Source of the DNA: Euryarchaeota archaeon RBG_16_67_27
GTDB lineage: Archaea > Thermoplasmatota > Thermoplasmata > RBG-16-68-12
Assembly: GCA_001800745.1 (NCBI GenBank)
Contig: MGVZ01000051.1
Coordinates: 1-48,960, forward strand
Length of the DNA stretch: 48,960 bases
Direction: 5' to 3'
Shown: positions 1 to 48,960 of the stretch, piece by piece
Position numbering within the stretch: the first letter of the stretch is position 1
Layout: the number at the start of each line of letters is the position of its first letter
The notes under the pieces: generated by a model
What the model was told of the DNA's origin: nothing
What the model saw: the letters and a program-made list of their open reading frames with translations, nothing else
The model's database searches: none
Made by a program: the position numbers and the translations under genes

Positions 1-1427
1 GGGTGGGCGAGGATGTTGACGTGGGGGTTCTCGACGGCCGCGACGATTCGCGCGGTCTGCTCCTTCTCCGGGAGCGTGAATTTCGAGTGCACGGCGGCAA
101 TCGCGAAGTCGAACTCCCGCAGGACCTCGTCCGGGTAGTCCATCGCGCCCCCGTAGAGGATATCGCACTCCGTACCGAGGAGGACCGCGAACCCGTCGAG
201 CTCGCGGTTGAGCGCCCGCACGCGGTCCCGTCGCTCGAGCGCCTTGTCCGCAGTCAGGCCGAACGCGACGGTCGCGGAGACGGAGTGGTCGGAGATCCCT
301 ACGTATCCGTACCCAAGGCGCCTCGCGGCATCGACCATGGTCTCGATCGGCTCCGTGCCGTCCGTCGCATCCGTGTGAACGTGGAACTCCCCGCGGATGT
401 CCCGGCCCTCGAGGAGCTGCGGGAGCCCGCCGGCGAGCGCGGCGTCGACCTCGCCCGAGTCCTCCCGGAGTTCCGGCGGGATCCACGGGAGGCCGAGCGC
501 CGCGTACACCTCCTCCTCCGTCGCCCCCGCGATCCGAGCCTCACCCCGGAACACGCCGTACTCGTTGAGCTTCATCCCCCGGCGCTCCGCCATGGCCCGC
601 AGGAGGATGTTGTGGTCCTTCGATCCCGTGAAGTACTGGAGGCCGGCACCCCACGACTCCGGCTTCAGGACCTGGAGGTCGACCTGGAACATCCGGGACC
701 GGTCGTCGACGTACCCGACGTACTCCACCAGGACGGAGGACTTCACCTCCCCCTCCGCGAGGACCTCCCGCACCCCGGGCGCGGACGTGAACGCGGCGAC
801 GACCGCCTTCGGGTCCGACGTCGTCACGAGGATGTCCACGTCGCCGACCGTCTCCCGCATCCGGCGGAAGCTCCCGACGGGCTCCACCCGGTCCAGCGGA
901 GCGGCGGACCGGAGATGGGCGATGAACCGGTCCACGAGCGCCGCGGCGTCCCACAGGAGCGCCCGGGTCATCCCCTGGCGATGGAGCTCGATCGCCCGGA
1001 GGATGTTCTCCTCCGTCTTCTCCCCGAACCCCTTGACCCGACGGAGCCGGCGCTGGCGCGCCGCCGCCTCGAGGTCCTCCAAGGTCGTGATCCCGAGATC
1101 CTGCCACAGGAGCCGGACCTTCTTCGGCCCGACCCCGCGGATCGCGAGGAGGTCGAGCACGCCGGGAGGGAACTTCGTCCGCAGCTCCTCGTGGACGCCG
1201 ATGCGACCCGTCGCGACGAACTCCGCGATCTTCTCGGAAAGCGCGGGGCCGATCCCCGCGACCTCCCCGAGGCGCCCCGCGCGGACGAGTGCCTCGACGT
1301 CCCCCGTGAGGGACTCGATCTGTCGGGCCGCGCGCGCGTACGAGATCACGCGGAACCGGTCCTCCCCGAGGATGTCGAGCATGTCCGCGATCTCCCCGAA
1401 GAGCCGCGCGATCTCGGCGTTCGTCAC
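1..1427 (-). CDS. polX: Family X DNA polymerase with C-terminal PHP phosphoesterase domain (3' end of gene runs off the left edge)
   Basis: Absent from the ORF track because it has no stop in the window. Minus-strand reading from GTG 1427-1425 gives VTNAEIARLFGEIADMLDILGEDRFRVISYARAARQIE (helix-hairpin-helix N-terminus), then RETVGDVDILV (nucleotidyltransferase aspartates). Near coordinate 300-400 it gives EFHVHTDATDGTEPIETMVDAARRLGYGYVGISDHS (PHP motif). The + ORF 3..1460 is its antisense shadow. Confidence 0.85.
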   Translation of the reverse strand, partial: MTNAEIARLFGEIADMLDILGEDRFRVISYARAARQIESLTGDVEALVRAGRLGEVAGIGPALSEKIAEFVATGRIGVHEELRTKFPPGVLDLLAIRGVGPKKVRLLWQDLGITTLEDLEAAARQRRLRRVKGFGEKTEENILRAIELHRQGMTRALLWDAAALVDRFIAHLRSAAPLDRVEPVGSFRRMRETVGDVDILVTTSDPKAVVAAFTSAPGVREVLAEGEVKSSVLVEYVGYVDDRSRMFQVDLQVLKPESWGAGLQYFTGSKDHNILLRAMAERRGMKLNEYGVFRGEARIAGATEEEVYAALGLPWIPPELREDSGEVDAALAGGLPQLLEGRDIRGEFHVHTDATDGTEPIETMVDAARRLGYGYVGISDHSVSATVAFGLTADKALERRDRVRALNRELDGFAVLLGTECDILYGGAMDYPDEVLREFDFAIAAVHSKFTLPEKEQTARIVAAVENPHVNILAH

Positions 1428-1452
1428 GTGCGGTCGCGATGCCCACGAGCGG

Positions 1453-1534
1453 GCTTATAGTTTCGGCGCGGTCGCGCGGCCGCGGGATCGCGCGGTCATC
1501 AGCGGCGATAGTCCCGTCGCAAACCTTCTATAGG
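1453..1534. promoter_or_regulatory. Divergent promoter region with two TATA-like boxes (CTATAAGC on the - strand at 1453-1460; TTCTATAGG at 1526-1534)
   Basis: Each box is centred about 26-30 nt upstream of its start codon (GTG 1427 on -, ATG 1556 on +). This is archaeal leaderless geometry. Confidence 0.45.
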
Positions 1535-1555
1535 GCTCCCTCCCGTGTCGCCCCC

Positions 1556-3067
1556 ATGACCGCGCAGCGGAAGGAAGGCCGCATCCCGGGCGAGGTCATC
1601 GATTTCCTCAACGCGTCCGGGGGGCACTCCCTGATCGTCAAGGGGCCCGCGGGGACCGGGAAGACGACGTTCGCTCTCCAGCTCACGGAAGAGCTCGGGG
1701 AGATCGGCTCGTCGTACTACCTGAGCGCCCGCGTCTCCGACGAGTCCCTGTACAACCAGTTCCCCTGGCTCCGGAACCGGCTGAAGCCGAAGGGGCTCGA
1801 GGGGCCGCCGAAGCCCTCCTCCGGGACGACGAAGATCTCGCGGGCGTCCCTCGATCAGCTGATCAGCCGGATCGAGACGGGCCAGGAGAGCGGCGAGGAG
1901 GACGCGAGGAAGGGACTCGGCGCGGACGTGCGGGACGGCACGATCGACATCGCCCTCGGGTACGACCTCCCGGAGGTCGAGCGCGCGTACGAGTTCATCG
2001 ACGGCAAGATGCCGAGCCGGAGCCTGCTCATCGTCGATTCGATCGACGCCCTCTCGGAGCACTACGGAGTCGCTCCGTCCAAGCTCATCAACGTGTTCCA
2101 GCGGGACCTCGTGGAGGGGAGCACGCAGAACGTCCTGTACGTGCTCGAGAGCAGCGGGGAGACGCGCCTCGACTTCCTGGGGGACGGGGTGATCAGCCTC
2201 CTGTCGCTCGAGCACGAGGGCCGTCGGCTCCGCTCGATGACGATCGAAAAGCTCCGCGGCCAGCAGATCCGCCAGCACCGGTACCTGTACACGCTCGATG
2301 CGGGCCGGCTGACCGCGTTCGACATCTCGGAGAAGCCGAAGATCGCCCGGCCGCAGCCCTGGAGGCCCGTGGCCGACCTCTCGAAGGACGCCGTGAGCAC
2401 GGGGATCGCCGCCCTCGATGGCCTCGTCGGCGGCTTCCTCCGGGGCCGGGTCGCCGCGTTCGAGATCGCGAACAGCGTGCCCTCGGAATATGTCGACTGG
2501 CTCCGGACGGCGATGGTCTGCAACGCGGTCGCCCAGGGCCGCGGGGTCGCCCACGTGCCGCCGCGGAAGGGGACCGCGGACTTCCTCCGGGAGGCATTGT
2601 CCCCTCATCTCGCGGAGGGCGCGTTCGAGGGCCAGGTCCGCGTGTTCGAGACCGCGTCCCTCGGAGGGGCGGAGCAGTCGACGAACGCCCTCCCCCTCGA
2701 GGGTCACAACATCGAGACGGACCTGAAATGGTCGAACGTCGAGTATCGTCTCCCGAACTCGTCCCGGCCGTTCCTCGCCCTCATGGCCTTCGACACTCTT
2801 GAGAGCGTCTACGGGGAGAAGGTGCTCGAGCAGATGTCGGGCGTGCTCGCGTCCGTGCGCCGGGCCCGGGACATCTTCGTCGGCCTCGCGACCCCGCAGA
2901 GCGCCTCCGCGCCGAAACTCGCGAACATCGCGAGCGTGGTCCTCCGCCTGGATGTCGTCAACGGATCCGTCGTCCTGTATGGAGAGAAACCGTACACGGG
3001 CCTGTACAATCTCTCGTTCGACTGGGCGACGGGCGTCCCCGTCGCGCAGCTCCGGCCGATCGTGTGA
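1556..3067 (+). CDS. KaiC/RecA-superfamily (GvpD-like) P-loop ATPase with a degenerate second domain
   Basis: Track ORF 1439..3067, with the start moved to ATG 1556 downstream of the TATA-like box. Walker A is GPAGTGKTTFALQL and the Walker B-like strand is LLIVDSIDAL. The second half (GIAALDGLVGGFLRGRVAAFEI...) looks like a second RecA-like domain lacking a P-loop. Confidence 0.75.
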   Translation: MTAQRKEGRIPGEVIDFLNASGGHSLIVKGPAGTGKTTFALQLTEELGEIGSSYYLSARVSDESLYNQFPWLRNRLKPKGLEGPPKPSSGTTKISRASLDQLISRIETGQESGEEDARKGLGADVRDGTIDIALGYDLPEVERAYEFIDGKMPSRSLLIVDSIDALSEHYGVAPSKLINVFQRDLVEGSTQNVLYVLESSGETRLDFLGDGVISLLSLEHEGRRLRSMTIEKLRGQQIRQHRYLYTLDAGRLTAFDISEKPKIARPQPWRPVADLSKDAVSTGIAALDGLVGGFLRGRVAAFEIANSVPSEYVDWLRTAMVCNAVAQGRGVAHVPPRKGTADFLREALSPHLAEGAFEGQVRVFETASLGGAEQSTNALPLEGHNIETDLKWSNVEYRLPNSSRPFLALMAFDTLESVYGEKVLEQMSGVLASVRRARDIFVGLATPQSASAPKLANIASVVLRLDVVNGSVVLYGEKPYTGLYNLSFDWATGVPVAQLRPIV

Positions 3068-3178
3068 TCGGGAGGGGCGGGCCCCTTCCCCGCGGGTCCT
3101 CGCGCGCCGTACGCGCGAGTATCAAAACCGAGAACCGGATAGAAAAGGAATTGATATCAAGGCAGAATCGAACCCGCA

Positions 3179-3523
3179 ATGCGAGAAAAGGACATCTCGC
3201 GTCTGCTCACGGACGAGTACGCCGAGCGCATCCTCGTCGCGACGCAGAACACCCCGCGATCCGTCCAGGAGATCAGCGACCGGTACGACATCCCGATCGC
3301 CGCGTGCTACCGCAAGATCCACGAGCTCGAGGACGCGGGGTTCCTGAAGGTCGCCGAGATCGTCACGACGCCGAAGGGCAAGACGATGAAGATGTACCGC
3401 TCGCTCCTGCGGTCCGCGGTCCTCGTGTACGAGGACGGGACGTTCAAGGTCAAGTTCGAGTTCGACTACGAGAAGGACATCAACGGGAAGTGGATCGAGC
3501 TCAACTCGTCGAACGGCACGTGA
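3179..3523 (+). CDS. Winged helix-turn-helix (ArsR/TrmB-like) transcriptional regulator, paralog 1
   Basis: 114 aa. Contains LLTDEYAERILVATQNTPRSVQEISDRYDIPIAACYRKIHELEDAGFL (HTH plus wing). The AT-rich palindrome TTGATATCAA lies 19-28 nt upstream of the ATG. Confidence 0.8.
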   Translation: MREKDISRLLTDEYAERILVATQNTPRSVQEISDRYDIPIAACYRKIHELEDAGFLKVAEIVTTPKGKTMKMYRSLLRSAVLVYEDGTFKVKFEFDYEKDINGKWIELNSSNGT

Positions 3524-3683
3524 GCGCGTGCGCGCGCGCGTTCTCGCGCGCGTTGATAATCACGCGCGGGAACAGGTTGCGTCCGTGATAATCACCGCCG
3601 ATAGGTTAAATAGCGTGCGGAGGCATCGATGCGCAAAGCTGCGGGGTACGACCGTGGAGGACAACCCACCGTACAGCGAGAAC

Positions 3684-4052
3684 ATGCAGAGCGCTACGAA
3701 ACTCCTGACGCCGCTCGAGGCGTCCCAGCTGCTGACGGACGAGTACAGTGCGAAGATCCTGCTCGCGACCTACAAGCGCAAGATCAGCGCGCAGGAGATC
3801 AGCCAGCGATACGGGATCCCGATTGCGGCGTGCTACCGCAAGATCCGCGTGTTGGAGGAAGTCGGCCTGATCCAATGCGTCGAGCGGATCCTGACCCAGA
3901 AGGGCAAGCGGAAGAATCTCTACACATCGTGCCTGCGGAACGCGTACATCTTCTTCGAGAACGGGAAGCTCCGCGCCCGCTTCCAGCTCGCGACGGGTCA
4001 GGTCAAGGACTTCGGTGGCGACTGGAACGGCATGGACCTCCTCCAGCAGTGA
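3684..4052 (+). CDS. Winged helix-turn-helix (ArsR/TrmB-like) transcriptional regulator, paralog 2
   Basis: Track ORF 3528..4052, with the start moved to ATG 3684 (MQSATKLLTPLEASQLLTDEYSAKILLATYKRKISAQEISQRYGIPIAACYRKIRVLEEVGL). About half the residues are identical to the upstream paralog by eye. An in-frame GTG at 3654 is an alternative start. Confidence 0.75.
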   Translation: MQSATKLLTPLEASQLLTDEYSAKILLATYKRKISAQEISQRYGIPIAACYRKIRVLEEVGLIQCVERILTQKGKRKNLYTSCLRNAYIFFENGKLRARFQLATGQVKDFGGDWNGMDLLQQ

Positions 4053-4083
4053 GCCATCCCCCGATCCCACTCAATCCCATCCC

Positions 4084-4094
4084 TTCCTTTTTCT
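4084..4094 (+). terminator. Oligo-T tract (TTCCTTTTTCT) in a pyrimidine-rich stretch after the second HTH gene
   Basis: A T5 run at 4088-4092 lies about 35 nt after the stop. Archaeal intrinsic termination typically uses oligo-T. Confidence 0.3.
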
Positions 4095-4227
4095 GCCCTT
4101 CCCGCTCGCGCGGAGCGCCGTCGAGCCGCACCTGCGCGCCGGCCGCGGCGGTTATCACGTATCGGAGCCGAGAATCGGCCCTCCCCGTTTCATATCCGAA
4201 CGCGGCCGTCGGCCGCCGGGGAAGAAC

Positions 4228-4362
4228 GTGCGGCTCCAGTTCCACAAGATCCTATCCGAGGGGCGGAGCGTCCGGTACGACGACGAGGAGGACGTCCTCC
4301 ACCTGAACGTGATCGTGACGAAGGACGAGGTCGGCCGTTCCCGCAAGAGCCGGACGACCTGA
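4228..4362 (+). CDS. Small hypothetical protein (44 aa), possibly DUF2283-like
   Basis: GTG 4228 is in frame with track ORF 4015..4362. VRLQFHKILSEGRSVRYDDEEDVLHLNVIVTKDEV has a coding-like composition, and the Y-D-x-E-x-D-x-L motif recalls DUF2283. A TATA-like TTCATATCC lies about 35 nt upstream. It is short and unverified. Confidence 0.3.
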   Translation: MRLQFHKILSEGRSVRYDDEEDVLHLNVIVTKDEVGRSRKSRTT

Positions 4363-4439
4363 GAGCGGACCCGGCGTGTCCCGAGAGCCTGGGTCGCGAG
4401 CCCGCGGAACGTGTCCGTGCGGCGTTCCCTGAGCAGGCC

Positions 4440-4446
4440 TTTATAG
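4440..4446 (+). promoter_or_regulatory. TATA box (TTTATAG) of the antiporter gene
   Basis: Centred 26 nt upstream of ATG 4469, implying a leaderless transcript. Confidence 0.5.
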
Positions 4447-4468
4447 CGTCCCGCCGTTCGGGAGCCCG

Positions 4469-5728
4469 ATGGCCGCAGGGACGGAGCTGTACCAGCAGCT
4501 CACGATCCTTCTCGTCGTGGCGACCGCGAGCCACTTCACGATCAAGCGATTCCGCCAGCCGACGATCGTCGGGGAGATCGCGATCGGGGTCGTACTGGGG
4601 CCCACGGTCCTCGGCGTCTTCGGCATCCGGCTGTTCGACGAGGCGCTCATCGCGACGTTCGCGGCCCTCGGCGCGATCTTCCTGCTCTTCCTGATCGGCC
4701 TCGAGAGCGACTTCCGTGCGATCTACACGAGGAAGAACTTCCTCGTCGCCCTCGGGGGTGTGACCCTGCCGTTGATCGCGGGCTTCCTCGCCGCGTACTA
4801 CATGCTCCCGGACGCGGCGGCCGGCCCGAACGGCGACCGCATGATGATGGCCCTGTTCGTCGGCGCGACCCTGGTCGCGACGAGCACCGCGATCGCTGCC
4901 GCCGTCCTTCTCGAGTTCGGTCTCATGCGCGAGGACGTCGCGCAGACGGTCATGGGCGCGGCCGTCGTCGACGACATCCTCGGGCTTCTCGTCCTCTCCG
5001 TCGTCGTCGGGGCGAGCGGCGGAGGGCTTGACCTCCCTCGCCTCGCGCTCCTCGTGGGGACGGCGGTCGCGTTCATCGTGGCCGGGATCCTCGTCGGGAT
5101 GTACTTCTTCAGCCGGATCGTCGTGCGGATCCAGGTCGCGGGGCTGAGGCTCGGGCTCAGGCATGGCGGGTTCATCGTCGCGATGGCGATCGCGTTCCTG
5201 TACGCGTTCGTCGCGGAGGTGATCGGCCTCTCCGCGATCGTCGGCGCGTTCCTCGCGGGATCGATGTTCGCCTCGACCCCGCTGCGGGAGGACTTCAGGG
5301 AGGGGGCAGGGTACCTGGGAGCCGTGTTCACCCCGGTCTTCTTCATCTCCCTCGGCCTTCAGGTCGACCTTCCCGCGGTACAGACGGGTGCGGAGGCGCT
5401 CCTTCTCTTCGCGGCGGTCCTGACCGTCCTCGCGATCGTGACGAAGGTCGTCGGCTGCGCGATCCCCGCGCGCTGGGCGAAGATGACCCGCAACGAGTCC
5501 GTTGCCGTCGGCTGGGGGATGACCCCGCGCGGCGAGGTCGGTCTCATCGTCGCGTCCACCGCGCTCGCCGCAGGCGTCGTGTCCGACGGCCTGTTCAGCG
5601 TGATCGTACTCGTGATGATCGTCGTGAGCGTGCTCCCCGCGCCCCTGTTCCGTCGCGCGCTCCTCGCGGTCGCCGCGGAGCGGGAGGCGGCGAAGCGCGC
5701 GTCGTCCGGGTCGCCGCGGCCGCCCTAG
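4469..5728 (+). CDS. Monovalent cation:proton antiporter (CPA2 / Kef-NapA type)
   Basis: 419 aa and polytopic. The N-terminus LTILLVVATASHFTIKRFRQPTIVGEIAIGVVLGP and the following TM pattern are typical of Na+/H+-exchanger family proteins. Confidence 0.85.
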   Translation: MAAGTELYQQLTILLVVATASHFTIKRFRQPTIVGEIAIGVVLGPTVLGVFGIRLFDEALIATFAALGAIFLLFLIGLESDFRAIYTRKNFLVALGGVTLPLIAGFLAAYYMLPDAAAGPNGDRMMMALFVGATLVATSTAIAAAVLLEFGLMREDVAQTVMGAAVVDDILGLLVLSVVVGASGGGLDLPRLALLVGTAVAFIVAGILVGMYFFSRIVVRIQVAGLRLGLRHGGFIVAMAIAFLYAFVAEVIGLSAIVGAFLAGSMFASTPLREDFREGAGYLGAVFTPVFFISLGLQVDLPAVQTGAEALLLFAAVLTVLAIVTKVVGCAIPARWAKMTRNESVAVGWGMTPRGEVGLIVASTALAAGVVSDGLFSVIVLVMIVVSVLPAPLFRRALLAVAAEREAAKRASSGSPRPP

Positions 5729-6288
5729 GGACGCTCGACGAGCTTCCCGTCGACGACCTCGACCCGCATCAGGGTCTGGATCCGGAGCCCGAGCTCCCTC
5801 TCGAGGCGCGCCTTCTCCTTCGTCTTGTCGAATACGATCAGGACGTCCACGACCTCGGCGCCGATCCGTCGGAGGGCCGTCACGATCGCGCGGAGGGTGC
5901 CGCCCGTCGAGATCACGTCGTCGACGAACGCGATGCGGTCCCCCCGGAGGATGTTGTTGATGAACATGTCCGTCTTCGAGTATCCCGTCGCCTGCTTGAG
6001 GGAGACCTCGCCCGGGAGCCCGTATTGCCGCTTGCGCACGAAGACGTAGGGCTTGCGCACCCGGAGGGAGAGTCCCGCGGCGAGCGGGAAGCCCATGGAT
6101 TCCGCGGTCACAATCTTGTCGCAGCGCGACCAGTTTCCGAGCTTCGCAATCCCGTCCAGGACCTCCTCGAGGACCTCCGGGCGCCCGAGGGGGATGCCGT
6201 CCGTGATCGGGTGGACGAAGTACTCGTAGTCCCCGAAGCGGACGACCGGGACGTCCGCGAGGCTCGCGCGGAGCTTCTCGAGGGCCAA
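5725..6288 (-). CDS. hpt: Hypoxanthine/guanine phosphoribosyltransferase, archaeal type
   Basis: 187 aa. Contains YEYFVHPITDGIP, the PRPP-binding loop IAFVDDVISTGGTL, and TGYSK. The stop overlaps the convergent antiporter stop in CTAG (5725-5728). Confidence 0.85.
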   Translation of the reverse strand: MALEKLRASLADVPVVRFGDYEYFVHPITDGIPLGRPEVLEEVLDGIAKLGNWSRCDKIVTAESMGFPLAAGLSLRVRKPYVFVRKRQYGLPGEVSLKQATGYSKTDMFINNILRGDRIAFVDDVISTGGTLRAIVTALRRIGAEVVDVLIVFDKTKEKARLERELGLRIQTLMRVEVVDGKLVERP

Positions 6289-6292
6289 CCGC

Positions 6293-7552
6293 TCACTCCC
6301 GCGTCACGAGGTCTCGCGCCACGGCCGCGGCCTTCTCGAGGATCTCCCCTTCGCCCTTCACCCGCCGCCCCTTCATCAGGACCTGCCCGTCGCAGATCAC
6401 CGTGTCGACGACGTTCCCGTGCGCGCTGTAAACCCAGTTGCTCAGGTCGTCGTGGCGCGGGGTGAGCTCGGCGCGCTTCGGGTCGACGACGAGGATGTCC
6501 GCGAGCCGGCCCGCCTCGACGAGACCCGCGTCGATCCCGAGGGCCCGCGCGCCGCCGAGGCTCGCGAGCTCGAACGCCTCCTTCGCGGGCAGGACGGTCG
6601 GGTCGTTGTGCGCGAACTTCTGGATGAGGGCGGCGACCTTCATCGTCTCGAACATGTCGAGGCTGTTGTTGCTCGCCGGGCCGTCCGTCCCCAGGCCCAT
6701 GACGACGCCCGCTTCGTGGAGCGCAGGGAAGGGCATCACCTGGCCCGCCGCGAGCTTCAGGTTCGACACAGGGCAGTGGGCGACCTTCGTGCCGGACCGC
6801 GCGAGGAGCTCGATCTCCGAAGGGTCGAGCCAGCATCCGTGGGCGACGATCGTGCTGCGCGCGAGGATCCCGAGCTTCTCGAGATACGCCGCGGGCCGCC
6901 CGCCGTAGCGCGCGGCGCATTCCTCGACCTCGCGCTTCGTCTCGGACAGGTGCGTGTGCGTCATGAATCCCTTCTTGTCCGCGAGGTCCCCGAACCGGCG
7001 CCAGGAGTCCTCGGAGACCGTGTAGATCGCGTGGGGTCCGAGCACGGGGGTGATCCGCTCGAGCTTCATCCCCTCGATCTTCCGGTTCACCTCGTCGACC
7101 TGCTTGAACTGCTCCTTCGCCCGGCTCGCGATCCCGAGGTCGATGAAGCCTTCCGCGAGGAACCCGCGGAGCCCCATCTCCTTCACGGCCTTCGCGGCGT
7201 GGTCCATGTGGAAATACATGTCGTTGAACGTCGTCGTGCCCGTCTTGATCATCTCGAGGCACGCGAGCTTCGTGCCCCAGTAGACGTCGTCGGGCGTCAT
7301 CTTCGCCTCCTGCGGCCAGATCTTCCGCTCGAGCCAGTCCTGGAGCCTCACGTCGTCCGCGAACCCGCGGAACAGCGCCATCGCCGCATGCGTGTGGAGG
7401 TTCACCATCCCGGGGAGCGCGACCTTCCCCTTGCACTCGAGGACCGTGTCCGCCTCCCGCTTCTTCCCGATCTCCTCGATCCGGTTCCCGGAGACGTAGA
7501 CGTGGGTCGTCTCCCCGTCGAGCTGGACATCCTTGAGGAGCACGCTCGTCAC
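6293..7552 (-). CDS. mtaD: 5'-methylthioadenosine/S-adenosylhomocysteine deaminase (amidohydrolase superfamily)
   Basis: This is the real part of the run-on track ORF 6293..8341. GTG start at 7552 (VTSVLLKDVQLDG...). The metal-binding motif is VNLHTHAAMALFRG, followed by THLSET and GLGTDGPASNN. The start overlaps the upstream gene's stop as GTGA. Confidence 0.85.
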   Translation of the reverse strand: MTSVLLKDVQLDGETTHVYVSGNRIEEIGKKREADTVLECKGKVALPGMVNLHTHAAMALFRGFADDVRLQDWLERKIWPQEAKMTPDDVYWGTKLACLEMIKTGTTTFNDMYFHMDHAAKAVKEMGLRGFLAEGFIDLGIASRAKEQFKQVDEVNRKIEGMKLERITPVLGPHAIYTVSEDSWRRFGDLADKKGFMTHTHLSETKREVEECAARYGGRPAAYLEKLGILARSTIVAHGCWLDPSEIELLARSGTKVAHCPVSNLKLAAGQVMPFPALHEAGVVMGLGTDGPASNNSLDMFETMKVAALIQKFAHNDPTVLPAKEAFELASLGGARALGIDAGLVEAGRLADILVVDPKRAELTPRHDDLSNWVYSAHGNVVDTVICDGQVLMKGRRVKGEGEILEKAAAVARDLVTRE

Positions 7553-8274
7553 GGGATCAGCTCCACGGCCCTGCGGAGGATCGCCCTCACGGCGACGGCG
7601 TTCCGCCGCTGCGTTTCTTGGATCTGCGCGAAGGTCAAGGGGCGGTCGACGATCCCGTTGCAGAAGTTGTCCACGGAGCAGAGGCTCGCGTACCGGAGGC
7701 CGAGCTCCGTCGCGAGCGTCGCCTCCGAGGCCATCGTCATCCCGAGGACGTCCCCGAGGGTCCGGAAGAACGCGATCTCCGCGACGGTCTCGAGGCGCGG
7801 CCCCGTCGTCTGCACGTACACGCCCTTCGTCCGGACGTTCTGGCCCTCGGACTTCGCCGCGTGGACGAGGACCGCGCGGAGCTCGTCGTCGAGCACGGGG
7901 GTCACGTGGGCGACCTCCTCGTCGTGGAAGGTCGGGACGTTCCAGAAGCCGACGTAGTCGTGGGGCACGACGAAGGTCCCCGGCGCGATCGGCTTCCGCA
8001 GGGAACCCGTGGACGAGGTCGCGAGGACGTGCGTGACCCCGAGCTCCCGGAGCGCCCACAGGTTCGCGCGGTGGTTGATCCGGTGGGGGGGCGTCCGGTG
8101 GCCCTTCCCGTGCCGCGGGAGGAACACGACCGTTCGGCTCCCGTGCCGGCCGATCCGCGGCGCGTCGCTCGGGCTCCCGTACGGGGTCTCGAGAGCGCGG
8201 GGCTCGTCGTCCTCGAGGACCGAGCGGTCGCGGAGACCGGAGCCGCCGAGGAGGCCGACGGTGGGACGGGCCAT
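7549..8274 (-). CDS. mtnP: S-methyl-5'-thioadenosine (or methylthioinosine) phosphorylase, PNP family
   Basis: Track ORF 7549..8373, with the start moved to ATG 8274 (MARPTVGLLGGSGL...). Contains FLPRHGKGHRTPPHRINHRANLWALRELGV and GMTMASEATLA. A TATA-like CTTTATTC on the - strand (8299-8306) lies 29 nt upstream. Confidence 0.85.
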   Translation of the reverse strand: MARPTVGLLGGSGLRDRSVLEDDEPRALETPYGSPSDAPRIGRHGSRTVVFLPRHGKGHRTPPHRINHRANLWALRELGVTHVLATSSTGSLRKPIAPGTFVVPHDYVGFWNVPTFHDEEVAHVTPVLDDELRAVLVHAAKSEGQNVRTKGVYVQTTGPRLETVAEIAFFRTLGDVLGMTMASEATLATELGLRYASLCSVDNFCNGIVDRPLTFAQIQETQRRNAVAVRAILRRAVELIP

Positions 8275-8379
8275 GTGCCGCGGCAAGCGGGTGTGCTTGA
8301 ATAAAGCTTTCCGGGAGGCGCGAGGCGGACCCGCGGCGCATCGAAGAGACCGGGGACGCGCGTGTCCGCCCATCCCTCG

Positions 8380-8401
8380 GTTATAGTTAAATAACTATAA
8401 C
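8380..8401. promoter_or_regulatory. Perfect 10-bp inverted repeat GTTATAGTTA-AA-TAACTATAAC (two back-to-back TATA-like boxes)
   Basis: Read directly from the sequence. It is the only strongly AT-rich element in the MTAP / 77-aa ORF intergenic region, and GTG 8415 lies 14-35 nt downstream. Confidence 0.5.
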
Positions 8402-8414
8402 ACGATCCGGTGGC

Positions 8415-8648
8415 GTGCAGGTCGGCTGTGGGACCTACGTCGCGCACGTGCGCGGGCGTCCGTACATCTACTTCTGGCACTACGAGACCCGCGGGGGCCG
8501 TCGGGTCCAAGTGAACGAGTACGTGGGCCCCGCGCACGCCGCGCGCACCCGGTCGGACGCCCTCCGCCGGTGCGAGGCGTATTTCGCCCGCGTCGACGAG
8601 GATCTCCGCGGGATCCGGGAGACGACGATCTCGGCCCTTCAGCGCTGA
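8415..8648 (+). CDS. Small hypothetical protein (77 aa)
   Basis: Coding-like composition. RGRPYIYFWHYETRGGRRVQVNEYVGP resembles the GPYWY...YxG motif of small proteins often found next to mobile elements. That resemblance is from memory, not a search. Confidence 0.5.
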   Translation: MQVGCGTYVAHVRGRPYIYFWHYETRGGRRVQVNEYVGPAHAARTRSDALRRCEAYFARVDEDLRGIRETTISALQR

Positions 8649-8787
8649 GGCTACGGTCGCGCCCCGTCTCCATGCGCGGACCCGGGAACAGACCACGCCG
8701 CGGATCCCCGCGCCCGCTCCCCGGAGGGCCCCCGCGCCGCGCGGTCCCATACCTTTTTGGCGGGGAAGGCCATCGCCGCGTCCCTCC

Positions 8788-11700
8788 ATGCGGATCATCG
8801 AGTGGACCCCCCGCCACGCGAGGCTCCTCGCGGAGCTCTGGAACGCGAGCGACGCCGGGTGGCCGTCAGGTCTCGTGCGGCTCCGGCCGAAGACGGTCCC
8901 CGAGGCCCTCGAGTGGGAGCGCCGCCAGGCGTCCCTCGGGCGGTTCCTCGCCCTCGAGGGTCGGCGCCCGATCGGCTACGCCCGGATGTTCGAGTGGTGG
9001 GGTTCCCCGGACGCGACGTACGTGCAGTGGCTGAACGTCGACCCGCGCTACCAGGGGAAGGGCGTCGGGAAGGCGCTCCTCCGGAAGGCGATCGAGCGGA
9101 CGGTCGCCCTCGGGTACGACCGGGTCGACCTCCACACGTGGCCCGGGAACGACAAGGCGAGGCCGCTGTACAAACGCCTCGGGTGGATGTGGGTGCCCGC
9201 GTCCCACGCGTACCTCCAGAACTATGTGCCCCTGATCCTGCGGTACGAGCCCGCGAAGGCGTTCTTCGCGAAGCGGGATTGGAGCTCGAGCTTCCACGTC
9301 GACGTCGAGCGGGACTTCGACGAGGACGACGTCCGCGGGACGGACGCGTTCGTGTACCGGTTCCGCGCGGGTCGGGCGCGCCTCGAGGTCGCGATCGACC
9401 GGAGCGCGCGGGGCGTGATGGCCTTCGAAGACGCGTCCCTCCGCGTCGAGGCGTGGATCCCGAAGGGCGCGGTCGAGCGCGAGCACCGGGAGGTCCGCTG
9501 GTTCGCGCGGAACAAGTCCCGCATGCCGGTCAGAGTGCGCTTCGAGCCGACGGCGCCCGCGGGCGTGCGCGTGTCGACGCCCCGCCCGGTCCGCCTCGCG
9601 CCCGGCGCATCCCGGGAGGTCCGCGGGACGATCCACGTCCGTCGGGGCTTCCGGAACCCTCCGGAGAAGTGGGCGTCCGCCGCGGTCGAGACCGCGGTCG
9701 TCGTCGGGGACCACGTCATCCGGCTGAGGAGCGGCTTCCGGGCGAAGCCCGCCGTGTCGATCGCCCTCGACGGACGGACGCAGATCCCCGCCCCGGGGTC
9801 CGCGCGGATCGTCCTCGTCGTCCGGAACGGAACGGGCCGCCGGATCCGGGGGATCCTCGGCATCCGCGGGCGGGGCCTTCGGACCCGTCCGGACCGGGTC
9901 CCTCTGCGCCTCTCGAAGGGCGGATCCCGACGGGTCGCGATCGACCTCACGAACGCGGACCCCCGCGCGCGTGCCGTCCCCCTCCGGGTCCGCTTCCGCG
10001 GGGGGCGCGTGGACGTCTCGAAGACCGTGGCCCTCCCGTGCCTTCCGCCGGGCGGAACCGTCGGGTACCGGGATGGGGAGGCGCTCATCCTGGAGAGCGC
10101 GGCGCTCCGCTTCGCGTCGGATGACCTCGGCGGCTTCGGGTCCCTCCGCACGCGGGACGACACCGCGCTCATCCGTTCCCTCGCGTCCGATGTCGGTCCC
10201 CCCTTCTGGCCGTCGGAGGTGGAGAAGACCCGCTGGCGCGGCCGGATCTCGTCCGACGGGGTGCCGGAGATCGTCCGGACCGTCGCGCTCCGGCGGCGTC
10301 CGGGGATCGTCGTCGAATCGCGCTGGCGTCTCCTGTCCGACCGGCTCATCGAGGATCGGCGGGCGGTCGAGAACCGGGGCCGCGAAGCCCAGGACGTCCG
10401 GCTCGCGACGGAGATCGAGCGCGGGATCGACCATCCTGCGATCACGTTCGCGACCCGGCTCGGGGTGTCAACGGAGGCGGCGATGGAGAACGAGTGGCCG
10501 GACACGCGGAAGGACGTGCCGCTCGACCGCCTCCTCGCGGAGGACTGGATCCACATCGCGGACGAGGAGTGCGGCTACGGGGTCGTGTGGACAGCCCCTC
10601 GCTCCCGCCGGGCGGAGATCGAGATCAGCCCGTGGGTCTCGCCCCTCTGGTTCCCGCGGTCCGCGAAGGAGGGCCGCCTCCGGCCGGGGGAGCGGCGGGA
10701 GTTCGACCCCGTCCTCCTGCTCGCGACGCGGGACTGGAGGGAGGTCCGCGCCCTCTGGGCCCAGGCGTCCGGCCGGCGGGTCGAGGACGCGCCGGCGAGG
10801 ACGGGCTCCCTCCGCCTCGAGCTCGATCCGGGGCTCGTCCTCGCGAGCCCCGCGGCCCGGCTGCGCGCGACCCTGCGGAACGAGCGGCGTCGACCGGCGT
10901 CCGGCACCGCGCGGTTCGAGGTCCCCGGTGCGAAGGCCTCTCGCTGGCGCGTCGGGAACCTGGACATCGGGAGATCCTGGACCCGGGACGTGCGCGTCCC
11001 CGCCCTGCCCGTCGGGCCGGCGACGGGTCGTTTCGTCCTCGAGTCCCCCGGCTCCGTCCGCTCGTGGGACGTCCCGATCCTCAGCACGGACGGACGCGGA
11101 CGCGTCTCCGCCTCCGGACCCCCGCGACAGCGAGCGGTCGCGAACGGCGCGCTCCGCTTCGTTGCGTCGACAGCGCATGGAGGCTCGCTGACCTCCCTGC
11201 GCGCAGGCGGGAAGGAGTTCCTCGTCTCCTCGTATCCCACCCCGCGGTCCTTCTCGTGGTTCCGTCCGTTCCACGGCGGGATCTCCCCGTTCGCGTTCAC
11301 GGAGGACTGGCCGGGGAACCTGTACCGGGAGCGCTTCCGGATCCGGGGCGCGTCCCGGGGGACGTGGTCCGGCGTGAGGCTCGTCGCGGACACGAGGGCA
11401 TCGGACCTCCCGAAGGGCCTCCGAATCGAGCTCGAGTACCTCACGCGGCCGGGCAGCCCGCTCGTCGCGTTCCTGCTGACCGCGCGGAACGGTTCCCGGG
11501 ACCGCCTCGAGCTCAAGGCGGGGTTCTGGGCGTTCCTCGGGCTGAACAGGAAGCCGATCTTCGACGCGGAGTTCGAGCGGCTCGGGTCCCGGCGGTGGGG
11601 CGACGCGGGCTGGTCCCGCTGGACGGCCGCGGACGACGGCTTCGCGGTGTACCGCGCGCCCGGGGCGCCGCGATGCGTCGTCCTCGTCGCGGCGAGGCCC

Positions 11701-11892
11701 GCGAGCCTCGAGGTCGTCGATCTCCGCGACGATGGACGGCATGGCCTCGTCGCGGACGAGCTCGATCTCCGACCGCGGGCCTCGGGGACGATCCTCGGCG
11801 TCCTCGCGGTCGCGAAGCCCGACGCGGCGCGCGACTACCGCGTGCTCCGGAACGCGTCCGTCGCCTCGTTCGACGCGACGAGGCCGCGGTGA
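8788..11892 (+). CDS. GNAT N-acetyltransferase domain fused to an ~880-aa beta-rich region of unknown function
   Basis: 1034 aa. The N-terminal GNAT core is YVQWLNVDPRYQGKGVGKALLRKAIERTVALGYDRVDLHTWPGNDKARPLYKRLGW. The rest has repeated segments resembling Ig/CARDB-type strands (VRLAPGASREVRGTIHV; LRLSKGGSRRVAIDL). The C-terminal part (GGSLTSLRAGGKEFLVSS...) recalls mutarotase-like folds. Confidence 0.8.
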   Translation: MRIIEWTPRHARLLAELWNASDAGWPSGLVRLRPKTVPEALEWERRQASLGRFLALEGRRPIGYARMFEWWGSPDATYVQWLNVDPRYQGKGVGKALLRKAIERTVALGYDRVDLHTWPGNDKARPLYKRLGWMWVPASHAYLQNYVPLILRYEPAKAFFAKRDWSSSFHVDVERDFDEDDVRGTDAFVYRFRAGRARLEVAIDRSARGVMAFEDASLRVEAWIPKGAVEREHREVRWFARNKSRMPVRVRFEPTAPAGVRVSTPRPVRLAPGASREVRGTIHVRRGFRNPPEKWASAAVETAVVVGDHVIRLRSGFRAKPAVSIALDGRTQIPAPGSARIVLVVRNGTGRRIRGILGIRGRGLRTRPDRVPLRLSKGGSRRVAIDLTNADPRARAVPLRVRFRGGRVDVSKTVALPCLPPGGTVGYRDGEALILESAALRFASDDLGGFGSLRTRDDTALIRSLASDVGPPFWPSEVEKTRWRGRISSDGVPEIVRTVALRRRPGIVVESRWRLLSDRLIEDRRAVENRGREAQDVRLATEIERGIDHPAITFATRLGVSTEAAMENEWPDTRKDVPLDRLLAEDWIHIADEECGYGVVWTAPRSRRAEIEISPWVSPLWFPRSAKEGRLRPGERREFDPVLLLATRDWREVRALWAQASGRRVEDAPARTGSLRLELDPGLVLASPAARLRATLRNERRRPASGTARFEVPGAKASRWRVGNLDIGRSWTRDVRVPALPVGPATGRFVLESPGSVRSWDVPILSTDGRGRVSASGPPRQRAVANGALRFVASTAHGGSLTSLRAGGKEFLVSSYPTPRSFSWFRPFHGGISPFAFTEDWPGNLYRERFRIRGASRGTWSGVRLVADTRASDLPKGLRIELEYLTRPGSPLVAFLLTARNGSRDRLELKAGFWAFLGLNRKPIFDAEFERLGSRRWGDAGWSRWTAADDGFAVYRAPGAPRCVVLVAARPASLEVVDLRDDGRHGLVADELDLRPRASGTILGVLAVAKPDAARDYRVLRNASVASFDATRPR

Positions 11893-11920
11893 GTTTCAGG
11901 CACGATTCTCTCGGGCCAAC

Positions 11921-11929
11921 GTATAAGAG
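11921..11929 (+). promoter_or_regulatory. TATA-like box GTATAAGAG upstream of the DUF835 gene
   Basis: Centred about 33 nt upstream of ATG 11958. Confidence 0.4.
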
Positions 11930-11957
11930 CGGTTCTCCGGATGGCAACGCGGTTCCG

Positions 11958-12491
11958 ATGCGGCTGCACCTGTGGCCGCTCCTTATCGCCTCAGGAGAGG
12001 ACGACCTCCTCCGGTCCCTTCTCTTCGGCAAGAAGCGGGACCTCGAAGAGGGCCGGTCCTACCTCCTGAAGGAGCGCAAGCCCGAGCGGGCACTCGCGCA
12101 CTTCCGGCGCGCGATCGAGCTCGGGTTCCGCCCGATGTTCATCACGCGGCAGCATCCGAACCACGTCGATCGGACGCACGCGGGGAAGGAGATCCGCGTC
12201 GTCTGGCTCTCGACGACCCTCGGGAAGGACTACGTCGATCCGCACAACCTGAACAGCCTGAGCAACCTGATCGGGAACTTCGTCTCCGACGAGGCGCGCG
12301 CGGTGATCCTCCTCGACGGGATCGAGTATCTCATGATGAGCAACGACTTCCAGCGGATCCTCCAATTCCTCGAGTACGTGAACGAGCAGGTCGCGATCCG
12401 CCGCGCGCTCCTCCTGCTCAGCCTCGATGACCGCGCGTTCGACCCGAAGCAGCTCGCGTACATCGAGCGGAACATGGTCCTGCTCGAGTGA
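11958..12491 (+). CDS. DUF835 domain protein
   Basis: This is the 3' part of the artefactual track ORF 10494..12491, starting at ATG 11958. SYLLKERKPERALAHFRRAIELGFRPMFITRQHPNHV...VWLST...DPHNLNSLSNLIGNFV...VILLDGIEYLMMSNDFQRILQFLEYVNE matches the DUF835 pattern as I remember it. Confidence 0.75.
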   Translation: MRLHLWPLLIASGEDDLLRSLLFGKKRDLEEGRSYLLKERKPERALAHFRRAIELGFRPMFITRQHPNHVDRTHAGKEIRVVWLSTTLGKDYVDPHNLNSLSNLIGNFVSDEARAVILLDGIEYLMMSNDFQRILQFLEYVNEQVAIRRALLLLSLDDRAFDPKQLAYIERNMVLLE

Positions 12492-12534
12492 GCCGACGGC
12501 TTTATGCCCGCCCCGCGCATCCGCGCGCGACCCG

Positions 12535-14316
12535 ATGTTCGAGATCCTGGATCGCGGCGGCCTCGGCCGGACAGGAACCTGGATCCGCGGTGGCCGCGAG
12601 ATCCGCACCCCGACGGTCCTGTCCGTCCACCGGCCGCATCGTGCGGCTCCCGAGTACGCGGAGGCGCTCCTCGTCGCAGAACGCACGACGGACCCGAGAC
12701 TGCAGATCCGCGTGAGCGGGAGCTTCTTCTCCGAGCGGCCGCCGGAGGACCCCGACGACCTGCCGGCGACGAAGGCCGTCCCCCTCTCCGTCGCGGACCT
12801 CGAGATCCCCACGCCGTTCCTCCTGGGGGACCTCGCGGTCGTCACGTCGGGCGCGGACTTCGCCGCCGCGGCCTCCGCGGACGCGGTCGTCCTCGCGAAC
12901 GGCCCCGAGTACCTCCGGGACCCGCGGACGTTCGTCACGACGATGGCCCGCGCCCGGGAGGCGCTCGGCCCGGTGACGCCGCTCGGGGTCTTCGGGGTCG
13001 CTGCGCCGGAGAACCTCGCTGCCCTCGTCTACGCGGGCGTGGACCTCGTGGACTCGAGCCGGATCGTCCTCGACAGCGCCCGCGGGGTGTTCCACACGCC
13101 CGACGGCGCGTACCCCGACCGCGCGGACCTCCGCGCCGCGTGCGCCTGCCCGGCGTGCGCCGGCGGCGAGGACCTCCTCGCGCACAACGAGCGCGCGCTC
13201 TACCGGGAGCTGCTCCTCGTGCGGAGCCACCTCGCCCACGGCCGGTTCCGAGAGCTCGCGGAGAAGCGGCTCGCGAACGACCCGTGGAACACCGCCGTTC
13301 TGCGGCACTTCGACCTCCGCCACCATGACCTCCTCGAGACGTACACGCCCGTGACCGGAGGCGAGATCCTCGCGTACTCCGCGTCGTCCCTCACCCGCCC
13401 CGAGGTCGTCCGGTTCCGCCACCGCGTGCGGGAGCGTTACGCGAAGCCTCCGTCCGCGAGGGTCCTCCTGCTCCTTCCGTGCTCCGCGCGCAAGCCGTAT
13501 TCCGCGAGCCGGAGCCACCGGAAGTTCCGCGAGGCGATCCTCGCCTCCGCGCGTCCCTCCGTCGTCCACGAGGTCATCGTGACGTCCCCGTTCGGGCTGA
13601 TCCCGAGGGAGCTCGAGCGATGTTATCCCGCGCGCGCGTACGACATTCCGGTGACGGGGGACTGGAGCCGGGACGAGGCCGCGGTCGTCGCGGACGACCT
13701 CCACACGTTCGTTGCCGCGAACGAGTACGACGCGGTCGTCGCGCATCTCGGGGCCGAGGCGCCGATCGTGCGGGCGGCCCTTCCCCAGGTTTTCGTCCCG
13801 TCGGAGTCCCGGCCGACATCCGACGAGGCGCTCGCCGCGCTCACGCGCACCCTCTCCGACCTCGCAGGCGCCTTCGACCGCGTCCCTGGCGCCCGGCGCT
13901 TCGCGGAGGAGATGTCGAACCTCGCGCGCTTCCAGTTCGGGGACGCGGGGCTCGCCCTCGTCGAGGGAGCGACGTTCAAGGGGCGCTTCCCCGACGTCCG
14001 CGCGATCCGCGGCGGCGTCCAGGTCGCGATGCACACGGAGCGCGGGATGTTCTCCCTGACCCTCGACGGCGGTCGCGTCCTGTCGGAACGGGACGCCTAC
14101 TGCGTCGAGATCGAGGACTTCGTCCCCAAGGGGAACGTCTTCGCGGTCGGCGTGACGGATGCCTCTAGGGAGATCCGCGTCGGGGACGAGGTTGCCGTGC
14201 GGCACGCGGGGGACGTGCGCGCGGTCGGGACCGCGCGGATGGCCTGGCGCGAGATGCTCGACGCGGACCGCGGCGAGGCGGTCCACGTGCGGCACGTCGT
14301 CCCTCCGAAGGCTTAA
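12535..14316 (+). CDS. arcS: Archaeosine synthase (TGT-like N-terminal domain, C-terminal PUA domain)
   Basis: Track ORF 12427..14316, with the start at ATG 12535 (MFEILDRGGLGRTGTW...). The zinc motif is CACPACAGGEDLLAHNERALY. Also present are LLLPCSARKPYS and a PUA-like C-terminus (VEIEDFVPKGNVFAVGVTDASREIRVGDEVAV). CTTTATGC lies about 32 nt upstream. Confidence 0.8.
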   Translation: MFEILDRGGLGRTGTWIRGGREIRTPTVLSVHRPHRAAPEYAEALLVAERTTDPRLQIRVSGSFFSERPPEDPDDLPATKAVPLSVADLEIPTPFLLGDLAVVTSGADFAAAASADAVVLANGPEYLRDPRTFVTTMARAREALGPVTPLGVFGVAAPENLAALVYAGVDLVDSSRIVLDSARGVFHTPDGAYPDRADLRAACACPACAGGEDLLAHNERALYRELLLVRSHLAHGRFRELAEKRLANDPWNTAVLRHFDLRHHDLLETYTPVTGGEILAYSASSLTRPEVVRFRHRVRERYAKPPSARVLLLLPCSARKPYSASRSHRKFREAILASARPSVVHEVIVTSPFGLIPRELERCYPARAYDIPVTGDWSRDEAAVVADDLHTFVAANEYDAVVAHLGAEAPIVRAALPQVFVPSESRPTSDEALAALTRTLSDLAGAFDRVPGARRFAEEMSNLARFQFGDAGLALVEGATFKGRFPDVRAIRGGVQVAMHTERGMFSLTLDGGRVLSERDAYCVEIEDFVPKGNVFAVGVTDASREIRVGDEVAVRHAGDVRAVGTARMAWREMLDADRGEAVHVRHVVPPKA

Positions 14317-14346
14317 GCGAGCCGCGTCCGTTCCCGGCCACGGGCG

Positions 14347-14595
14347 ATGGCGCTCCTGCCCGACTTGGCCGCCGCCGCGGTCTACGCGGCGGTCGTCTTC
14401 TTCGTTGCCTTCGGGTTCCTTGTCGTGTTCGTCGAGACGATCCGTCCCTCTCGCGTCCTCGTGTCCTTCATCGTCAGTGTCGTTCTCGCGGTGGGCCTGG
14501 GCTGGGCGGGTGAGCCGGGACTCGGGTTCCTGCCGCTTGCCGGCGGTTGTGCGGTCCTCGCGAGTCGAGTATTCGAGAGTCTCACGATGCGCTGA
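14347..14595 (+). CDS. Small membrane protein (82 aa, 2-3 predicted TM helices)
   Basis: Hydrophobic stretches are AAAAVYAAVVFFVAFGFLVVFV, VLVSFIVSVVLAVGLGW and FLPLAGGCAVLA. Confidence 0.5.
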   Translation: MALLPDLAAAAVYAAVVFFVAFGFLVVFVETIRPSRVLVSFIVSVVLAVGLGWAGEPGLGFLPLAGGCAVLASRVFESLTMR

Positions 14596-14630
14596 CCCGC
14601 TCTCGGCCCGTCTGGCGGCAACCGACCTGA

Positions 14631-14663
14631 AGTACTTTCACTCCTCCAGCCGAGTACTTTCAC
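14631..14663 (+). promoter_or_regulatory. Two copies of the 11-bp direct repeat AGTACTTTCAC, spaced 22 bp apart, upstream of a TATA-like box (ACTTTATACG, 14684-14693)
   Basis: Exact repeat at 14631-14641 and 14653-14663, read directly from the sequence. Confidence 0.4.
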
Positions 14664-14713
14664 CCACCCCTCCCGCGGTCCGGACTTTATACGCCCCCCT
14701 CTTTCGGAGTCCC

Positions 14714-14839
14714 GTGGACAACGCGGCGGACATGACCGTGGTGGACGACATGATGACGGGAGACCACTTCAGCTGGCAGGACGTCTACGCCTCGTACGGA
14801 TGTGCGCTCGAGTTCGACGTGTCCGACGATGACGGTTGA
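14714..14839 (+). CDS. Small acidic hypothetical protein (41 aa)
   Basis: GTG 14714 lies 25 nt downstream of the centre of the TATA-like box and is in frame with the 3' end of track ORF 14159..14839 (VDNAADMTVVDDMMTGDHFSWQDVYASYGCALEFDVSDDDG). It is short and unverified. Confidence 0.3.
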   Translation: MDNAADMTVVDDMMTGDHFSWQDVYASYGCALEFDVSDDDG

Positions 14840-14905
14840 CGATCAACCCATCCATCCCATCTCGATCCGCGGGGTCGGGTCGCCTCCTTGCCCCGCGGGT
14901 CCCAT

Positions 14906-15124
14906 CTATTTTTCGCTTCGGCGACGTGCGCGGCCTTTGTGCCATCGGTGGCCGCACGCGGCGCACGCGGTGTCGGGGTCGTCCCCCGTCACGAGGCATC
15001 CGCCGAGTTCGACCTCGCCGCGTTTCACGGCCTTCAACAAGGAATCCATGGAGTCCGGTGACGGATAGCCCCAGAAGATCGGGACGCCGGAACGTTCACC
15101 GCAGGCCGGGCAGGTCGAGCCCAT
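14906..15124 (-). CDS. Small zinc-ribbon protein (72 aa, two CxxC pairs)
   Basis: MGSTCPACGERSGVPIFWGYP...GGCLVTGDDPDTACAACGHRW. It has GC3-rich codons and a basic tail. Confidence 0.55.
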   Translation of the reverse strand: MGSTCPACGERSGVPIFWGYPSPDSMDSLLKAVKRGEVELGGCLVTGDDPDTACAACGHRWHKGRARRRSEK

Positions 15125-15218
15125 CGAGAACGCCGTGGGCGGCTCCGGCCATGAAGGCTTCGTCTGACTGTTTGAATCTCATTAAGACGGTTCGGATCGA
15201 CGCTCGGGCACGCCGGGA

Positions 15219-15289
15219 TGCGTGGGGCGGGAGTCGAACCCGCGTCGCAGGCTTGGAAGGCCGGCGTCCTACCGTTAGACTACCCACGC
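15219..15289 (-). tRNA. tRNA-Gly (anticodon TCC)
   Basis: The minus-strand sequence is GCGTGGGTAGTCTAACGGTAGGACGCCGGCCTTCCAAGCCTGCGACGCGGGTTCGACTCCCGCCCCACGCA. It has a 7-bp acceptor stem, a D arm and the T arm GCGGG-TTCGACT-CCCGC. The anticodon loop CTTCCAA gives TCC, and no CCA is encoded. A TATA-like GATTAATC (15314-15321) lies about 29 nt upstream. Confidence 0.9.
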
Positions 15290-15346
15290 GCAGGAAGGGT
15301 AGAACCGCGCTCCGATTAATCGCTTTCTGGCTCGGCTCGTGACGGA

Positions 15347-15571
15347 TCACGCGTGCGCCTTCGCCCGGCCATGCCCCGCTGGCGTGTCGCTGATGACGGC
15401 CTCGAGCTCGTCGAGGGCTTCAAGGAGATCGCCGACGTCCTCGCCCGCGTTCTCCAGGTCCTGCGCGATCTCGCGCACGTCCTCGATCGTGTGCGCCGAG
15501 AGCCACTCCCTTGTCTGCTTCCGGAGCCGCGTTGGGTTGACTGGGCCTTTCGTCGCCATCGGATGTCCCAT
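15347..15571 (-). CDS. Small hypothetical protein (74 aa)
   Basis: Track ORF 15347..15709, with the start moved to ATG 15571 (MGHPMATKGPVNPTRLRKQTREWLSAHTIEDVREIAQDLENAGEDVGDLLEALDELE). GGATAAATACG on the - strand lies about 40 nt upstream. Confidence 0.4.
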   Translation of the reverse strand: MGHPMATKGPVNPTRLRKQTREWLSAHTIEDVREIAQDLENAGEDVGDLLEALDELEAVISDTPAGHGRAKAHA

Positions 15572-15750
15572 CCCTGGTCTGACGTTTGTCGGCTCCCCAT
15601 GGAGGAGCGCGTATTTATCCGCGCCGTCCGAACGGATCCCGCGTTGACAAACCTGCGGTCGTCTCCTCCTTGCGACAGCTATAAAGCTCCCTTCCCCCAT
15701 GTCGGCCACCTGTCTGACACGCCGGTTCGTCGGCGTGCTCCAGGGATGGG

Positions 15751-18700
15751 ATGACAGGCATGGCGCTCTTCCCCGGCCTCTCGGACAAGGAAGGACGGGT
15801 TCTCGGAAAGGTCGACCGGCTCGCCCAGGCGGCGGACGCCCTCGCGCAGGCGGGGCGGATGCAACGCGCGGCGTCCGCGTGGCTCCGTGCCCTCAACCTC
15901 CTCGAGTCGAGCCGAGGATCGGCCCGGACGCGGGAGGAGGCATGGTCCGAGGCGTACGCGCGGATCGGCGGGGGCCTCTTCGCCCTCGGACAGGCGGAGT
16001 CCGCGGCGACCGCGGTCGTCCAGGCGCTCACCCTGAACCCGTCGAACGGCCGGGCGCTCGGCGTTCAAGGGGACATCCTCCTCGGCCGCGGCGGTGCCGC
16101 CGAGGCGATCCCGTACTACGACGCGGCCCTGCGCTTCGACTCCCGCGCGAAGTTCGTCTGGGAGCACAAGGGGGACGCGCACGCGGCGCTCGGTCAACGA
16201 CCGGAGGCGATTCGCGCGTACGTCCAGGTCGTGAACCTCGACCCCGACGACGTCGAGGGCTACGATCGGATCCTCGCTCTCGTGCCCCAGGACGTCGACC
16301 TGTGGGTCCGCAAGGGCGATGCCCACCGACGCCGGGAGGAGTTCAACGACGCGCACGAGGCGTACGACCGCGCGCTCCGGCTCGCGTCGGACCGCCGGGA
16401 CGCCCTCGAGGGGAAGGCGCATCTCTACCTGTCCACGAACGCGCCGGACAAGGCGCTCCGGTGTCTCGACCGCGTCCTCCAGCTCGACGGATCGGACCCG
16501 GACGCCTGGAAGCTCCGCGGGGACGTCCTCGGGGCCGCCGGGAGGACGGAGGAGGCCTTGCGCTCCTACGACGAGTCCCTCCGGATCCGCGACGGCGACG
16601 CGGCGGTCTGGACCGCGCGCGGGGAGCTCCAGCGGCGAATCCACAAGAACTTGGAGGCGCTCGCCTCGTACGACCGGGCGATCGCGGCGGCGCCGAAGGC
16701 TCCGGAGCCCCGCGTCGGACGCCTCGAAGCGCTCCGCGCGCTCGCGCGTTGGGAGGACGCGGTCCGGGAGGCGGGGAAGATCCTCGCGTCCGAGCCCCGG
16801 CACGCGCTCGCCCTGTACGCGAGGGCCCAGGCGTTCCTCGCGATGAACCGGAGGGGCGAGGCGCTCCTCGCGCTCGACGAGTTCCTCGCCGTCGAGCCGC
16901 GCTCGTACGACGGGCTGGACGCGAAGCGCCAGCTCCTCCTCGCCTCGGACCGGTGGCCCGACGTGATCGCGACGTGCGACGCGATCCTCTCGCTCCAGCC
17001 GCACAACCTCCGCGCCCTGAAGGACAGGGGCCGCGCTCTCCTTGCGCTCAGGCGAGCCGAGGACGCGTACGCGGCGTTCGACCAGGCGCTCGTGCTCCAG
17101 CCGGATGACCTCGAGGCGAAGCGCGGGCAGCGGGACGCCCTCCGGTTCTCGAAGAACCCGAAAGTGCTCCTCCGGGCGTGCGACGACATCCTCGCGCGGG
17201 ACCCCCGGGACCTCGGGACGTGGCTCGCGAAGGGCGAAGCGCACGAAGCGCTCGAGCAGCGCACGGAGGCGCTCTCCGCGTACGAGAACGGCCTCCGCCT
17301 CGATCCGCGCCACGCGGGCGCGTGGTCGAGGAAGGCCGGGCTCCTCTTCGCCCTCGAGCGCTACGAGGACGCGGTGACGGCGTACGACGCCGCGCTCGAG
17401 GCGAACCCCGCGGCCGCAGACCTCTGGCGCGAGAAGGCGCGCGCCCTCTATCGCCTCAAGGCGTACCCCGGCGCCGCAGACGCTGCGGACCGCGCGACGC
17501 GGTACGCTCCGCAGGACCGCAAGGCGTGGTACGTGTACGCGATGTCCCTCCAGGGCGCGCAGCGCCTCGAGCAGAGTGTCGCCGCGTTCGACCGCGCCCT
17601 CGCGCTCGACCCGAAGGACTCGAAGTCCTGGTTCGGAAAGGCGACGTCCCTCGAGTCCCTCAAGCGGTACGAGGAGGCGATCCCCGCGTACCACCGCACC
17701 GCTGAGCTCGAGCCCGGGTTCGCGCCCGCTTGGCTCCGCGAGGGATCGTGTCTCCTGGAGCTCCATCGGTACGAGGAGTCCCTCGCCGCGTTCGCGCGCG
17801 TGCTCGCGAAGGAGCCACGGAACGAGGACGGGGTCCGGGGCCAGGTCGACGCCCTCGAGGCGCTCGGCAAGACGACGGAGGCGTTCGAGGCGAGCGAGCG
17901 CCTCACGGCGATCGGCCCGAAGTCGTCGGAGGCGTGGGTCCGCCGGGCCCGCCTTGCGCGGGCTGCGGGCCGGGCCAAGGACGCCCTCGCGTCGATCCAC
18001 CGTGCCGCCTCCCTCGCCCCCGAGCGCGCGGACCTGCTCCGGTTCAAGCGGGAGCTCCTCATCGCCCAGGACTCGCACCGCGCCGTGATCGAGACCTGCG
18101 ACCGCCTCCTCGAGCTCGACGCGCGGGACATGGACGCCCTGCGGGAGAAAGCGGGCGCGCTCGAGCGCCTGGGGAAGGCCGACGCGGCACTCGAGGTCCT
18201 CGACCACGCGTCTCGCGTCGACCCGATGGACCGCCACACATGGAACGAGCGGGGCTCGATGCTGCTCCGCCTCGGGCGCAGGCCGGATGCCCTCGCCGCG
18301 TTCGAGCACGCGCTCTCCCTGAACCCGGGCGACCGGTTCGCGATCGCGCAGCGCGGCCGGGTCTTCTTCGAGATCGGACGCGTCGACGACGCCTTGCGAG
18401 CGTTCGAGGACGGTCTCGTCCTCGAGCACGAGAACCTCGATTTCCTGAACGGGAAGGGGATGTGCCTCGCGGCCCAGGCCCACTACGACGACGCGATGTC
18501 GTGCCTCGCTCCCGTCCTCGCGAAGGACCCGAACAACTTCGCCGCACATCGGACGAAGGGGTTCTGTCTCCTGAAGACGGACCGCGCCCCGGACGCCCTG
18601 GAGGCGCTCGAGTTCGCCGCGAAGGGCCACCCGGAGGATCCGACCCTCCTTGCCTGGACGGGGGAGACCCTCACGGCCCTCGGTCGCCCGAAGGAGGCGC

Positions 18701-20001
18701 TCGCCGCGTACGACAAGGCCGTCGCCGCGGACCCGGAGCACGAGGAGGCGTGGCGCGGGAAGGGTCTCGTCCACATCACGCTCGAGGCGTTCGGGGACGC
18801 GGCGGTCGCGTTCTCCCACGCGACCGCATCCCGGCCGGACGACAAGGCGCTCTGGTACATGCGCGGCTTCGCGGAGGAGCGCGCGGGGAACTACGAGGCC
18901 GCGGTCGAGTCGTACGATCGCGCGATCCGCCTCGACGCCCGCGACAAGGCATACTGGAACTCGAAGGGGATCGCCCTCCTCCACCTGAAGCGGAACGAGG
19001 ACGCCCTCCGATGCTTCGAGAACGCCCTCGCGCTCGACCCCGGCTACGAGGCCGCGGCGCAGGGGAAGGCGACCGCGGAAGAGCGGGCGCAGCAGGCACG
19101 GATCGAGGCGTTCGCGGAGGCGGTCGTCCGTTACGAGCGACAGATGGCCCGCCCCGCGACGCGCGAGGAGGTCTTCAAGTACTGCTCCGTGCCCCTCGAG
19201 TTCCTCGATCCCGTGATCGCGTACGTGAACGAGCCCGCGCCTCTCGTGCCCGAGCGGCTCGGTCCCGGCGACCTCCGGCGGTACGAGGCCGTGGGCGCGG
19301 CGGTCCTCTCGCGGTTCAAGGACCTCGACGAGCTCCGGCTCGCGGACGTGAGCTCGGCCCTCCCGAACGTCGACCTCGACGAGGCGCGGACGGTCTGGGG
19401 ATACCTCGATTGGGTGCGCGACGCGAATCTCGAGCCCACCGCGGAATGGCACAACGACGACCTGATCCGGCAGGCGCTCGACCTCCCGAAGGAGGAGTGG
19501 AACCTCGTCGATCTCGCGCGCGAGCTCCGCCTCGGGCCGTACGAAGCGAAGAAGCTCGAGACCTCCCTGAGGATATTCGAAGGCGGCGCGTTCCCGATCA
19601 CGACGGAAGAGCAGGCGACTCCCGCGTCGCGGAAGGCGAAGCGGAAGCATCCGAAGCCCGCGCCGGTCCCCCACGGGGAGCCGGACGCGGAGGAGGCCGA
19701 GGAGGCCGCAGATCCGGCTCGTGACGGCGCCCCCGAGCCCCACGGGCCGAAAGCGGCGATGTCCGCCGCGGTCCGATCCTCTCCCGCGAAGGGTGCGCCC
19801 GACGGGAACGGGAAGTCCTGCGATGCCCACCACGCGCCGGGCGCGCAGCGGCACGCGTGCGGCGCCTGGCTGTGCCAGGCGTGCCTCGACGGCCACGGGG
19901 AATGTCCCGGGTGTCACCTCCCGATCGTCGGCCCGAAGCCAGAGGGCCCTCGGCGGCTGAAGGACGGCGACCCCGCTTCGCGGGACTTCAGTCGCCTGTG
20001 A
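15751..20001 (+). CDS. Giant TPR-repeat protein (about 30 tandem TPRs) with a C-terminal Cys/His-rich zinc-finger-like motif
   Basis: 1416 aa. A 34-aa periodicity with the A/G/Y/P TPR signature runs from about aa 40 to 1100 (for example AWxxKGxALxxLGRxxEALxAYDxALxLDP). The C-terminal motif CDAHHAPGAQRHACGAWLCQACLDGHGECPGCH is at nt 19818-19916. The 1536-aa minus ORF 15679..20289 is its antisense shadow. Confidence 0.9.
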   Translation: MTGMALFPGLSDKEGRVLGKVDRLAQAADALAQAGRMQRAASAWLRALNLLESSRGSARTREEAWSEAYARIGGGLFALGQAESAATAVVQALTLNPSNGRALGVQGDILLGRGGAAEAIPYYDAALRFDSRAKFVWEHKGDAHAALGQRPEAIRAYVQVVNLDPDDVEGYDRILALVPQDVDLWVRKGDAHRRREEFNDAHEAYDRALRLASDRRDALEGKAHLYLSTNAPDKALRCLDRVLQLDGSDPDAWKLRGDVLGAAGRTEEALRSYDESLRIRDGDAAVWTARGELQRRIHKNLEALASYDRAIAAAPKAPEPRVGRLEALRALARWEDAVREAGKILASEPRHALALYARAQAFLAMNRRGEALLALDEFLAVEPRSYDGLDAKRQLLLASDRWPDVIATCDAILSLQPHNLRALKDRGRALLALRRAEDAYAAFDQALVLQPDDLEAKRGQRDALRFSKNPKVLLRACDDILARDPRDLGTWLAKGEAHEALEQRTEALSAYENGLRLDPRHAGAWSRKAGLLFALERYEDAVTAYDAALEANPAAADLWREKARALYRLKAYPGAADAADRATRYAPQDRKAWYVYAMSLQGAQRLEQSVAAFDRALALDPKDSKSWFGKATSLESLKRYEEAIPAYHRTAELEPGFAPAWLREGSCLLELHRYEESLAAFARVLAKEPRNEDGVRGQVDALEALGKTTEAFEASERLTAIGPKSSEAWVRRARLARAAGRAKDALASIHRAASLAPERADLLRFKRELLIAQDSHRAVIETCDRLLELDARDMDALREKAGALERLGKADAALEVLDHASRVDPMDRHTWNERGSMLLRLGRRPDALAAFEHALSLNPGDRFAIAQRGRVFFEIGRVDDALRAFEDGLVLEHENLDFLNGKGMCLAAQAHYDDAMSCLAPVLAKDPNNFAAHRTKGFCLLKTDRAPDALEALEFAAKGHPEDPTLLAWTGETLTALGRPKEALAAYDKAVAADPEHEEAWRGKGLVHITLEAFGDAAVAFSHATASRPDDKALWYMRGFAEERAGNYEAAVESYDRAIRLDARDKAYWNSKGIALLHLKRNEDALRCFENALALDPGYEAAAQGKATAEERAQQARIEAFAEAVVRYERQMARPATREEVFKYCSVPLEFLDPVIAYVNEPAPLVPERLGPGDLRRYEAVGAAVLSRFKDLDELRLADVSSALPNVDLDEARTVWGYLDWVRDANLEPTAEWHNDDLIRQALDLPKEEWNLVDLARELRLGPYEAKKLETSLRIFEGGAFPITTEEQATPASRKAKRKHPKPAPVPHGEPDAEEAEEAADPARDGAPEPHGPKAAMSAAVRSSPAKGAPDGNGKSCDAHHAPGAQRHACGAWLCQACLDGHGECPGCHLPIVGPKPEGPRRLKDGDPASRDFSRL

Positions 20002-20046
20002 ACGGGAAGGTTCATCGGGGCCGCCCGCGTTCCGCTCGCGGTCCCG

Positions 20047-20643
20047 ATGGACGCGCAGCCCCGACGAGGCCCCGACTGGCCGACGGCGTGGCGCGCCCTT
20101 GTCCCCGTCTACGGACTCGCGACGATCCTCCACGCGATCTTCTCTCTCTTCGCCGCGCCCATCTGGGTCATCTTCTTCCTGTACGCGCGGATGGTCCTCG
20201 ACGGCGCGCGCCTCGCGGAGGATCCGTGGCGCGGGCGAGGGAGCCCGCGGCCGTACCTCGTCGCGTTCGTGATCGCGATCGCGGCCCACCTCGTGGCGTT
20301 CGCCCTGCTTCCGTCAACGTCGTCCGGGAGCCTCCTCGCAACGGCGACGGGAGGCGGCGTCGCCGCGCTCTCCCTCGCGGCGATCTTCGTCGCCGCCACG
20401 GCACCGCCCGGCGCGCGCGACGCCCGCGGTCTCCTGCGTCTCGGAGCCTCCGCTGAGATCCTCGGCGCGCTCTCCGTTCCGACGATCCTGTTCGCGGCGT
20501 CGCTGCCCGCCGACGTCGAGGCGGTCGGGCTCGTCGCTCTGCCGGTCGTTCTCGCGGTCGTGTCGACCGCAGCGTTCCTGATCGCCTCGAGGCCCCGGGC
20601 GGCCGCGTCCGCGTCCGTCGCTCGGAAGGCGCCTCGGGAGTGA
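20047..20643 (+). CDS. Hypothetical integral membrane protein (198 aa)
   Basis: It has 5-6 hydrophobic segments (LATILHAIFSLFAAPIWVIFFLY; YLVAFVIAIAAHLVAFALL; and others). It sits 45 nt after the TPR gene with no recognisable TATA box, so it is possibly co-transcribed. Confidence 0.6.
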   Translation: MDAQPRRGPDWPTAWRALVPVYGLATILHAIFSLFAAPIWVIFFLYARMVLDGARLAEDPWRGRGSPRPYLVAFVIAIAAHLVAFALLPSTSSGSLLATATGGGVAALSLAAIFVAATAPPGARDARGLLRLGASAEILGALSVPTILFAASLPADVEAVGLVALPVVLAVVSTAAFLIASRPRAAASASVARKAPRE

Positions 20644-20649
20644 CACGTC

Positions 20650-21459
20650 CTACGTGTACGTCCTGACCATGTCCGCGATGAACGTCTGGGAGCTCGGGAT
20701 GTCGACGCGGTAGTTGTTGTTCGTCGCCTTGCACGCCGCGTCGCCCCAGGACGTGACCGCGACGATGTACTCCGCAGCGCCGTCCTTGTAGAACGTCGGT
20801 CCGCCGGAGTCGCCGTAGCACGTCCCGCCGCTCCCCGTGTGGATGTTCTGGGACATGTACAGCCACGCCTTGTGCAGGTTCCGGAACTCGGACAGGGAGA
20901 ACTCCCTCCAGCCCGTGACCCGGCCCTGCTCGTCGGATCCGTACCCGACGTTCACGAACCACGTGCCCTTGAGCGTCCCCCTGGCCGCGAGCCCGTCGAG
21001 GAACGCCGGAGGCGCGACGACGCCCAGGCCGACGTCCGTCGGCGCGTCCTGGAGGATCACGACGCCCAGGTCGTGCGGGTCGGCCATCCAGCCCCACCAG
21101 TAGTCCGGGTGGGTGACGTAGTCCGAGATCGGCCAGAGGACCGCGTCGGGCCCGAAGATTGGCTGGGAGAAGCTGACCCAGATCTTATCCTTCGGGACCT
21201 CCCACGCGTCGAGGCCGACCGTGCAATGTCCCGCGGTGAGGAACACCCGCGGTGCGATCAGCGTGCCCGAGCACCACTCGATGACCCCGAGGTCCGGGCG
21301 GACGTGGCTCAGGTCCGCGAGGATCGCCCCGACGAACGGATGCTCCGTGTCGAGCGCGCCCCACGTGATCGAGCTCACGGGGAGCGAGAGCACGAACGCC
21401 CCCGCGAGAATCAGCGCCCCGATATAGCCCACAGACCGATTCCTGCCCCTACCAGCCAC
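20650..21459 (-). CDS. Secreted or membrane-anchored trypsin-like serine protease (S1 family)
   Basis: 269 aa with an N-terminal signal/anchor (VGYIGALILAGAFVLSLPV). The catalytic triad context is LTAGHC, HDLGVVIL and CYGDSGGP. Confidence 0.85.
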   Translation of the reverse strand: MAGRGRNRSVGYIGALILAGAFVLSLPVSSITWGALDTEHPFVGAILADLSHVRPDLGVIEWCSGTLIAPRVFLTAGHCTVGLDAWEVPKDKIWVSFSQPIFGPDAVLWPISDYVTHPDYWWGWMADPHDLGVVILQDAPTDVGLGVVAPPAFLDGLAARGTLKGTWFVNVGYGSDEQGRVTGWREFSLSEFRNLHKAWLYMSQNIHTGSGGTCYGDSGGPTFYKDGAAEYIVAVTSWGDAACKATNNNYRVDIPSSQTFIADMVRTYT

Positions 21460-21526
21460 CCCAACTCACCTCGTCCTGGGCCGGGATGGCCGCGCCGCGC
21501 GATAAAGCTTGCCGGGTGCCCCGGGC

Positions 21527-22182
21527 TCACTCGAACGTCCAGTGGTCCCGCTCCCGGAGGAGCTCCCGGAGGAGCCGGAGGACGTTCGAGGGCTCGACGC
21601 GGTAGAGGAACGCGCGAGGTGCTTGCAGAGGAGCCGGGCCTTCGCGCGGTTCGAGCGCCAGTCCGTGCAGTCGTGCTCGATCCGCCGTTCCTGGGTGTCG
21701 ATCCGCACGGAGTACGCCTTCACGGTGCCGGAGAGGAGGGTCGCCGTCTCCTTGTCCACGCTCACGAGCGTCGGGTCGATCCCCTTCGCGGACGCGAGGC
21801 GATTCGTGCCGAGGAGGACGAGGAGGAGCTCCTCGAGGCTCATCCGGTCGATGTCCTTGTTCAGGGGGACGTCCGCCTGGATGATCCCCGCCTCCTCCTC
21901 GACCTCGCCCCCTCGGACCTTCACGGCGACGCCGAACCGCTCGAGCGCCTCGTTGATCTTCTTGTCGATGTACGCCTGTTCCTCCGGCGTGTACTTCGCG
22001 CGGTTCCCGGGCTTGTTGAAGTACCTGCGCGCGGCCCGCGCGTGGAACGGCGTGTGGACGGGGTACTTCCAGTTCGCGGGATCCGCATATCGCTCGGGGT
22101 CCTTCGGGTACCCCTCGGGCGGACCCAGGCGGCCGTCCCGCTTGCGTCCGGGCTTGACGGCCCGAGGCATCCCTCCGTGCAT
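21527..22182 (-). CDS. SWIM-type zinc-finger protein with an apparent 1-nt frameshift near 21625-21631
   Basis: Frame A (track 21466..22182) reads ...HDCTDWRSNRAKARLLCKHLAR and then turns into low-complexity SSTASSPRTSSGSS. The adjacent frame (track 21527..22192) continues as AFLYRVEPSNVLRLLRELLRERDHWTFE*. Restoring one base in the GCGCGCG run gives CKHLAAFLY, a typical SWIM ending. Confidence 0.6.
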
Positions 22183-22310
22183 CGCGGGGCAACCGATAAT
22201 GGTTCGGGGTCGCCGTCGCCGTCCGGAGTCCGGGGACTCAATCCCGAAAATGGGCGGGAAACGGATAAGTAGGCGGCCGGCCCCGTGGAGGCGCCGCCGG
22301 TTCGGACGCC

Positions 22311-22877
22311 GTGAACGAACACGAACGTCTCAAGCTCAAGGTCTGCCTCGTTGGCGACCAGGGCGTCGGGAAGTCGTCCCTCATCCGCCGGTTCGTGCTG
22401 AACGCCTTCGACGACCACTACCTCGCGACGGTCGGGACGAAGGTCTCGAAGAAGCTCATGTGGATCACGATCCCGGGGAACGGTGTCACAATCGAGGTCG
22501 ACATGCAGGTGTGGGACATCATGGGCGAGCCCGATTTCCGCGGGGCGCTCCGGGCTTCGTACTTCGCAGGCGCGCAAGGGATCCTCGCCGCGTGCGACGT
22601 GACGCGGCGTGCGACTCTCGAGGGGATCCTCTCCTGGGTCGACCTCGCGGATGAGGTGACGGTGAACCCGGCGTGGTGCGTCGTCGGGAACAAGGCGGAC
22701 CTCCGGGACAAGGCGGCGTTCGGCGAGGACGAGCTCGCTCGCCTCGCCGGCTCCCTGGGATCTCCCCATATGCTCACGTCCGCGAGGACGGGGGAGAACG
22801 TCGAGCGGGCGTTCCAGGCGCTGACGCGGTCGATCTTCGTCGGCATGCGCCGGACCGGCCTGGCGTCCCTCCCGTGA
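22311..22877 (+). CDS. Ras-superfamily (Rab-like) small GTPase
   Basis: 188 aa. G1 is GDQGVGKSS, the switch I Thr is in YLATVGT, G3 is VWDIMGEP, G4 is GNKADL and G5 is TSARTGENVERAF. Confidence 0.85.
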   Translation: MNEHERLKLKVCLVGDQGVGKSSLIRRFVLNAFDDHYLATVGTKVSKKLMWITIPGNGVTIEVDMQVWDIMGEPDFRGALRASYFAGAQGILAACDVTRRATLEGILSWVDLADEVTVNPAWCVVGNKADLRDKAAFGEDELARLAGSLGSPHMLTSARTGENVERAFQALTRSIFVGMRRTGLASLP

Positions 22878-22934
22878 TCCCCACCCTCCGCGCCTCGCAA
22901 AGGATATCCGCCCGCGTCCGCTCCCGAGGATCCC

Positions 22935-23555
22935 ATGGCCGCGCGCACGTTGCGCATCGTCGCCCTCGGCGACTCCGTCACTGCAGGCGAGCCGGGGTTC
23001 AGGTCTCCCTTGGAGTCGCCCCCGGACGGGGCAGGGGACCCGGAGAGCCAGTACGGGTTCTGGATGTCGAAGGCCCATCCGGACTGGGTCGTCCTCAATC
23101 GCGGCGTGAGCGGGGAGCGCTCGGACCAGATCCTCAAGAGGTTCGAGCGGGACGTGCTCCGCGAGGCGCCCGACTACGTGATCATCCTCGCGGGCGTTAA
23201 CGACATCTACCAGGGGCTGCCCGCGTCCTTCGTCCAGGAGAACCTCGATGCGATGTACGACCGGGCCGCCGACTCGGGCGTCCGGGTCGTCGCCGCGACG
23301 ATCCTCCCGTACAATTCCGCGTCCGCGGGGGAGTCCGGCGCGATCCGGAAGGTGAACCGGTGGATCGAGGGCACGGCCCGCCACCGCGGGCTCGCGTTCT
23401 GCGACGTCCACCGCGCGGTCGCGGATCCAGCGAGCTACGACCGGCTCGCCTCGACGATCGACGGGGACCATCCGGACGTCGCAGGGTACCGCGCGATGGG
23501 GGAGGTGCTCGCGTCCGCGATCGACGCGCATGCCCGCGCGGAGGGACCCGGATGA
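22935..23555 (+). CDS. SGNH/GDSL-family hydrolase
   Basis: 206 aa. Block I is VALGDSVTAG, block III is ILAGVNDI and block V is DGDHPD. Confidence 0.8.
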   Translation: MAARTLRIVALGDSVTAGEPGFRSPLESPPDGAGDPESQYGFWMSKAHPDWVVLNRGVSGERSDQILKRFERDVLREAPDYVIILAGVNDIYQGLPASFVQENLDAMYDRAADSGVRVVAATILPYNSASAGESGAIRKVNRWIEGTARHRGLAFCDVHRAVADPASYDRLASTIDGDHPDVAGYRAMGEVLASAIDAHARAEGPG

Positions 23556-23607
23556 ACGGGGCCCCGCTGGGCCTCCGAAACGCTTCGGCCCCCTGAGGGG
23601 GGTTCAC

Positions 23608-23635
23608 GTTTCCGACGACGGAAACCGTTATATCC
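23608..23635 (+). promoter_or_regulatory. his-operon promoter region: hairpin/palindrome GTTTCCG-ACGA-CGGAAAC abutting the TATA-like CCGTTATATCC
   Basis: A 7-bp inverted repeat at 23608-23625 is directly followed by the TATA-like box at 23625-23635. hisG starts at ATG 23808, preceded by GGAGG at 23796-23800, implying a leader of about 150 nt. Confidence 0.4.
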
Positions 23636-23807
23636 TAGCAGCGCGTCGAGGGCAATTACGATGCAAGCAGTCGTCGCAGCGTGGGGTTGCGTTCATGCGG
23701 CCCAGGCGCAGGTCGACTGCTCTTCGGGCTCCGCGTGAGCGCGCATCCCTTCTCGTGTCATCGTTCGAGGCGAGCGGACGCGCCGTCGCCGGACCGGAGG
23801 TTTTGTC

Positions 23808-24674
23808 ATGGCCGTGATCCGGACCGCGATACCGAACAAGGGCCGTCTCGCCCCCGACGCCTCGGAGCTGCTCCGCGCGATCGGCCTGCGCATCCCCGAC
23901 GCGAACGACCGGAAGCTCCTCGTCGACTCGGGGAAGGGCCGCTACCAGGTCCTCTTCGCGAGCCCGTGGGACATCCCGCGCTACGTGGAGAGCGGCGCAG
24001 CGGACGTCGGGATCACGGGCCTCGACATCCTCGAGGAAGCGGGGAACGGCGTGGAGCGGCTGCTCCCCCTGAATTTTGGATTCTGCAAGCTGTGCCTCGC
24101 GGCGCCGGAGGCCGCCACCGTCCTGTCGTCGAAGGAGATCCCCGGAGGCGCGACGATTGCGACGCAGTTCCCGAACCTCGTGCGCTCGTACTTCCGCCGG
24201 CTCGGCACCGACGTCCGGATCGTCGAGGTCCGGGGCGCCGCAGAGCTCACGCCGAACATCGGCGCCGCGGACTTCGTCGCGGACCTCGTGGAAACGGGCT
24301 CGACCCTCCGGATGAACCACCTCAGGATCCTTGACGTGATCCTCGAATCCCGCGCGGTCCTCGTCGCGAGCCCGGCGAGCCTCGAAGAGAAGGGGTCGGA
24401 GATCCGCGAGCTCGTCTCCGCGATCGAGTCCGTCGTGGAAGCGGAGTCTCGCCGGTACCTCATGGCGAACGTTCCCGTCGACCGGCTCCCCCAGGTCCGC
24501 GGATTCCTGCCCGGCATCACCGCCCCGACGATCATGAACCTCATCGGCCGACAGGACATGGTCGCGATGCACGTCGTCGTTAAGGAGGACGAGGTGAACG
24601 GCGTGATCGCCCTCCTCAAGGACGCGGGCGCGACGGGAATCCTCGTCGTCCCGATCGAGCGGATGGTGGTCTGA
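23808..24674 (+). CDS. hisG: ATP phosphoribosyltransferase (long form)
   Basis: 288 aa. Contains MAVIRTAIPNKGRLAPDASELL, DIPRYVESGAADVGITGLD and DLVETGSTLRMN. Confidence 0.9.
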   Translation: MAVIRTAIPNKGRLAPDASELLRAIGLRIPDANDRKLLVDSGKGRYQVLFASPWDIPRYVESGAADVGITGLDILEEAGNGVERLLPLNFGFCKLCLAAPEAATVLSSKEIPGGATIATQFPNLVRSYFRRLGTDVRIVEVRGAAELTPNIGAADFVADLVETGSTLRMNHLRILDVILESRAVLVASPASLEEKGSEIRELVSAIESVVEAESRRYLMANVPVDRLPQVRGFLPGITAPTIMNLIGRQDMVAMHVVVKEDEVNGVIALLKDAGATGILVVPIERMVV

Positions 24675-25978
24675 TGCGGACCCTCGATGCCTCCGCCCTG
24701 CCCGCGGGATCCGTCGTCACGAAGATCGCGCGCGACCGTGAGTCCATGGAGCGAGCGTTCGCCACTGCGCGGGAAATCGTCGATGCCGTGCGGCGTGACG
24801 GCGATGCGGCCCTCCTCGCCCTCACGGAACGGTTCGATCGGGTGAAGCCCCGTCGGCTCGTGCTCTCGCGTGACGAGCTCCGGTCCGCCCTCGATCGAAT
24901 TCCCGCGGAGCTCCGGGAGGCCCTCGCGTTCGCGTCGCGACAGATTGTCGCGTTCCACCGGCCCCAGGTGCCGGTCGGATATGAAGTGGCGATCGGCCCC
25001 GGCGGCTCCGTCGCGGGCCAGCAGCCTCGCGCCCTCGACCGGGTCGGCGTGTACGTGCCGGCGGGGCCACGGGGCTACCCGTCGACCGTCCTCATGGGCG
25101 GGATCCCCGCGCGCTTGGCCGGAGTCCGCGAGGTCCTCGTCGCGACCCCGCCGTCACGGGCGACCGGCCTCCCGCCCGACGTCGTGCTCGCCGCGGCCGC
25201 CCTCGCGGACATCGACCGCGTGGTCGTCGCCGGTGGCGCGCAGGCGGTCGCCGCGATGGCGTACGGCACGGAGAGCGTGCCCCGCGTCGACAAGATCGTC
25301 GGACCCGGGAACGTGTACGTGAGCGCAGCGAAGCTCCTCGTGCAGGATCGGGTCGCGACGGACGGGATCGCGGGCCCGAGCGAGGTCGCCGTGATCGCGG
25401 ACGGCTCCCTGCCGCCGGACCTCCTCGCCGCGGAGCTCCTCGCCCAGGCGGAGCACGATCCGGATGCGGTGGCGGTCGCGCTCGTCGCCGGCAACGGGGT
25501 CGACCAAATCCTCGAGGCGGTCGCTCGACGCTCGGAGTCCGTTCCCCGGGGTCCGGAGGCCCTCGCGGCCCTTCGAAGGAACGGCTGGCTCGTCCGCGTG
25601 CGGTCCGTGGCCCAGGCCGTCGAAATCGCGGACGGCCTCGCCCCGGAGCATCTCGTCCTCGCCGTCCGCGACGCCCGGCCGCTCCTCTACGCGGTCCGGA
25701 ACGCGGGATGCGTGTTCCTCGGGCGCTGGACGACGGCCGCACTCGGGGATTACACGGCGGGCACGAACCACGTCCTCCCGACCGCCGGCTCCGCGCGGTG
25801 GCGCGGGGGACTGGGCGTCCGCGACTTCGTCCGGTTCGTCACGTACGTCGAGGTCGCCCCTTCGGACCTGGCGGCCCTCTCCGGGCCCGCGGCGCGGATT
25901 GCGCGTGCCGAAGGATTCGAGTCTCACGTGGCGTCCCTCGAGGCGCGGATCGCTCTCCCAGAGGAGGTCCCGCGATGA
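24674..25978 (+). CDS. hisD: Histidinol dehydrogenase
   Basis: 434 aa. Contains VGVYVPAG..YPSTVLM, GGAQAVAAMAYGTESVPRVDKIVGPGNVYV, AGPSEVAVIAD and QAEHDPDA. The ATG overlaps the hisG stop by 1 nt. Confidence 0.9.
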   Translation: MRTLDASALPAGSVVTKIARDRESMERAFATAREIVDAVRRDGDAALLALTERFDRVKPRRLVLSRDELRSALDRIPAELREALAFASRQIVAFHRPQVPVGYEVAIGPGGSVAGQQPRALDRVGVYVPAGPRGYPSTVLMGGIPARLAGVREVLVATPPSRATGLPPDVVLAAAALADIDRVVVAGGAQAVAAMAYGTESVPRVDKIVGPGNVYVSAAKLLVQDRVATDGIAGPSEVAVIADGSLPPDLLAAELLAQAEHDPDAVAVALVAGNGVDQILEAVARRSESVPRGPEALAALRRNGWLVRVRSVAQAVEIADGLAPEHLVLAVRDARPLLYAVRNAGCVFLGRWTTAALGDYTAGTNHVLPTAGSARWRGGLGVRDFVRFVTYVEVAPSDLAALSGPAARIARAEGFESHVASLEARIALPEEVPR

Positions 25979-26976
25979 TCCCGACTGCGAGGCCACCGAT
26001 CCGTCTCGATCGGAACACGACGCCGTTCCTGAACGAGTCCGCGATCCTGCGCGCCCTGCGCGCGATGACGCCGTGGGATCTCGCCATGTACCCGGAGCCG
26101 GGCGCGCCCGCGCTCACCCGCGCGATCGCCGACCGCGTGAGGTTCCCGGTGGACCGCATCCTCCTCGGGAACGGGTCCGACGAGATCCTCGACTTGGCGA
26201 TGCGCGCGCTCGTGCCGCGAGGGGGCTCGATCGGAGTGATCGAACCGAGCTTCGGCATGTACGACCACTTCGCGAGGGCGTGCGGGGTCGACGTCCGCCG
26301 GGTGCCCGCACGGGACACGCTGCCCGTTGACGCGCTCGCGGCTCTCCGCGCGGACGCGTACTTCGTCCCGTCTCCGAACAACCCGACGGGGGCCGCCTTC
26401 CCTCGGGCTGCGTTCGAGGGCCTGCTCGACCGCGTCGACGCGCCCGTGGTCATCGACGAGGCGTACGCGGAGTTCGCCCGACAGGACCTCCGCTCCCTTG
26501 CCGCCGGGAACGAGCGCGCGATTGTCACCCGGACCTTCTCCAAGGCATACGGCGTGCCGGGGATCCGCGTCGGCTACGCGCTGGGACCGCCGGACCTCCT
26601 GGATCCGATGCGGCGGATCCGGATGCCGTACAACCTGAGCGCCTGGAGCGAGCGCGCCGCCCTGGCGGCGCTCGAGGACGGCGCGTTCGTCGATCGCGCG
26701 GTCGCCTTCGTGACTACGGAGAGGGCGCGGCTCACGGACGCCATCGGCGAGCGTGGCTGGCCCGTCTGGCCCTCGCGCGCGAACTTCGTGTTCGTCGGTC
26801 CCCTTCGACGGGGCGCGGAGGTCCACGACGCGCTGCGCGACCGCGGAGTCCTCGTGAAGCTCGTCGACTGGCCCGGGGGCGCGGAGGGGCGGTCTCTCCG
26901 GATCACGATCGGGACGAGGGACCAGGACGACGCGCTCTTGCGTGCCCTGGAGGAGGTCTCCGCATGGCGCGCGTGA
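25975..26976 (+). CDS. hisC: Histidinol-phosphate aminotransferase
   Basis: Track ORF 25708..26976, with the start at ATG 25975 (ATGA overlap with the hisD stop). Contains NPTGAAF, the PLP lysine motif TFSKAYGVPGIRVGYA, and LRITIGT. Confidence 0.9.
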   Translation: MIPTARPPIRLDRNTTPFLNESAILRALRAMTPWDLAMYPEPGAPALTRAIADRVRFPVDRILLGNGSDEILDLAMRALVPRGGSIGVIEPSFGMYDHFARACGVDVRRVPARDTLPVDALAALRADAYFVPSPNNPTGAAFPRAAFEGLLDRVDAPVVIDEAYAEFARQDLRSLAAGNERAIVTRTFSKAYGVPGIRVGYALGPPDLLDPMRRIRMPYNLSAWSERAALAALEDGAFVDRAVAFVTTERARLTDAIGERGWPVWPSRANFVFVGPLRRGAEVHDALRDRGVLVKLVDWPGGAEGRSLRITIGTRDQDDALLRALEEVSAWRA

Positions 26977-27572
26977 CCCTCGTCGACTCGGGGACCGGGA
27001 ACCTCTTCAGCTTGCAGGAGGGGTTCCGGCGCGCGGGGGCCGACGTGCGGGTGACGCGGGACCCGGCGGACGTCCGGACGTCGGCGTGTCTCGCCCTTCC
27101 GGGGGTCGCGTCCTTCTCCTCCGTCGTCAACGGGCTCGCGCCGCTCCGCGAGGCGCTCCTCCGGGCGGTCGACGCCGGCGTGCCCGTCCTCGGGATCTGT
27201 GCGGGGATGCAGGTCCTCTTCGAATCGAGCGAGGAAGGGCCGGGCGCGGGCCTGGGTCTCGTCCCGGGCCGCGTACGCGCGCTCTCCGCAGCCGTCGTGC
27301 CCCACATGGGGTGGAGCCCGCTCCGCACGAACGGCGACCCATGGCTGTCGTCGGTCGGCCAGGGAGCGATGGCGTACTTCGCCCACTCGTTCGCCGCGCC
27401 GCCGGATGTCGAGGGTGTCGTGGCGACGGCGGACCACGGCGGACCGTTCGCCGCGGCCGTTCGCCGCGGCCTCGTGTTCGGCGCCCAGTTCCATCCGGAG
27501 AAGAGCGGCCGCGTCGGCGCCGGGGTCCTGCGCGGGTTCCTCCGGGAGTCGGGGGTGGTCCCATCGACGTGA
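26964..27572 (+). CDS. hisH: Imidazole glycerol phosphate synthase, glutamine amidotransferase subunit
   Basis: 202 aa. Contains VTLVDSGTGNLFSL, the catalytic Cys in GICAGMQVL, and VPHMGW...FHPEKSG. Confidence 0.9.
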   Translation: MARVTLVDSGTGNLFSLQEGFRRAGADVRVTRDPADVRTSACLALPGVASFSSVVNGLAPLREALLRAVDAGVPVLGICAGMQVLFESSEEGPGAGLGLVPGRVRALSAAVVPHMGWSPLRTNGDPWLSSVGQGAMAYFAHSFAAPPDVEGVVATADHGGPFAAAVRRGLVFGAQFHPEKSGRVGAGVLRGFLRESGVVPST

Positions 27573-28270
27573 TCCCTGCAATCGACCTCCTCGCCGGGCG
27601 CGCGGTCTTCCTCACGGGCGGCGAGCGCGGCACGGAGGAGGTCGTCGCCGACGACCCCGTGGTCCTCGCGCGGGAGTGGCAGCGGAGGGGCGCGCGTCGC
27701 CTCCACGTCGTCGACCTCGACGCGGCGATCGGGAGCGGGGAAAACCGCGACGTCGTCCGGCGGATCCTCCGCGCGGTCACAGTCCCCGTCCAAGCGGGCG
27801 GCGGCCTGCGGGACGAGCCGGCGATCCGCGACGTGCTCGCCGCGGGGGCGTCGTGGGCGATCGTCGGGACCCGGGCCGTCCGCGAGCCCGAATGGCTCCG
27901 GGCGATGGCCGTCCGCTTCCCTTCGAGGCTCATCCTCGCCCTCGACCGCGACGAGAGGGGCGTCCTCGTCGAAGGCTGGAATCGCGGGACGTCCGCGGAC
28001 CCGGCCGGGCTCGTCGAGCTCGCGAACCGGGTGCCGCTCGCGGGCGTCCTGTTCACAAACGTCGCCGTTGAGGGCCGGCTCGGCGGGGTCGGCGATGTCC
28101 GCGACAATCTCGTGGAGCGGTGCTCGAGGACGCGGATCGCTGCGGGAGGGGCCACGACCCTCGCGGACCTCCAGTCGTTGCGCGCCGCGGGCTTCGACCA
28201 CGTTGTCGTGGGGAAGGCGCTCCTCGCGGGCTCGATCCCCTTCGAACGGGCCCAGGAGGCGATGGCATGA
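27569..28270 (+). CDS. hisA: ProFAR isomerase (1-(5-phosphoribosyl)-5-[(5-phosphoribosylamino)methylideneamino]imidazole-4-carboxamide isomerase)
   Basis: The real part of track ORF 26942..28270. GTG 27569 forms a GTGA overlap with the hisH stop. Contains VIPAIDLLAGRAV, LHVVDLDAA, VQAGGGLR and VVVGKALL. Confidence 0.85.
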   Translation: MIPAIDLLAGRAVFLTGGERGTEEVVADDPVVLAREWQRRGARRLHVVDLDAAIGSGENRDVVRRILRAVTVPVQAGGGLRDEPAIRDVLAAGASWAIVGTRAVREPEWLRAMAVRFPSRLILALDRDERGVLVEGWNRGTSADPAGLVELANRVPLAGVLFTNVAVEGRLGGVGDVRDNLVERCSRTRIAAGGATTLADLQSLRAAGFDHVVVGKALLAGSIPFERAQEAMA

Positions 28271-28824
28271 CGGGTCGCGCGACCGTGCGGCGCGCGTCGC
28301 GGGAGACGAAGGTCTCGGTCACCCTCGCGCTGCGCGGGAAAGGGCGGTTCGACGGCCGCATCCCCGACCCCCTCGTGGGGCATCTCCTCGAGACGTTCGC
28401 CCGGTACGCGGGAATCGATCTCGACGTCGCCGCGGAGGGGGACGAGCGCCACCACGTCAGCGAGGACGTCGCCCTGACCGTCGGCCGCGCGCTCCGGAAG
28501 GCGCTCCCCGCGGCGGGCGTCACGCGCTTCGGCGAGGCCGTGGTGCCCATGGACGAGAGCCTCGTCCTCGTGGCCCTCGACCTCGTCGACCGGCCGTACT
28601 ACCGGTCGGATCTCCCGCAGACCTCGATGGGCGAGCATGTCCTGCGCTCCCTCGTCACGGAGGCCCGCCTCACGTTCCACGAGCTCACGCTCCGACCCGG
28701 CGAGGAGCACCACGTCCTCGAGGCGACGTTCAAGGCGTTCGGCCTCGCCCTCGCCCGGGCCCTCGAGCCCTCCTCGCGGAGCCTGTCCCTCAAGGCCCGG
28801 GTCGAATGGGAGGAGTCCCTGTGA
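28267..28824 (+). CDS. hisB: Imidazoleglycerol-phosphate dehydratase (monofunctional, no phosphatase domain)
   Basis: Track ORF 28120..28824, with the start at ATG 28267 (ATGA overlap). Contains RETKVSVTL, DPLVGHLLETFARYAG, GDERHHVSEDVALTVGRAL and EEHHVLEATFKAFG. Confidence 0.9.
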   Translation: MTGRATVRRASRETKVSVTLALRGKGRFDGRIPDPLVGHLLETFARYAGIDLDVAAEGDERHHVSEDVALTVGRALRKALPAAGVTRFGEAVVPMDESLVLVALDLVDRPYYRSDLPQTSMGEHVLRSLVTEARLTFHELTLRPGEEHHVLEATFKAFGLALARALEPSSRSLSLKARVEWEESL

Positions 28825-29585
28825 GCCCTGCACCGAGGATCATCGCCTGCCTGGACGTCGACGCGGGTCGGGTCGTGAAGGGCGTGCGCTTCCGGGACCT
28901 CCGGGTCGTCGGGGAGCCCGTCGCCGCCGCGGGCGCGTACGAGGACCAGGGGGCGGACGAGATCGTCTTCCTCGACGTGTCCGCGTCGGCCGAGGGCCGT
29001 GAGACCCTCCTGGAGGTCGTCCGGGAGACCGCGTCCACGCTCACGATCCCCCTCACGGTCGGCGGCGGCATCCGGACGGTGGGGGACGTCCGACGCCTCC
29101 TCCGCTCCGGCGCGGACAAGGCGGGCATCAACACAGCCGCCGTCGCTCGGCCCGCGCTGATCCAGGAGGCCGCCGCGGAGTTCGGCACGCAGTGCGTTGT
29201 CCTCGCAATTGATGCGAAGCGCGAGACGGGCGGCTGGCGCGTGTACACCCACGGGGGCCGGACGCCCGCGGACCTCGACGCGGTCGCCTGGGCCGTGACG
29301 GGCCAGGACCTCGGCGCGGGGGAGCTGCTCGTCACGAGCATGGACCGGGACGGCACGCGGCAGGGCTACGAACTCGAGCTGTACCGGCGACTCCGTGCCG
29401 CGACGCGACGGCCGATCATCGCGTCGGGAGGCGCGGGATCCGCCGAGCACGTCGCTGAGGTCCTCCGGGACGGGACCGCGGACGCGGCGCTCGTCGCGTC
29501 CGTGCTCCATGACGGCGACCTGACGGTACGGGAGATCAAGGCGCACGTCGCGATGCGGGGCGTCCGGGTGCGAAGGGAGGCATGA
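28821..29585 (+). CDS. hisF: Imidazole glycerol phosphate synthase, cyclase subunit
   Basis: The real part of track ORF 28068..29585. GTG 28821 forms a GTGA overlap. Contains RIIACLDVDAGRVVKGVRF, ADEIVFLDVSAS, PLTVGGGIR, GAGELLVTSMDRDGT and IIASGGAG. Confidence 0.9.
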   Translation: MSPAPRIIACLDVDAGRVVKGVRFRDLRVVGEPVAAAGAYEDQGADEIVFLDVSASAEGRETLLEVVRETASTLTIPLTVGGGIRTVGDVRRLLRSGADKAGINTAAVARPALIQEAAAEFGTQCVVLAIDAKRETGGWRVYTHGGRTPADLDAVAWAVTGQDLGAGELLVTSMDRDGTRQGYELELYRRLRAATRRPIIASGGAGSAEHVAEVLRDGTADAALVASVLHDGDLTVREIKAHVAMRGVRVRREA

Positions 29586-29715
29586 CCTGACGGACCCGAC
29601 GACGCCGAAGGAGGGCCTGTTCCCGATCATCGCGCAAGACGCAGACACGGGGGAGGTCCTGCTGCTCGCGTGGGGGAACGAGGGGAGCCTGCACGCGACG
29701 GAGCAGACGGGCTGG

Positions 29716-30174
29716 ATGCACTACTGGTCCCGCTCCCGCGGGAAGCTCTGGCGAAAGGGCGAGGAGTCCGGCAACGGCCAGAGGGTCGTCTCCCTCACAT
29801 GGGATTGCGACCGGGACGCGCTCCTCGCGAAAGTCCGGCCGCAAGGGCCCGCGTGCCACACGGGCGCCTACACATGCTTCGGGGAGCCCCCGCACGCCGC
29901 GTCGCTGCCCGAGGAGCTGTGGGCGGTGTTCCGGCAACGCCAGGTCGACGCGCCGCCGGGCTCCTACGTCGCGAAGCTCCTCGCGGACCCGGGCCTCCTG
30001 AGGAAGAAGCTCGGCGAGGAGGCGATCGAGCTCATCCTTGCCTCCCAGGAGGAGGGGCACTCCCGCGTCGTCCACGAGGCCGCGGACCTCCTGTTCCATG
30101 TCCTCCTCCTTTTGTATCAGGAGGGTGTGCCGTTCCAAGACGTCGCCGACGAGCTGAAGCGGAGGCGGAAATGA
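29716..30174 (+). CDS. hisI: Bifunctional phosphoribosyl-AMP cyclohydrolase / phosphoribosyl-ATP pyrophosphatase; the conserved N-terminus extends upstream without a canonical start
   Basis: The track ORF starts at MHYWSRSRGKLWRKGEESGN (HisI core), then CDRDALLAKVRPQGPACHTG, and the HisE half is YVAKLL...LGEEAIE...EAADLLFHVLLLL. The same frame stays open back to 29524 and encodes LFPIIAQDADTGEVLLLAWGNEGSLHATEQTGW, the normal HisI N-terminus. See the finding on 29524-29716. Confidence 0.8.
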   Translation: MHYWSRSRGKLWRKGEESGNGQRVVSLTWDCDRDALLAKVRPQGPACHTGAYTCFGEPPHAASLPEELWAVFRQRQVDAPPGSYVAKLLADPGLLRKKLGEEAIELILASQEEGHSRVVHEAADLLFHVLLLLYQEGVPFQDVADELKRRRK

Positions 30175-30839
30175 CCTCGAAGCGGGCGGAGTTCCACAGC
30201 CACACGGTCCTCACGGACGGGGAGCTCCTCGGCATCGAGCTCATCCGCCGCGCCGTCGCCCTCGGGCACCGCGCGATCGCGGTCACGGACCACGTGAGCC
30301 TGGGGAACATCGAGTGGATCGTCCGGCAGGAGATCGCGGACTGCGACCTCGCGAAGTCGTGGGGGATCCTCGCGATCCCTGGCGTGGAGATCACACACGT
30401 GCCGCCGGACCGGCTCGACGAGGCGGTCCGGGCCGCACGCCGCGCAGGCGCGCAGATGGTCGTGGTCCATGGCGAAACGGTGTCCGAGCCCGTCGCCGCA
30501 GGCACGAACCGCAAAGCGGTATCGAACCCCGACGTCGACATCCTCGCCCACCCCGGGCTCGTCACGGCGGAGGAAGCGGACCTCGCGAAGGCGAACGACG
30601 TCTTCCTCGAGATCTCGAGTCGTCGCGCACACGCACCGGCGAACGGGCATGTGGCCCGCGCGACGGAGGCGGCGAAGGCGACGCCGATCGTCGACTCCGA
30701 CGCCCACGCGCCCGGCGACCTGATCACGCAGGACGAGGCGGTCCTCATCGCACGCGCGGCCGGCCTGCCGTCCCGCCTCGTCGTCGAGGCGACCGAGCGG
30801 GCGCCGGACGCCCTCCTCAAGCGCCTCGGTCTCCTGTGA
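30171..30839 (+). CDS. PHP-family metal-dependent phosphoesterase, probable histidinol-phosphatase of the operon
   Basis: The real part of track ORF 29670..30839. ATG 30171 forms an ATGA overlap with the hisIE stop. Contains EFHSHTVLTDGE, IAVTDHV, VVHGET and DSDAHAP (PHP His/Asp motifs). The function is inferred from operon context and the monofunctional hisB. Confidence 0.7.
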   Translation: MTSKRAEFHSHTVLTDGELLGIELIRRAVALGHRAIAVTDHVSLGNIEWIVRQEIADCDLAKSWGILAIPGVEITHVPPDRLDEAVRAARRAGAQMVVVHGETVSEPVAAGTNRKAVSNPDVDILAHPGLVTAEEADLAKANDVFLEISSRRAHAPANGHVARATEAAKATPIVDSDAHAPGDLITQDEAVLIARAAGLPSRLVVEATERAPDALLKRLGLL

Positions 30840-30929
30840 TCCACGCTCGGGTCGTTATCGTCGATGGAATTTCGCAGCGTGGGCTTTTTATCCTTCCGCG
30901 CCAGAGCCCCGCCGCCGGAGGGACGCACC

Positions 30930-32300
30930 GTGCACCCTCGATCGACTACGATCCTCGTCAGTGTGCTAGTCGGAGCTCTGCTCCTCGCGGCGCTCGCCGC
31001 CACCCCGCCCGCGCGCGGGGGGACGTTCGTCAGCGGCCGCCTCGTCGAGGAGATGGGCTCCACGGAGATCCTGGGAGGCGGAGACTACCTCTTCGTCAAG
31101 TTCGGCGAGGATGCCGTGTTTGGCGTGCTGTGGGGCAACGTGACGAACCCGAACCACATCCACATCGTGGTCCTCAAGGCTCGGTACCTCGGCGTCGCCG
31201 AGGTCGTCGACGCGAACGGGCGCCGAATCGCGGAGAACGTCCCCGTGAAGTACTGGACGCTCCACGCGGTGAAGCTCCTCGACCTCGTTGAGGTCCGGGA
31301 CCTCGACGGGGACAACCTGGGGAACTACACGCGCGGCTTCGACGGCGCGAACTTCACCTCCTTCGCGGAGACGGACGAGGTCCCCAAGATGGTGAGCTTG
31401 GGCACGACCTGGACCCGGGGTCCGATTCAGACCGCCGGGGACGACACGGGTCGCTCGTGGTCGTTCAACCTGACCGCGGAGAACCTCCCCTACATCGGCG
31501 TGAACAACGCCGTCACGCCCCGCGGCGACAACGTGCTCAATCATGTCGGGTTCGCGTTCCATCTCACGGCCGCCCTCGAGCAGGTGGACAACGTGACCGT
31601 GCCCTCGTGGAAGATCACGATCGACACGGCGCAGCTCCGGCCGGCGGTCCTCGGCGCCGAGCGCCTTGGGAACGTCACGCGGAGCGGGACCGTCGCGCGG
31701 TACTCCCTGAAGTGGGACCAGAACATCACGGGCTGGGACTTCGAGGCCCCGGGGACGCGGCGACTCCTCCTCGAGTTCGCGGCGATCGTCGGCAACCTGA
31801 TCCCGCCCACGGCTGCGAACTGGCTCAACGACCGCTTCGTCCGCGACCGGAACGAGACCGGACGCGCGCGGTACGAGACCGCCGGGAGGAACGAGACCGT
31901 TGACAACCGGACGGGCAACGTATCCGCCCCGCGCCCGCTCCGCAGCCCCTACGTCGAGTTCGGCGGGGACTGGACCCGGATTGGCCGCTTCACGTGGGTG
32001 ACGGCAAGCACCGTCGACGGAACGCCGGCGCCGCTGTATGCGCAGATCCTCGCGGGCCGCGGGCTCGTCGCTCGCGGTCCGTACGGCGGGGCGTTCGTCG
32101 GCTTCGTCATCCTTGGGGCACTGAGCTTCGCGGAGGGGGACGAGATCCTCCACGACCCCACCGTGACCACGGATGCGATCGCAGAGCTCCTTCCCGTACC
32201 GACGGGCAACGAGGGCGTGTTCCTCGCCGTCGCGGTCGTCGTGGCGATCGTCCTCGTCGGCGTCGCCGCGATCGTTCTGTCCCGGAAGAAGAAGCGGTAG
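30930..32300 (+). CDS. Secreted, probably N-glycosylated cell-surface protein with a C-terminal TM anchor
   Basis: Track ORF 30864..32300. GTG 30930 is the preferred start because the TATA-like GCTTTTTATCC (30883-30893) lies inside the longer ORF. It has a signal peptide (TTILVSVLVGALLLAALAATPPARG) and about 11 N-x-S/T sequons. The C-terminus is FLAVAVVVAIVLVGVAAIVL followed by SRKKKR. Confidence 0.65.
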   Translation: MHPRSTTILVSVLVGALLLAALAATPPARGGTFVSGRLVEEMGSTEILGGGDYLFVKFGEDAVFGVLWGNVTNPNHIHIVVLKARYLGVAEVVDANGRRIAENVPVKYWTLHAVKLLDLVEVRDLDGDNLGNYTRGFDGANFTSFAETDEVPKMVSLGTTWTRGPIQTAGDDTGRSWSFNLTAENLPYIGVNNAVTPRGDNVLNHVGFAFHLTAALEQVDNVTVPSWKITIDTAQLRPAVLGAERLGNVTRSGTVARYSLKWDQNITGWDFEAPGTRRLLLEFAAIVGNLIPPTAANWLNDRFVRDRNETGRARYETAGRNETVDNRTGNVSAPRPLRSPYVEFGGDWTRIGRFTWVTASTVDGTPAPLYAQILAGRGLVARGPYGGAFVGFVILGALSFAEGDEILHDPTVTTDAIAELLPVPTGNEGVFLAVAVVVAIVLVGVAAIVLSRKKKR

Positions 32301-32313
32301 CCCGGCAGGCATC

Positions 32314-32331
32314 GAGGGGCCTCGGCCCCTC
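32314..32331. terminator. GC-rich hairpin GAGGGGCC-TC-GGCCCCTC between convergent genes
   Basis: A perfect 8-nt inverted repeat lies between the stop of the surface-protein gene (32300) and the stop of the acyl-CoA dehydrogenase gene (32337). Confidence 0.35.
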
Positions 32332-32336
32332 CCCTT

Positions 32337-33482
32337 TCACGGGCCCTTCAAGAGTTCCCGCGCGATGACGAGCCTCTGGATCTCGCTCGTGCCCTCGCCG
32401 ATCTCCGTGAGCTTCGCATCCCGAAGCATGCGCTCCACAGGATAGTCGCGGACATACCCGTACCCACCGTGGATCTGCACTGCCTTGTTCGTGACGAACG
32501 AGGACATCTCGCTCGCGTAGAGCTTCGCCATGGCCGCTTCCTGCTTGAACGGCTCCCCTCGGTCCTTGAGCCAGGCGGCGCGCTGGACGAGCATCCTCGA
32601 GGCATCGATCTGCATCGCCATGTCCGCGAGCATGAACTGGATCGCTTCGTGCTCCGCGATCGGTCTCCCGAACTGCACGCGTTCCTTTGCGTAGGCGACG
32701 GAAGCCTCGAAGGCGCCCTGCGCGATCCCGACGGCCATCGCCGCAATCGAGATTCGTCCGCCATCGAGCACGCGGAGCGCGTTCGCGAAACCTTCGTTCT
32801 CCCCGCCCAGAAGCGCGTCGGGAGGCAGCCAGCAGTCCGACAATAGAACCTGCGACGTCGCGCTCCCGCGGACGCCGAGCTTCTCTTCGACCTTCCCGAT
32901 CGCGAGCCCGGGGTTGCCGCGCTCGACGATGAACGCGCTGATCCCGCGATTCCCCGTCGCGCGGTCCGTCACCGCGATGATCACGAAGGTCCCGGCGACG
33001 GGCGCGTTCGTGCAGAAGTTCTTCGTCCCGTTGAGGACCCAGCCGTTCTCCGTCCGCCGGGCGGTCGTCTCCATCGCGGCGGCGTCGGAGCCGCTTTTCG
33101 GTTCCGTGAGGGCCCATGCCCCGATCCTGCGCCCGCTCGCGAGGTCCGGCAGGTACCGCGCCCTCTGCTCCTCCGTCCCTGCGAGGTAGATGCTCCCCGT
33201 GCACAGGGAGTTGTGGGCGGCCATGACGAGCGCATGGGAACCGCAGACGCGGGCGACCTCCTCGATGGCGATCGCGTACGAGAGCATGTCGAGTCCAGCG
33301 CCCTCGTACACCTGGGGGATCGTCATCCCCATCCAGCCGAGCGCGGCCATCCGCGCGATCGTGTCCTTCGGGAACTCCCCCGTCTCGTCGACGCGGGCCG
33401 CGACGGGGCGAATCTCCTTCTCCGCGAACTCCCGAACCGTCTCGCGGATCATCGTGTGCTCGGCGGAGAGCTCGAAGTCCAT
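32337..33482 (-). CDS. Acyl-CoA dehydrogenase (short/medium-chain type)
   Basis: This is the 3' portion of the run-on track ORF 32337..36242, starting at ATG 33482 ([26 protein letters not shown]...). Contains [59 protein letters not shown]. Confidence 0.9.
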
Positions 33483-33517
33483 GGAGTCCCTCGGCTTCGC
33501 GAATGCGTTCGGCTCTC

Positions 33518-34111
33518 TTAGGATTTCCCTTCCGGCGGCGGGCGGGCGCGGGCGTCGCCGAGCACCGCGAGCGCGTCCCGCGCGGACCGCAGGAGCTCGA
33601 GGGCCGCGTCCCTCTCCCTCGTCACGTACGCGAGGATCTCCGCGGTCCGGCCGCTGCGGTACAGCAGGGGCACCTTCGCGCCGCTCTCCTTGTCCGCGAA
33701 CCGGTGGAGACTGGAACCGCGGAACTCGCCGCGGTTCATGAAGACGAGAATCGGCTGGACGTCGAGCAAGGGCTTCGTGTACCAGTACCGCTTGAGCGTC
33801 GCCGCGTCCCACTCGATCAGCTGCCACTTCGTCGACCGCTCGATGACGAACGTGACGTCGAACCGGAGACGGTTCCCCACCGGCACGAAGTCCCACGTCG
33901 GCTCGAGGAGGCCTTTGTCGAGGATCGTCTGGAGGATATGCTTCTCCCCCCATTCCCACTCCGCGAGGACCTGCAGGGTGCCGATCGGCTCGAATCCGTC
34001 GCCGAGCTGCTGGTACTGGATCGACACGATGCGATCGAGCTGCGGATCGTCGCCGGTCGTCTCGATGTCGAAGTAGAAGAGGGTCAGCCGGAGCCCATCC
34101 GGCCTCCGCAA
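33518..34111 (-). CDS. RNase H-fold 3'-5' exonuclease related to the PolB exonuclease domain
   Basis: 197 aa. The ExoI motif is [10 protein letters not shown], followed by [14 protein letters not shown]. It resembles the stand-alone PolB-exo-like family, as I remember it. It sits 35 nt upstream of the acyl-CoA dehydrogenase gene on the same strand. Confidence 0.65.
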
Positions 34112-34147
34112 GGGAGCGGAGGCTTAAGCCCTTGCTGGGAGGGACTC

Positions 34148-34167
34148 GGTATAGTCCGAGTATATTC
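34148..34167. promoter_or_regulatory. AT-rich bidirectional promoter region (GGTATAGTCCGAGTATATTC) between the exonuclease and sdhA genes
   Basis: It is the only AT-rich segment in the 100-bp divergent intergenic region. The GGCTTAAGCC palindrome at 34122-34131 is adjacent. Confidence 0.4.
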
Positions 34168-34211
34168 TGTTCTCTATCGCAACAACCGCGGGGCTTAGCG
34201 GAACGGGCCCT

Positions 34212-35948
34212 TTGTCTGGAGGAGAGGGAGGCGACGCGTTGGAACGGATCGAGCACGACATCGTCATCGTCGGATCCGGCCTCGCAGGGCTCCGCGCCGC
34301 GCTCGAGGCGTCCCGCGTGAGCCGCGGCCGCCTGGATGTCGGGATCGTCACGAAGGTCCAGGCGATGCGCTCCCACAGCGTCGCCGCGGAGGGCGGGACC
34401 GCCGCGGTCCTCTATCCCGACGAGGGGGACTCCCTCGAGGGCCACGTCTGGGACACGGTCAAGGGGTCGGACTTCCTCGCGGACCAGGACGCGGTCGAGC
34501 TCTACGTGCGCACAGCTCCCGAGGAGCTGCGGCTCCTCGAGCGCTGGGGCATGCCGTGGTCCCGGCGGCCCGACGGACGAATCGCGCAACGTCCCTTCGG
34601 CGGCCACGAGTTCCCGCGCGCGACCTTCGCCGCGGACAAGGTCGGGTTCCTCGAGATGCAGACCCTCTATGGGGCGATCCAGGCGTTCCCGAACGTTCAT
34701 GTGCACCACGAGTGGTTCGTGACATCGATCCTCCAGGGGGACGGCGCGTTCCGCGGTCTCACGGCGATCGACCTGAAGACCGGGAACCTCGTCGTGGTCC
34801 GCGCGAAGGCGGGAATCATCGCGACGGGCGGCGCGGGCCGGATCTTCGGCTTCACGACCCACGGCCACCACTCGACCGCGGACGGCCTCTACATGGCGTA
34901 CCGCGCGGGCCTCGGTCTCAAGGACATGGAGTTCATCCAGTTCCACCCCACGGGGCTCGTGCCCTCGGGGATCCTGATCACGGAGGCCGCGCGCGGGGAG
35001 GGCGGCTTCCTCGTGAACCGGGACGGCGAGCGCTTCATGAAGGGCTACGCGCCGAGCAAGATGGAGCTCGCGCCGCGCGACGTCGTCTCGAGGAGCGAGA
35101 TGACGGAGATCAACGAGGGGCGCGGCCTCGATGGGCCTGACGGGATCCCGTGCGTCGGCGTGGACCTGAGGCACCTCGGCAAGGAGACGATCCTCGAACG
35201 GCTTCCGCAGATTCGCGAGGTCACGATGAAGTTCCTCGGGATTGACCCGGTGAACGAGATCGTCCCGATCAAGCCCGCCGCGCATTTCACGATGGGCGGC
35301 GTCCACACGGACATCCGGGGGGCGACGGAGCTCAAAGGGCTCTGGGCCGCGGGGGAGGCCGCGTGCGTGAGCGTGCACGGGGCGAACCGCCTCGGGTCGA
35401 ACTCCACATCGATCTGCCTCGTCTACGGCCGGATCACTGGTGCGGAGGCCGCCGCCCACGTGGAGGGCTGGCAGGGGGACGGCATCCCCAAGGACGCCGT
35501 CCTGGCGGAGGAGCGGCGGATCTTCGACGACACCCTCCGCGGGTCCGGGGACGTGAGTCCGTACGGGGTGCGGGACCGCCTCCAGGCGATCATGGACGAG
35601 CACGCGTACGTCTTCCGGCACGGGGACGAGCTCGCAAATGCCCTCGGGGCCGTCCGGGCGCTGAAGGCGGAGGCGTACCGGAACGTCGCGGACACGGAGA
35701 AGGCGTACAACACGAACCTCCTCCACGTCCTCGAACTCGACTCCCTCCTGAACGCGGCGGAGTTGGTCCTCGTCGGTGCGCTCGCCCGTCAGGAGAGCCG
35801 CGGGGCGCACACCCGCCTCGACTTCCCGAAGCGGGACGACGTGAACTGGCTCAAGCACACGATCGCGCACCGGACCGCGGACGGGCCGCGGCTCAGCTTC
35901 GTGCCGGTGACGATCACGAAGCATCAGCCCGTCGAGAGGAAGTACTGA
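34212..35948 (+). CDS. sdhA: Succinate dehydrogenase / fumarate reductase flavoprotein subunit
   Basis: 578 aa. The FAD motif is [16 protein letters not shown] and the covalent-FAD His context is [10 protein letters not shown]. Also present are HPTGL and GGFLVN. The start is TTG 34212 or TTG 34239. Confidence 0.9.
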
Positions 35949-35949
35949 C

Positions 35950-36417
35950 ATGCGCGAAGCGATCGTGTCGATCGAGCCGGCGAAGGCGGTCCGTGGGAAC
36001 GTGATCGACACCCAGGTGCGCTGGGCGCTCCGGCGTCCGCGGAACCTCGAGAAGCTCGCCCTCCTCGTCCAGCGGGTGTCCGGTGTCGGCCTTCTCGGAT
36101 ACCTGTTCTTCCACATCTTCGTCACCGGGTCCGTCACGGGAGGGCGGGACGCCTGGGACGGCGTGATGTCGATCCTCTCGAACCCTTCGGCGCACATCGG
36201 CGAGCTCCTCGTCGTCGTCGGCGCGACGTTCCACGCGATCAACGGGATCCGCGTGATGCTCCTCGAGCTCTCGCCCCTCGTCGGTCGGGCGAAGCGCCCG
36301 GACTACCCGTACAAGGTCCAGAGTCTGGGCAAGGGACAGCAGTCGATCCTGTACGCCGCAATGATCATGGCCGGCCTCTCGACAATCGCGGGCATCGTGA
36401 TCCTCTGGGGGCTGTGA
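35950..36417 (+). CDS. sdhC: Succinate dehydrogenase cytochrome b / membrane subunit
   Basis: 155 aa with three TM helices. Candidate heme-ligand His residues are in [10 protein letters not shown] and [11 protein letters not shown]. It lies directly between sdhA and sdhD. Confidence 0.75.
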
Positions 36418-36418
36418 C

Positions 36419-36769
36419 GTGCGCGAGTCCACGCTCCAGCTCGTCAACTACGTGATGATCCTCGCCCTCCTTGTCACCCTCGCCCTGCACCTCGCGATGC
36501 AGGCGTTTCTCGGCGTGTCGGGGTACGAGGACGCCCTGACGTACGACACGGCCGTCGCGCGATACCGCGAGCCGCTCTCCGCGAGCCTTCTCACGATCCT
36601 CCTCGTCGCGGCGTCGTACCACGGCCTGTACGGCCTGCGAAACATCCTCCTGGAGATGCGGTCAGGGGTCGGCTGGTCGCGGCTCGTGACCGGCGTGACG
36701 CTCGGCCTCGGCGCCGTGATGCTCGGGTGGGGGATCCGGACGATCGTCGTCGCGTTCGCGGGGGTGTGA
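36419..36769 (+). CDS. sdhD: Succinate dehydrogenase membrane anchor subunit
   Basis: 116 aa with three TM helices, positioned between sdhC and sdhB. Confidence 0.7.
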   Translation: MRESTLQLVNYVMILALLVTLALHLAMQAFLGVSGYEDALTYDTAVARYREPLSASLLTILLVAASYHGLYGLRNILLEMRSGVGWSRLVTGVTLGLGAVMLGWGIRTIVVAFAGV

Positions 36770-36772
36770 GGG

Positions 36773-37576
36773 ATGGCCGTCGGGCTCGAGCGTCCCCAGA
36801 CGAAAGCGCCCCCGACCGCCGCCCCGGCCACCCAGGAAGCGGCGGCATCGAAGACGATCCTCCTCCGGGTGTTCCGTCACAGCCCGAGCGTCGCGGACGA
36901 CGCCCCGAGGATCGTCACCTACCGCGTCCCTCGGACGAGGGGGATGACCGTCCTCGACGCACTCCTGTGGGTCAAGGAGAACGTGGACCCGGGCCTCGCG
37001 TTCCGCTATTCCTGCCGGATGGGGATCTGCGGCTCCTGCGGCATGCTGATCAACGGGAAGCCCGAGCTCGGCTGCGAGACGCAGGTCGCGGACCTGGGGA
37101 CGGACGCGATCGAGGTCGCGCCGCTCGTGCACTTCCCCGTGGTCCGGGATGTCGCCACGGACTTCACGGATTTCTTCTCGCACCACCGCCGCGTGATGCC
37201 GTACCTGATCCACCGCGGGAACGGGGACCTGGCGCCCGTCGAGCGGGAGCTCCGGCAGTCCGAGGAGCAGAAGCTCGAGTACTACCAGTTCACGATGTGC
37301 ATCATGTGCGGCCTCTGCGACGCCGCGTGCCCGATCGTCGGCATGGACAAGCTGTACGCGGGCCCGCAGGCGCTCGCCCAAGCGTACCGCTTCGCCGTCG
37401 ACTCGCGGGACGAAGGATGGCGGGAACGGATCGACGTCGTCGACGACCCCCACGGTTGCTGGCGCTGCGAGCTCGCGGGATCGTGCAGCGCCGTGTGCCC
37501 GAAGGGCGTCGACCCGGCCCTCGGGATCCAGCTGCTGAAACGGATGGTCTTGCGGCGCAGAATGCGGCGTACGTGA
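36773..37576 (+). CDS. sdhB: Succinate dehydrogenase iron-sulfur subunit
   Basis: 267 aa. The cluster motifs are CRMGICGSCGMLING (2Fe-2S), CIMCGLCDAACP and CWRCELAGSCSAVCP. Confidence 0.9.
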   Translation: MAVGLERPQTKAPPTAAPATQEAAASKTILLRVFRHSPSVADDAPRIVTYRVPRTRGMTVLDALLWVKENVDPGLAFRYSCRMGICGSCGMLINGKPELGCETQVADLGTDAIEVAPLVHFPVVRDVATDFTDFFSHHRRVMPYLIHRGNGDLAPVERELRQSEEQKLEYYQFTMCIMCGLCDAACPIVGMDKLYAGPQALAQAYRFAVDSRDEGWRERIDVVDDPHGCWRCELAGSCSAVCPKGVDPALGIQLLKRMVLRRRMRRT

Positions 37577-37664
37577 CTCTCACACGGAACCAGCGTTTGC
37601 CTACTGGTTTAGGACCTGCGAGTGTGGCTCGAACGTTGACGAACATCGAAGACGTCCTTCGCGT

Positions 37665-38090
37665 GTGACTCGCCTGTGCCGAATAGCCCGTGAGGTGTGC
37701 GTCTCGAAGGGGGAACGTGTCACTAGGAAGCCTCCTGTTCAATTAGGGGGTGTGCCCACAAATGGTCGAGTCTTGGCTTCGCTCCCCGACGATGAGGTTC
37801 TGGTCGTCAGAGGGGGCAGGATCAAAACCGGCAGGCTTATCCGGGACGAGGCCGGAGGGATCTCCGTGAGTTCGGCGCCCGGGCGCACTGTGGAGCAGCT
37901 CGCCGCGGAGATTCCAACCGCATCTGGAAGGCCGTATAGCACCTTTTCAGTCACGACGCGCGGAACACTCCGGGGCGCGGGGACTGATATCATTCCAGAC
38001 CCTCTCCCCGGCTATCCATCCCATGCTCTCATCTATCCGGGGCGGGGTGGCGGGCCATCAATCGCCGACCTTTGGTGGGAATGGCCGTGA
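37665..38090 (+). CDS. Hypothetical protein (141 aa), first gene of the low-G+C island and a possible stand-alone toxin-like domain
   Basis: Track ORF with a GTG start; alternative GTG starts are at 37695 and 37752. VVRGGRIKTGRLIRDEAGGISVSS...TFSVTTRGTLRGAGTDIIPDPLPGYPSHALIYPG loosely recalls short C-terminal modules of polymorphic toxins, but no family could be assigned. Confidence 0.5.
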   Translation: MTRLCRIAREVCVSKGERVTRKPPVQLGGVPTNGRVLASLPDDEVLVVRGGRIKTGRLIRDEAGGISVSSAPGRTVEQLAAEIPTASGRPYSTFSVTTRGTLRGAGTDIIPDPLPGYPSHALIYPGRGGGPSIADLWWEWP

Positions 38091-38320
38091 TCAGGATCTA
38101 CGGGGACTTCAACCAAGTTGATGCTAAGGGCAGAGTTGTCCTTTCGTACGCCGACGACACGAAGAGCGAGCGGGTTGAACTTCGGGAGGGTTTGCGCGTA
38201 ATCGTCTGGGACGAAGAACTCGAGGCGGAGGGGATCCTAGAATTCGAGGACGGAGAGTGGCGGGCACAACTCGTACCCGGCACGGGCCGCCGCAGGCCTG
38301 TGAGCGAGAAAGAGGGCTAG
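38081..38320 (+). CDS. Small hypothetical protein (79 aa) overlapping the 3' end of the preceding gene, a possible immunity/antitoxin partner
   Basis: Track ORF 38072..38320. ATG 38081 overlaps the upstream stop (38088-38090) by 10 nt. MAVIRIYGDFNQVDAKGRVVLSYADDTKSERVELREGLRVIVWDEELEAEGILEFEDGEWRAQL has a small beta-rich acidic profile. Confidence 0.5.
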   Translation: MAVIRIYGDFNQVDAKGRVVLSYADDTKSERVELREGLRVIVWDEELEAEGILEFEDGEWRAQLVPGTGRRRPVSEKEG

Positions 38321-39345
38321 GTTCCGACGGATCAGATTGAGAGCTTGCAAGCCAATTCATTCGGCAGTCGGTTCAGACCTTCCCTTCGTGAGCACCCGCA
38401 CGTTGTGCACGATCTCCCGCGCCAGCACCTCGTTCCTACGGCTCGTCGGCCGCCGGCATCGCAGGCGGTCGCCAAACAAGCCTTTCTCCGTCGCGAACCT
38501 CGATTCCGCCGCGCTGCGTCGATGGTACCTCGCAGCCCACCGATTTGGAAACTGAAGGGCGAAACGCGTCATGCGGTCAAAGGCGTCTACCGGATGGGTC
38601 GGCCATCGTGCGTTCGCCCTCGGAGAGAAGTACGGTTGCAGACCCGCATCGTGGGCGGTTACGCAGGCGGAGCGACTCCAGTAGGCCCTGTCTCCCGTGA
38701 GGGCCTCCGCCTCGGCGTCGTCGGGAATGTCGTCCAAGAGCGGCCCGAGCTGGGTCGAGTCGTGCCGCGTGCCCCGCGTCACCCGGACCGCGAGGGTCCC
38801 GCGAGTCGCCGTCCCGGAGAGGACATGGAGCTTGGCGAAGTCCTTCCGAGCCTCGGGATCGTGCTTCGACCGCCACGCCCCGGAGCCGAAGAGGACGAGG
38901 CCGGTCGCATCGACTGCCAAGATGGTCTCGACCGCCCAGAACGGCTGGGCGGTCTCCGCGAGGAGGTTCTCCAGGGTGCGCGTGATTCCGTCGCCGCGGT
39001 TGTACTTCTGCAGCGTGTTGAAATGAGGAATGTGGCTGAGCCCGAGGACAGGTTCGAGGAGCGTGAGGAGACCGATCGTCCGCCGGAAGCTCAGGTGGAA
39101 GTACGACCGGACGAGGAGGCACAGCACGAGTTCCCGCCTCGATATCCGCGGCCGACCCCTGCGTCGCTCCCATTCGTGGATCGTGAAAGAATCCACGAGG
39201 TTCCTCAGGAAGAGGCAAGCAAGACGGACCTCCTCGCTCTGCCAGCGGTTGTACTGTCTCCAGTCCCTACGGTCGATACGCCGACGTACCTTGTTAGTGC
39301 TCTTGGCCAAGGGGGGATCCCATCCCAGGTCCGTTTGGCGGACCT
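38321..39345 (-). mobile_element. IS5-like insertion sequence (boundaries approximate)
   Basis: The transposase ORF fills 38357-39310. I could not identify terminal inverted repeats or target duplications by eye, so the ends are only bracketed by the neighbouring ORFs. Confidence 0.5.
38357..39310 (-). CDS. IS4/IS5-family DDE transposase
   Basis: 317 aa with a TTG start. The DDE context is LAVDATGL (D), LTGDRAYWS (D) and HRRSAAESRFATEKG (E within the Y-(2)-R-(3)-E-(6)-K-like motif). Confidence 0.85.
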   Translation of the reverse strand: MAKSTNKVRRRIDRRDWRQYNRWQSEEVRLACLFLRNLVDSFTIHEWERRRGRPRISRRELVLCLLVRSYFHLSFRRTIGLLTLLEPVLGLSHIPHFNTLQKYNRGDGITRTLENLLAETAQPFWAVETILAVDATGLVLFGSGAWRSKHDPEARKDFAKLHVLSGTATRGTLAVRVTRGTRHDSTQLGPLLDDIPDDAEAEALTGDRAYWSRSACVTAHDAGLQPYFSPRANARWPTHPVDAFDRMTRFALQFPNRWAARYHRRSAAESRFATEKGLFGDRLRCRRPTSRRNEVLAREIVHNVRVLTKGRSEPTAE

Positions 39346-39757
39346 GGCTGTGGAACTCGTGGACCTGGCCTTGAACGGCTACCCCGCTCTGGACTTGTCA
39401 ACGGTCACCGCTGACGAGGAGTTTGTGTGCACGCCCGGGAACCGAGCCCACGACGCCCTATTGTCCGGTTACCGGACGGTCTTTCAACGAATGGGGCTGA
39501 CGGAGAACGTTGACTTCTTCATCAACAAAGGGATACGGTTCGCGGACAACCCCAGCAAGATCGTGCGCGGTTCGGGAAGGCCAGACATCCTGCTGCGATT
39601 GGTAGGTCCCCAAACAGGAGAGGGAATCGGCATCGCGCTAGAAATCAAGTCGCAACTTACAAGGGCAGGGCGATACGCAGACCAACTCCTCGACTATGAA
39701 AGAGCGTTGATGAGAGCAGGATACGGTTCATATGGAGTCCGCGTTATCCTCTACTAA
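39335..39757 (+). CDS. PD-(D/E)xK nuclease-fold protein fragment (~140 aa), possibly 5'-truncated by the IS
   Basis: This is the 3' end of track ORF 38345..39757; the rest of that ORF is antisense to the transposase. Candidate starts are TTG 39335, GTG 39350 and GTG 39359. The motif GSGRPDILLRLVGPQTGEGIGIALEIKSQ reads as D...E-x-K, followed by YADQLLDYERALMRAGY. Confidence 0.5.
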   Translation: MADLAVELVDLALNGYPALDLSTVTADEEFVCTPGNRAHDALLSGYRTVFQRMGLTENVDFFINKGIRFADNPSKIVRGSGRPDILLRLVGPQTGEGIGIALEIKSQLTRAGRYADQLLDYERALMRAGYGSYGVRVILY

Positions 39758-40604
39758 CCGATCGACGAGGCGACCCTTTGACGAGGTTAGGTTCGTAGGC
39801 TTGAGCTTCATACTGGACGGACAGAAGGGATGGCAGGCTCTTGCATCTGCCCTCCACTCTGCCCTGCAGCCACTCAACTCATGGCCGACTATGCAAATTA
39901 GCCTACGTCTTGCCACCGAGAAGCCAGGCAGGACAGAGGAGCGAAAGTTTCATGCCCAATCCCAGCGGAATGCAGTGGAGGAAGCCATTCGCGAGGTCGC
40001 TGAAGGCCGTGTGATCTCGCTGCGTGCGCGAACCCATCGCGGGGAATGGGAATCCTCTCGCAAGGGCCATTGGCTGTGGTGTGGACCCGGCAGCCCGTTT
40101 GACGCGGGCTGGATTGACCCTGAGGTTAGTCTTCTACTGACCTTTCCATGTCATCTCTTCGATGCCGGCAGCCCAGCAGGCGTCGAGAGCGTTGGGAGAC
40201 TCGTGACAGAAATCGCAGACCGCATGCCTTTCGTATATGGCTATGGGAACCTCGGGCGATGGGACAATCACCCGGGCACCCATGGAATCGACCGTCTCTA
40301 CGCGGAAACGGCCCATGCGATTCCGGTATCGGCATTTGATGATTACATTGGGAGTAGTCGCCGTCGAGAATACCGCCACGGAGTGAAAGGGGCTTTCTGG
40401 CTCAACATCCTGAACTCCTACCACGTCGAAGCTCTTGGCGGGGTCGAACGATTTCGATTGAAGGCTCAACCCTACGAGATTGATCAGTTAGCCCACGGCG
40501 GAATCATGGTTCTCGTGACACCTTCTCCACTCGTCCAACATACAACAGAGAATCGCCAGGCTTTCGCGCGTCTCTTCAAGGCGCTCGAGCCTGTTTTCGG
40601 CTAG
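39732..40604 (+). CDS. Hypothetical protein (290 aa), a possible immunity-type partner of the nuclease fragment
   Basis: It overlaps the upstream stop by 26 nt. The C-terminal half (GVKGAFWLNILNSYHVEALGGVERFRLKAQPYEIDQLAHGGIMVLVTPSPL...AFARLFKALEPVF) reminds me of the DUF3396/Imm52-type immunity signature. This is a recollection only. Confidence 0.55.
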   Translation: MESALSSTNRSTRRPFDEVRFVGLSFILDGQKGWQALASALHSALQPLNSWPTMQISLRLATEKPGRTEERKFHAQSQRNAVEEAIREVAEGRVISLRARTHRGEWESSRKGHWLWCGPGSPFDAGWIDPEVSLLLTFPCHLFDAGSPAGVESVGRLVTEIADRMPFVYGYGNLGRWDNHPGTHGIDRLYAETAHAIPVSAFDDYIGSSRRREYRHGVKGAFWLNILNSYHVEALGGVERFRLKAQPYEIDQLAHGGIMVLVTPSPLVQHTTENRQAFARLFKALEPVFG

Positions 40605-40908
40605 GATGTGAGCGACGCCGAAGATGACAGATGTTCTTGGCCGAATACCGCCGAACGAGAACACCTCGCATCCTTGTGCGATTTCCGCAAACTATTCCTC
40701 TATTGCCTCCATATTGGTGCCGGCATGCTTTCTTCGAACTGGGTTTCGTCGTGCCCTAACTCACTGGAGGACTTCCTCCAAGAAGACTCCCCCGATGTGG
40801 AAGGGTCCATCGCCGCAAGCCGACGCAAGTGCCATTTCATTCTCGCTCAAGCAACCTATCGCTGGGTCCGACGCACGATTTTCGTTCGCTTCGACTGGGA
40901 CTGTAACT

Positions 40909-42285
40909 ATGGCGATTGTCAGCTCGGACCAGTTAGATCAGCTCGCCTCGAAGACGGACAGGGTCCTCGGGACGATGTTCGCGTACGACGCGAACGGTAA
41001 CCTCGACACGACGTCGGCGGGTTGGGACTACGACTGGAACGTCGAGAACCTCATGACCGTCGCGAAGCTGAACGGCGGGCAGCAGCATGCCTACACGTAC
41101 GACGGCTTCGGCCGGCGGGTCGAGACGGTCGAGGGGGCCGCGGGGTCGGGCGCGTGGGCCGTGTCGATCACTTCCGGCTTGGACGCAATCTACGAGAAGG
41201 ATCAGGCAGGCGCGATCACGAAGTACGTCTACGCGAACGGGATGCGGATCGCGAAGATCAATCCGGACGCCACGGTCCACTACTTCCTCGGGGACCACTT
41301 CGGATCGACGCTGCAGGTCCGGAAGGCGGACCGGAGCCTCGTCTTCTCCGCGGAGTACGATCCCTTCGGGAGGCCATATTCAGTCACGGGCACCGAAGCG
41401 TACAAGTTCTCGGGCGAACGAACTGACGATCCTACCGGCCTAACCTACTTCCGTGATCGTCAATACGATCCGGACCTGGGGCGACTCGTCTCGACTGACC
41501 GCACCCTTGGCGCCCCGATGAGCCCTCAGACCACAAATCAGTATTCATACGTCACGAACAACCCGTTGACTTATGAAATCGGCCAGTCGAGTTCGTCGGC
41601 CTTGGTCCTCAAGGCCGCGGGTGGAGGGTTCCTCGGGGGCACGCTGTCGCTTTACTTAATGGGCGCTTATGAACGCCCGGTGCCGCTCGGAAAGTACACA
41701 ATGTACGGCTATTCGTACTGGAAATTCTGGGAGGGCCCTACGGGTTGGCGGGAGTCACACGTGAAGTTCCAAATCGCGAGAGGCGGAGATGCGCTTTGGA
41801 AGTTTGATTACGGACCGCACAGCGGCGGGCGCGTGCCGAAGGGATGGCATGCTCACACACCCAAGGGCTTCATTGACCCCTATCCTGCTTGGAAAGGAAG
41901 GGCTTTCGAATGGGTCGGAAAGTGGGGAGGCAAGGCCGCAAAAGGATTGGTGGGCCTAGCTGCGGCCATAGACGCCTATCGTCTGTACGGGGCCATCGAG
42001 TACGCGAGACAGACGGGGGATTGGAGCGCCGTCGGGACGGAAGCCGCCGTCATCGCCGGAGGTTGGGCGGGTGCTTTCGCAGGCGCGTACATAGGAATGA
42101 TCGCCTGCGCCCCCGCAGGGCCAATTGGAGTGGGGGTGTGCGGAGTCGCTGGAGGGATTATCGGTGGGATCCTAGGGGAAGAGGCGGTAGAGGCTCTCGT
42201 GAATACCCCTCCGGAGGCACTGATCGGGGCGTGTGCACCGCCGTTGATCTGGCTTGGATGCCACGATCAGAGAGAGGTATGGTGA
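40909..42285 (+). CDS. RHS-repeat-associated core fragment fused to a glycine-zipper C-terminal domain (N-terminally truncated polymorphic toxin)
   Basis: Track ORF 40624..42285. Its first 95 aa are not protein-like, so ATG 40909 is preferred. YD repeats are FAYDANGNL, YTYDGFGRRV and YVYANGMRIA. The core end is HYFLGDHFGST...YDPFGR...FSGERTDDPTGLTYFRDRQYDPDLGRLVSTD...NQYSYVTNNPLTYE. The C-terminus is AGGWAGAFAGAYIGMIACAPAGPIGVGVCGVAGGIIGGILG. Confidence 0.8.
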   Translation: MAIVSSDQLDQLASKTDRVLGTMFAYDANGNLDTTSAGWDYDWNVENLMTVAKLNGGQQHAYTYDGFGRRVETVEGAAGSGAWAVSITSGLDAIYEKDQAGAITKYVYANGMRIAKINPDATVHYFLGDHFGSTLQVRKADRSLVFSAEYDPFGRPYSVTGTEAYKFSGERTDDPTGLTYFRDRQYDPDLGRLVSTDRTLGAPMSPQTTNQYSYVTNNPLTYEIGQSSSSALVLKAAGGGFLGGTLSLYLMGAYERPVPLGKYTMYGYSYWKFWEGPTGWRESHVKFQIARGGDALWKFDYGPHSGGRVPKGWHAHTPKGFIDPYPAWKGRAFEWVGKWGGKAAKGLVGLAAAIDAYRLYGAIEYARQTGDWSAVGTEAAVIAGGWAGAFAGAYIGMIACAPAGPIGVGVCGVAGGIIGGILGEEAVEALVNTPPEALIGACAPPLIWLGCHDQREVW

Positions 42286-42298
42286 GGGACGGACGCAA

Positions 42299-42961
42299 AT
42301 GACCGTCGGTGAGGGACGCGAGGTCCAGCTCGTTCGAGCCCTAGAGCGACTGCACCCGAATTTCCGACAGCCGCTTCAGGAAATCAATGCCCGTGTCTAC
42401 GATTTGTCCCTCTCAGGCGAGCCATCCGTCCAGCTGATGAACCGAATGTATGTGTCGTTCCTGCACTCGCTATGCGGCTCTGAGTACCAGGTTTTTGTCC
42501 ATCACATTGTCCCGGGCATGAAAGGCGAGGCCCTCGCCGACCTGGTGCGACGTCTGGAACGTTTGGAGCCTTCGACTCAACTTACGGTCCTCAGTAAGCA
42601 GGACGTAAGGCGGATGGGGTTCCGCGCTCGAGGTGCGCCCTACAGAGAACTGACCTTGGCCACGCGCACTCGGGAAACGCTCGAGATCCTGTTCGAATAC
42701 GGTTACATGTATATCGGTTTCGAGGAGTGGCTCTTGGGCCGTGTGGACTCAGCGTTTCCGCTAGAATTCTTACGTCGGACCTGTTTTGAAAGAGAGGTGA
42801 CAGCCTTGTTGCAGTCGGCGGTACGCGATTTCCCGGCGACCATCCAGATCCGCGAATTCCACGGACCTCTAGTCGCAACGACGTATCTCTCCGAGGAGCG
42901 CGTATTCAGTGCGGCGAACCAAACCGCTTCCGAACTTGGCTACATTTTGCGTGTGGAATAG
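42299..42961 (+). CDS. Hypothetical protein (220 aa), putative cognate immunity protein of the RHS-CT
   Basis: Track ORF 42254..42961. ATG 42299 lies 13 nt after the RHS stop. I recognise no motif, so the assignment rests on position only. Confidence 0.5.
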   Translation: MTVGEGREVQLVRALERLHPNFRQPLQEINARVYDLSLSGEPSVQLMNRMYVSFLHSLCGSEYQVFVHHIVPGMKGEALADLVRRLERLEPSTQLTVLSKQDVRRMGFRARGAPYRELTLATRTRETLEILFEYGYMYIGFEEWLLGRVDSAFPLEFLRRTCFEREVTALLQSAVRDFPATIQIREFHGPLVATTYLSEERVFSAANQTASELGYILRVE

Positions 42962-43047
42962 ACCGCTGGACAGAGCGACGAATTCTCTCCATGTCTTCTA
43001 ACAGTCGAGCTACGAGATGATAATCGGTTCACCAACCGTCCATATTT

Positions 43048-44040
43048 TTGGGCAGCTTGAGCGCCTGCAGATGCCACCGCCAAAACCAAGACCCTTCAAG
43101 GGATTCCCTCGACGTGGCGCGAAGACGCGGAAAAGTGGAAGTTCCCGCCCCCCTTGACGAGCTAAGTGCGTCCGACCTTCGTTTCCTATGTGGCATGTAT
43201 CGAATCTCGAGAGGCGGCAGCAAAGAGGACCTCATCCAGAGGCTCATTACCTCCGGCTACCCGGTTCCTGATATTCTGCTGCGGGCGCGAGAGATTCAGC
43301 TCGGCGATCACATCGCTCCCTATCTGCACAGAGATGATCTTCAGGACCGACTGGAGGAAGCCAGTCTACCCGTCAGCGGTTCCAGGCGGGAACAGATACT
43401 TCGGCTCATTGAGAACCGGTTGCTCGACCCGAGAGCGATTCTAGGTGACCTCCCTCCTAGGAGCCTTACCGACGTCTACCATTCCATGTTCGGTAGAGTT
43501 CCGACAGTTTCCAAGGAACGCGCAGTTGAGGAAATTCTCACTTCGTCGGGTCTCGTCTCAGAGAAGCCCGCGGCTCGCACATGGGAAGGGGGCGGCGGTA
43601 CCGCCTCCCAGTTCGAACACGACATCGCCTTGTCGTTCGCGGGGGAGGACCGAAAAGTGGCCAGAGACATCCATGCGAGGCTCCATCAGGCTGGGGTCCG
43701 TGTCTTCATGGACGAATTCTACCAGCCCGAACTGTGGGGAAAGAAACTGTCGGAGGAGTTCCGTAAACGATACGGACCCAGCTCTCGATTCGTCATCCCT
43801 CTCATCTCCCGCCACTACGCAGTCAAGGACTGGACAGACTTCGAGTTCACTATCGCTCGGGAGGAGGCTCTCCGTCGCACGCAAGAATTCATACTGCCAG
43901 TTCGCCTCGACGACACAGTCCTGGTCGGGCTCCGGAGTGATATCGCCTATCTTGACTTCCAGCGCGAGGGAGTAGACGGAATCGTCTCGACGGTTTTGAA
44001 GAAGCTCGGTGCTTCGGCTGATTTTCGTACACCTGGCTGA
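43048..44040 (+). CDS. SAP-SAP(-SAP-like)-TIR domain protein
   Basis: 330 aa from TTG 43048; GTG 43114 and 43135 are alternative starts downstream of the TATA-like CATATTTTTG at 43041-43050. SAP motifs are LSASDLRFLCGMYRISRGGSKEDLIQRLI and LHRDDLQDRLEEASLPVSGSRREQILRLI. The TIR region is FEHDIALSFAGEDRKVARDIHARLHQAGVRVFMDEF...RFVIPLISRHYAVKDWTDFEFTIA...ILPVRLDD. Confidence 0.8.
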   Translation: MGSLSACRCHRQNQDPSRDSLDVARRRGKVEVPAPLDELSASDLRFLCGMYRISRGGSKEDLIQRLITSGYPVPDILLRAREIQLGDHIAPYLHRDDLQDRLEEASLPVSGSRREQILRLIENRLLDPRAILGDLPPRSLTDVYHSMFGRVPTVSKERAVEEILTSSGLVSEKPAARTWEGGGGTASQFEHDIALSFAGEDRKVARDIHARLHQAGVRVFMDEFYQPELWGKKLSEEFRKRYGPSSRFVIPLISRHYAVKDWTDFEFTIAREEALRRTQEFILPVRLDDTVLVGLRSDIAYLDFQREGVDGIVSTVLKKLGASADFRTPG

Positions 44041-44293
44041 GAAGGGCACCGACGATTTCCCTAGCCTTCTCACGCGGGGGGTCGTGTCAACACCTTTTCT
44101 GTGAGGGTGTGCCGCTTAAACCTCTATTCGGACGAGGCACCGTATCGGCCACCTTGCTCATGGCCGATCGCAATCAGGCAGCGCGGGGTGTGCGGCACGT
44201 CTGTCGCATTCCAAGAAGCCGGCCTTCTCCGGCAGCCTTTAGTGCGAATCCGTGATTCCCTCCGGTAGGCAGACGCTTGGATGGGGGATGCCC

Positions 44294-45445
44294 ATGAGAG
44301 TCGGGATTGTCGGGCTTGGGATCGCGGGCTTCCGTCCCGCGACTCCGGAGTACAGCTGGAAGGAGCTCATGTTCGAGGCCGCGGCCCGCGCGTACGCGGA
44401 CGCGGGCGTGGACCCGCGGACCCAGGTCGATTCCTTCATCACGTGCGCGGAGGACTACTACGAGGGCTTCGGGATCTTCGACGAGTTCGTCCCGGACCAG
44501 CTCGGCGCCGTGCTCCGTCCGACCTGCACGGTCTCCGGCGACGGCCTCCAGGGTCTCGCGAGCGCCTACATGCAGATCCAGACGGGCCTGATCGACGTCG
44601 CGGTCGTCGAGGCGCACAGCAAGGCGTCGGATCTCCTCACGCTCGACGGCGTGCTCGCGCACGGCCTCGACCCCGTGTGGACGAAGCCTCTCGGGATGCA
44701 CGCGTACGTCGTCGCGGGTCTCGAGGCGGACGCCTTCCTGCGGTCGACGCGGACGCCGAGGTCCGCCCTCGATCGCGTCGTCGCGAAGAACCGCGGGAAC
44801 GGCCTGCGGAACCCGGCGGCCGCGTACGGCGCCCGAGTCGACCCGGACCAGGCGGGCGCCTCGGAGGCGCGGTTCTCGCCCCTCCGGCGGCTCGACATCA
44901 GCGCGCCCGCCGACGGATGCGTCGTCCTCGTCGTCGCGTCCGAGGCCGCGGCGCGGCGCCTCAAGGCCGACGCGGTCTGGATCCGCGGGATCGGGTGGGC
45001 GAGCGACTCGCCGACCCTCGAGACGCGTGCCTGGACGGAGGCCGCGTACGCGCGGCTCGCCGCGGCGATGGCGTACCGCCTCGCGAAGCTCCGCACGCCG
45101 GCGCGTGACATCGGGATCGCGGAGGTCGATGACCGGTTCTCGTACAAGGAGCTCCAGCACCTCGAGGCGATCGGCCTCGCGAAGCGGGGCGAGGCGGGCC
45201 GACGCGCCCTCCGCGGGGACTTCGACCTCGGCGGCCGCCTCCCCGTGAACGCGTCGGGAGGCTCGATCGGATGCGGGAACCTGTTCGAGGCCTCCGGGCT
45301 CCACCGGGCCGCGGAGGTCGTCCTCCAGCTGCGGGGGGATGCGGGCCGGCGCCAAGTCGACGGCGTACGCACGGGGGTCGCGCAGTCCTGGCGGTTCGTG
45401 CCCTCGACGACGGGCGCGGTCGCCGTCCTGGGGGTGGGCCGATGA
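44294..45445 (+). CDS. Thiolase-fold protein (SCP-x / archaeal acetyl-CoA acetyltransferase-like), paralog 1
   Basis: Track ORF 44252..45445, with the start at ATG 44294 (MRVGIVGLGIAGF...). Contains VVEAHSKAS, VVAKNRGNGLRNPAA and NASGGSIGCGNLFEASGL. Confidence 0.8.
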   Translation: MRVGIVGLGIAGFRPATPEYSWKELMFEAAARAYADAGVDPRTQVDSFITCAEDYYEGFGIFDEFVPDQLGAVLRPTCTVSGDGLQGLASAYMQIQTGLIDVAVVEAHSKASDLLTLDGVLAHGLDPVWTKPLGMHAYVVAGLEADAFLRSTRTPRSALDRVVAKNRGNGLRNPAAAYGARVDPDQAGASEARFSPLRRLDISAPADGCVVLVVASEAAARRLKADAVWIRGIGWASDSPTLETRAWTEAAYARLAAAMAYRLAKLRTPARDIGIAEVDDRFSYKELQHLEAIGLAKRGEAGRRALRGDFDLGGRLPVNASGGSIGCGNLFEASGLHRAAEVVLQLRGDAGRRQVDGVRTGVAQSWRFVPSTTGAVAVLGVGR

Positions 45446-46605
45446 GGAAGGTCGGCGTGATCGGTGCAGGGATGACCCTGTTCCGGCGGCGACTCCAGGA
45501 GACGCCGAAGGAGCTCTGCTTCGAGGCCGCGAGGATGGCGTTGGACTCCGCGGGCCTCACCCTCGCGGACGTGGACGCGGTCGTGAGCGGTTCCGCGCCG
45601 GACGCCTTCGATGGCGTGCACATGAAGGGCGAATACTTCTCCGACGGCGCGGGCGGCTACCGGAAGCCGTACACGCGGGTGTTCACCGGAGGCGGGACCG
45701 GAGTGTTCAGCACGATCGCGGGGTGGTGGCACGTCGCGTCCGGCCTGTTCGACGTCGTCCTCGTGGTGAACGAGGAGAAGATGTCCCCCTGCCAGCCGCA
45801 TCCGCAGAGCGTGTTTGCGCACATCTGGGATCCGATTCTCGACCGCCCGCTCCAGCCGAACCTCGTGTGGATCTTCGCGATGGAGATGAACCGCTACATG
45901 ACCGTCCACGGGATCAAGAAGGAGGACATCGCCCTCGTCGCGGTGAAGAACAAGAGGAACGCCGTCGGGCATCCGTGCGCTCAGCTCGCGGACCCGAACA
46001 TCACCGTGGACGACGTCCTCGCGAGCGAGGTCATGGCATGGCCCGTGCAGCGTCTCGACATCAGTCCGCCGAGCGACGGCGCGTCCGCGGTCGTCATTGC
46101 CTCGGAGGATTTCCTCCGCCGCCGGAAGATTAAGGACCGGGCCTGGATCTCCGGCGTGGGGTGGTGCATCGACTCGACGATGTGGACGGACCGGGACCTC
46201 GTTTTCCCGGAGTACGTCGCCCGGGCCGCGAAGATGGCGTACCGCATGGCGAAGATCGACAACCCGCGGAGGCAGATCGACTTCGCGGAGCCCTACGACC
46301 CGTTCGATTACAAGGAGTTGCACCATCTCGAGGGGCTCCTCCTCGCGAAGAAGGGGGAGGCCCCGAAGCTCACCCGCGAGGGCGTCACGCAGCGGGACGG
46401 GGACCTCCCCGTTTGCCCGTCCGGCGGTCTTATGGGCGTCGGCAACCCGATCGCGGCGACGATGGGCCAGAAGATCGGCGAGCTGTTCTGGCAGCTCACG
46501 GGACAGGCGGGCGCGCGGCAGATCCCCCACGAGGTCCGGACCGGGGTGTCGAACGCCTGGGGGGACCTCATGCAGTACGGGAGCGTGGTGGTGATGCGCG
46601 CATGA
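45442..46605 (+). CDS. Thiolase-fold protein, paralog 2
   Basis: Track ORF 45271..46605, with the start at ATG 45442 (ATGA overlap). Contains MRKVGVIGAGMTLF, VAVKNKRNAVGHPCAQL and CPSGGLMGVGNPIAATMG. Confidence 0.8.
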   Translation: MRKVGVIGAGMTLFRRRLQETPKELCFEAARMALDSAGLTLADVDAVVSGSAPDAFDGVHMKGEYFSDGAGGYRKPYTRVFTGGGTGVFSTIAGWWHVASGLFDVVLVVNEEKMSPCQPHPQSVFAHIWDPILDRPLQPNLVWIFAMEMNRYMTVHGIKKEDIALVAVKNKRNAVGHPCAQLADPNITVDDVLASEVMAWPVQRLDISPPSDGASAVVIASEDFLRRRKIKDRAWISGVGWCIDSTMWTDRDLVFPEYVARAAKMAYRMAKIDNPRRQIDFAEPYDPFDYKELHHLEGLLLAKKGEAPKLTREGVTQRDGDLPVCPSGGLMGVGNPIAATMGQKIGELFWQLTGQAGARQIPHEVRTGVSNAWGDLMQYGSVVVMRA

Positions 46606-47123
46606 CGTCGCGGATCAAGCGCTTCCCCGGGGTCGAGCTCAGCTCCGAAGCGTTCTACGGCGGGAAGGTCACCGTGGTCCGGTCCCGTCCGGACGCGAAG
46701 TACGCGTGGTCCGCCGGGGAGGCGATGAGCCGGTTCCTCGAGGAGCTCCAGCAGGGCCGGCTCATCGCACGGACGTGCAGCGGATGCGAGCGGATCCTGT
46801 TCCCCCCGCGGATGTTCTGCGAGGAGTGCTTCCGGCCGACGGACGCGTGGACGTACGTGCGGGACACGGGGACGATCGAGACGTTCTCCGTCTCCTACCT
46901 CGACAAGGACGCGAAGCGGATCCGCGACCCGATCCTCGTAGGCGTCGTGAGCCTCGATGGGGCGTCCCCGAAGATGGGAATGATGCACTACTTCGGGGAG
47001 ATGACGAAGGACGAGATCCGGATCGGCATGCGGGTGAAGGCCGTCTGGCGGCCTCCGGCGGAACGGCGCGGGAGCGTGCTCGACATCGCCTACTTCCGGC
47101 CCCTCCGGGAGGGGGAACCGTGA
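46602..47123 (+). CDS. DUF35 OB-fold / zinc-ribbon protein, paralog 1
   Basis: Track ORF 46161..47123, with the start at ATG 46602 (ATGA overlap). The zinc ribbon is CSGCERILFPPRMFCEECF, followed by an OB-fold-like C-terminus (GMRVKAVWRP). Confidence 0.8.
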   Translation: MTSRIKRFPGVELSSEAFYGGKVTVVRSRPDAKYAWSAGEAMSRFLEELQQGRLIARTCSGCERILFPPRMFCEECFRPTDAWTYVRDTGTIETFSVSYLDKDAKRIRDPILVGVVSLDGASPKMGMMHYFGEMTKDEIRIGMRVKAVWRPPAERRGSVLDIAYFRPLREGEP

Positions 47124-47596
47124 CGTTCCTCGAGCGGACGACGGACCCCCGCCGCCTCCGGCACTGGGAGGGGACCCTCGAGGCCGACTACATCTACACG
47201 AGCGGTCTCGCGGGGGAGCGGTTCTTCGTCGCCCTCCGCGACGAGGGGCGGATCCTCGCGGCCCGATGTCCGACCTGCGACCTCTCGTACCTGCCCCCGC
47301 GGCCCTTCTGCGAACGCTGCTTCTCAGAACTCGCGGCATACGTCGACGTGCCCACGACGGGCCGCGTCGTCGCGGTCACGATCGCCCACGTCGACGCCCG
47401 CGGCCGATCGCTCCCCGCGCCCGAGCCATGGGCGTTCGTCAGGTTCCGCGGGGTCCACGGGGGTCTCGTCCACCGTCTCCTCGTTCCCGCGGACCGCGCG
47501 CGGCCGGGAATGAGGGTCCGCGTCCGCCTGCGCCCGCGCGAAGCCCGCACCGGGGCCGTCACGGACATGGAGGGGTTCGAGCCCGCGACTTCGTGA
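47120..47596 (+). CDS. DUF35 OB-fold / zinc-ribbon protein, paralog 2
   Basis: Track ORF 46706..47596, with the start at GTG 47120 (GTGA overlap). The zinc ribbon is CPTCDLSYLPPRPFCERCF, followed by GMRVRVRLRP. Confidence 0.8.
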   Translation: MTFLERTTDPRRLRHWEGTLEADYIYTSGLAGERFFVALRDEGRILAARCPTCDLSYLPPRPFCERCFSELAAYVDVPTTGRVVAVTIAHVDARGRSLPAPEPWAFVRFRGVHGGLVHRLLVPADRARPGMRVRVRLRPREARTGAVTDMEGFEPATS

Positions 47597-47686
47597 CGTC
47601 CCACGTTCGAACCGTGATACTGTCGGCCAAGCCTTGATATGCCCCCTGCCATACTATCGGGCGCGAGAATAAGTCGGGGACTCTTC

Positions 47687-48235
47687 ATGGACACCGACGT
47701 GAAGACCTACAAGCTAAAGATTTGCCTCGTCGGCGAGGAGGGCGTCGGGAAGACGAGCCTCGTCCACCGCTTCGTTTCCGGCGCGTTCGACGAATCGTAC
47801 ATCCGGACCCTCGGCGCGGTCGTCTCGAAGAAGTCGGTCACCCTCGGCTCCGTGCGGGGACGGCCGGTCCATGTCGACATGATGATCCTCGACATCATGG
47901 GGAAGCGAACGTTCCTCCAGCTCTTCAAGGACGCATACTTCAACGGCGCGAAAGGCATCATCGCAGTGTTCGACGTGACGCGGAAGCCGTCCCTCCGTGA
48001 TCTCACCCTATGGGTGGACGGGGTCCGGGACAGCGTCGGGCCCGTCCCCGCGTACGCGCTCGGGAACAAGGTCGACCTCAAGGAACGTCGTGAGGTGAAG
48101 GACGAGGACGTGCGCGAGGTCCTCGCGTCGTACGAGTGCCCGGTCCTCTACACCTCCGCGAAGACGGGGGAGAACGTCGAGCAGGCGTTCCAGGGTCTCG
48201 CGAAGACGATCATCGAGTCCCTCGTCACCGAGTGA
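47687..48235 (+). CDS. Ras-superfamily (Rab-like) small GTPase, second copy
   Basis: Track ORF 47639..48235, with the start at ATG 47687, about 30 nt downstream of CATACTATC. G1 is GEEGVGKTS, the switch I Thr is in YIRTLGA, G3 is ILDIMGKR, G4 is GNKVDL and G5 is TSAKTGENVEQAF. Confidence 0.85.
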   Translation: MDTDVKTYKLKICLVGEEGVGKTSLVHRFVSGAFDESYIRTLGAVVSKKSVTLGSVRGRPVHVDMMILDIMGKRTFLQLFKDAYFNGAKGIIAVFDVTRKPSLRDLTLWVDGVRDSVGPVPAYALGNKVDLKERREVKDEDVREVLASYECPVLYTSAKTGENVEQAFQGLAKTIIESLVTE

Positions 48236-48285
48236 GGTCGCAACCGTCTTATAGGCACGCCCCCTTCGACGAGGCCGAGGCCTCC

Positions 48286-48960
48286 ATGGCGGACGCCGAC
48301 AGGCTCGCCACCGTCCGGCGGCGCGTTGCGGACTGGGAGGCGACGACCCTCGCGGAAGCACTCCGAGACCACCCGGAGCGCAGGTCGGCGTTCGTCACGA
48401 CGTCGAGCCGCCCGGTGAAGCGCCTCTACACCCCCGCGGACCTTGCGGGGAAATCGCCGGCGGAGCGCCTCGGGAGGCCCGGCGAGCCGCCGTTCACCCG
48501 GGGGATCCATCCGACGATGTACCGCGGTCGCCTCTGGACGATGCGGATGTTCGCCGGGTACGGGAGCGCGGAGGACACGAACGGGCGCTTCAAGTACCTC
48601 ATCGCCCACGGAGAGACGGGCCTGAGCGTCGCGTTCGACATGCCGACCCTCTACGGGTACGACACGGACGACGCCGAGGCGAAGGGCGAGTTCGGCACGT
48701 GCGGCGTCGCGGTGTCGAGCCTCGAGGACATGCGGGTCCTCTTCCGGGGGATCGACGTGGGCGCGATCAGCACGTCGATGACGATCAACAGCCCCGCGGC
48801 CCCGATCTGGGCGATGTACCTCGCCATGGCCGACGACGCGGGCGTGCCGTGGTCGAAGCTCCGCGGGACGATCCAGAACGACATCCTCAAGGAGTACCAG
48901 GCTCAGAAGGAGTGGATCTTCCCACCGGAGCCCTCGATGCGGCTCGTCGTGGACACGTTC
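48286..48960 (+). CDS. Methylmalonyl-CoA mutase, large (catalytic) subunit, N-terminal part (runs off the right edge)
   Basis: Absent from the ORF track because it has no stop in the window. ATG 48286 lies about 34 nt downstream of CTTATAGG (48248-48255). The translation reads MADADRLATVRRRVADWE...PGEPPFTRGIHPTMYRGRLWTMRMFAGYGSAEDTNGRFKYLIAHGETGLSVAFDMPTLYGYD...TSMTINSPAAPIWAMY...GTIQNDILKEYQAQKEWIFPP. Confidence 0.9.
   Translation, partial: MADADRLATVRRRVADWEATTLAEALRDHPERRSAFVTTSSRPVKRLYTPADLAGKSPAERLGRPGEPPFTRGIHPTMYRGRLWTMRMFAGYGSAEDTNGRFKYLIAHGETGLSVAFDMPTLYGYDTDDAEAKGEFGTCGVAVSSLEDMRVLFRGIDVGAISTSMTINSPAAPIWAMYLAMADDAGVPWSKLRGTIQNDILKEYQAQKEWIFPPEPSMRLVVDTF

Follow-up and report, generated by a model that had tools for sequence, protein, structure and literature searches.

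In the window, by which we mean the whole 48,960 nt stretch of DNA that was analysed, a maximal ORF of 330 amino acids with a TTG start (ORF call) is found on the forward strand at 43048-44040; the parts of the gene described below are on this strand. The initial annotation had presented this ORF as a stand-alone protein combining SAP and TIR domains. The frame exists as described, but the coding sequence is more likely 43114-44040 (308 aa, GTG start), because the identical protein in the public gene call (P0001, 308 aa) begins at the in-frame GTG at 43114, and because in the family alignment the orthologs start at the equivalent point or later, none of them earlier. An AT-rich sequence, 'CATATTTTTG' (43041-43050), can be read as a possible archaeal TATA-like element. 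It overlaps the TTG start at 43048 and lies 64-73 nt upstream of the GTG at 43114; if it is a promoter element, it favours the downstream start. Two numberings are therefore in use, and the residue called Glu266 in the 330-aa ORF is Glu244 in the 308-aa protein. In the structure model the protein consists of an all-helical N-terminal module (43144-43545, aa 11-144 of 308), a Gly-rich linker of low confidence (43564-43605, pLDDT <50) and a TIR domain (43624-43965, aa 193-306 of 330).

The window encodes an archaeosine synthase ArcS equivalog scoring above cut-off, hence the host is an archaeon, in agreement with the setting assumed at first. The SAP-TIR gene is located at the edge of an island whose G+C content is 0.56-0.61 as compared to approximately 0.69 outside. 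The drop in G+C, an IS (DDE transposase), an RHS-core protein and a TsiV-like immunity gene together bear out the earlier description of an island edge with toxin/immunity cassettes and an IS. A search for repeats around 36.5-44.4 kb, direct or inverted, gave nothing convincing, and the sole tRNA gene of the window (at 15.2 kb) is far from the island. An ORF tail upstream of the TsiV gene (39230-39754) was considered as the remnant of a VRR-NUC-type toxin, and was rejected for want of Pfam or PADLOC support.

The C-terminal domain is a TIR domain of the bacterial AbTir/BtTir/TcpB type. It matches Pfam TIR_2 (PF13676) with E=1.2e-16 (61.7 bits, cut-off 28) over aa 193-306 of the 330-aa ORF, and the TIR half of the AF2 model, predicted with moderate confidence (pLDDT 59-93), has a beta-alpha-beta fold with the element order E-H-E-H-H-E-H...H. 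In Foldseek its best matches were the bacterial TIRs PdTIR, BtpA/TcpB, BtTir and AbTir (probability 1.00), with an rmsd of 2.6 Å and a TM score of 0.73 for BtTir. Profile and superposable fold thus both support the TIR assignment made from the bare sequence. Three signatures of the family (SFAGED, LWGK and EFILPVRLD) are invariant in 37/37 aligned relatives. The same holds for Glu266 (GAG codon, 43843-43845), which in the phmmer alignment falls on the Glu of 'KDWTNYE' in AbTir (7uwg/8g83). This is the catalytic residue, which we take to be Glu208, counting residues on the assumption that a three-residue tag precedes residue 134 in 7uwg. The proposal that Glu266 occupies the catalytic position was therefore correct. 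The role of the W-x3-E Glu in catalytic TIRs is described in PMC7075850. Judged by these similarities, the C-terminal domain of SAP-TIR is probably an NAD-cleaving TIR of the AbTir/BtTir type.

The N-terminal half is modelled as three helix-loop-helix units and a long connecting helix, which form one compact domain of about 135 aa (pLDDT approximately 89 for the module alone, a value above 90 also being given; pTM 0.82). The whole protein scores 29.1 bits with Pfam SAP (PF02037, cut-off 23.9), and this score is carried by unit 1 (43156-43248, aa 37-67 of 330), which alone yields E=5e-5. Two clear SAP motifs and a degenerate one had been claimed, which was a little generous. Unit 1 is a significant SAP match. 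Unit 2 (43333-43413, aa 96-122 of 330) is sub-threshold in this protein when taken alone (E=0.022, 14.8 bits), but the position aligned with it gives the best SAP match in the orthologs P0005 and P0016, where it passes. Unit 3 (43456-43545, aa 137-166 of 330) has no match to the SAP profile and is a helix-loop-helix in the model only. SAP and TIR_2 are both above their Pfam cut-offs, and the two-module architecture is real. In unit 2 Gly89 is invariant in the family and position 91 is always Arg or Lys (308-aa numbering), in unit 3 the basic residue Arg128 is conserved, and Lys37, Arg91 and Arg128 are conserved basic residues at the equivalent loop position of the three units.

When PDB sequences were searched with the family profile, unit 1 matched the SAP of human DEK (E=5.7e-4); the SAP domains in Ku70, FAN1 and Tho1 were matched as well. 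In Foldseek searches the module locally matched the SAP of Tho1 (rmsd 1.2 Å over 37 columns, 35% identity, probability 0.90) and that of PIAS1 (probability 0.69), and SAP proteins of viruses gave local matches in BFVD (probability 0.9-0.98). These structural matches are local, with E-values that are not significant when the whole module is the query; neither PDB nor BFVD yielded a structural homolog of the entire module at E<=1e-3. SAP is familiar chiefly from eukaryotes, as a motif that tethers proteins to chromatin. The module shares with the eukaryotic examples (DEK, Ku70, PIAS1, Tho1, FAN1, SAF-A) the helix-extended loop-helix and the G-x-K/R signature of the loop, but differs from them in packing three units and a long helix into one rigid domain. 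Moreover, the eukaryotic SAPs are parts of chromatin and repair proteins, whereas the module described here is archaeal and fused to death-type effectors. Its net charge is around zero (median 0.5 across members), and several orthologs have a pI of 4.6-5.4. Since a single SAP unit is significant and the module is not basic overall, binding of nucleic acid can be suggested only tentatively; the module is a candidate sensing or targeting part, which may recognize DNA.

The idea of a one-off fusion was not borne out, for the protein belongs to a conserved family with approximately 45 clusters (90% identity) among the matches listed. A search of 1.84 billion representatives with the profile of the N-terminal module gave 270 proteins at E<=1e-3, and about 40 among the matches listed are covered over the whole module. 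The long proteins in this set match by single SAP units, never by the whole module. The whole module was found joined to the SAP-TIR type of TIR, to TIRs of other clades, to an NDT-like (nucleoside-deoxyribosyltransferase-like) domain that matches the PADLOC profile 'Effector (TIR)', to SLFN_AlbA_2 (Schlafen/AlbA_2), and to paired hydrophobic tails (two-helix membrane tails). It thus heads at least five different effector types, and this reuse is what is new here. A putative sensor combined with swappable effectors is an arrangement typical of conflict systems. The TIR is likewise modular: relatives of it with 50-65% identity occur in fusions with HEAT, VWA, CDC48_N, acylphosphatase and HD-CE domains. 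Full-length members are patchily distributed, with only one found among 185,579 species representatives. A locus of Bacteroidales (L037) was considered as a bacterial full-length member, and was discarded when its N-terminus proved to be unrelated and the TIR alone to match. The contigs of two non-TIR members carrying the N-terminal module (P0129 and P0141) were too short to inform on context.

In PADLOC and Pfam scans of the neighbours no ThsA/SLOG, CD-NTase, Argonaute/APAZ, STING, STAND or RT gene was found within approximately 10 kb, in line with the lack of TIR-system partners noted before. For a wider comparison ten family loci were subjected to an all-versus-all blastp, which took in all ORFs of 70 aa or more up to 5 kb from the gene. 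No conserved neighbour emerged; apart from the TIR protein and its alternative-frame echoes, the loci had in common a transposase and a GTPase. This strengthens the stand-alone character of the gene. The relatives are in variable regions, never in conserved operons. Upstream of the P0104 genes (L089-L092) there is a gene for a 435-aa defence-type SIR2 protein, 100 nt away on the same strand and within an integrase-bounded island; a SLOG or Macro receptor domain was not detected in this protein. One relative has an NsnB/AriA-like ATPase in its locus, one has HNH, DpnI_C and an MmeI-like RM enzyme, one has SLFN_AlbA_2 and PIN, and HicAB and a transposase are present in one further locus each. 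In several loci (L093, L095) all neighbours are unannotated. Association with defence islands was judged by eye for the ten loci. These defence and mobile neighbours, together with the occurrence of the N-terminal module on other effectors, strengthen the interpretation of the gene as a defence gene.

SAP-TIR was compared with characterized and predicted systems. The best matches of its TIR in sequence and structure, AbTir, BtTir, TcpB/BtpA and PdTIR (7uxu/8g83, 7uxr, 4lqc/4c7m/4lzp and 3h16), are likewise single polypeptides in which an N-terminal helical region precedes the TIR, and their catalytic Glu and the 'S-x-A/x-ED' motif of strand A align with SAP-TIR. They differ in that their N-terminus is a coiled coil or unrelated sequence rather than SAP-like units, identity is only 20-25%, and the BB-loop of the SAP-TIR family has the LWGK motif of its own; several have been studied as virulence factors of pathogens, not as defence genes. 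Among PADLOC entries PDC-S66 matches best (E=6e-11, and up to 5e-14 for orthologs). This candidate single-gene system also ends in a TIR, one that shares the clade of the SAP-TIR domain. Similarity is restricted to the TIR part of its profile (positions 136-240, elsewhere given as 144-240, of 282), and the N-terminal half of PDC-S66, itself an uncharacterized prediction, is unrelated to the SAP-like module. Papers that name PDC-S66 are, to judge from their titles, strain-genomics studies.

With Thoeris, SAP-TIR has in common a TIR protein implicated in infection sensing, and the relative P0104 adjoins a defence-type SIR2 gene. It differs in that ThsB has no SAP-like module and ThsA is absent from the window, where no ThsA-type effector occurs within approximately 10 kb, and from 9/10 loci; the ThsB match in PADLOC is marginal (E=0.0055). 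The sequence of events in SPARTA, in which invading nucleic acid causes oligomerization and switches on a TIR NADase, is similar to that envisaged for SAP-TIR, and SPARTA TIRs are among the structural matches. There, however, a guide-loaded Argonaute with APAZ recognizes the nucleic acid, whereas SAP-TIR, having no APAZ domain and no Argonaute among its neighbours, would bind its ligand directly; the PADLOC matches to Aga_TIR-PNTD1-PNTD2 (E=1.2e-5 and 0.0072) and Aga_REase-TIR-PNTD1-PNTD2 (E=0.02) involve the TIR part only. The match to the retron RT-TIR profile NF042941 (36.4 bits, cut-off 600) is similarly limited to the TIR positions 339-437, and of the features expected in CBASS or Pycsar (TIR-SAVED, TIR-STING, PycTIR), neither a SAVED, STING or cNMP-binding domain in the protein nor a cyclase gene nearby was detected. 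Nucleic acid as a scaffold for TIR assembly has a precedent in plant TIR domains that bind dsDNA/RNA (L7 TIR; 7x5l, 7vu8), which are among the structural matches, but in these it is the TIR that touches the nucleic acid, whereas in SAP-TIR the candidate binder is a separate N-terminal module. Plant nucleic-acid-binding TIRs reportedly act as 2',3'-cNMP synthetases (work of Yu et al. in 2022). The statement that SAP-TIR is not a characterized architecture holds for the literature searched: the terms 'SAP-TIR' and 'TIR-SAP' were not found, nor was any report combining SAP domain, TIR domain, archaea and defence, and two surveys of TIR proteins do not mention SAP.

Taking into account the domain identities, the conserved Glu, the lack of a conserved partner, the variable and mobile location and the reuse of the N-terminal module, we propose, with a probability of approximately 55 per cent, that the gene is a self-contained conflict system (antiviral or anti-plasmid) in one polypeptide, comprising a TIR effector and a SAP-like sensing or targeting module, and that the archaeon acquired it on the low-G+C island. 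We infer ligand, activation by clustering, NADase chemistry and protective phenotype as follows. In the uninfected cell the SAP-TIR protein would be monomeric or otherwise inactive. Upon infection the N-terminal module would bind a cue of the invader, most plausibly nucleic acid or nucleoprotein, and several copies would be brought side by side on this scaffold. Their TIR domains could then form head-to-tail arrays with composite active sites, which would either break down NAD+ or turn it into a cyclic ADP-ribose isomer, and growth of the infected cell would cease. Of the DNA-sensing NADase defence effector suggested by the initial annotation, the architecture, the Glu, the absence of partners and the island context have thus been retained, and binding and enzymatic activity are kept as predictions. 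As a prior, 37.5% of the E. coli TIR candidates tested gave phage defence (PMC11350192).

A more far-reaching version, which we put forward only as a possibility, is that the three-unit SAP-like module is a previously unrecognized sensor of invaders, possibly of their nucleic acid, in a family of one-protein abortive-infection systems. If so, this family, found mainly in Thermoplasmatota-type archaea, would couple one sensor to several outputs, namely TIR NADases, NDT-like enzymes, tails that disrupt membranes, and Schlafen-type domains, and SAP would gain a role as a prokaryotic immune sensor. Immunity based on TIR domains has been charted well for bacteria, plants and animals, hardly for archaea, and there are few TIR systems whose sensor is understood. 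SAP-TIR is a tractable candidate, being compact (308 aa) and having a small, rigid and confidently modelled candidate sensor; if the proposal is true, it would be a minimal model for the activation of a TIR NADase by a bound ligand and would provide PADLOC and DefenseFinder with a new sensor module for annotation. If it is not, a conserved, unannotated archaeal gene family travelling on mobile islands still remains.

The alternative that survives best, although we consider it unlikely, is that SAP-TIR is a ThsB-like signal generator. On sensing infection it would make a messenger of the cyclic ADP-ribose type, and the effector responding to it would be encoded at a distance or, in some genomes, by an adjacent gene. 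AbTir and BtTir, the nearest TIRs of solved structure, reportedly make cADPR isomers (work of Manik et al. in 2022), and the weak ThsB match and the SIR2 gene upstream of the P0104 genes point in the same direction. The SIR2 gene is, however, a feature of one in ten family loci: L086, whose TIR protein shares 70% identity, lacks it, as do the eight remaining loci, and a Thoeris-like SIR2 pair was rejected for this reason. Furthermore, the SIR2 protein has no detected SLOG or Macro domain, the window no ThsA-like gene, and the N-terminal module is joined also to membrane tails and to SLFN domains, both of them terminal effectors and not signal makers.

Somewhat less favoured is the idea that the N-terminal module is an adaptor resembling effector-associated domains, which docks effectors on a separate sensor by protein contacts. 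In its favour, the module heads many different effector domains and is neutral to acidic in many members, SAP folds can bind proteins, as the SLX4 SAP does MUS81 (PMC13171448), and Foldseek detected a faint, non-significant similarity to death-effector-domain assemblies. On the other hand, no full-module protein with an NTPase or other sensor was found near any of the ten loci, and the long proteins matched by the profile align with single SAP units, not the whole module.

It is quite improbable that the protein serves a non-immune function, such as removing the NAD cap from RNA, with the TIR tethered by the SAP-like module, or acting as a nucleoid-associated, NAD-linked regulator. TIR proteins, several bacterial and one archaeal, strip NAD-capped RNA of its nicotinamide moiety (PMC10937652), and binding to nucleic acids is reported for the SAP domains in SAF-A and Tho1. 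Such a role is nevertheless difficult to reconcile with the patchy occurrence of full-length members, with the low-G+C island and adjacent IS, or with relatives that are never in conserved operons, and the exchange of the TIR for membrane tails points to killing rather than to the upkeep of RNA.

More doubtful still is that the TIR is a non-catalytic domain for assembly or scaffolding, which is the role of many TIRs, or that this copy is an inactive remnant without its C-terminal domain. The closest orthologs (67-76% identity) are 433-506 aa long, often with an extra C-terminal domain of one of two types that are unrelated to each other; if such an extension were the true sensor, the SAP-TIR copy lacking it may be a reduced or inactive derivative. 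However, short forms of 274-310 aa (P0003, P0010, P0021-P0035) are common and conserved, the ORF is intact with the Glu and all family-invariant residues retained, and tblastn revealed no trace of either extension 3' of the stop codon.

Least probable is that SAP-TIR is an orphan NADase toxin of the adjacent RHS/polymorphic-toxin array, delivered to competitors or used against them, with an immunity gene nearby. The array, which has TsiV-type immunity too, does place an RHS-core gene and a putative immunity ORF directly 5' of the SAP-TIR gene, but RHS, YD and pre-toxin sequences are absent from the protein, no signal or trafficking domain was detected in it, and the full-length architecture is kept at nine other loci, all without RHS genes and without a neighbour conserved across them. 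The putative immunity ORF (220-235 aa, 42254-42961), located upstream of the SAP-TIR gene, was also considered as its partner; this was rejected, as the ORF has no family match and is absent from the other family loci, and it is more likely an RHS immunity gene.

The open reading frame at 43048-44040 (+), starting at TTG, encodes 330 amino acids; the public gene call, P0001 (308 aa), is the same protein starting at an in-frame GTG at 43114. Because the public call starts there, orthologs in the family alignment start level with this GTG or slightly downstream, and an AT-rich sequence, CATATTTTTG (43041-43050, read from the sequence), overlaps the TTG, the coding sequence is likely 43114-44040. 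Subtracting 22 from the 330-aa numbering gives the 308-aa numbering. The initial annotation had described a SAP-plus-TIR protein here, and the open frame, the Pfam matches and the alignment of E266 bear this out.

The TIR assignment was confirmed by a Pfam TIR_2 match at aa 193-306 (330-aa numbering; E=1.2e-16), exceeding the curated cut-off. In a phmmer search of PDB sequences the top matches were BtTir (7uxr) and AbTir (8g83/7uwg), and E266 (codon GAG, 43843-45), which had been proposed as the catalytic residue, was aligned to the Glu of AbTir 'KDWTNYE'. We take the latter to be E208, counting along the 7uwg chain with an assumed three-residue tag. In the full-length family alignment this Glu never varies, nor do the S-x-A-x-ED, WG and EFILPVRLD motifs. 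An AlphaFold2 model made with a 37-sequence family alignment had a mean pLDDT of 81 (above 90 for aa 11-144 of 308, 59-93 in the TIR), with a disordered Gly-rich linker. Its TIR superposed in Foldseek on PdTIR, BtpA/TcpB, BtTir (rmsd 2.6 Å, TM 0.73) and AbTir, with SARM1, SPARTA, TIR-STING and plant TIRs ranking lower. By sequence and model, the domain is predicted to be a typical catalytic TIR of the bacterial type.

The N-terminal module of about 135 residues has a SAP match at aa 37-67 (330-aa numbering; E=7e-7, whole protein, above the curated Pfam cut-off). When its units were searched singly, unit 1 gave E=5e-5 and unit 2 E=0.022, and unit 3 had no SAP profile match. The earlier description, two clear SAP motifs and one degenerate, is mildly overstated for the window copy but fair for the family: in orthologs P0005 and P0016 the best SAP match falls at the position aligned to unit 2. 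Modelled by itself (pLDDT 89, pTM 0.82), the module is predicted to run helix-loop-helix, long helix, helix-loop-helix, short helix, helix-loop-helix. No whole-module structural match was found at E<=1e-3 in PDB or BFVD; the local matches were SAP domains, those of Tho1 (rmsd 1.2 Å, 37 columns), PIAS1 and DEK, and many viral 'SAP domain proteins' also matched locally. In a profile search with the module, the SAP domain of DEK scored E=5.7e-4; Ku70, FAN1 and Tho1 gave weaker matches.

A word-indexed search with the whole protein as query yielded 363 proteins. Of the 120 clusters listed, about 45 had 82-98% query coverage and 31-76% identity; the rest had only the TIR in common, yet at 50-65% identity, joined to HEAT repeats, VWA, CDC48_N, acylphosphatase, HD-CE and other domains. 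The TIRs of the EFILPVRLD-motif clade (P0039-P0120), 50-65% identical, occur in bacteria and archaea, and their partners also include AbiTii; for an effector cassette that has been shuffled so widely, the clade is unusually well conserved. Among 185,579 species (one genome each), a full-length member was found in only one, a Methanomassiliicoccales MAG (L001), and TIR-only matches at 447 places in bacteria and archaea. A Bacteroidales 'full-length' match was rejected, the TIR being its sole matching part. The closest orthologs come in two sizes, short (274-310 aa, as the window copy) and long (433-546 aa). The long ones (P0002/P0004/P0006-P0009 and P0005/P0012/P0014/P0016/P0018) carry after the TIR either of two mutually unrelated extensions, one of some 130 aa weakly matching DUF1883, the other of about 200 aa with no family match.

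The N-module profile was also run against 1.84 billion representative proteins, giving 270 matches at E<=1e-3, 62 of them at E<=1e-10. About 40 of the matches listed span the module end to end and at the N-terminus, many of them without the family's TIR. The C-termini of the matched proteins were sorted into six groups: other TIR clades with ThsB_TIR and CAP12/Pycsar-TIR matches (e.g. P0143, P0156, P0159); nucleoside-2-deoxyribosyltransferase-like domains with an NPNVFYEVG motif (P0131, P0141, P0147, P0153, P0161, P0183), of which P0141, the one member scanned, matched the PADLOC 'Effector (TIR)' profile (E=3e-9); a Schlafen AlbA_2 domain (P0148); a pair of hydrophobic segments of the kind usual in two-helix membrane tails (P0129, P0137, P0142, P0145); no recognisable domain (P0123); and multi-SAP repeat proteins, weaker matches to single units only. 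A constant N-module with interchangeable, putatively NAD-cleaving, nucleotide-cleaving or membrane effectors is the architectural logic of single-protein conflict systems. It is a tentative and rather doubtful proposition that the three-unit SAP-like module marks out a whole family of immune sensors in archaea, each a single protein whose effector can be exchanged. AlbA_2 is fused straight to the module in P0148; in the Methanomassiliicoccales MAG (L085) a separate Schlafen AlbA_2 gene (7199-8227) directly precedes the SAP-TIR gene.

As the initial annotation had reported, PADLOC and Pfam scans of the window neighbours found no ThsA/SLOG, CD-NTase, Argonaute/APAZ, STING, STAND or RT. When all ORFs within 5 kb were compared at ten loci from different lineages, only the SAP-TIR protein itself was common to them; its domain architecture and its solitary status both hold, and at none of the ten did the gene lie in a housekeeping operon. 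The relative P0104 has, 100 nt upstream, a gene for a defence-type SIR2 protein (435 aa; L089 8591-9898, also L090-L092), in an integrase-bounded island full of ORFans. SIR2 was rejected as a conserved partner, since it is absent at L086 though the TIR protein there is 70% identical. Other relatives' loci held an NsnB/AriA-like ATPase; HNH, DpnI_C and an MmeI-like enzyme together; SLFN_AlbA_2 with PIN; HicAB; and a transposase. Judged on the ten loci, these settings fit variable or defence regions. By the membership tests the protein fell outside Thoeris, SPARTA, RT-TIR and the CBASS/Pycsar effectors, and outside the PADLOC candidate PDC-S66, whose profile matches it over the TIR only. A less likely alternative is that the protein is a ThsB-like signal maker.

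The best-supported reading is that the SAP-TIR protein is a stand-alone system, for which we infer defence, DNA sensing and NADase activity. Neighbouring TIRs form composite active sites in AbTir filaments, SARM1 and SPARTA tetramers, structures that were all among the Foldseek matches. The SAP-like module would sense or target a cue from an invader, the TIRs would, by analogy with such established TIR behaviour, be activated by clustering, and NAD+ would then be consumed, killing or arresting the cell. The SAP similarity and a basic residue kept at each unit's loop (K37; R91, always basic; R128, 95%) suggest nucleic acid as the cue. This is the weakest step: overall the module carries a net charge close to zero, and in several orthologs it is acidic. 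Less probably, the module might be an adaptor domain, or the protein might act in NAD-RNA decapping. The SAP-TIR protein is a candidate single-gene defence system of archaea, with a TIR effector and a new, reusable putative sensor module. The view that this architecture is uncharacterised stands: neither a SAP-TIR fusion nor such terms were found in the literature searched, and neither a survey of TIRs from 2020 (PMC7075850) nor a screen of E. coli TIRs from 2024 (PMC11350192) mentions SAP. According to the latter, 37.5% of the TIR candidates tested gave defence, a reasonable prior for a defence role.

One gene of the window (12382-14313 (+)) scores above the NCBIfam equivalog cut-off for the alpha subunit of archaeosine synthase (ArcS), so the host is an archaeon, as had been assumed; relatives' contigs encode TBP, L35Ae, TiaS, prefoldin and diphthamide synthase. 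The gene's position at the edge of a low-G+C island with toxin/immunity genes and a transposase was likewise recovered: G+C falls from ~0.69 to 0.56-0.61 between ~38 and 44 kb and rises right past the gene. The island comprises a DDE_Tnp_1 transposase (38360-39397, minus strand), an ORF tail with no family match (39230-39754), a TsiV-type immunity gene (39732-40604, Pfam), a short RHS-core protein (40624-42285) ending in a glycine-zipper region that weakly matches a colicin pore-former, and an unannotated ORF of 220-235 aa (42254-42961), probably the immunity gene of the RHS-core protein. The stretch upstream of the SAP-TIR gene (38360-42961) is an array built from toxin and immunity components; that the SAP-TIR protein is itself a toxin of this RHS array is an unlikely alternative. 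The window copy has neither C-terminal extension nor a trace of them downstream; it is of short-ortholog size and keeps the invariant Glu, and is unlikely to be an inactive remnant. RHS cassettes are in themselves unusual in an archaeon.

Downstream lie thiolase, DUF35 and Ras-like GTPase genes at host-like G+C. The Ras/Roc-type small GTPase (47639-48235) is 3.6 kb from the SAP-TIR gene, and the P0018 ortholog's SAP-TIR gene has three genes for Ras/Roc GTPases (L095 7687-10671) less than 9 kb away; this may be coincidence in a small-GTPase-rich lineage or a functional link. Elsewhere, the window encodes a PolX-type DNA polymerase with a PHP domain (3-1454 (-), continuing past the left end) and a 1427-aa protein made up almost entirely of TPR repeats (15718-19998 (+)). 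A small DEDDh-type exonuclease-like ORF (33518-34111 (-)), between acyl-CoA dehydrogenase and succinate dehydrogenase genes, marginally matches a CRISPR-associated DEDDh profile (PADLOC, E=7e-4).
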